Of a stretch of DNA of 33,519 bases, positions 1 to 33,519 are shown piece after piece. The position numbers were made by a program, and so were the translations under genes. Below the pieces are notes generated by a model that saw only the letters and a program-made list of their open reading frames with translations, was not told the DNA's origin and ran no database searches. The DNA lies in the IMG/VR virus record IMGVR_UViG_3300026543_000040, positions 1-33,519 of that record; one strand, given 5' to 3'. The DNA is from a virus (Duplodnaviria; Caudoviricetes). Position 1 is the stretch's first letter; each line of letters begins with the position of its first letter.

Positions 1-44
1 CACTATCCTCTTCGTCGGCAGCGTCAGATGTGTATAAGAGACAG
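1..44 (+). other. Nextera i5 adapter remnant (library artefact)
   Basis: CAC + index TATCCTCT + TCGTCGGCAGCGTCAGATGTGTATAAGAGACAG matches the Nextera read-1 adapter/Tn5 mosaic end. Confidence 0.98.
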
Positions 45-68
45 CCTGAAGGTAGGTTACAAAAAAGC
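45..68 (+). repeat. Terminal direct repeat, left copy (24 bp)
   Basis: CCTGAAGGTAGGTTACAAAAAAGC, identical to 33478-33501. Confidence 0.95.
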
Positions 69-955
69 TTGGAATCTGCTGTATTTTCGCTTACTACTCC
101 CCAAATAACGAGAGAAAAGAATCTTCCTGACATAGATGCTCCGGTAGAATCTGTCAGTAAGGCATTCAAATCAGTAACTTTGTTGTAAGGAGTAACGGAA
201 TCATTGATCACATATATATCAGGTGTTCCCGAAAATGCCGGAAAAGGATAAGGGTGCAGCTGACGTACATTACCTGATGCAGTAGTCAAAATAACATTAT
301 CGGCAGATCCACCATTAGTAGTAATGGTATAAGTTTGTGCAACTCCATCGGTCCATGTGGCATGTTGACTTCTTATCCATGAATTTACGTCCTCCATATG
401 CCCTTGATTATTAGTTCCTGTTAGGTGATCTCTCCATACATGAACTTTATAGGCACCATCTGTTTGTAAAGATGCGGCAGATTGACATAATACAGTAGCT
501 AAAGGAGCATGTTCAGTAGTCGGAAAGCTAGATGTACTTATCGTTAGTACTTTAGTAGATTGTAGGAAATATACGTAGTTAAGTGTAGGAGAAGTGTCGC
601 TTCCGGCGGTTAACGTTATGGTATCGGCGGGAGTAGTATCCCAATCATGATACCCATCAGAGAATACTACCGTCAAATCTCCACCACCACTTTTATCTAC
701 TGAAGCAGTAATAGTGACCCCATCAGATGTGACTTCAACATCGATGCTTTCTATTATAGAACCATTCCAGCCATGCATACCGGTAGATTCGAAATTTGAA
801 GCAATGGCTGATGTGGGATTACCACCTGTTCCGTCGCCGTTTGTTACATCGATAAAATCGGCAGTTCCTGTAATAGTTCTTCCTGTGAAAACACCTGCTC
901 CATCCGCTGAAACGACGCCTGTAGTAGTAAGATTGATTGCATTTTGTATTGCCAT
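45..955 (-). CDS. 5' part of tail fibre/receptor-binding protein split across the contig ends (joined about 786 aa with 32028-33477)
   Basis: ATG at 955 overlaps the upstream stop (TAATG); reads MAIQNAINLTTTGVV...DSKLFCNLPSG and continues in frame into the right-end ORF; not in the ORF track. Confidence 0.8.
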
Positions 956-1707
956 TATACCACCGTGAAATTTCCTGTTGAATCGCTCACTGTCCAATCT
1001 GTGTTTGCTGTAGTGCAAATTAATTCTAGACTTGCAAATTGTTCAATAGCTGTTAAACTCCCCCCCACACCAGTTGTTGTGGAGCTGGCTACATAATTAA
1101 TTGTATTTCCGGCATTCTGAGCTATTTTGAATAAACCGGCACCTTTACCAATGATTTGAACAGAATCACCTAGAGCTGATGTACCTGGTAAAGTAAGTGT
1201 GACAAGACCGGCGTTATTAGCAATATACCCATTACCCACTACCAACGTCACTGAAGTTCCAGTTTCTTCATTCCAAGTAAAACCGGCGGTCAATGATGAA
1301 ATAGTTATAGTTCCAGATCCATTGACAACAGATATTCCGGTACCAGCTGTAAGCTGGGCTGCGGAAGGAGAAACCGCAGCCGTATTTCCTATTAACAGCT
1401 GACCATCGGTTAAGGGTCCTATCAATTCAATAGCATTGGTCCCATCTCCCACTAGAATAGATCCATCAGTTAGTGAAGTTCTTTCGGTACCACCATTAAC
1501 CACAAGGACTGGATCATCTAAATTTATGGTAACCGTATTGGAAGCGCCAGAAGTGTTAATTCCGCCTCCACCTGCAATAGTTATAACCCCACCACCAGTA
1601 GGAACTGCTGATCCTGAATCGGTATCAAATGAAGTGGTCGTAGGACCTGCTCCAGGATTAAGTACTAAATCAAGTTCTCCTGTTACAGGATTTATTTTTA
1701 AAGGCAT
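955..1707 (-). CDS. Tail fibre-like virion protein
   Basis: 250 aa, G/T/S-rich, LTAGTGISV and GQLLIG fibre-type motifs, in the tail cluster. Confidence 0.65.
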   Translation of the reverse strand: MPLKINPVTGELDLVLNPGAGPTTTSFDTDSGSAVPTGGGVITIAGGGGINTSGASNTVTINLDDPVLVVNGGTERTSLTDGSILVGDGTNAIELIGPLTDGQLLIGNTAAVSPSAAQLTAGTGISVVNGSGTITISSLTAGFTWNEETGTSVTLVVGNGYIANNAGLVTLTLPGTSALGDSVQIIGKGAGLFKIAQNAGNTINYVASSTTTGVGGSLTAIEQFASLELICTTANTDWTVSDSTGNFTVV

Positions 1708-1716
1708 ATTCTATCC

Positions 1717-2019
1717 TTAGGAATAGGTGTAGGTTAGTCGATCGTCCCAGACAAATTCATAGTTACCAGTAGCATTCCCTTCGGAATTCTCGGGCCATGT
1801 TTGTGATGTTAAAGAATTATTAGCATCCCAAATAAAAAAGGTGATTTGCCATTTATCTTCGCTAGTTAAAGTTCCTATTTTTGCCGTACCAAAATAAATT
1901 ACATTTCCATTTGCATCATTTTGGGCTCGATGTGTTACTTCACTATCTCGGACAATATATTCTCTTCTATCGCGAGTACCGTATTTGACGGGTCGATTAC
2001 TTTGTGGACTACTTACCAT
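1717..2019 (-). CDS. Hypothetical virion-associated protein
   Basis: ORF 1717-2058; start at 2019 preferred (GAGGTG Shine-Dalgarno). Confidence 0.6.
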   Translation of the reverse strand: MVSSPQSNRPVKYGTRDRREYIVRDSEVTHRAQNDANGNVIYFGTAKIGTLTSEDKWQITFFIWDANNSLTSQTWPENSEGNATGNYEFVWDDRLTYTYS

Positions 2020-2100
2020 GTGCTCACCTCCGCTTCTTATAAACCGTCTATATCCCATCTCATACTCCTAAAAGTATGAGAATTCAAAAACTTATTTAGG

Positions 2101-2292
2101 TTAAGATGGCGTTTCTTTTTCTGTCTGTTGGAGAAGATTTTTCCCATGTTCATTGATTAGCTGAACTATGTGATTACGAAACCCCATAATCGCTTCATAA
2201 GTTTCTCCCAGAGGAGAATTATTTTCTATTTCAAGACGGTAAGTGCGCTCCTCTGTTTCCCATCTTAAGATTAGTTTATGATCTGTTTCCAT
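2101..2292 (-). CDS. Hypothetical protein (63 aa)
   Basis: AGGAG SD, co-oriented in the operon. Confidence 0.65.
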   Translation of the reverse strand: METDHKLILRWETEERTYRLEIENNSPLGETYEAIMGFRNHIVQLINEHGKNLLQQTEKETPS

Positions 2293-2311
2293 TTTATCTC
2301 CTGTAAATGGT

Positions 2312-4684
2312 TTAAGCTTGGAAACCGCATTTCATAGTTTCCCATTGAACCGTTCCTGGTGCTCCAGCTTGGTGCTCTAGACGGAAGAACGGAACTATTA
2401 CATCCGCATTATCGAATGTTAACGCAGCCGTTACACTAGGTGCTGAGCCGTCTATCGTGTAAGTTACTACACCGGCTGCTGAGACCAAAACTTTCATGGT
2501 GTGGCTCTGTCCATCAGTCCATGCATCTGTGGTATTGGTATTGGTAGTACCACCTGAATTAAGTTCAGTTTTAATAACTACCGTGCCCACAGAGGCAACC
2601 GCATCAATACCAATCATTGCGTAATCAGTATACGAAGTAAGAGTTGCATTATTTGCTTCTACTTTGCGGAATCCACACATATATGGAGCACCTCCAGAGA
2701 CATCCGCAACGGTGAATTTCCATTCCAGAAAGAATGCTGCGCTAGTGCCGATAGTGAATGCATGTCGGCTATTGCTGCGAACAGCTCCCCAGTTATATTC
2801 AAATCCTTCAGTTGCTGTAAGATCTCCAGAGACTAATAAGCCTGTGGCATCCATTCTTGGCGCAATGATTGTTTGTCCCGCTCCTAGAATGAATTCCTCC
2901 ATGAATAGGCCGTTTTGCATAGCCATGATATTAACATCTCCAGTAGCACCTGTTGGAGCCGCACCAGTACTGGCATTGGACTCTAGAACAGGAGATTGTT
3001 GGAATGTAATATCGTCTCCACTAGCTGCTAGGAATTCGGCATCAATTTCTTTGACAGTACCTGTTACCGTAATGTCTCCAGTACCTGCTTCAAGAACTAA
3101 TCCTGTAGCTCCAGTAGTGTTGCCTACAGTTATAGTTCTGGCGGCAGCGCCGGTACCCACATTGATTGCCTGGGCATCTGCATCATTACCAATGCTGATA
3201 GCTCCAGCCGAGCTGTTAAGTTCAAGAACTCCATCCGCATCTAGAAGCAGAGTATCATCAGAATTCACTGTGATGTCCCCAGTTCCCGTAGATACAAGAG
3301 CTAAGCTACCTGTACCCGACGTGATGGCAACAGCAGTAGCACCCGTTGCATTACCAATATTGACAGCTGAGGCACTTGCGCCCGTAGCTAGATTTAATGT
3401 CTGAGTACCGGCTGTGGCTATACCACCTAAAATATTAACGGTGGAATTAGCGGCATTAGCTCCCGACGCCATATTCATCGTTTGGGCTGAAGTGTTAATT
3501 CCATTTAATAGATTAACCGTGTTTCCACCCACTCCACTGGCTAAATTAACCGTAGTAGCACGGCTTCCATTAGCACAATTTAAGGTGATAGTTCCAGCTG
3601 ACGCAGCTCCACTAAGAATATTGACTGTGGAATTAGCAGCAGCCGCTCCGCTGGCTAAATTAACTATCTGAGCACTGGTATTGATTCCATTACCCATAGA
3701 AATGGTATTACCATCTACTCCAGCACCAATATTGATCGTTTTTGTACCATCAGCATTAGCTAAAGCAATCGTTTGGGTGCCTGTGCTCGGAGCGATTGTC
3801 ATCGTTCCTGTTTGGGAAGTACCCCCAAAAGAAAATGTTCCAGATGTGGTACTAGCTCCCCAGTCATAAGTAGTAGTAGCTGCACCATCTAAGGTGAAGT
3901 TTCCGGTTCCAGCTTGCAAATCCAATGATGCAGCACCTGTAGTGGATCCTACAGTGAGTGTATGTGCTGCGGCAGAGTCACCGATTCCGATAGCGCGAGC
4001 TACGGTGCCTACACCTAGATTAACCGCATCACCCGAGTTATCTGAACCCAGATTAAGCGCAGTTCCAGCGGTGAGAATGGTAGCACTCGCATTGGCAGTA
4101 AATAGACCGGTGAAAGTCAATCCTGTAGTAGTGAATGCTCCATTCGAATCAATCGAGGCAACTTCTGCATCATCTGAATCCGTAAAAGATACCTTGTTAG
4201 CAGCTGCATTATCTCCCATCTTCAAGATCAAATCTTGTCCTGTGGCTGCATCGATATCCAAATCGTTTGCTGCTGCCGGAGTGATCTGCATTGCTGCGGC
4301 TGATGTGTAAATTGGAGCAGTAACTGAGGTTGCTAGCGTAACGGCTGCATCCAAATTAAATGTAATGGTGCTACCTGCTCCTGCACTAGTGACATTGGTA
4401 CCACCAGCCAAAGTAATATTACCACCAGCTGGCGCAAGAGCTCCTCCAGAGTCACCAGTTAAGGTATCCACATCGGAAGCACCGGGTGCCATTAAGTTCC
4501 ATGTAGCAGCACCGGAAGCTTTCTTAGCTAAGATGTAAGATAATCCTCCAGTAGTATCCAGCCAAATTTGACCCAATGGAAATTTTATATTTGATGATCC
4601 AGGGGCAGATGATGCTTGAATAGGAAGGGGCATAACGTCCTTTAATCCATCAGGTACTGCGTAGGCTTGGTTTATTTTAACCAT
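2312..4684 (-). CDS. Large tail fibre/spike protein with internal repeats
   Basis: 790 aa, G/A/T-rich; repeated NGINTSAQ..N.ASGA.AANSTVNIL units; AAGGAG SD. Confidence 0.7.
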   Translation of the reverse strand: MVKINQAYAVPDGLKDVMPLPIQASSAPGSSNIKFPLGQIWLDTTGGLSYILAKKASGAATWNLMAPGASDVDTLTGDSGGALAPAGGNITLAGGTNVTSAGAGSTITFNLDAAVTLATSVTAPIYTSAAAMQITPAAANDLDIDAATGQDLILKMGDNAAANKVSFTDSDDAEVASIDSNGAFTTTGLTFTGLFTANASATILTAGTALNLGSDNSGDAVNLGVGTVARAIGIGDSAAAHTLTVGSTTGAASLDLQAGTGNFTLDGAATTTYDWGASTTSGTFSFGGTSQTGTMTIAPSTGTQTIALANADGTKTINIGAGVDGNTISMGNGINTSAQIVNLASGAAAANSTVNILSGAASAGTITLNCANGSRATTVNLASGVGGNTVNLLNGINTSAQTMNMASGANAANSTVNILGGIATAGTQTLNLATGASASAVNIGNATGATAVAITSGTGSLALVSTGTGDITVNSDDTLLLDADGVLELNSSAGAISIGNDADAQAINVGTGAAARTITVGNTTGATGLVLEAGTGDITVTGTVKEIDAEFLAASGDDITFQQSPVLESNASTGAAPTGATGDVNIMAMQNGLFMEEFILGAGQTIIAPRMDATGLLVSGDLTATEGFEYNWGAVRSNSRHAFTIGTSAAFFLEWKFTVADVSGGAPYMCGFRKVEANNATLTSYTDYAMIGIDAVASVGTVVIKTELNSGGTTNTNTTDAWTDGQSHTMKVLVSAAGVVTYTIDGSAPSVTAALTFDNADVIVPFFRLEHQAGAPGTVQWETMKCGFQA

Positions 4685-4711
4685 TTTGATCTCCTTGTTT
4701 AAAAATAACTT

Positions 4712-4730
4712 TATAACATATAATGTTATA
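4712..4730. promoter_or_regulatory. Palindrome, candidate operator upstream of the fibre gene
   Basis: TATAACAT-ATA-ATGTTATA perfect inverted repeat in an intergenic region. Confidence 0.35.
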
Positions 4731-4756
4731 TTTCACTAAATTTTAAGACGTTAAGC

Positions 4757-4785
4757 TTGATTTAATCTCTACCATCTCTTATACT
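4757..4785 (+). promoter_or_regulatory. Sigma70-type promoter
   Basis: TTGATT-17 nt-TATACT upstream of a small + strand ORF. Confidence 0.6.
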
Positions 4786-4816
4786 GGTTCCCAATCACAT
4801 TAACTTTGGTGTAGAC

Positions 4817-4876
4817 ATGATACTCCTTACTCTCGTCGTAACTGTTGCATTTTTGGTAGAATATAGCGGTTTCTAA
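4817..4876 (+). CDS. 19-aa hydrophobic peptide MILLTLVVTVAFLVEYSGF
   Basis: ATG 4817 to TAA 4876, GGTG SD, own promoter, convergent with 4882-6180. Confidence 0.5.
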   Translation: MILLTLVVTVAFLVEYSGF

Positions 4877-4881
4877 TTCTG

Positions 4882-6180
4882 TCAAAATTCTTCTTCCTCT
4901 TCTTCTTCAATATCAAAAATAGGAAGGGGATTATTCTCGAATTCTTTTTTTGCTACTCGTTCTAAACCAGATAAATTTCTCGCTAACATTGTCTTGTTTT
5001 CAGATAAAGATGCTGATAATACATTACCATAATAGCGGCGAAGTGCTGGATTTTTGGCGAGTCGTTTAGCCATTTCACCAGAATACAATACAGCTACGCT
5101 TGTCCCCAGAGTACCGAGTTTAATTCCTAAAGCTCCAGGGATGGCGGCTTCTTCCATCCCCAATAACAGAGCTGCATGGGATAAGTTTTTGATATTAGCA
5201 TTGCGTTTTACGAAATTCTTTATATTCTCGCTAGTTGCAATCCCTTGATATGCTTGCTTAGCTTCTTTCAAATGTTCTCCCCATGTGGGATTTTCTTTTG
5301 CATAGGTATCCAAGGCTTCCGCATGGGCGCCTTTTAGCTTTTTCAACAACCCGAGTTTCGTTTTATCATTTGAAGATTTTCTAATAGCTCGATTAATGTC
5401 TTTATCGAACTGGACCGCTTCTTCAACTGCCATTACTCCACCGGGCATTTTAGTTTTAATGTCATCTACAATTTTCATAACAGAGGCTTTAGCATCGTCC
5501 ATAGTCCCCTTTTTAAGAATAGACTCGACATTCTGAAGCTTCTTGGTAGGATAGGTAAATGTGGTTCCTTTAGGTACGAATGCTTCTGCTTCGCGATATA
5601 ACTTATTGATGTGACTGTTAACACCTCGGCCTTTACCAAACATTCCGGTAAACACCATAACACCCATTTTAGTAAGATCCTGGGCAGTTTCTGGAAGTCC
5701 GATTTCTTTTACTATTTGCTTTCCAAGATTGCTAGCTGTGGCTATTCCTAATGCTCGAATCAACGGTACTCTTCCTAATCCGGGTATGGGAACAGATAAG
5801 GCTGCTATATCTTCTACCCATTCATCTTCGGCAGTTTCGGATTCACTTTCAGGTTCGAGTTCCGGTCTTTTTTCAGCACTTCTTGCACGTAATTCTGCGC
5901 TAGTAGGAAGACGTTCAACAAGTCGTCGTCCTGCTCTCTGAACAAAGTTTCCTTCTTCTTCCGCAGGTACATAACCTGAAACAGATTGGGCAACTCCACG
6001 AATAGTTTCCACAATGTCTCCGGGAAGACCTAATACTGCTTCTTTACTTCGGTGAAGATACCTTTTTCCCCTCCTAACAGCGCCTTCACGAAAAGTTCTT
6101 TCATCAGGCTGTTTTACATCTTCAGCAGAGATGAAAAATGAATCGAAGTCTTCTTCTGGTTCAGTCATAGGATGGTCCAT
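4882..6180 (-). CDS. Putative internal virion/DNA ejection protein
   Basis: 432 aa, helical, hydrophobic patches; position after tail tube genes as in P22/T7-like phages. Confidence 0.55.
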   Translation of the reverse strand: MDHPMTEPEEDFDSFFISAEDVKQPDERTFREGAVRRGKRYLHRSKEAVLGLPGDIVETIRGVAQSVSGYVPAEEEGNFVQRAGRRLVERLPTSAELRARSAEKRPELEPESESETAEDEWVEDIAALSVPIPGLGRVPLIRALGIATASNLGKQIVKEIGLPETAQDLTKMGVMVFTGMFGKGRGVNSHINKLYREAEAFVPKGTTFTYPTKKLQNVESILKKGTMDDAKASVMKIVDDIKTKMPGGVMAVEEAVQFDKDINRAIRKSSNDKTKLGLLKKLKGAHAEALDTYAKENPTWGEHLKEAKQAYQGIATSENIKNFVKRNANIKNLSHAALLLGMEEAAIPGALGIKLGTLGTSVAVLYSGEMAKRLAKNPALRRYYGNVLSASLSENKTMLARNLSGLERVAKKEFENNPLPIFDIEEEEEEEF

Positions 6181-7448
6181 CCTTTTTTTTCTACAATATC
6201 AATCTTTTCTATAGGAACGTATCCCAAAGATCCATCTGGTTTTCTTACTGGATGATGTCCTGAAGGGGCTTTCAATTTTGCCTCATAAGACTCCTGGGCA
6301 TTTACTGAGTCTTTGACTTCCTTTATAAGTTTCTTTTCGTCATCTTTTCTTAGATCCTTAGCTATTCGTTCAGCACTAGCCCTATCAATTTTTTGAACTC
6401 CGTAATGATCATATACTTGTTGAATACTTTCATTTCTTAGACGATCAATAGCTTTCATTGCTTTAGCTTGTGTAAGAATAAGTCGACGACCCTGTTCACT
6501 ATTTGCTAAAGTAGGAAGCCTTTTCATGAAAGCTCCCAATTCAAAGTTCGTTACTCGTGCGCCATAGGTATCTTTAGCAGCTGTGGTAAAATCATTAATA
6601 GTCTTTACATACAACTGGGTCTCAGCATTAGCCAATGCGGGAACTCTTATATCTCCTGTAGTCCAATTGATGTTGTATTTTTGAAATCCTGTAGGAAGTT
6701 TTCCTGAGGCATTTAACTGTTCCAGCTGTTCGTAGCGTAAAATTTCTCGATCTGAACTAGTTAAATTCTCTCCCAATTCTTTGTACTCAGAGCTATTTTC
6801 TTTAAGAAGCTGGGATTTAAGAACAGTTCTTTCTTTAGGGGTACGATCTTCAAAAACATTTACTTTCGGAAACTGAAATCCCGGTACTTCTTCACTTACA
6901 GACAAGGTGTCTTGGCTTACTACCTCTCCGGTATCCGGAGACCGTGTAGTGATTTGTTTTTCAAAATCAACTTGCTGTTCAGGGGGAAGGAATTGATTTC
7001 TGGCAATTTGATCTACCAATAACTTAGCCATTTCAGTTTGACCACCTGTAGTTAACTTGGACCACAGTTCAGCATTTCTCTGGGATATTTCAGGTGACAT
7101 TCCAAATTTCTGAAATAGGGTAGCCATTTCCGTAACTTGTTCTGGACCAGGAGGCATATCGGGACGAGATTTTTGGAGAGTAGCATATAGGGTTCCATAA
7201 TCATGGGCCATTGATGCCGGAACTCCCCTATCGACTGCCTGGGTTAAAGCCTGAGTAACTTGCATAGGAGATGAGTCTTCGGTAAGCGCACCTAAAGTAT
7301 CTTCAAGAATGGATCCATATTGACGCTGTTGGTGAAGTTGTCTTTTTTCTTGCACTCTCTGTCCTAAGGCCTGAGATAATGCACCAGCAGCGCCGGTAAT
7401 TCCTTCGCCTAAGCCCGAAGTATCTTGTAAAATAATAGGTGCTCCCAT
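6165..7448 (-). CDS. Putative internal virion/DNA ejection protein
   Basis: 427 aa, N-terminal GLGEGITGAAGAL, Q-rich; synteny. Confidence 0.55.
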   Translation of the reverse strand: MGAPIILQDTSGLGEGITGAAGALSQALGQRVQEKRQLHQQRQYGSILEDTLGALTEDSSPMQVTQALTQAVDRGVPASMAHDYGTLYATLQKSRPDMPPGPEQVTEMATLFQKFGMSPEISQRNAELWSKLTTGGQTEMAKLLVDQIARNQFLPPEQQVDFEKQITTRSPDTGEVVSQDTLSVSEEVPGFQFPKVNVFEDRTPKERTVLKSQLLKENSSEYKELGENLTSSDREILRYEQLEQLNASGKLPTGFQKYNINWTTGDIRVPALANAETQLYVKTINDFTTAAKDTYGARVTNFELGAFMKRLPTLANSEQGRRLILTQAKAMKAIDRLRNESIQQVYDHYGVQKIDRASAERIAKDLRKDDEKKLIKEVKDSVNAQESYEAKLKAPSGHHPVRKPDGSLGYVPIEKIDIVEKKGWTIL

Positions 7449-8209
7449 CAGTCGGCTCCTTTCAATTCATCAAGTTTTTTTTCCAGATCTTTGATTGCAT
7501 TTATCATCAGACCCATGACACCATAAAGATCGACATGGAGAATTCCTCCTTTGAAAGAAGTAAGTTCTGACGGCACTTCTTCAGCTATCAATCCCACTTT
7601 ATTTTTTTGTCCTCCAACGTCTTCAATGTAGTCATATTTTTTAACATTAAGTTTTCTAACTTCATCAAGACCTTTTTCATACTCCCTAATGTTTTCTTTG
7701 ACGTTGCGAGAGGACATTATACTCTGAGATCCAAACATTCCAGCAGCCTGGAGTAAAGGTCCCAAAATACCTCGTTGTTGTTGCATCATAGGACTAAATG
7801 TCTGTCCAGTAAGAAGCGGAAGGAAAGCTCCTAATGCATTTAATTGTTGACCTTGTTGCCCCTGCATGAATTGACCAAATTGGGAGCCAATAGATGTTGA
7901 CAAATCCGACGCTGACTGAGCCAAGGCTTGGTTCAAAGCTGAGGAAGAACCTGCATTGACATCTGTAAATCTTTGTTGAATTGCTGGAGCAATTTTTTGT
8001 TGAAAAGTCTGCAATGCCGGTTGTTCGAATGTTTTACTGAACGTTTCCTGATAATCTTCTTCTCCACGTGGTTGCAAAAAGCTACCAAATGAAGAAGCAA
8101 AACCAGGCCCCAATTGTTCTAATGTTGAACTAAACAGTTGTTGTTGCTGGGGGGTCAGCATGCTCAGATTCCCCGCAGGAGTCGTGCTCCCCATCATTGT
8201 TTTCCCCAT
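7448..8209 (-). CDS. Gln-rich virion protein with C-terminal Peptidase S74 intramolecular chaperone domain
   Basis: SSRNVKENI...GLIAEEV...VDLYG...INAIKDL matches the S74 pattern. Confidence 0.75.
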   Translation of the reverse strand: MGKTMMGSTTPAGNLSMLTPQQQQLFSSTLEQLGPGFASSFGSFLQPRGEEDYQETFSKTFEQPALQTFQQKIAPAIQQRFTDVNAGSSSALNQALAQSASDLSTSIGSQFGQFMQGQQGQQLNALGAFLPLLTGQTFSPMMQQQRGILGPLLQAAGMFGSQSIMSSRNVKENIREYEKGLDEVRKLNVKKYDYIEDVGGQKNKVGLIAEEVPSELTSFKGGILHVDLYGVMGLMINAIKDLEKKLDELKGAD

Positions 8210-8681
8210 CGAATTCCTCCACGTATTCCATCAAAATACTCCGAGATCGTTTGAATCCGTGTCTTTCGGAGTGTTTAGGATGACTTGTTAACCAATAGAC
8301 TTTTTTTAATTTTAACCTATTTGTAATTTTTTTTATATGTTCTCTTAGCTTTTTAATGGATGCTCCTTTTCCGGTACCCCAATAAGATTTATCCAGGCTA
8401 TAAGTATTGATCATGACGTCCTTTGATAAAGAATCAATCACAAACCAGAGGTATCCTTTCACTTTAAAATTTGGATCTACCAATGCATACAAATGATTAA
8501 ATGGATTTAAGGTAGGACCGTCTTTTCCCGGGATTATACAATTAATTTCTTGATGTTTAAAAAAATCACTGACAGAAAAATCTTTGTTTTTTATCTGTTC
8601 TACTAAATAAGACGGGATAGGGAGAGGACCGAACAATCTCACCCACCTTAGATCATTTACATCACATTTTTTCTCACTCAT
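8130..8681 (-). CDS. Possible GNAT-fold virion assembly protein
   Basis: 183 aa; LDKSYWGTG and ERHGFKRS GNAT-like motifs; position preceding ejection genes. Confidence 0.45.
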   Translation of the reverse strand: MSEKKCDVNDLRWVRLFGPLPIPSYLVEQIKNKDFSVSDFFKHQEINCIIPGKDGPTLNPFNHLYALVDPNFKVKGYLWFVIDSLSKDVMINTYSLDKSYWGTGKGASIKKLREHIKKITNRLKLKKVYWLTSHPKHSERHGFKRSRSILMEYVEEFDGENNDGEHDSCGESEHADPPATTTV

Positions 8682-9231
8682 CAGCCTGTCCTATATATCT
8701 TATGTGGCCTATCACTTGTCCAGATGCAACTACTGATTGATTCGCTGTAGTAAACCCTGATCCCACATTCCAAAATTCGCCCCGATAGGTATTTGGAATA
8801 GCATTTATCACAATGCCGGTTCCTCCCGTATAAGCTATCACTGAGGATTGAACTACACCCACAAAGGGCTTCTGATTACTTACGGCAACTATATAAGGAA
8901 GTTCTACGTACAGACTTCCGGCAGCAGTTCCGGCAGCAGACCATGAAATATCAAACCATACATCGGTAAAGATTCCCTGTCGAAATGCCCACCCAATTTG
9001 ATGATTATGAGTAAAGGTGCCGGGGGTTATTCCTTGTAAAGTAGGAGTCCACTGTCTTCCTGGTTCGAGAGTATTGCTCAGTATGTTTCCGTTTATTCCC
9101 TGAGCTACACTTTCATACATTCTCTGCAACGAAAATATAAGTTCACGCAAATACTTTTCCAAAGCTTTAGGATCCCTAGATAAAATGCGCTCAGTCTGAA
9201 TAGGAAGCTGGATGTTAGTAGGAACTGTCAT
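8674..9231 (-). CDS. Tail-associated protein
   Basis: 185 aa; WTPTL.G and LYVELPY motifs typical of small tail proteins. Confidence 0.55.
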   Translation of the reverse strand: MTVPTNIQLPIQTERILSRDPKALEKYLRELIFSLQRMYESVAQGINGNILSNTLEPGRQWTPTLQGITPGTFTHNHQIGWAFRQGIFTDVWFDISWSAAGTAAGSLYVELPYIVAVSNQKPFVGVVQSSVIAYTGGTGIVINAIPNTYRGEFWNVGSGFTTANQSVVASGQVIGHIRYIGQADE

Positions 9232-11624
9232 CCCAATACCCTCCTTCCTACAGTTTTAAACCAAGGCTTTAAAGCATGGATTCTAAAAGTTTGGTTGTCT
9301 CCCTGATTTTCGATACGGATTCTATGCTGATAACCGATTCCACCGGCATAGGCTCGCTTCCATACTTTCGTGCGATAAAATTTTCTCTCTGAAATTTGAC
9401 CACCGCTTAGATATTTATAGAAAGCATACCCACCTCCACCGTAGGCTGTGAAAGCTGTGGAATCAATACCTTGAAGTTCAAAAGTGTTGGTGGTAGCACC
9501 GGCTACCGTATAAGTGAGATTATTCACTTCAACCATATCAGTTACGTTAACAATGTAAATAACATCTCCATCCACAAAATTATGGCTGGCTGAAGTAACT
9601 TGCGCCGGATTTGCCTGAGTAATTCCAGTGATAGCTGCACCCAGAGAAGTAATATCTGTATCAACATTGAAGGTATTATTGGTAATTGTAGCACCCACAG
9701 TCCACTGCTGATCATTGTAAAAATTAGCGCCTTCCACACCATAAAAATATATTTCTTCATCATTTACAAGTCCGTGAGAATTGGATGTAACAGTAAATCC
9801 AGTGGTCGGATCAACATTAACTACAATCTCCGCAATAGTGGATCTAAAATTTAAATTTGGTAGTGTATCTAAGGCCTGAGAGACGTAAGGGGCTTCATTA
9901 TTGTTTTTGTAAAATAAGATATCTAATTTAGTCTGCTGATCAGCTTCTAAGAAGAAGTCTATGTATCCCATTTGAACTTCTGCTCCTTGTTCTTTAAAGG
10001 GATTCCAAGCAGCGCTTAGAAGTGAAAAAGAAATAGGAGTACCGTCATCTGTATTCAGAGTTTCGAGAATGTAAACTCTACCCGAAATGTTTCCTCCAAG
10101 GAGAAGTTCAGCATTTTCTGACCAGAAATAACTTAATGCAGTCTCGTCATTCATCTCAGCGGCGTCTTTATCCAAGCCATTGGCTACGATGAAGTCTTGT
10201 GCCGCAAAATCTTGATTTACTCCTCCATGACCCAATACATTCATATTGATTCGATAGCGAGTATAGGATCCGCTTTCATCATCGTAAATTAAAGCTGAAT
10301 CGATTTCATCACTCTCTCGTGAAGGATACAAAAACCAAGTACGCCGATTGGAATAGCTACGATCACAGAATACTTTGGAGAATTCAGAATCATTTATAGA
10401 ATCGGAAACAAAATCTTCTATACGCTCGTCAATCCGTCGAGTTTCTACTCCGTCAGTAGCTGTAATCCCTCGAATTCCTACTCCCACCGAATATCTATCA
10501 AATCCAACACTGGCCATCTTTCCATCGCAAGCACGGAAATCATTAACTTTATCCCAGCGAAACGGTAAGGCGGGATCTGGAACAGTCCGAATAGTCCATA
10601 CACTGTCGGTGAAATGGACAATGATGACATCCTGAAGCTGTCTAGCACTTATAATCTGCTCTCCAGTTGGAGCATCTACAAAACCACCCCCACCGGCTAC
10701 GGAATCATTCCAGTTGGAAGGGTTTTGTGCGGCACACCAACGGGCTCTTTGCGGGAATGTATTTGTGGTTCCACCATCAAATTCAAAGGTATGAAGGACG
10801 AGTAGTCTTTGTCGGATACTAAATACAAGTTTAGATCCATATAGGGTGTCTGTACTATTTAAGGAGGGCTGAAACTGTTCTACACGGGGATTCTGCGCAT
10901 CATAAAAAAGAAGTCCGTCAGTTCCAGGAGTTCCCGCTTGATAAGCTTTCCCATTCGTAAAATAGACTCTGTTAACTGCTCCAGCATGTTGCCAATTAGC
11001 TGACCAAATATAATCTATATTTGACGAACTAAAGACGTCGCTATCGGTTCGTAAAGTAGATGTGATATCAAAAAGATCTAGTGGGTCTATAAGGTTGGTA
11101 GAAGAATTATATAAACCTACGCGCTGCGTATCAGCTATTAGAACTTCTCTGGTATTATCTGAGCCTATAAATCGGAAAATACCCATGATTCTTAGGCTTT
11201 CAAATGTTCCTAAACGACCAGAGCTTGCAGTATAGGCTCCAAGAGCTGAACCATCTACAGTAGTTCCTGAAGAATCTACTAATTCAAAAGTAGGACCTAC
11301 AAGACTACTGATCGAATAAATTAACCCATTAAGATCAGCCCAACTTCCACCAGAAAGATACTGTAAAGTTACGCTATCTCCATTAGATAAACCTGTAGCT
11401 GAGGCGACTGTAAAGACAGCTGGATTTGCTGTGGTAGCAGCAGTTATGGATCTTCCATGAACCATTTCAGCTAGAAAGCGATATCCTGCTCTTTTTTCCA
11501 CAAAACCATGGTGGATATGACCGTTCAATATCTCCGCGAAGGCGTCCTGAGGGAGCAACCAGGGTTCTTGATCAGAATCTAATCCTGTCCTGAATGGAGC
11601 TATTAAAAACGGCTGATAGGGCAT
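9228..11624 (-). CDS. Tail tube/nozzle (P22 gp10 or T7 gp12-like) with E1-FCCH-like inserts
   Basis: 798 aa, beta-rich; ITGITQANPAQVT..HNF.DGD motifs; synteny. Confidence 0.65.
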   Translation of the reverse strand: MPYQPFLIAPFRTGLDSDQEPWLLPQDAFAEILNGHIHHGFVEKRAGYRFLAEMVHGRSITAATTANPAVFTVASATGLSNGDSVTLQYLSGGSWADLNGLIYSISSLVGPTFELVDSSGTTVDGSALGAYTASSGRLGTFESLRIMGIFRFIGSDNTREVLIADTQRVGLYNSSTNLIDPLDLFDITSTLRTDSDVFSSSNIDYIWSANWQHAGAVNRVYFTNGKAYQAGTPGTDGLLFYDAQNPRVEQFQPSLNSTDTLYGSKLVFSIRQRLLVLHTFEFDGGTTNTFPQRARWCAAQNPSNWNDSVAGGGGFVDAPTGEQIISARQLQDVIIVHFTDSVWTIRTVPDPALPFRWDKVNDFRACDGKMASVGFDRYSVGVGIRGITATDGVETRRIDERIEDFVSDSINDSEFSKVFCDRSYSNRRTWFLYPSRESDEIDSALIYDDESGSYTRYRINMNVLGHGGVNQDFAAQDFIVANGLDKDAAEMNDETALSYFWSENAELLLGGNISGRVYILETLNTDDGTPISFSLLSAAWNPFKEQGAEVQMGYIDFFLEADQQTKLDILFYKNNNEAPYVSQALDTLPNLNFRSTIAEIVVNVDPTTGFTVTSNSHGLVNDEEIYFYGVEGANFYNDQQWTVGATITNNTFNVDTDITSLGAAITGITQANPAQVTSASHNFVDGDVIYIVNVTDMVEVNNLTYTVAGATTNTFELQGIDSTAFTAYGGGGYAFYKYLSGGQISERKFYRTKVWKRAYAGGIGYQHRIRIENQGDNQTFRIHALKPWFKTVGRRVLG

Positions 11625-12316
11625 TAAAATCCACCTATGACCATAACTTGTATAATTCCAGTAGTTACATTGACATTACTTCCATTTCGCTGCATACGTA
11701 TACTAAATTGGCTTGTTGTCTTAGATCCGGGAATAAGATCGATAACTCGGTTGTTATTTTGAACCAAGGCTCGGGAAGTAGCTCCAGTTGTGATTACAAT
11801 ATAATTAGTATTACTCGGATTTCTTCCCGAAAAAGTCACGGTATAGGCATCGCTGTCGGATCCCACAGTGCCGGTAGTTGCAGTGCCAAGTCCAACACCA
11901 CCTATAATAGCTCCACCCCCAGAAGGTATACTTCCATAAGCAAAAACAAAGCTGTTCTGAGTATTTACAAAGGTGTTAGTTCCGATAGAAATGTCTTGAA
12001 AGACTGCTGAAGTGGCCCTTCCACCCATTTTCCCATTTTCAGTTATTTCGATGATATTGGCTGTAGATCTATCATCGATGACATAAAGATCCGTTTCCCC
12101 ATCTGCATTCTGTTTAGAATACACCTGCATCACATCATCAATACGACTAGGATCTACCGCAGGGGCCGATGGAATCGCGTTTCTTTCAATGAAATTGCTT
12201 TTCCAATATTGAAGGGTGGTATCGCCTTCTTCGATAGCGGCAAAGTTATTCGTCAGTACCGTAGGGTAATTACGAATTTTTGTACTGTTAGTGGGAAGAG
12301 TTTTATCAAATGCCAT
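11624..12316 (-). CDS. Tail-associated protein
   Basis: 230 aa; C-terminal YTVTF..NY.V fibre-tip-like segment. Confidence 0.55.
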   Translation of the reverse strand: MAFDKTLPTNSTKIRNYPTVLTNNFAAIEEGDTTLQYWKSNFIERNAIPSAPAVDPSRIDDVMQVYSKQNADGETDLYVIDDRSTANIIEITENGKMGGRATSAVFQDISIGTNTFVNTQNSFVFAYGSIPSGGGAIIGGVGLGTATTGTVGSDSDAYTVTFSGRNPSNTNYIVITTGATSRALVQNNNRVIDLIPGSKTTSQFSIRMQRNGSNVNVTTGIIQVMVIGGF

Positions 12317-12323
12317 AACTCGC

Positions 12324-13244
12324 CTAAAACATTGGTGACGCTCGTGTATTAAGCAGATTTTGACTTGTCCGTCTTAATACATAAGCTAATTGTTCTTTGT
12401 ACAACGCCGTAACTTCGACATAGGCGTCCATCTCTCCGTAATCTGCATGAATCTGCCGAGCAGTTCCATAAGCAATACAGGGACCCCATTCATCTAACAA
12501 AGGTCGATCTGTAGCGTTTACAAAAAGTGCATTTGTTGTGCCACTTTCGGTAGTCACTAATGAATTTGCATAAGCTTTAGATCGAAATCTGTAAGCCGTA
12601 TCAGGGACCGGGAAGAAAGTAAAAAAGTTATTATATAAAAGGACTGCTGTGGGTCTGCCGCCCCTAAACTGGATATAAGACAAAAATATATTTTGACCTA
12701 CAGCTGGAGCAGTGTTGAAAGTAACGGTTACAGCGCCCGTAGTGTAGTTTACGGTAGCCAAACCACCCAATGAACCAATGATAGTCACCGGGGAAGCATT
12801 GAAATCCGTATTGGTATCTTCGAATACTTCGTTATTATCAGTTATCACAGTTGATGCCGGCAAAATAGGAGTATTTGTAGCAGAAAAGGAGAAAGCCACA
12901 GTTACTCCATCCCCCACAGCGGCCGTATTACGAGCTATGTTCTCAGGATTATTTTCATGAAATGCTGAAGGATCCTGATACCATAGAATCGAGAGTCGAT
13001 CTAGGGTTGCGGGAGGTTCAAAGTTAACGAAACCATCCGGCAATGCATACTCCCTCTGATTAGCTACAGTCAAAAATTCATAGAAAGTATGAAATCTTTC
13101 CAGCTTAAGTTCAGCGGGGAAGGTATATTGAAAATATTTGTTAATATATTCATCCAGCTGTTCGTTGGATAATTCTTGTGGAGAATATCTTCCCGAAACC
13201 TGTCTAACCTTCTGTCTTATTTCTAATAATGTCCAAGTAGCCAC
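12324..13244 (-). CDS. Head-tail adaptor
   Basis: 306 aa; TL..IRQKVR N-terminus, Y.LP..F and FFPVPD..Y motifs, Ig-like insert. Confidence 0.65.
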   Translation of the reverse strand: MATWTLLEIRQKVRQVSGRYSPQELSNEQLDEYINKYFQYTFPAELKLERFHTFYEFLTVANQREYALPDGFVNFEPPATLDRLSILWYQDPSAFHENNPENIARNTAAVGDGVTVAFSFSATNTPILPASTVITDNNEVFEDTNTDFNASPVTIIGSLGGLATVNYTTGAVTVTFNTAPAVGQNIFLSYIQFRGGRPTAVLLYNNFFTFFPVPDTAYRFRSKAYANSLVTTESGTTNALFVNATDRPLLDEWGPCIAYGTARQIHADYGEMDAYVEVTALYKEQLAYVLRRTSQNLLNTRASPMF

Positions 13245-13255
13245 TACTCTTCCTA

Positions 13256-13621
13256 TTAATAAATTTCTCTCATCTGAAATCGACTATTTCGCCCTATTAA
13301 CTCTTTTCTAAGAGATCCTATTCCATCAGGTCTCCACTTCCACATAGGTGTGGAACATGCATTAACATGATTAGCAAGAAATCTAGGCATCGGATATTTA
13401 CCCCCATGAAAAAGGATAATGTTCATCTTATTCGATGTTGTACCGTAGCAAAATTTCTCTACGAGTCCCGGCTGTTCCAGATTCATAAATTCATAATTTA
13501 CTATTTCCCGGAGCCATTTTTCTTCTTTTTCCGAGAATTTTCTACTCGGATTCTGAGAATCAATGATAGGAAGCTTTTGCATCCTTTTCACGTCCATTTT
13601 ATTTTCTGCGCACGGTTGCAT
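13256..13621 (-). CDS. Hypothetical protein (121 aa)
   Basis: AAGGAG SD, in head-tail cluster. Confidence 0.65.
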   Translation of the reverse strand: MQPCAENKMDVKRMQKLPIIDSQNPSRKFSEKEEKWLREIVNYEFMNLEQPGLVEKFCYGTTSNKMNIILFHGGKYPMPRFLANHVNACSTPMWKWRPDGIGSLRKELIGRNSRFQMREIY

Positions 13622-13635
13622 ATTTTAACTCCTTT

Positions 13636-13681
13636 AAAAGGGGGAAAGGAAAGATATAGGCAGAACTCTTCCCTCTCCCAA
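13636..13681 (-). terminator. Intrinsic terminator after capsid genes
   Basis: GGGAGAGGGAAGAG...CTTTCCTTTCCCCC followed by TTTT on the minus strand. Confidence 0.55.
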
Positions 13682-13685
13682 ACTA

Positions 13686-14279
13686 TTAAACTACCGGTTC
13701 ATCCCCTCGGACTGTAGCTGTCATGCTGGCACTCGATGCGCCCACAGCTGATGTTCCAAGAGTCAATCCCCGAATAGCGACGTTTTCCGTTGGAATAGCC
13801 GCACCATTGGTATCTGAAACCCGAGAAGCGACTCCATCACTTACATAAACCGAAAACGCACTCGTATTGGTTCCAGTAGTGATAGTAGTAGCCGTTACAG
13901 AGGCCACTGTATATTCCGCGTTCAAGCTAGTAGCAGTCCCGTCATCGGCAATGCCGGCAACTTTAATAGTGTCACCAGCTACGATTCCAACTTGTGTTAC
14001 TGATGCAGCGGTAATAACTCCGGGATTTGCATTTGTAAACCCACTTATAGCAGCGCCAAAAATCGCATTTTGGGCCAGAGGCGTTACTCCATTACTACCA
14101 GCTATGGTTCCGGCATCTACATCAAGAACCGTAGCATCGGTAAATCCGCTACTCCAGTACCACGATCCACCATTAGTAAGATCTACGATGGTTATTTCGA
14201 CCGGATCAAAACCAACATCCAAGTTTCTTGCAACAGCTGGATTCGGGTTAGTCCATGAAATTCTTTGTGTTTGTGACAT
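13686..14279 (-). CDS. Putative capsid decoration protein
   Basis: Directly after MCP; VGFDP motif plus FCCH-like ISGFTNANPGVIT insert. Confidence 0.55.
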   Translation of the reverse strand: MSQTQRISWTNPNPAVARNLDVGFDPVEITIVDLTNGGSWYWSSGFTDATVLDVDAGTIAGSNGVTPLAQNAIFGAAISGFTNANPGVITAASVTQVGIVAGDTIKVAGIADDGTATSLNAEYTVASVTATTITTGTNTSAFSVYVSDGVASRVSDTNGAAIPTENVAIRGLTLGTSAVGASSASMTATVRGDEPVV

Positions 14280-14290
14280 TTTATATCTCC

Positions 14291-15235
14291 TTAACTATGA
14301 GTTGTTTCGAAATTCAACATGAACGCATCGTTAAGAATTCTGGCCACAAATGGATGCTGCCATCCAACCGAACCTCGTTGATGCAACGGATCAGCAGCTC
14401 CGGCAGAGCCAAGCGGTTCTACATAGAATTCACCCGTTTCCGAGCCAAGATGCACGACAGCGTAGGCTTCTTTGGCTACTACAAAGTTGTTGAAGACTGC
14501 CGGAGACGAACTAGTGACGCTTCCTACAGAGGTGTACAACCATCTGACGTTCGAGGTGGCTCCCCACTCAGAATCTAAAACTGACTGGTCATTAGGGTAA
14601 TTGGCAGCATTGACAAAGTTAGAAACAGATTCTAGATCGTCTAAAAGCGCTGTATCAATGTAAGCCCAGAAAGCGGGTCTCACGGGAGATGTTCCAAACG
14701 CATCCCTACCAACGATTACATCGGAAATCATTTCCGCATCGTTAGCCAGAAGTGTCTGAATTACAGCGTCTATGTCCGCTTTTGTCATTTCTGTAGGAGT
14801 ATTTCCATTGACCCCGTTACTGGCCTGTAGGACGGAACTAGTAGATGACAAAACATCACGAGTTATTTCATCCATCGTCTGGGCCAAGTTTTGTGCTAAC
14901 AAACGTGAACTTTCGTTTAGGACTCTGTCCTCCACGGTGAGCTCGACTTGGTTGGTGATCGTCACAAAATTTCCGTAAAAATCCACCCTAGCTTTAATGT
15001 CTGTGGCAGATAGTGGTGCTCCGGGAGGGGTGATACCGTCCTGAAGAGCTATAGGAACAGTCGCTAGACGCGCGTACCTACGAAATACAATGGTGTCGCC
15101 CATCTTTTCTGGAAGAACACGCTTTTGCGCAAACTTCGTATGAATAAGCTGTGGATAGGCAGTCATTAAAAGTAACCGATCGTAATACTCTCTTACAGCT
15201 GGAGGAAGAACGGCTACGGTTGTGATATTAGCCAT
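14291..15235 (-). CDS. Major capsid protein, N4-gp56-like family
   Basis: YYDRLLL, GDTIVFRRY, DPLHQRGSVGW motifs. Confidence 0.9.
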   Translation of the reverse strand: MANITTVAVLPPAVREYYDRLLLMTAYPQLIHTKFAQKRVLPEKMGDTIVFRRYARLATVPIALQDGITPPGAPLSATDIKARVDFYGNFVTITNQVELTVEDRVLNESSRLLAQNLAQTMDEITRDVLSSTSSVLQASNGVNGNTPTEMTKADIDAVIQTLLANDAEMISDVIVGRDAFGTSPVRPAFWAYIDTALLDDLESVSNFVNAANYPNDQSVLDSEWGATSNVRWLYTSVGSVTSSSPAVFNNFVVAKEAYAVVHLGSETGEFYVEPLGSAGAADPLHQRGSVGWQHPFVARILNDAFMLNFETTHS

Positions 15236-15247
15236 ATGAATTTTTCC

Positions 15248-15934
15248 TTAAAAATGTCCCAGATTCTTTTGGGCTTGCTGCATGAATTCCTTATCTGACA
15301 TATCCTTCCACCTTTTAGCCTGAGAGATAGGCGACGTTTGCCCGACACTAGAAAGTGATCCCGCCTTATTGGCGTTTTGAACTATGCGTTCGGCATCGGC
15401 ATTACGTGCGGTCTTCTTGTGACCCTCCTTAAAAGAGTCACTATTTTTGGCTAGGTAATAGGCTAGTTCGAAATCTTTGGTATCATGAAGCGTGCCCCTA
15501 AGACTCGGGTTGGTTTTCAACACTTCGGGTAAATACTTAGTGACAACCTCTTGATAATCGGGATATTTCTGAGTCATACGGAGTTCTTGAATCGTCATGG
15601 CGTACTTCTCTTCCCTTTTGGAAAACATCTTTTCTAGATCTCCAAAAGTGGGAACATCGTCTTTAGACATTCCTTCGAATTCGTCAGTCTTTTGTTGCTG
15701 AGGGATGGCTTGCTGTTGTTGCTGAGCCATCATCAGCGACACATTATCCTTGTACATCTTGAAGTCGTCTTGCACCCTCTGCTTATCCCTCCTCGCAGCC
15801 TGTAGGGCACTCAGAGGAACCTGTTGGTTCTCTTGGGTGTCCTCGGCCATTGAGGATTCAGAAATATCAGCGGGTACCGGACCGGCGGCGTCCGAAATTT
15901 GATCGCCCGAAACATGTGGTTCTTCGCTCATCAC
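15248..15934 (-). CDS. Capsid scaffolding protein
   Basis: Acidic N-terminus, VPLSAL coiled coil, ELAYYLAK; immediately upstream of MCP. Confidence 0.7.
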   Translation of the reverse strand: MMSEEPHVSGDQISDAAGPVPADISESSMAEDTQENQQVPLSALQAARRDKQRVQDDFKMYKDNVSLMMAQQQQQAIPQQQKTDEFEGMSKDDVPTFGDLEKMFSKREEKYAMTIQELRMTQKYPDYQEVVTKYLPEVLKTNPSLRGTLHDTKDFELAYYLAKNSDSFKEGHKKTARNADAERIVQNANKAGSLSSVGQTSPISQAKRWKDMSDKEFMQQAQKNLGHF

Positions 15935-15971
15935 GTGTAGGTTCCTTTGTCTCGCCCGTAAGTCGGCGGCA

Positions 15972-16349
15972 CTATTGCGTTACGTAAGCTCTCGGGATCG
16001 AGGTCGTTTCTACGACTAACTCGTTGCATTCTTCTGCTCCGAAAGCGTGAAGCGCATCAAAATCGAAAGGTCGTTGCGGCATGTTTACATCCCAGTCAAT
16101 CGTTCCTTTCGCGTTGTTCACTTCTCCCACGATCATCCCCACTTGTGGAGTGGGTTTCGTGGAATAAGCTTTGACATGCTTTATCAAGGTGGGCTTCCCA
16201 TTAACACTTTGTTTAAACGGTTTGGCAAACAGCACGATCCAGTACAGATCCTTGCGGGTCTTGTTAGAATCGATAATTTTCTGTATCACCTTTTCATCGT
16301 CTTCAATGATTGCGTTACGGGTTTCCCCAGTCTCTTGTTTCATTCCCAA
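15972..16349 (-). CDS. Hypothetical protein (125 aa)
   Basis: Co-oriented, fills the portal-scaffold gap. Confidence 0.65.
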   Translation of the reverse strand: MGMKQETGETRNAIIEDDEKVIQKIIDSNKTRKDLYWIVLFAKPFKQSVNGKPTLIKHVKAYSTKPTPQVGMIVGEVNNAKGTIDWDVNMPQRPFDFDALHAFGAEECNELVVETTSIPRAYVTQ

Positions 16350-16360
16350 TTCCTATGGAA

Positions 16361-16675
16361 TTAATAGTGATAATGAAATGCTTGATCGGGAGACCCACGG
16401 TAATCCATGGATTTACCGTCAATGCGATTCAAATCTTTTTTTTGTGCACTATGGACATCTATATGGTCCGGCATTTTGTCATGACCCATGACTCCATATT
16501 CCTTTCCATCCATGTACTTCATGTTGTGACCACTAGATTTATGCTTTTCATAATCCTGCATCCCATAGGACTCAGCCCGACGATCCTTATAGTCCTGTTT
16601 CTTGGAACTAGCAGGACCATCTTTCATGCCTAGAGATTCATCTTTACGATCTGAATAGCCTTGCTTATATGCCAT
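16361..16675 (-). CDS. Hypothetical charged protein (104 aa)
   Basis: GGAGGT SD; internal Y.DR..ES.GM.D repeat. Confidence 0.65.
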   Translation of the reverse strand: MAYKQGYSDRKDESLGMKDGPASSKKQDYKDRRAESYGMQDYEKHKSSGHNMKYMDGKEYGVMGHDKMPDHIDVHSAQKKDLNRIDGKSMDYRGSPDQAFHYHY

Positions 16676-16677
16676 CT

Positions 16678-18747
16678 TTAGACCTCCGACGGTTCTTGAT
16701 TTATAGGTAGTTCCTGTAGTAGACTTCCTACTTCAGGAACTGTCTGTTGGGGTTCGTTAACCCTTGCAGAGATTTGGACATCGTCTTCTTTGACTTGCTC
16801 TTCTTTCACCCTATTCATCTCTTCCATAGAACGAATAATGGTGATGTATTTAAGCAGACGATCGTCATCAATAGTTTCGAGCTCCTTCATTGCTTTAACG
16901 CGTTTAAGGGCCGAATCAGCTCGGTTCGCAACAGCAGCCGAAGCTCTTTCATCTTCAAGGCCCATATTGGCTACTGAACGTGTAAATCTTTCTTTGCTAA
17001 GTGCGATATCTGATACAGCCTTCGCTTGGGCTAACTGACGCTGTGAATCAAGCAACTGCTGTTGGGCTTGTTGTTGTTGCTGAGCGGACTGCGATTGTTG
17101 CTGTTCTAGTTTTGAAAGTTCTGCGATGTATTCAGATTTGCCTTGGATAGGTGCAGATTTGGCAAGCATTTCGCCGGTAACTGGCGCGCCAAGCTGACGA
17201 AGATCGACGAGTTGTCGGAAGTACATCTGCCGCTGGGTATCTGTTAAGATTCCTTCTTGGACAGTAACGTCGTACTTTGTGAATTCTTTATTATAAAATT
17301 CCTGAGTCGGATCTTCATTGATGATCCGTTTGACCTTTTCAGGAGTCCATTTTTGAATAAGCTTTAGCACCTTAGTGCTGAGAGCTTTTTGACTGAACCT
17401 CAGATTATCAAATAATTCCTGAAGATTAACGATAGCTGCACCTTGACGCAGCATCATCATGACGCCCGATTCTCCGGCGTTTTCTGTTTGTCCAAAAGCC
17501 GCGTCATTAATCCCGGCTATTTCCATCATGTCTCTGTCGAAAAGTTCTTGAAGCTGGAACATAGACGGAGGGATCTGAGCAGGAGGTATTTTTTCTAATG
17601 CCCCAGGAGGAGCATCTTCCCTCCGCCATATGACCTTTCCTTGCGATGATTGGAAGAGACTTCTTGGATTAACGACGCTATTTTCAGTGGCGATCCATCC
17701 AGAATTTATTTGGCTATCGAGTAAGTCAATCATCTGAGATCGTCGACGATTTGACTCACGTTGCGGATCGCGCATACACCTAATCAGAGACTGTACTTTC
17801 AGGCCCCACTGGTCCGATTCAGGTTCAAAAATGGCAGTGAAAGGTACGAACGGATATTCTGCTAAATCGTAAGGATTGATCTCTGAACGCATGACGTGAT
17901 CATTAAGAATCACATGCATCTCGATGTAGCGTCTGGGTGTTTCCACCACTTTTAGCTGGGGATATGTGTCTAGAAACTTTTTAACTACATTATTATCAAC
18001 ATCAAACTCGCTGGTTTCTCCCGTTTCCATGTCGACTAGCATAGGAATGTTTCGCCACTTCTGGAGATACATTTCGCTGTAGGCCATTAATTGTTGACCA
18101 TTTGGTTGACGTTGATACGGCAACCATGTAAACTTATCGTCACGCTCCCACCCCATTTGATAAAGTGCGTGAACTTCTTTTTCCTGCCCCGGAAGAAGTG
18201 AAGCAACATGATCAACATTCAGATACTTACGGCGAAGAATGTAACCACAGTCAGAAAAATCTAATTTAGTGAAGTAAGGATCAAGGACGAAGCTATTGTA
18301 GGTCTCCCTGTTAAACTTGATGTCCCCATTAATAGGATCATCTCGATAGTCTACCCACAAACTGCACAGGTTCCAGCCAGTCTTTAAAGCGCCTCCAAAG
18401 CAATCGCTTATCATGCGATAGCCATCACCATAGTTCATGGTGTAAAGCAGAAGCTGACTAAGCTGATCAGCAGTTTTTTGATCGGAATTTTCTATAGGAG
18501 CGACTACAGAGGAAAGACGATGCTTTCTCTGATAGCCCGTGACCATGTTGACGTTTCGTCGTACACGGTTAAAGACAAATTGATTTCTGCCTTCCTGGAA
18601 GAGTTTACGCTTTTCTTGTTCATCCCACTGATCACCTAAGTAGAAACGCAAATCGCGCTCTGCTTCAGGGAAGAAGGGATCCCATGCGTAATACGCCTCG
18701 TTATACAGAGTATCGAAATCTTTGATGATGTCTAGATCAGTAGCCAT
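16678..18747 (-). CDS. Portal protein, P22-like
   Basis: 689 aa; DLRFYLGDQW, FNRVRR, YPFVPF, C-terminal Q-rich barrel helix. Confidence 0.9.
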   Translation of the reverse strand: MATDLDIIKDFDTLYNEAYYAWDPFFPEAERDLRFYLGDQWDEQEKRKLFQEGRNQFVFNRVRRNVNMVTGYQRKHRLSSVVAPIENSDQKTADQLSQLLLYTMNYGDGYRMISDCFGGALKTGWNLCSLWVDYRDDPINGDIKFNRETYNSFVLDPYFTKLDFSDCGYILRRKYLNVDHVASLLPGQEKEVHALYQMGWERDDKFTWLPYQRQPNGQQLMAYSEMYLQKWRNIPMLVDMETGETSEFDVDNNVVKKFLDTYPQLKVVETPRRYIEMHVILNDHVMRSEINPYDLAEYPFVPFTAIFEPESDQWGLKVQSLIRCMRDPQRESNRRRSQMIDLLDSQINSGWIATENSVVNPRSLFQSSQGKVIWRREDAPPGALEKIPPAQIPPSMFQLQELFDRDMMEIAGINDAAFGQTENAGESGVMMMLRQGAAIVNLQELFDNLRFSQKALSTKVLKLIQKWTPEKVKRIINEDPTQEFYNKEFTKYDVTVQEGILTDTQRQMYFRQLVDLRQLGAPVTGEMLAKSAPIQGKSEYIAELSKLEQQQSQSAQQQQQAQQQLLDSQRQLAQAKAVSDIALSKERFTRSVANMGLEDERASAAVANRADSALKRVKAMKELETIDDDRLLKYITIIRSMEEMNRVKEEQVKEDDVQISARVNEPQQTVPEVGSLLQELPINQEPSEV

Positions 18748-18952
18748 CGCATCCTAAGCGGTTTTTACTCTCCTCCGCCAAGGAAAGGATGCGAGGTCTA
18801 GATAGCGGTCTAGAATAGGATGATCAGTCCTGGCCTCGCGTGTAGGTTTAAAGCACACATATGGTGGTTCTGTGCTAAGATGTAGTCCTTACATATCTAT
18901 ATTCTATAGTTAACCTCTTAAGATATGACTATATCAAATTTTTCATTTAATT

Positions 18953-18986
18953 AAAAACAGGGGCCCCGAACGAAAAAGAACCCCTG
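18953..18986 (-). terminator. Intrinsic terminator
   Basis: CAGGGGTTCT...GGGGCCCCTG followed by TTTTT. Confidence 0.6.
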
Positions 18987-19037
18987 GGGGACGCATCAAT
19001 ATTGAAGGAAGAAGAGGCGCCCCCATAATCTTCTTAA

Positions 19038-19066
19038 ATTCTATCAGATTGCCTTTTAGTGGTCAC
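19038..19066 (-). promoter_or_regulatory. Candidate sigma70 promoter for a short RNA
   Basis: GTGACC-17 nt-TAGAAT with TGn extension. Confidence 0.4.
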
Positions 19067-19093
19067 TACTTACTTATATGACTTCTTTTAATT

Positions 19094-20437
19094 TTATACA
19101 TGTCTAAAAGAATATGTTCTTTCTAATAAGTCGGCTTCGTCCGAAGTCATACGACCTTTGCGCAATTTGTTTTGACTTACAGCCATGTACCTAAAAGCGT
19201 CTGCACAATGTGAGGACCAATCATGTACTGGTTTATCCCCGTAAACATTCAACCTTTCATTGAAATTTTTGTGGTAATTTTCCAGGGCCTTGATTAAATA
19301 TTTACACTTATCACTGTCTATCCACAACCTGGGAAAGACTCCGCGACCAAGTTCTATCCCTTCTTGTATCGAAATATTGGGGACAATGTCAAACTTAATT
19401 CCGAGATCTTTCGCTATCTGAAGCCTTGTTTGGGCTCCGGATCCTAACTCTCGCACTTGGATGTCATGGGGGGCGTAATGGCCGCCATAGGTATAACCCC
19501 ACTTCTCACTTTCAATCTGTAACCACCGAGCGTAATGATTAAGTCCTTCTCCCTGGTTTCGATACATATTGATGATGTGGATTTGATTCCCGGTGTTTTG
19601 CACGAGGAGTATAACTGTTTCATCTGACACGCCAAGGTCCCAATAAGAAAAAACATTAGAATGCGGGTCGTAAGGTATGCATGAAATCCGTCCATCTAGG
19701 TCTGCCTGATTAAGGAGTTTTGCGTAATAAGCACCTTCGGTACCCTGATCAAAATTGCAGTAGTATTCTTGTTGAATAAGGTGTTCGGACATTCCCTCTG
19801 CACGTTCAATTTCGATATCAGATTCACTAAGAACTTTTGTTGTGCTAACATCGAGTTTCTGGCAGAACCACTCCGGATTGTTTTTGGCCATAAGGTATAG
19901 GTCATAGGCGTGATTCTTTCCTCGCGGGGTGAAGTTGAACACCGCCCAGCCATCATTTTCACGCAGGATAGGACGTATGAAATTCCAGCATTTAGGGTCC
20001 TGCAAGGAGTACTCGGAGAATACGCAGCCAACAGGATTAATCCCAACATTGACGATTTGATCAGAGCCGATGATTTGTATAACGCTTCCATTGGTAAGCC
20101 TCACTTTCATTTCATTGCTATTGATGTTTCCTTCAATAATATGGTCGGGGATATAGTTTAAGAATCTCCTACCTTCCTTATTCGCTCCATCCCATAGTAT
20201 GCGTCTACCCAGAGTACTGGTGGGAAAGAAGTAAACATAGGTCCCCACTCGGTGCCAGTACGCCTGTTTGATCAACCAGTTGAAACAGACAATCTCTTTA
20301 CCACAGCGCCTATGCCACACAAGGACCGCCCGTTTGATCCCATTATCCATAGCATGCAGAAAATCAGCCTGATAAAGTCTAGGCGTAAACATGGGAATCG
20401 TGATTTCGTCTGGATCTTTATGTGCGCTACTCCGCAT
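19094..20437 (-). CDS. terL: Terminase large subunit
   Basis: Walker A VWHRRCGKE, FTPRG, nuclease WDLG and HCADAFRY; start near 20437 overlapping the terS stop. Confidence 0.93.
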   Translation of the reverse strand: MRSSAHKDPDEITIPMFTPRLYQADFLHAMDNGIKRAVLVWHRRCGKEIVCFNWLIKQAYWHRVGTYVYFFPTSTLGRRILWDGANKEGRRFLNYIPDHIIEGNINSNEMKVRLTNGSVIQIIGSDQIVNVGINPVGCVFSEYSLQDPKCWNFIRPILRENDGWAVFNFTPRGKNHAYDLYLMAKNNPEWFCQKLDVSTTKVLSESDIEIERAEGMSEHLIQQEYYCNFDQGTEGAYYAKLLNQADLDGRISCIPYDPHSNVFSYWDLGVSDETVILLVQNTGNQIHIINMYRNQGEGLNHYARWLQIESEKWGYTYGGHYAPHDIQVRELGSGAQTRLQIAKDLGIKFDIVPNISIQEGIELGRGVFPRLWIDSDKCKYLIKALENYHKNFNERLNVYGDKPVHDWSSHCADAFRYMAVSQNKLRKGRMTSDEADLLERTYSFRHV

Positions 20438-20846
20438 CTTCTGATTTCCATGGCTGTGGATCCTTATCTCCAAAGTTAACAATATTTATTATGGGGTCGC
20501 CTTTATGCTTTATTCCGTAGGAATCTTCCTGATGTAAGATCTGTTTTCCTAGAAATATTGCCATAGCGGCACTGGTGTCAGCTAGTATCCACTGTTTACG
20601 CCGTAGCGAACAGTGACCTCCTACTTTCCATTCAGCAAACTTCTCACTCGGGGGACATTGAAACATTTCCTTAGATGCTCTTTGTAAAGTATCTTCGGAT
20701 ATATCCAGGAATGAAGCTACTTCTCCGGAAGTACATTGCATTCGACACAATTTTTTAACTTCCTTCCAATCAATGGAAATCTTGGGTTTCTTACCAACGG
20801 AGGGAGTGCGTCCCTTAGCTTTATGCGTAGGTTCTTTTTTTTTCAT
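20427..20846 (-). CDS. terS: Terminase small subunit
   Basis: HTH, SLRRKQW, MAIFLGKQIL.Q; directly upstream of terL. Confidence 0.8.
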   Translation of the reverse strand: MKKKEPTHKAKGRTPSVGKKPKISIDWKEVKKLCRMQCTSGEVASFLDISEDTLQRASKEMFQCPPSEKFAEWKVGGHCSLRRKQWILADTSAAMAIFLGKQILHQEDSYGIKHKGDPIINIVNFGDKDPQPWKSEDAE

Positions 20847-20877
20847 GATAATCTTTAAGTTATAGCTAGACCTAAAG

Positions 20878-20894
20878 TGTAAAGCTGCTTTACA
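20878..20894. promoter_or_regulatory. Palindromic candidate operator in the terS promoter region
   Basis: TGTAAAGC-T-GCTTTACA; TTGACA on the minus strand at 20916-20911. Confidence 0.5.
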
Positions 20895-20942
20895 TTAGTA
20901 AGCCTCGCGCTGTCAAAATTTTTATAGAACTGATAATAGCGC

Positions 20943-21800
20943 CTATACATCTAATCCCAATCCCATATCTATTTCATATTTGTTTTTTGGAAAAGCCTTG
21001 CGGTGAAGACGTTTAAATTTTTCAGGTGAATTAGGAGGGCAGATGCGGAGCAGTACCCTAATCTGGGCCAATATAGCCATCAGTGTGGGGTCCCCGATAT
21101 CGTCTGATAACCACTGATGATTCTTCTGAGCTCGGAATCGTCCGTTTACATACGGGTTTCGGCTTCTGATTTCGTCTATTACTTGTTTAGGCATCACCCC
21201 ATAAACATAAACGCTGAGTATCTTGGATAGCCATGCACCTTCATGAATAGGCCGGTCTAGGGGTATCTCTTTCCCGTATACCCTAAGAAATCCACTCCAT
21301 ATTTCATAATCAAATCGTTTACTCCATGGTCTAAATATGTCACAAATAAATGAGTTTAAGTATGTGGCTAGTATTCCTTGTCGTGCACCGGCTAGAAACC
21401 CAGCTACATCGTAGCAAGTTCCGCGAATTCCTGTGTTGGCAAACGCCCCTATCAGCTCCCAGCATCTTTGAACAATTTGTTGTTTTACAGGACTCAGATA
21501 TTTTTCTTCACATTTGGACCTAGCAATGAGTTCAGCAAACTTATAAAGTACTGTTGCATCAAATCCTTTATAGACACGCTTTTGTCCGGCAACTTGCCAT
21601 TGAAACGGCTCTCCGATCGTCTCTTTAAACTCCCCACTTAAACGAGGGAAAAATGTTCCTTTTTGATTTGCTAGGCCGAAATATTTCTCGGCACTTCCAT
21701 ATCCTATAACCGGGGTTTCATCTTTCAAAATGGTCACCTTTAGTTTAAGGTCACCTATAATCAAATCGCCGGTGTGGTTCGTGGCTTCCCTAATCTCCAT
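20943..21800 (-). CDS. P63C-domain protein (antirepressor-associated family)
   Basis: RPWSKRF, YVYG.MP, KNHQWLSDDIG.P.L P63C motifs. Confidence 0.8.
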   Translation of the reverse strand: MEIREATNHTGDLIIGDLKLKVTILKDETPVIGYGSAEKYFGLANQKGTFFPRLSGEFKETIGEPFQWQVAGQKRVYKGFDATVLYKFAELIARSKCEEKYLSPVKQQIVQRCWELIGAFANTGIRGTCYDVAGFLAGARQGILATYLNSFICDIFRPWSKRFDYEIWSGFLRVYGKEIPLDRPIHEGAWLSKILSVYVYGVMPKQVIDEIRSRNPYVNGRFRAQKNHQWLSDDIGDPTLMAILAQIRVLLRICPPNSPEKFKRLHRKAFPKNKYEIDMGLGLDV

Positions 21801-21888
21801 GTAGGTACTTCTCCTAATCTTTTCACGCTGTGTAGGCAGTGGTTTTTTCTTACATAAATAACATCACTTCTTTTCGGGAACCTATAGT

Positions 21889-22197
21889 CTACCCAACGCA
21901 GTGCGCATTTACTTGGGACACTAACATTACAAGTATGTTCTCTGTTTCCCGGGCGATTATTTCAATTCTCATAGCTCCTTTTTTTAATTCCAGACGAGCT
22001 TTACTAGAATGAATAATCGAATTTCCCTGTAATTCTTGGGCTTCTTTCATAATAACTTTAAGCACGCCAAACGCTTCTTTAGCTTCTTCGGGTATGTGCA
22101 TTTTCTTTCTCCCTACAGGATTAAGCACCGTATCTACCTCCTCACCTTTATCGACGTTTCTGTCGATGGGATTGACGTACAGAGGCGCGTAATCCAT
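21889..22197 (-). CDS. Hypothetical protein (102 aa)
   Basis: GGAG SD, co-oriented. Confidence 0.55.
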   Translation of the reverse strand: MDYAPLYVNPIDRNVDKGEEVDTVLNPVGRKKMHIPEEAKEAFGVLKVIMKEAQELQGNSIIHSSKARLELKKGAMRIEIIARETENILVMLVSQVNAHCVG

Positions 22198-22230
22198 GCT
22201 CCATCTGCTGTTTCCCAGCCGACTTTGCTT

Positions 22231-22593
22231 TTATATGCCGCTGTGCTGAGTCAATTCGTTTGGACTCTTCAGACACTTTGGCTTTTCTAAGTCCAGATCG
22301 TCCCATATTCCTTTAAGCTCCCTAACTTTATTTCCGATGGAGTCGTATGAATCACAGTCATCACAAGTTTCTTTACACCTAGATAGGAACCTACCAAAAA
22401 CAGCATCTTCTAAATCATTAAGAATTCTTTTCTGATTTTTCAACGCGTGCATCTCTTTTTTGTAACTCTGCATGGCTTGGTTCAGTCCGGTTGATAATCT
22501 TGATTCCATTTTCTCCTCCTTTTCCCATCCTTTCATCTTTATTTGACAATTTTTTAGCGACCTCTTCAGTCCGCTGGATAACTTCGATTCCAC
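22231..22593 (-). CDS. Hypothetical protein with two possible starts (GTG 22593, ATG 22509)
   Basis: Both starts preceded by AGGAGGAG because of a tandem duplication. Confidence 0.55.
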   Translation of the reverse strand: MESKLSSGLKRSLKNCQIKMKGWEKEEKMESRLSTGLNQAMQSYKKEMHALKNQKRILNDLEDAVFGRFLSRCKETCDDCDSYDSIGNKVRELKGIWDDLDLEKPKCLKSPNELTQHSGI

Positions 22594-22789
22594 CTTCTCC
22601 TCCTTTTTCTATTACCGTCGTGATATAACGAATATCCGATAGATTTGTCCAAAATCCTATGTGAGTATCAGGGTGTACATACACTTGGCAGCTTGTTAAG
22701 TCTTCGAAAAACTTTGCTATCTGACCCTTCTTAATCTTTACCCGAAGAGATTTTTCGTCTTTATAATTTAGGGTGACTGTAAACTGCAT
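22418..22789 (-). CDS. Hypothetical protein overlapping the downstream gene
   Basis: Start MQFTVTL at 22789 with GGAG SD. Confidence 0.6.
   Translation of the reverse strand: MQFTVTLNYKDEKSLRVKIKKGQIAKFFEDLTSCQVYVHPDTHIGFWTNLSDIRYITTVIEKGGEGGIEVIQRTEEVAKKLSNKDERMGKGGENGIKIINRTEPSHAELQKRDARVEKSEKNS
22481..22607 (+). repeat. Degenerate direct repeat, 43-bp core, 84-bp period
   Basis: TTCAGTCCG..GATAA...GATTCCA..TTCTCCTCCTTTT at 22481 and 22565. Confidence 0.8.
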
Positions 22790-22791
22790 GG

Positions 22792-23025
22792 TTATCTCCG
22801 CTTTCCGGTTCCTTTGGGTACTAAAAATTTGGATGATCTGGGACTGGTTTTTCTCCACTTAAGCTCTTCTGTCTTCAAAGCTATAAGTTCTTTTTCTTTT
22901 TCTTTACGTCGCTCGGCAATAGGAGAGCTGTACGTTTTCTCCGTACGTCTCGCAGCTTCTTCTATAGCTTCTAGTTCACGATAGCCGTCTGTGCCGGTAA
23001 TTCTGCTTCTATTTGGTCGGGACAT
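22792..23025 (-). CDS. Basic hypothetical protein (77 aa)
   Basis: GAGG SD, first gene after the intergenic region. Confidence 0.55.
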   Translation of the reverse strand: MSRPNRSRITGTDGYRELEAIEEAARRTEKTYSSPIAERRKEKEKELIALKTEELKWRKTSPRSSKFLVPKGTGKRR

Positions 23026-23049
23026 TTTTTTTTAATTTTCCTCGAATCG

Positions 23050-23112
23050 AAGGTTCAAAAGGTTCAAAAGGTCTAAAAACATTACTTCTGAACCTTTTGG
23101 ACCCCCGAACCT
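23050..23112. repeat. 9-bp tandem repeats with inverted copies
   Basis: AAGGTTCAA x2, AAGGTCTAA, then TGAACCTTT/TGGACCCCC/GAACCT. Confidence 0.65.
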
Positions 23113-23226
23113 AAGGTGGTTAGTGGCTCAGATCAGCAATAACTAATTATAAAAAAATAGTATTGTCGAAAAAAGTCGAGTTTCCATAGGATGAGGATAA
23201 GCCTGCACAGACTTATCCTATCGCAT

Positions 23227-23259
23227 AGACCCGGTAACCTACCAAGTAACCGGGTTTTT
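23227..23259 (+). terminator. Intrinsic terminator antisense to the operon
   Basis: ACCCGGT...ACCGGGT followed by a T tract. Confidence 0.6.
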
Positions 23260-23298
23260 GCTTTTCTAGAGATTATGTCCTGAACATTTTATTCCCTT

Positions 23299-23835
23299 TC
23301 ATTCGCTGCCAGCCTCGATCACAAAGCTACTTCTTAGTAAGTGAGCAGGGAAATACTTGGGATTCTGTCCGGATTTTTCAGCTAATTTTTTGACGATCTC
23401 GTTTACGAACGTCCACTTTATTGTTCCTGGTTTAATGACACCCGACTGGCCAATATATCGAAATAATGGTCCCTCTTTTTCCCCGAGTAGTTCGAGCCAT
23501 TTCCGTAGATATTTCGCCGCTAAACCTGAGACGGGCTTAAGGTTATCACTTCTCGGCATGTGGAACAGAAAGCAGTACACTAGGTCTTCTAGGTGTTCGA
23601 TTCGGGCTTCCTCTGCTTCTATTCGGCGACGTCCTCCACTAGCAAACATGAATGCTAAGAGCGCTCTATCGCGGATGCCAATAGTATCAGTCGTCGTTTG
23701 GTCCAACAGGTTATCCAGCAGATGTCGACTAATCGGCATTGGCTGAATGCTTGATGCGTAGTTGATGTCTCGGAATTTTTTAAAATGGTATCTCTTCACA
23801 TGTAAGCCCATACTTTTTTTGACGCTCAGATTCAT
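23299..23835 (-). pseudogene. Truncated tyrosine recombinase catalytic domain
   Basis: GIRDRALL..FASGGRRR.E and AHLLRSSF present; ends before the second His/Tyr nucleophile; RSKT lysine loop absent; no N-terminal domain. Confidence 0.75.
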
Positions 23836-24154
23836 CGTTCTCCACTATCCATTTTTTAATAGCTTCTAAAGCTTGCTGACAAAAAGCTTCTCTCTGGGAT
23901 TTCTCTCGAAAAAATAGAATGGGAGCAAATTTTTTCTCTCCCTGGTCATTTTCATACTCCTTGGATGGTAAGTTAACCCAGTAATGTCCATCCGAAGGAG
24001 TTTTTTCCTCCCCATAATTATCCTTTTGACAGCTAGTTTTCCGGCAAAGTGAACATCCATGAATTTCCACGTTCCACTTTGGAACATAGATATCTGCAAA
24101 TCCTTGCAAAAACCCTTTCTGAAAACTTTTAAATCTGATACATTCTATGGCCAC
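23780..24154 (-). CDS. SpoVG-like/single-stranded DNA-binding protein
   Basis: GFADI, WVNLPSKEY motifs, acidic EEIPF C-terminal tail. Confidence 0.65.
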   Translation of the reverse strand: MAIECIRFKSFQKGFLQGFADIYVPKWNVEIHGCSLCRKTSCQKDNYGEEKTPSDGHYWVNLPSKEYENDQGEKKFAPILFFREKSQREAFCQQALEAIKKWIVENDESERQKKYGLTCEEIPF

Positions 24155-24160
24155 GGATGC

Positions 24161-24313
24161 TCACTTCTTTCCTTTTTTAGAAGAACCTTTCTTCTTTTTC
24201 CTGGCTGTATCCATGGCTATGGCTACTGCTTGCTTCTGAGGGTAACCTGAACCTTTAAGTTCTTTGATGTTGGAACTAACGGTCTTCGAATCCGAGCCTT
24301 TTTTTAACGGCAT
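24161..24313 (-). CDS. Small basic phage protein (50 aa, MPLKKG...QKQAVAIA type)
   Basis: Translated by hand: MPLKKGSDSKTVSSNIKELKGSGYPQKQAVAIAMDTARKKKKGSSKKGKK; AAGGAG SD; below the ORF-track cutoff. Confidence 0.85.
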   Translation of the reverse strand: MPLKKGSDSKTVSSNIKELKGSGYPQKQAVAIAMDTARKKKKGSSKKGKK

Positions 24314-24467
24314 TTTCACACTCCTTTAAATAGTGAAGAAAGCTGTCTTCACATATTTCGTTTGTAAATCCTCCCTGACACGCTAAACAAATGCCGGTAG
24401 GATTAGATATTACAAGTTTTCGGCAAGTAACACAGGTCATCCAACTGACGTCAGGAGGTTTCATCAT
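24276..24467 (-). CDS. Small zinc-finger protein
   Basis: CxxC...CxxC. Confidence 0.55.
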   Translation of the reverse strand: MMKPPDVSWMTCVTCRKLVISNPTGICLACQGGFTNEICEDSFLHYLKECENAVKKRLGFEDR

Positions 24468-24732
24468 CTAGGGCGACCTCTCTTAATGCTTCGGTATACA
24501 CGTCATGCACACCGTGGTTAATATGATGAAGTCTAAATCCAGTATTGAAAAATTCATCTTTCATTATACTTGACATAATGAACTGAATTTTGTCAGCCTT
24601 GGCGTGCACTTCTTCAAGTTGGCTATACCATTGTTTTACAACCCTACCATCGCAGGTAAGAATGGTGATAAGATCACTGGGATGAACCCACCCCGTTCCT
24701 TCCTCCCACATCTTTACTTCGTCCTCACCCAT
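24451..24732 (-). CDS. Hypothetical protein (93 aa)
   Basis: Overlapping start/stop with its neighbours. Confidence 0.55.
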   Translation of the reverse strand: MGEDEVKMWEEGTGWVHPSDLITILTCDGRVVKQWYSQLEEVHAKADKIQFIMSSIMKDEFFNTGFRLHHINHGVHDVYTEALREVALDDETS

Positions 24733-25162
24733 TAGCTTCTTTCCTACTTTCAGGAGTGGATTCTAGGGGAGTAATAAATATTTCTACTTTCGCTTTATCG
24801 GAGAAGATTTTTTCACAGTGGAGAGTTGTTATAAGTCGATCATCTTCGTAAACCAGATCAGTCATTACATCGAGATAGTACTTGGCCAGATTATCGATGT
24901 CTGGTTTCGTTGGCTTAGGATCGCCTTTTAAGGCACCTTCCTTGCGTTTACGTGCCATACCCATATGAAATCTAAGACGAACCGCGATAGGGCCTGTATA
25001 TGGCCTTAAAAGCCCAAATTCATGCATTTGGTTACTTATATGAAGTCGGTCAACAGTTTTGGACGCAAATTGTTTGTCATAACAGAATGGAGTTCCATTC
25101 TTTCCGACAGCGATGCGGGGTCTCTGCTGAGCCTGAGGTTTGCCGTAAATTACAAATTTCAC
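24725..25162 (-). CDS. rusA: RusA-family Holliday junction resolvase
   Basis: G.P....RPR, KPDIDNLAK..LD, DDRLI motifs. Confidence 0.9.
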   Translation of the reverse strand: MKFVIYGKPQAQQRPRIAVGKNGTPFCYDKQFASKTVDRLHISNQMHEFGLLRPYTGPIAVRLRFHMGMARKRKEGALKGDPKPTKPDIDNLAKYYLDVMTDLVYEDDRLITTLHCEKIFSDKAKVEIFITPLESTPESRKEANG

Positions 25163-25347
25163 AGGCTCGCCTTTTTTACTGATTTTTTACCGCTTTCTTT
25201 TACTATCTTTTTATGTTTGCGACACCATTTCTTCACGCATGTTTTGTGACATTCATTACAACGACCTAGACTTTGCGAATACCTCCAAAAAATCTCGAAG
25301 GGGTAATCTTTATCTTTTTTGCATAGCGCACATTGAACTTGTACCAT
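25159..25347 (-). CDS. Small zinc-finger protein
   Basis: Start MVQVQCALC at 25347; CxxC...CxxC. Confidence 0.55.
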   Translation of the reverse strand: MVQVQCALCKKDKDYPFEIFWRYSQSLGRCNECHKTCVKKWCRKHKKIVKESGKKSVKKASL

Positions 25348-25651
25348 CGGAAATAATCCTAATTTTGCATTCGTTTTGACGATATTGCGTGTAAGCTTCT
25401 GCTTTCTCCGTAAGGAGTGGTAGGGGGATTTCGTAAAACTCACTGATAGCATTTAGTTCTTCTTCACGGGGCATCTGTCGAAAATATCCGGTCTCCAAGT
25501 TCTTCAATCTATTAAGACGCATTCCTAGGAATTCCGCTGCCCGGTATTGCATCAACCCAATACGATCCCGTGATTGTCTAAGAATCTGAGGGAATTCCAT
25601 TGTTTCCATTTCTAGGTGAAGTTTTTTCATTATGTCCTGGAAAACTCGCAT
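25310..25651 (-). CDS. XRE-family HTH regulator
   Basis: LRQSR..GLMQ..AAEFLGM....L.NLETG. Confidence 0.8.
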   Translation of the reverse strand: MRVFQDIMKKLHLEMETMEFPQILRQSRDRIGLMQYRAAEFLGMRLNRLKNLETGYFRQMPREEELNAISEFYEIPLPLLTEKAEAYTQYRQNECKIRIISDGTSSMCAMQKR

Positions 25652-25715
25652 TTCATTTTCTCCGAGATTTAATTTTTCAATAATTGGTTTGCCACTAAAT
25701 ATGTATAAGAATATT

Positions 25716-26279
25716 TTATTCTGTGCAAATTAAACCCCGTATATCTTCACCTTCAAAATAGATCCATAGAAATTCTTTCAAGCGAGAAAGGATTCTGGCT
25801 CCATAAATTCCTTTAATTTGGGAATCCGATAAGTTAGTACTGATGATGGTTGGACGCTCCCAGGCTACACGTTCATCAATGATTTCATAGTAATCTCTCT
25901 CGGCGCGTTCAGTGGGTCTTTCTATTCCAAAGTCATCCAGGAAAAGAAATGGAATTTCCTGCATCTGCTGAATTAAATAAGACGCTGAACCGTACATCTT
26001 TAAATTTTCAATAATCTGATCATCCAAACTTTTGCTTTTAAACCATCGAATCCCACCCAGTTCTAAGTGTTTAAACATTTCCCTTGCCAAGGCGTACATC
26101 AGGTAAGTTTTTCCAAGTCCAGTATTTCCACTAAGCAGAAGGCTATTTATCGGGTTTTCACTCCACTTTTTTCCAACCTCATATCTTTCCTCGGACATGA
26201 ACTTGTTCACTCTTAGTTGGGCCTTCTGGTATCGCGGAGGGACTTTGTTTAACCGGCAAAATTCTTCCCATCGGTTCAT
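25716..26279 (-). CDS. DnaC/IstB-like ATPase (helicase loader)
   Basis: Walker A GNTGLGKT, Walker B LFLDDFG, TIISTNL, RILSRL. Confidence 0.9.
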   Translation of the reverse strand: MNRWEEFCRLNKVPPRYQKAQLRVNKFMSEERYEVGKKWSENPINSLLLSGNTGLGKTYLMYALAREMFKHLELGGIRWFKSKSLDDQIIENLKMYGSASYLIQQMQEIPFLFLDDFGIERPTERAERDYYEIIDERVAWERPTIISTNLSDSQIKGIYGARILSRLKEFLWIYFEGEDIRGLICTE

Positions 26280-27109
26280 AAATTTTCAAGGGTAGCTAGT
26301 CTAGGCTTCCATGTGCTCGGAGTACTCTTCCTGTCTTCGTTTTCGAAACATAGCTTGGAGCCTTTGCGGAAAGCACCCGGTTCGGTTTTCTTTCGTCTAT
26401 ACCAAGACTTAAGCGTGGAGTAGTGAGATCTATATCTCTTGCCGGTAGACCCGAGGTAGTCGTTAAGTTCTTCGATTAGATTGGAAAGTTTTCCGGAGCC
26501 GAATTCAGTTTCAAGTGTGGAATACTCAGAGTGGGTCAGCTGAACGTGGGAATCAGAGCCGAATGGGTAAAGTTTCGATGAAGAAGCGGATTTTGAAGAA
26601 TTGGAAGAAGCGGACGCAGAACGCGCTTTAGCGCGAGCCCCCTTTGGGGGTTTGGGGGTCTTTCTCTCTTCTTTGTTATAAGCTTTGTTATCTATATATG
26701 TGGGAACGTCCTTTTCGACGGGTCTGACCCGTCCTTTTCGACGGGTCTGACCCGCACTATAATGCGGGTCTGACCCGCACTCACTTTCGTTTGTTTCGTA
26801 ATTTTCATCTTCTTTTTCGTATTCGGCTGGAGGAACTATGGCCTTAAGGATTCTAAATCTACCATTGTAAGAGACCTGTTCGAGTAGACCCTTTTTCTTT
26901 AGTTCAAGTAGATATTTTTGTAGCTGCCTCTCCTTGAAGCCCATGAATTCACAGAGATAGTCATTACTGGCATAACATCCACCATGTTTAGTCATGTATA
27001 GTGAATGAATCTCAGACCACAAGAGGACAGCCATCTTAGACAAGTCCGGCACGAGCCAGATTTCTTTTGGAATCCAGATTCCTTTGAAGTCGCGCAAGTC
27101 ACGATTCAT
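26276..27109 (-). CDS. Phage replication initiator (N-terminal winged HTH)
   Basis: RDFKGIWIP, GCYASNDYL; GGAGGAG SD before ATG 27109; upstream of the DnaC-like gene; contains iterons. Confidence 0.85.
   Translation of the reverse strand: MNRDLRDFKGIWIPKEIWLVPDLSKMAVLLWSEIHSLYMTKHGGCYASNDYLCEFMGFKERQLQKYLLELKKKGLLEQVSYNGRFRILKAIVPPAEYEKEDENYETNESECGSDPHYSAGQTRRKGRVRPVEKDVPTYIDNKAYNKEERKTPKPPKGARAKARSASASSNSSKSASSSKLYPFGSDSHVQLTHSEYSTLETEFGSGKLSNLIEELNDYLGSTGKRYRSHYSTLKSWYRRKKTEPGAFRKGSKLCFENEDRKSTPSTWKPRLATLENL
26671..26781. repeat. Putative replication origin: three 23-bp iterons plus an AT-rich tract
   Basis: Units at 26707, 26730, 26753 with palindrome CGGGTC-T-GACCCG; CTTTGTTAT x2 adjacent. 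Confidence 0.8.
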
Positions 27110-27163
27110 TTTTCTCCTCCTCTGCAGTTTGTGCAAAAGAAGAAAAAACTCATTAAATAAAGA

Positions 27164-27191
27164 TAGACTAATTTAGTGAATCGATTATAAT
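27164..27191 (+). promoter_or_regulatory. Antisense sigma70-type promoter
   Basis: TAGACT-16 nt-TATAAT. Confidence 0.5.
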
Positions 27192-27215
27192 GTGCGGAGT
27201 ACACATAGATACTGC

Positions 27216-27370
27216 GGTCTAACTGATCGTATTGATACATATGTTTTCCTTGTGATGAGGGTCTGTGTGTTGATGTAGCTGTTTTGGCCTAATTGATCGT
27301 AGTGAGACACTCTGTTCTTTTAGTGATTGCAACCCGAAGTAGTTGTGTGTCGATTGCAAGTTGTTCTTTC
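27216..27370 (+). repeat. Degenerate tandem duplication, 70-bp offset
   Basis: GGTCTAACTGATCGTATTGATACA vs GGCCTAATTGATCGTAGTGAGACA. Confidence 0.65.
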
Positions 27371-27577
27371 TTAAAGAGTAATTGTTTTTATATGTGACCA
27401 TTATTTGGTTAGATTTATCCTTTTTGCGGGGATATTGACGAGATAATTTACGCATTTATTGAACAAGGCTTTTCTAAAATAGCCACTCACGAACCGCTTG
27501 TGATCCGTATGTTTGGACTCAGTCATGACTTTTGGTAGGGGAGTGGCAGATTTCACATATTTTCCTAATCTTGATTG

Positions 27578-27649
27578 GTCGCTTCTTGCGTCCGGTCTTG
27601 CGTGTAGGTGGCTGAGAAGGGAGTGGTTCCCGTCTCGGCCTTTTTTTTT
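27578..27649 (+). ncRNA. Candidate trans-acting antisense sRNA (5' end uncertain)
   Basis: Seed CTTGCGTGTAGGT directly 5' of a strong terminator; complementary to several mRNA leaders; possible promoter TGGCAG-16-TAATCT (27544-27571). Confidence 0.6.
27610..27649 (+). terminator. Strong intrinsic terminator
   Basis: GGCTGAGA.GGGA...TCCC.TCTCGGCC followed by T9. Confidence 0.8.
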
Positions 27650-27669
27650 CACTAAGCGACAAAAGTTCT

Positions 27670-27927
27670 TTATACACTTTTTTGCTTATCGTGAGTAATT
27701 TTATAATTTTTTATCTCTTCTTGCATTTCTTTAGGTAGAAGTTCTTCTATCGTCACTTCTCCGTTGGTGAATATACAAATTTTTAAAGCTGTACTTAGCT
27801 TTGGGGTTATTTTTGAAGCTTTAATATTACTGAGGGTGACCGCACATATTCCTGTATCTAGAGCTATTTTCTTCAAAGTCATTTTTTTTCTCCACACATA
27901 TTCATCTAGATCCATCTCTTCTCCCAT
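27670..27927 (-). CDS. Cro-like HTH regulator
   Basis: MDLDEY, IA..TGI...TLSNI, T.GEVT.EELL; first gene of the leftward early operon. Confidence 0.8.
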   Translation of the reverse strand: MGEEMDLDEYVWRKKMTLKKIALDTGICAVTLSNIKASKITPKLSTALKICIFTNGEVTIEELLPKEMQEEIKNYKITHDKQKSV

Positions 27928-28033
27928 TTTAATTAAATATTTAATTTTTATATCTGAATGATGTAAATTTTAACTTATATGCTCTTCACTATATATATTT
28001 CCACACTATATTTTCCAGGTGTTATTTTTTTCG

Positions 28034-28063
28034 TTGCATAATTAAATGCTAGTTTGATATAGT
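28034..28063 (+). promoter_or_regulatory. Rightward early promoter
   Basis: TTGCAT-18 nt-TATAGT with TGn extension. Confidence 0.55.
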
Positions 28064-28157
28064 TGGGTATATCCGGATAATCGGGAGTTTATTTGGATAA
28101 CGAATACGAAGATGAACACAATAAATAGGCCATTACCTACACGCAAGGAATAAAATC

Positions 28158-28997
28158 ATGAATAATGAAGTCACAGTAAAAAAATCAGAGAACATGGTTC
28201 TTGAAATACAAGAAACACAAAAAATGTGTCAGATGTTGATGAGTTCTCCACATTATGAAAAATTAGGCAGGTCGGGAATTTTTGCCATTGTCCAGAAAGC
28301 TAAATCTATTGGTGTTTCCCCTCTGGATGCATTAAATGGAGGGATGTATTATGTAAATGGAAAGGTTGAAATGTCTGCCACCATGATGAATCAGTTGATT
28401 CGAATGCACAAACATTCTATTAGCAAGGACAAGCGTAGTGATTCTACCATATGCATTCTGCATGGTAAGCGTGCAGACAACAATGATACTTGGGTATCTA
28501 GTTTTTCTGTGGACGAAGCTAAACAGGCTGGGATTTTTAAAAATACATGGCTTAGGTATCCCACGGATCTTCTGTTTGCACGAGCTCTTTCTCGTTTGGC
28601 ACGTCAGCTTTTTCCAGATGTAATTAAAGGATGCTATGTACAAGGGGAAATTAGTGAAGCTCCCGTAGTAGATCCTTCAGAGTCCCCCCCCTTGTTATCA
28701 AACGTTGTGGCTGTGTCTCAGAATGAATCAGTTATCAGTGATACTAAAGAAGTATCAGTAGATGCAGAGGAAGTGCCAAAAATAAATGAAGAAGAATATC
28801 AAGCTTTAGATAGTTGGCTTGGAGGTAACCATGTCTTGCGTAACAACATCGCGACTTTTATTAAGAAAAAGTGGGATATAAACGACATGCGCTTTATGCC
28901 GCGTCAGATATATGGCCATTCTCTTAAGCGTGCAAAAGAACAACATGTTGAAGTCGAACAGATGTATGGAGAACAGCTTCAAGCTGTAGCTGGATAG
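28158..28997 (+). CDS. RecT-like single-strand annealing protein
   Basis: G.SPL.AL, EAKQAG, W.RYP..L.ARALSR.AR..FPDVI.G; paired with an exonuclease. Confidence 0.8.
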   Translation: MNNEVTVKKSENMVLEIQETQKMCQMLMSSPHYEKLGRSGIFAIVQKAKSIGVSPLDALNGGMYYVNGKVEMSATMMNQLIRMHKHSISKDKRSDSTICILHGKRADNNDTWVSSFSVDEAKQAGIFKNTWLRYPTDLLFARALSRLARQLFPDVIKGCYVQGEISEAPVVDPSESPPLLSNVVAVSQNESVISDTKEVSVDAEEVPKINEEEYQALDSWLGGNHVLRNNIATFIKKKWDINDMRFMPRQIYGHSLKRAKEQHVEVEQMYGEQLQAVAG

Positions 28998-29007
28998 AAA
29001 TTCGTGT

Positions 29008-29052
29008 AAAAACAAATGCCCAACAAAACCTTGAGAAATTGCTGGGCATTTG
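29008..29052 (-). terminator. Antisense intrinsic terminator
   Basis: CAAATGCCCAGCAA...TTGTTGGGCATTTG followed by TTTTT on the minus strand. Confidence 0.6.
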
Positions 29053-29163
29053 AAAACAACATACAGAACCCCTAGGAAAAGGGTACTTCCTATATCATAT
29101 AGAAAATTTCATTTTATGCAAAATTTTTGTTTTCATTAGTTCAATTATAAGAAGGAAAACGTT

Positions 29164-30015
29164 ATGTCCGCCCTAATTCAAGGTACACAAGAATGGTTAG
29201 AAGTAAGAAAAACTCATATAGGAGCCAGCGATGCGCCTATAATTATGGGAGATAGTCCATGGAAGACATGCTATCAATTGTGGGAGGAGAAATTAGATTT
29301 ATGTGAACAACCCAGAATGAATTCAGCTATGCAGCGTGGTCATGATCTCGAACCTATAGCTAGACAGGTTTATAACGATCATACCGGAAATTGTGCTGAG
29401 CCTGAGGTTTTATTTCATCCGGAACACAAATGGATGATGGCTTCTCTGGACGGTATTTCATTAGATCGATCTATCATTGTAGAGATCAAATGTCCCGGCA
29501 TTCATGATCATGCGACCGCAGCAAAAGGGGGCATTCCCGAAAAATATTATGCCCAATTACAACATCAGCTTGTCGTAGCTAATTTAAATCTGTTACATTA
29601 TTTTTCTTACCGTGAGGGAGAATTTTACTTGGTAGAAGTAGAACGAGACGAAAAGTATATTCATAAAATGCAGTCCACGGAAGAGGTTTTTTGGGAAAAC
29701 CTTAGCGACTTCAAACCTCCTGAATTATCCGATCGAGATTATATAGATAAGGACGACGATCTCTGGTTGCGTACTGCGCAAAACTGGAGTGACTCACACA
29801 ATAAGTTGGTAGAAATTAAGGGTGAGGAGAAGTCTTATCGGGAAAGCTTAATCCAGCTTGCTAACAATAAAAATTGCAGAGGAGCGGGAGTTAAGATACA
29901 AAAGGTTGTAAGAAAAGGATCCGTAGATTATAAATCTATTCCATCACTCTCGGGAGTTGATCTAGAAGGTTATAGAAACTCACCGGTAGAAACCTGGAGA
30001 CTTAAGTCAATTTAG
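29164..30015 (+). CDS. YqaJ/lambda-exonuclease family nuclease
   Basis: QGT.EWL..R, IGASD, ASLDG, EIKCP, YYAQLQHQ. Confidence 0.92.
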   Translation: MSALIQGTQEWLEVRKTHIGASDAPIIMGDSPWKTCYQLWEEKLDLCEQPRMNSAMQRGHDLEPIARQVYNDHTGNCAEPEVLFHPEHKWMMASLDGISLDRSIIVEIKCPGIHDHATAAKGGIPEKYYAQLQHQLVVANLNLLHYFSYREGEFYLVEVERDEKYIHKMQSTEEVFWENLSDFKPPELSDRDYIDKDDDLWLRTAQNWSDSHNKLVEIKGEEKSYRESLIQLANNKNCRGAGVKIQKVVRKGSVDYKSIPSLSGVDLEGYRNSPVETWRLKSI

Positions 30016-30051
30016 GGTTTGTGTTTACCGTTTAATAAATATTCAGGCCTA

Positions 30052-30143
30052 TTCTGCCGATGTCATGTAACTCACCTCTGAGTGGATGGTAACAGGTGGT
30101 ATCTGCGTCTTCTTGGGGGTGACTTACATGACATTCGGCAGAA
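30052..30143 (+). other. Long (92 nt) intergenic hairpin
   Basis: TTCTGCCGATGTCATGTAA...TTACATGACATTCGGCAGAA extended by G-U pairs. Confidence 0.8.
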
Positions 30144-30175
30144 AAAGAGATAAAATCAGGAGGTGATGATATATA

Positions 30176-30466
30176 ATGGATAAATTTAATGACAAGTATA
30201 AAATTCATTGGATGGGTTCTATATATCAAAATTCTTCATATGACACCAGAATTTGTAATTATATGAAAGATTTACATTCTTGGTATCAGCACAGAAAAGA
30301 GAAATATAAAGATACTTATAACGATTGCTATAGAAAAAAAGAAATTATCGTAGATAGTAGTAGGTGTTCACGGGATAGCAAAGCAGAAACAAATTCCTAT
30401 TTAGTAATGTTTGAAGGACATAAGGAGGATTTGGAAAAAGTTTTATCATCTTTAGGAAGTGATTAG
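30176..30466 (+). CDS. Hypothetical protein, paralog A (candidate toxin)
   Basis: AGGAGGT SD; overlaps the Panacea gene start. Confidence 0.6.
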   Translation: MDKFNDKYKIHWMGSIYQNSSYDTRICNYMKDLHSWYQHRKEKYKDTYNDCYRKKEIIVDSSRCSRDSKAETNSYLVMFEGHKEDLEKVLSSLGSD

Positions 30467-31028
30467 TAGCTTTGATGTTGCGGCATACATCGTAAAACAA
30501 CGCCAAAAAGGCTCCTCGAAGCTGACAGCAATGAAGCTTCAGAATCTGCTGTATTACTGCCAAGCTTGGTCGCTCGTTCGGGAAGAAGCACCGCTTTTTA
30601 CCGAAGAAATTCAAGCCTGGGCAATGGGGCCTGTCATCACAGAATTGTACGATTGGCATCGTGGCATGTTGTATGTAGAGATCGGGTCGAAAGGAGATCC
30701 TGACGCCCTCAGCCCGGAACAGCAAGACACCGTCGATCGCATATTAGATGTATACGGCCACAAGACTGCGCAGTGGCTTAGTAATCTTACTCATATGGAA
30801 ACACCTTGGAAAGCCGCTCGTGCAGGGCTACAGCCTGGAGAGTGGGGATCCAAGACCATTACCCACGCAAGCTTGCACGAGTATTACGACAGCCTTGATG
30901 GAGATGAAAAAGCCCATACTATAGTGTGGTATACGGAGGGTATTCCTATACTGGATTATGGGATTTGTTGTATTTGTTGCCATATTTTTTATAACATCTA
31001 TTTACAAACTAATTTTTATCATGGATAA
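30459..31028 (+). CDS. Panacea (DUF4065/GepA/SocA-like) antitoxin-domain protein
   Basis: MKLQ.LLYY.QAW, LF.E.IQAW..GPV, L..LTH.E.PW. Confidence 0.88.
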   Translation: MISSFDVAAYIVKQRQKGSSKLTAMKLQNLLYYCQAWSLVREEAPLFTEEIQAWAMGPVITELYDWHRGMLYVEIGSKGDPDALSPEQQDTVDRILDVYGHKTAQWLSNLTHMETPWKAARAGLQPGEWGSKTITHASLHEYYDSLDGDEKAHTIVWYTEGIPILDYGICCICCHIFYNIYLQTNFYHG

Positions 31029-31317
31029 ACTTAATAAAAAGCCTGAACCTAACCGAATGTTCTCGGTATATAAAAATTCTTCCTATATGGGAACTATCTG
31101 CACCTGTATAGAACCTACATCTTCTTGGTATCAACGTGTACGAGATACCCATGAAAAGGGGCGCAGAGAATATGAAGGTACTGAGCCGAATTCAGATGAT
31201 GAAGATATAGAAGCCGCTATCCTAATGTGGCATTCAAATGAAACTAAAAAGTTTACCGAAAAATTCCCATTTGTAAGAAGAGAAGTTGACACTAATCTTC
31301 CTCGGAATCCGGAGTAA
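30958..31317 (+). CDS. Hypothetical protein, paralog B (start 30958 with hydrophobic N-terminus, or 31021)
   Basis: Shares MDK.N.K.....M.S.Y.NSSY...IC.......SWYQ with 30176-30466. Confidence 0.6.
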   Translation: MGFVVFVAIFFITSIYKLIFIMDKLNKKPEPNRMFSVYKNSSYMGTICTCIEPTSSWYQRVRDTHEKGRREYEGTEPNSDDEDIEAAILMWHSNETKKFTEKFPFVRREVDTNLPRNPE

Positions 31318-31540
31318 GATCTATCTTAAGACCGGTATGTTCTTCAATTTCTGCTTCTAAGAGTTGTTCGGCTACATTGTCATCCTTAAGATGTAATTTT
31401 TTGTTAATGTATGAACATCCTCCGGATGTGATAATAAATAACGTAATAAATAAAACAGATCGCATAATCCATTTTCCTAATTCAGGTCGATGGTTCTCGT
31501 TATCTTTTAAGATGTAATTGAAAAGTCTTGATAGTTTCAT
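31292..31540 (-). CDS. Putative lipoprotein/membrane protein
   Basis: Hydrophobic stretch then SGGC lipobox-like site; last gene of the late operon. Confidence 0.6.
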   Translation of the reverse strand: MKLSRLFNYILKDNENHRPELGKWIMRSVLFITLFIITSGGCSYINKKLHLKDDNVAEQLLEAEIEEHTGLKIDLTPDSEED

Positions 31541-31767
31541 TTTTCTTGTAATGAATCTCCGTTATTCATACCGGCTACGGACTCCAGAGGTATAGAACTA
31601 GGAGTATAACCATTAGCAGTAGTAGTGCAATCAGTATAGACATTTCCCGATGCATCTGGCACCGCCTGTGTATTAACTTGATCTCGTAAAAAATCTATTC
31701 CTCGAGAGCATACTCCTACATATTGGAGTGGAGCGTCAAAAGGAACTCCCACTTTATTTCGAGCCAT
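31537..31767 (-). CDS. Hypothetical protein (76 aa)
   Basis: AGGAG SD. Confidence 0.6.
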   Translation of the reverse strand: MARNKVGVPFDAPLQYVGVCSRGIDFLRDQVNTQAVPDASGNVYTDCTTTANGYTPSSIPLESVAGMNNGDSLQEK

Positions 31768-31776
31768 AAGATGCTC

Positions 31777-32028
31777 CTATAAGGTGAAAAAATCTATTTT
31801 CGGCTTTTTAAATTTCCCAGCAATTTTTCTAGCTTCTTCGTCGGTAGCCTCATCTATGACAATAACGATCTTCTTATATTCAGTATTTAATATGGATTGA
31901 ACTCCTTTTACTTTAGATAAAAATTTTTTATCTACAAGAATCAAAGCATCAATTATTTCATCCACACCGAAATAATTTCTCCAAGTTAGGAGGTCTCGTA
32001 TATCTCTTTTAATTTTTTCTTTATCCAT
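31777..32028 (-). CDS. Hypothetical protein
   Basis: Start at 32028 coupled to the upstream stop (TAATG). Confidence 0.6.
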   Translation of the reverse strand: MDKEKIKRDIRDLLTWRNYFGVDEIIDALILVDKKFLSKVKGVQSILNTEYKKIVIVIDEATDEEARKIAGKFKKPKIDFFTL

Positions 32029-33477
32029 TATTGATCTCCCATGTTTCCGATGCCCCATAAAACAAGCTGATCGGATGAGTCAACATTTGCAAGCTGCAAT
32101 GCTGTGTTGCCGATATTATCTAAAACAATATCCATTGCTGATGGATTAGCTCCGACTTGATTATGATAAGCTACTTGGAAAGTAGATCCAGAAGCATCAA
32201 AATAACGCCCTGAAGCACTCACATATTCCGTTGATGCAGATTCTCCATAAGGTTGGGAAACTAGCGCGGCTACAGCTCCCACTCCCCCCGTGGTGACCCC
32301 TCCAAAAGAGCATTGAAATCGAAATTCTCCGGTACGAGAAATCCAGTATCTGTAACTAGTGGTGTCACTCCAGACTGGAGCTGTTCCTCCATTGTCCAAA
32401 AAATGTTTGCCGGCTGCTGCACCGTTATGTCCTACTGGAAAAAGAAATTGTCGATTTTCTTGCCAGTGTCCTACTCCATCTTGTATATCTAAAGCTGTCA
32501 ATGTCCATACATCACTAGAATCTTTGGTAGCTCGGATAGTTCCAATTCCACCAATTGCCTTAGACGTATAGTTAGTTTGGGTTATGTCATTCCACGCAAA
32601 TACACTGTATTGTTCATCGGCTGTAGCGCTAGATGGATCACCAATATCACCATCACTAGAAGGTGTAGATCTCAGGGGAATGGTTCGGTAGATAATAGGT
32701 TCTAAATTGGCGTCACTACTATCGGCCATGAAGCCTATTGCTAATGGCATCGGGTTTCCCCAGGCTACGGCAACTGTAGAACCTAAGAGATTATCGGTTA
32801 AATCGGTTACTGTTAAAGTATCGTTGGCTGTTACAGGAAGGAGTACATAGGTGCCAGGAGTCGCATTGGAAGGCATCAAGATGTATCCTGGATTAGTTGA
32901 ACTTAGGGCAGTACCTTCATATCCATGTAAAGTTAATGTGCCGGCAGCATGTGTAAATCCTAGATTCCACATCCAACAATTTAATCCCTGAAGCATAGAT
33001 GGTTTTAATAGATTCGGAGCCGCTGATGTGACTCCTACTAGAATCTGACCATCTGTGGGAGCGCCGCTAGATGTGACTTCTGTGGTAGTATTGGCATATA
33101 CTATTCCATTGGCAGTCATTCCTGTTTCTAATGCAAGAATGCCCGATGCGTCTGGAGCTGTAAAAGTTCTAGTAGTTCCTGTAGTGATTGATGAAGCTTC
33201 AAAAGCAATTTCTTTGGTATTGTCTCCATCATCTACAATTCGAAAAGCATTATCAACAAATTCGCTTGATGGAGAAGTCCCTCCACCAGCTGTAATTGCT
33301 GGAAGTAATCCTCGAAGATCAATTTCATCTATTGAAGTCCATGTTCCACTAGCGGCTACTTGATGACGTAATTTCCATTCTGAAATTAAAAATCCTGTTC
33401 CTACGAAGTCGGTTGGAATCGTATAAGTGGCAAAATTATCTAAATCAGTTTCAACTCCAGTTTTATTATTATAGGAA
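32028..33477 (-). CDS. 3' part of the split tail fibre/receptor-binding protein
   Basis: In frame with 45-955 via the terminal repeat; TRTFTAPDASG fibre motif; MCIRDR start in the ORF track is adapter. Confidence 0.8.
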
Positions 33478-33501
33478 CCTGAAGGTAGGTTACAAAAAAG
33501 C
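33478..33501 (+). repeat. Terminal direct repeat, right copy
   Basis: Identical to 45-68. Confidence 0.95.
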
Positions 33502-33519
33502 CTGTCTCTTATACACATC
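33502..33519 (+). other. Nextera mosaic-end adapter remnant (artefact)
   Basis: CTGTCTCTTATACACATC. Confidence 0.98.

Follow-up and report, generated by a model that had tools for sequence, protein, structure and literature searches.

The window, i.e., the whole stretch of 33,519 nucleotides analyzed here, is a circular-looking phage contig of 33.5 kb; its ends overlap by 24 nt, by which one short motif is counted twice, and carry adapter remnants of the library at 1-42 and 33500-33519. It encodes a P22-like portal protein (16678..18747, − strand; PF16510, E 1.7e-81), capsid, terminase, RusA, a DnaC-like loader, a replication initiator, two small HTH proteins, RecT, and a YqaJ exonuclease, along with a scaffold gene that is named from its position before the capsid gene and has no family match. 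The gene for the RecT-like annealing protein (28158..28997, +; PHROG RecT-like) is the first of a divergent early operon. The Cro-like HTH gene (27670..27927, −; weak HTH_26/HTH_3 matches, nearest clusters YdaS/Cro) diverges from recT, and the replication initiator gene, rep (26276..27112, −; PHROG replication initiation, HTH_36), is next on the cro strand. Just beyond the stop codon of cro, on the opposite strand and convergent with it, lies the locus of a predicted small RNA, with rep downstream on the cro strand.

The original prediction took this element for an RNA that replaces CI, noting that no CI gene lies opposite cro. No CI/S24 repressor was indeed found among the 46 ORFs of the window that were scanned, nor was a full integrase, and 77 cluster representatives from 32 loci likewise contained no CI and no full integrase. 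A conserved partition system was not found and ParA is absent; a ParB_N-like domain scores at the cut-off in many relatives. The sole recombinase of the window is a tyrosine-recombinase catalytic domain standing alone (23299-23835, −; 178 aa); neither this domain nor the ORF at 27219-27455 had a tblastn match in 28 related phages. Between the recombinase-domain gene and a 77-aa gene sits an inverted repeat (23047-23108) with 24-nt arms made of 9-nt repeats, and more hairpins occur at 23186-23261. A Panacea/SocA-like antitoxin-domain gene in the early operon (30459-31028, +) was not found in relatives, and tandem repeats within rep (26729-26776) are an iteron-like origin candidate.

The fold and a covariance model place the conserved core of the predicted RNA at 27572..27649 (+). 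It starts with a 5′ hairpin (27573..27597), variable in sequence among relatives, whose 3′ arm extends the portal-leader pairing in the window phage. Then comes seed A (27597..27609), a single-stranded linker that is unpaired in the fold and covaries with early and portal leaders. An intrinsic terminator (27610..27649; stem 27610-27640, T9) follows, as judged from stem covariation and its U-tract, and its conserved loop (27621..27629) is seed B, the variants of which are matched by each phage's own leaders. The 20-mer at 27590-27609 that drew attention to the locus does sit directly 5′ of a hairpin and T9. The element is larger than it first seemed; the second seed in the terminator loop and the structured portal leader had been missed.

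The segment 27572-27649 folds with −33.9 kcal/mol (z −4.0), and the minus strand folds too (z −4.4). Two-sided changes occur at 11/11 pairs of the terminator stem, with a covariation score of 0.82 versus 0.26 after shuffling and at most 0.29 when the alignment is slid. Folding each strand yields 72 G-U pairs on the + strand versus 9 on the − strand, the + strand is the more stable in 33 of 39 members, and the U-tract belongs to the + strand in 38/39 members and to the − strand in 1/39. A conserved sigma-70 promoter was not found upstream (mean best score 8.7 versus 8.4 shuffled; 38 loci). An unstranded 209-nt contig (27429-27637) in sequencing runs X2 and X3, one of them labelled metatranscriptomic, faintly hints at expression and at a longer 5′ end (27429..27571, +), the library label being uncertain and the two runs, equal in size, possibly a single data set. 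These runs gave no contig over 100-20000 or at other places in 20000-33400, which does not prove absence.

RecT searches yielded 15, 72, 4, and 80 loci, and the covariance model R1, built from 17 elements, recovered 40 distinct syntenic loci in constant orientation (the window and the 17 training elements included; two loci were accepted at E about 0.04 because they are syntenic). Among 66 unrelated loci, no R1 match fell below E 0.05. Three further members (L304, L302, and L338) were found later. The near-identical L120 (to L121) and duplicate contigs were left out, and G006 was unscored. All 40 members share one layout: variable 5′ hairpin, linker seed A, conserved-loop terminator, and U-tract. 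At 51 distinct cro-recT loci, the RNA is present in 27, absent from 19 despite enough sequence, and 5 are too short beyond cro; thus 19 of the 46 relatives with enough sequence have no RNA. A loose pattern scan of viral contigs returned about 2400 matches, mostly chance, and served only as a negative control; a tighter one returned 15, of which seven were true members (six known, one new) and eight were unrelated and unstructured. Five Chlamydiota genomes contained no R1 match at E 0.001, and the phage contig of G001 carries a degenerate copy (E 0.034). Rfam covariance models gave no match up to E 1 in the window and none at gathering score in six relatives. We conclude that this is a real, uncatalogued phage RNA family.

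In one subgroup (L031, L034, L038, L044, L045, L047, L144, L161, and L338), seed A forms a hairpin with itself, with a loop of 4 to 5 nt; most of these phages are without recT-operon targets, and the targets seen are portal or other leaders. In the relative L134, which lacks the RNA, cro is followed by another kind of terminator (3614-3641), whose stem-loop reads as anti-Shine-Dalgarno plus anti-start.

Seven sites in the window had been quoted as complementary to the 20-mer, and all seven are present where they had been placed. In the recT leader, a target on the + strand (28135..28147) is complementary to seed A at 13/13 positions and reaches the Shine-Dalgarno sequence; under a third-order Markov model, 3.5e-4 such perfect matches are expected. 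Enrichment in leaders, a check proposed at the outset, was found: the 8-mer complement occurs four times outside the RNA gene, 4/4 in sense-strand leaders, which make up 8% of positions (0.64 expected; binomial p 4.6e-5). When the 14-nt seed was ranked against 44 leaders, recT (−24.2 kcal/mol), portal (−23.8), scaffold (−18.1), and P63C (−15.4) were the top four. The mean of the top three was matched by 0/1000 shuffled seeds, and nothing below −13.3 kcal/mol appeared on the antisense strands of leaders. By the same ranking, neither the cro leader nor the rep leader is a trans target. The targets lie 0.5 to 12 kb from the RNA gene. At the scaffold-gene start (15916..15942, −), a seed A site covers the ATG (15942-15929) and a seed B site falls in codons 4 to 6 (15922-15916); the seed A site is retained in 4/5 orthologous leaders. 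The P63C gene start (21774..21845, −), fourth of the 44 leaders, carries partial seed A sites and seed B-like sites, two of each, and its start-proximal sites, partly within coding sequence, are retained in both relatives with the gene. P63C is plausible as a weaker target.

Two of the quoted sites did not survive comparison among phages. The terS site (20821..20832, −) was seen in 0/13 of the orthologous starts shown, and the 1727 site (1727..1734, −), which lies in the last codons of an upstream ORF, in 1/12 of the orthologous leaders shown. Not conserved in orthologues, both are probably incidental, and we reject them as targets. It had also been argued that the substitutions in the targets run in the direction that G-U pairing tolerates. 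In a fixed 13-nt frame, G-U pairing is kept in only 10 of 22 mismatches at the originally quoted sites, and across relatives there is no enrichment (35/160 versus 504/2410; p 0.76). A further test of direction gave 22 versus 26 in 41 of 90 early leaders and 16 versus 7 in 17 portal leaders, with p from 0.05 to 0.43 depending on the null, and noncognate portal pairs have the same ratio (269 versus 120). With three neutral tests in which the direction was not enriched or merely borderline, we reject it as evidence of pairing.

Seed-target covariation in related phages, by contrast, was looked for and is present for both seeds (permutation p about 1e-4 or less). In the first genes of the relatives' recT operons, the complement of seed A lies just 5′ of the Shine-Dalgarno sequence and that of the loop between the Shine-Dalgarno sequence and the ATG. 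Over 39 loci, matches to the phage's own recT-operon leaders scored 5.38 versus 4.86 ± 0.09 for seed B and 9.15 versus 8.16 ± 0.15 for seed A, each with 0/100,000 permutations; the permutations ignore phage relatedness, and the starts of the early leaders were chosen by eye. At least 10/13 seed A matches occur in 17 of 39 loci versus 0.74 with shuffled leaders. In portal-type leaders from 14 phages, a loop run of at least 7 nt (7-8 nt) is present in 12/14 (p 1.1e-4), and these matches cover the variants of L003, L009, L041, L052, and L148, but not that of L010. The portal seed A duplex averages −26.0 kcal/mol with the phage's own leader versus −19.8 with those of others (0/100,000); since the seed A site itself served as the anchor for the portal leaders, only this contrast of cognate versus other counts there. 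Six distinct loop variants each have their own complement and fall in separate parts of a RecT tree that is quick and weakly resolved (29/57 branches open). L304, L302, and L338, which came to light once the pattern had been established, each fit their own portal leader, one of them at 13/13.

The agreement has exceptions. About a third of the members show no match in the leaders of the recT operon, and a seed B site is missing from the window's own recT leader. At the 18 variant-loop loci, the phage's own loop beats the consensus in its recT-operon leaders in 8, ties in 6, and does worse in 4; the score rises to 10/18 once portal leaders are added, and most ties and losses come from the subgroup without any early-leader sites. 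Furthermore, at the portal leader the sites run colinearly with the RNA, and in early leaders their order is crossed; one RNA may therefore not use both seeds at once on an early leader. The portal leaders of L005, L007, L040, and G001, which have no clear RNA, are without the toehold described below; L020 is ambiguous.

Might these matches be by-products of short repeats that the RecT/RecE system has homogenized? The phage does encode RecT and a YqaJ exonuclease, and leaders within a single phage are alike. Since the shared words span only 7 to 13 nt, have unrelated flanks, change their order, and yet keep fixed structural positions, we regard this explanation as barely credible.

The portal gene has the most elaborate of the target leaders. 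From its 5′ end (− strand), the order is a hairpin (18851..18876) whose loop shows the complement of seed B (18870-18864), the seed A toehold, and a three-way junction closed by a helix between segments a and b. The toehold and segment a (18827..18847) are complementary to seed A and the 5′ arm of the RNA. Segment b (18786..18800) pairs either with a, leaving the start freer, or with segment c (18741..18755), which contains the ribosome-binding site and start codon, and then the start is buried; in the window, b and c form a 15-nt inverted repeat. Helix a/b is paired in 96/96 cells across 16 leaders and 4/6 pairs covary; helix b/c is paired in 76/79 cells and 2/5 pairs covary. In the seven leaders folded, the loop complement is unpaired in the first hairpin (mean 0.68 to 0.97). 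Predicted folding of growing transcripts has helix a/b form first, the two full-length states are near-equal in energy, and even with no block the portal start is difficult to open. With the seed site blocked, opening of −12 to +6 becomes costlier in 14/15 leaders, by +3.5 kcal/mol on average versus +0.6 for a control block. The portal leader is thus, as modeled by folding, a conserved bistable switch with two exclusive covarying helices, one of which buries the start codon. L029, L045, and L338 have no junction, and their seed site lies directly on the Shine-Dalgarno sequence, which points in the same direction, namely repression. Besides, the L020 portal leader keeps the junction with an unclear toehold, and in L012, whose portal gene has a different leader, a structured leader precedes a short non-portal ORF (1545-1668, −).

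The motifs could instead be protein-binding RNA sites of the nut type on the sense transcripts, with the + strand terminator merely stopping convergent transcription. In lambda, nutR lies after cro and nutL in the first early leader, and the positions here are similar. The minus strand, which has a stable fold of its own as given above (z −4.4), reads a hairpin with the B motif and then the A motif right after cro, hairpin before toehold as in the portal leader, and the G-U direction tests lend pairing no support. Against this, the G-U pairs and U-tracts point to the + strand as the selected one, and six loop variants would demand six changes of protein specificity. A and B come in a different order and at a different spacing in early leaders than in portal leaders, the window has no candidate small antiterminator before recT, and segment a belongs to a covarying helix without which the start codon is buried. 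We therefore judge nut-like sites unlikely.

A DNA-level reading would make the motifs asymmetric, stoperator-like operators for the Cro-like or the second HTH protein, with 27597-27609 as one more operator. Two HTH genes are present, the sites are oriented with transcription and near starts, and seed A lies within a short palindrome in eight or so members. Operators would not account for a B motif held in the loops of covarying stems, both in the RNA gene and in the portal leader, or for wobble pairs that are strand-asymmetric; moreover, the targets are half-sites only. This reading appears highly improbable.

The position of the RNA between cro and rep, found in 30/30 members with enough sequence (9/39 loci were too short to reach rep), suggests in addition a relation in cis. 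No minus-strand terminator or attenuator was found between the RNA locus and rep in any of the 30 members, and therefore a cro-rep read-through transcript would carry the full complement of the RNA. In this complement, as in the portal leader, a hairpin is followed by a toehold. On both grounds, we infer that the RNA is of cis-antisense origin and that the cro-rep transcript may act as its sponge. Could it then be mainly a counter-transcribed RNA of the plasmid type that limits the replication initiator in cis, with the distant matches secondary? The order of small repressor gene, antisense RNA, and initiator gene resembles copG-RNAII-repB of pMV158, where, in the accessible part of that report, RNAII is a hairpin with a single-stranded 5′ tail and a U tail (PMC4485353). 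Unlike in plasmid counter-transcribed RNAs, the rep start is not overlapped (the RNA lies 58 to 670 nt from it), an attenuator was found in 0/30, and conserved trans targets lie elsewhere. Given the tight covariation of these distant sites, around which the portal leader is organized, a mainly cis-acting RNA seems very unlikely.

Three observations concern the same interval. A second + strand terminator stands between rep and the RNA gene in 10/30 members (e.g., L008, L009, and L003), which implies a further short antisense transcript, placed much like OOP. In the window, a promoter-like site at 27164-27191 faces this second terminator. On the − strand of L003 (8870-9030) and L004 (820-905), the stretch between rep and the RNA gene contains repeats of ribosome-binding leaders, with tiny ORFs.

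Taken together, we regard the locus, with a probability of about 0.8, as a conserved phage gene that encodes a predicted small antisense RNA; the two seeds of this RNA covary with target leaders, and it likely represses translation. The multi-target antisense RNA of the original prediction is in this way well supported by stem covariation, strand asymmetry, two-seed covariation, and the portal switch, and has lost its G-U argument and two of its sites. Comparison of sequences establishes the fold, the strand, the complementary seeds, their covariation with targets, and the exclusive portal helices as predicted features; expression, loop kissing, toehold invasion, and translational repression would be the steps built on them. 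The RNA would be made from the + strand. At the portal leader, a kissing contact would form between the terminator loop and the first hairpin, and seed A, once bound to the unpaired toehold, would displace segment b from helix a/b. Segment b would then be available to pair across the start codon, switching it off. Loop kissing that shifts the folding of a leader is known from the counter-transcribed RNAs R1 CopA, pT181, and ColIb Inc. In the leaders of early genes and of the scaffold gene, the seeds themselves would mask the ribosome-binding site or ATG, and in early leaders they may act singly. The cro-rep read-through transcript may be a cis target, or else a sponge that releases the late genes. 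At every conserved site, the predicted direction is repression.

The host is likely of the Chlamydiota, probably environmental chlamydiae, given the distribution of the RecT profile, the cro-recT cassettes, and the decayed phage pieces in chlamydial contigs. The RecT profile matched 20/400 Chlamydiota genomes versus 1/401 and 0/401 in two other phyla. Cro-recT cassettes without the RNA occur in chlamydial contigs G254:C1 (1.19-1.22 Mb), G003:C126, G153:C1, and G273:C364, and those of G003 and G254 adjoin integrases. A 223-kb chlamydial contig (G172:C4, 208.6-212.3 kb) holds a decayed capsid gene (68%) and terminase pieces. A whole syntenic phage (G001:C1; L335, L336) lies in a Chlamydiae bin (capsid 84%, portal 75%), though such binning is weak host evidence, and an archaeal bin that also contains phage genes (capsid 77%) counts against a Chlamydiota host. 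We therefore consider these likely to be a family of tailed Chlamydiota phages and related islands; no description of such a family was found in the open-access literature. Some relatives have chlamydia-type accessory genes (L029:12163-12918, L019:11665-12852, and L096:3988-4749), with a Pgp3 C-terminal-like match below the cut-off, an F-box, and a glycosyltransferase domain.

As to its role, we put at roughly even odds that the RNA keeps the phage quiet and excludes kin with the same seeds, the variants being immunity groups, and at somewhat longer odds that it serves lytic timing. Quiescence with specificity groups fits better than timing because early recombination and head genes would be repressed together and because the seeds diversify along with their targets. 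Replacement of CI in immunity or dormancy, as first proposed, would accord with the absence of CI; full integrases are equally absent, and 19/46 relatives do without the RNA. As regards CI-type immunity, the recT leader is a target and the cro and rep leaders are not; decayed genes of related phages do lie in Chlamydiota chromosomes. We offer tentatively, at clearly less than even odds, a more specific proposal: in these CI-less tailed phages of Chlamydiota, one RNA may be the immunity or dormancy repressor, a cis-antisense RNA of cro-rep by origin that has come to silence early and late operons by way of copies of its recognition layout, including the portal toehold switch, with seed variants as immunity groups.

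An intrinsic terminator, an exposed seed, and conserved short complementarity to several distant leaders would place the RNA with trans-encoded sRNAs. The closest phage parallels are C4 (RF01695) and the P4 CI RNA, which also have two separate seeds, one of them over a ribosome-binding site. C4 is encoded in, and processed from, the operon that it controls, upstream of icd/ant-like genes. Unlike C4, the window RNA is encoded opposite cro-rep, outside its target operons; it targets separate early and late operons and no antirepressor operon, and it has no Rfam match. Where C4 has three stem-loops and a closing stem cut by RNase P, the window RNA is linear, hairpin-linker-terminator, with its own terminator and a loop that is a seed. 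As far as the available parts of two reports go, C4 of P1/P7 is about 77 nt long and has an immunity role, one of its two seeds occludes the ribosome-binding site, and seed changes give specificity groups (PMC5320573, PMC8201110).

Lambda OOP, P22 sar, lambda aQ, and BTP1 STnc6030 are antisense RNAs that bias development or block superinfection, according to the accessible portion of a review of phage sRNAs, which contains no comparable case (PMC12197685). The window RNA lies near the OOP position in the cro-cII-O interval. Unlike these RNAs, each of which acts on a single overlapped transcript, it has short seeds for several distant leaders. With pMV158 RNAII it shares its place as an antisense RNA between a small repressor gene and an initiator gene. 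From the likely host phylum, IhtA of Chlamydia trachomatis is, in the part of the report available, an Hfq-independent RNA with a 7-nt loop seed acting at the start codons of more than one mRNA (PMC4355289). The loop seed is common to both RNAs; IhtA, in contrast, is host chromosomal with a single functional loop, that part of the report mentions no structured switch, and the two have no sequence or Rfam relation. Terminator loops also regulate fepA, likely without pairing, as described in the accessible text (PMC11979758).

The open-access literature, to which our search was confined (subscription papers being outside its scope), has no description of the present RNA family. The phage antisense RNAs found there act on one overlapping or neighboring operon, or on host genes, whereas the predicted targets of the window RNA belong to early and late operons that are separate from each other, and its terminator loop doubles as a second seed. 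The portal leader, with its kissing hairpin and toehold, would be a natural counterpart of an engineered toehold repressor, and the covarying pairs from about 40 phages provide ready cognate and noncognate controls.

The family also offers a testable answer for start-associated repeats elsewhere, e.g., in Cluster K mycobacteriophages. Their Start Associated Sequences, asymmetric and 13 nt long, precede many starts, and four of the phages have a single copy in the opposite orientation; the available part of the report leaves open whether the binder is RNA or protein (PMC3203893). The sequence is unrelated to ours, and an RNA partner and covariation are visible only in the window family. No opposite copy with at most two mismatches was found in the examined parts of Pixie and TM4. 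In phage Anaya (JF704106; L374:29811-29954), the opposite-orientation copy lies between genes 96 and 97, where it is predicted to occupy the loop of a long + strand hairpin.
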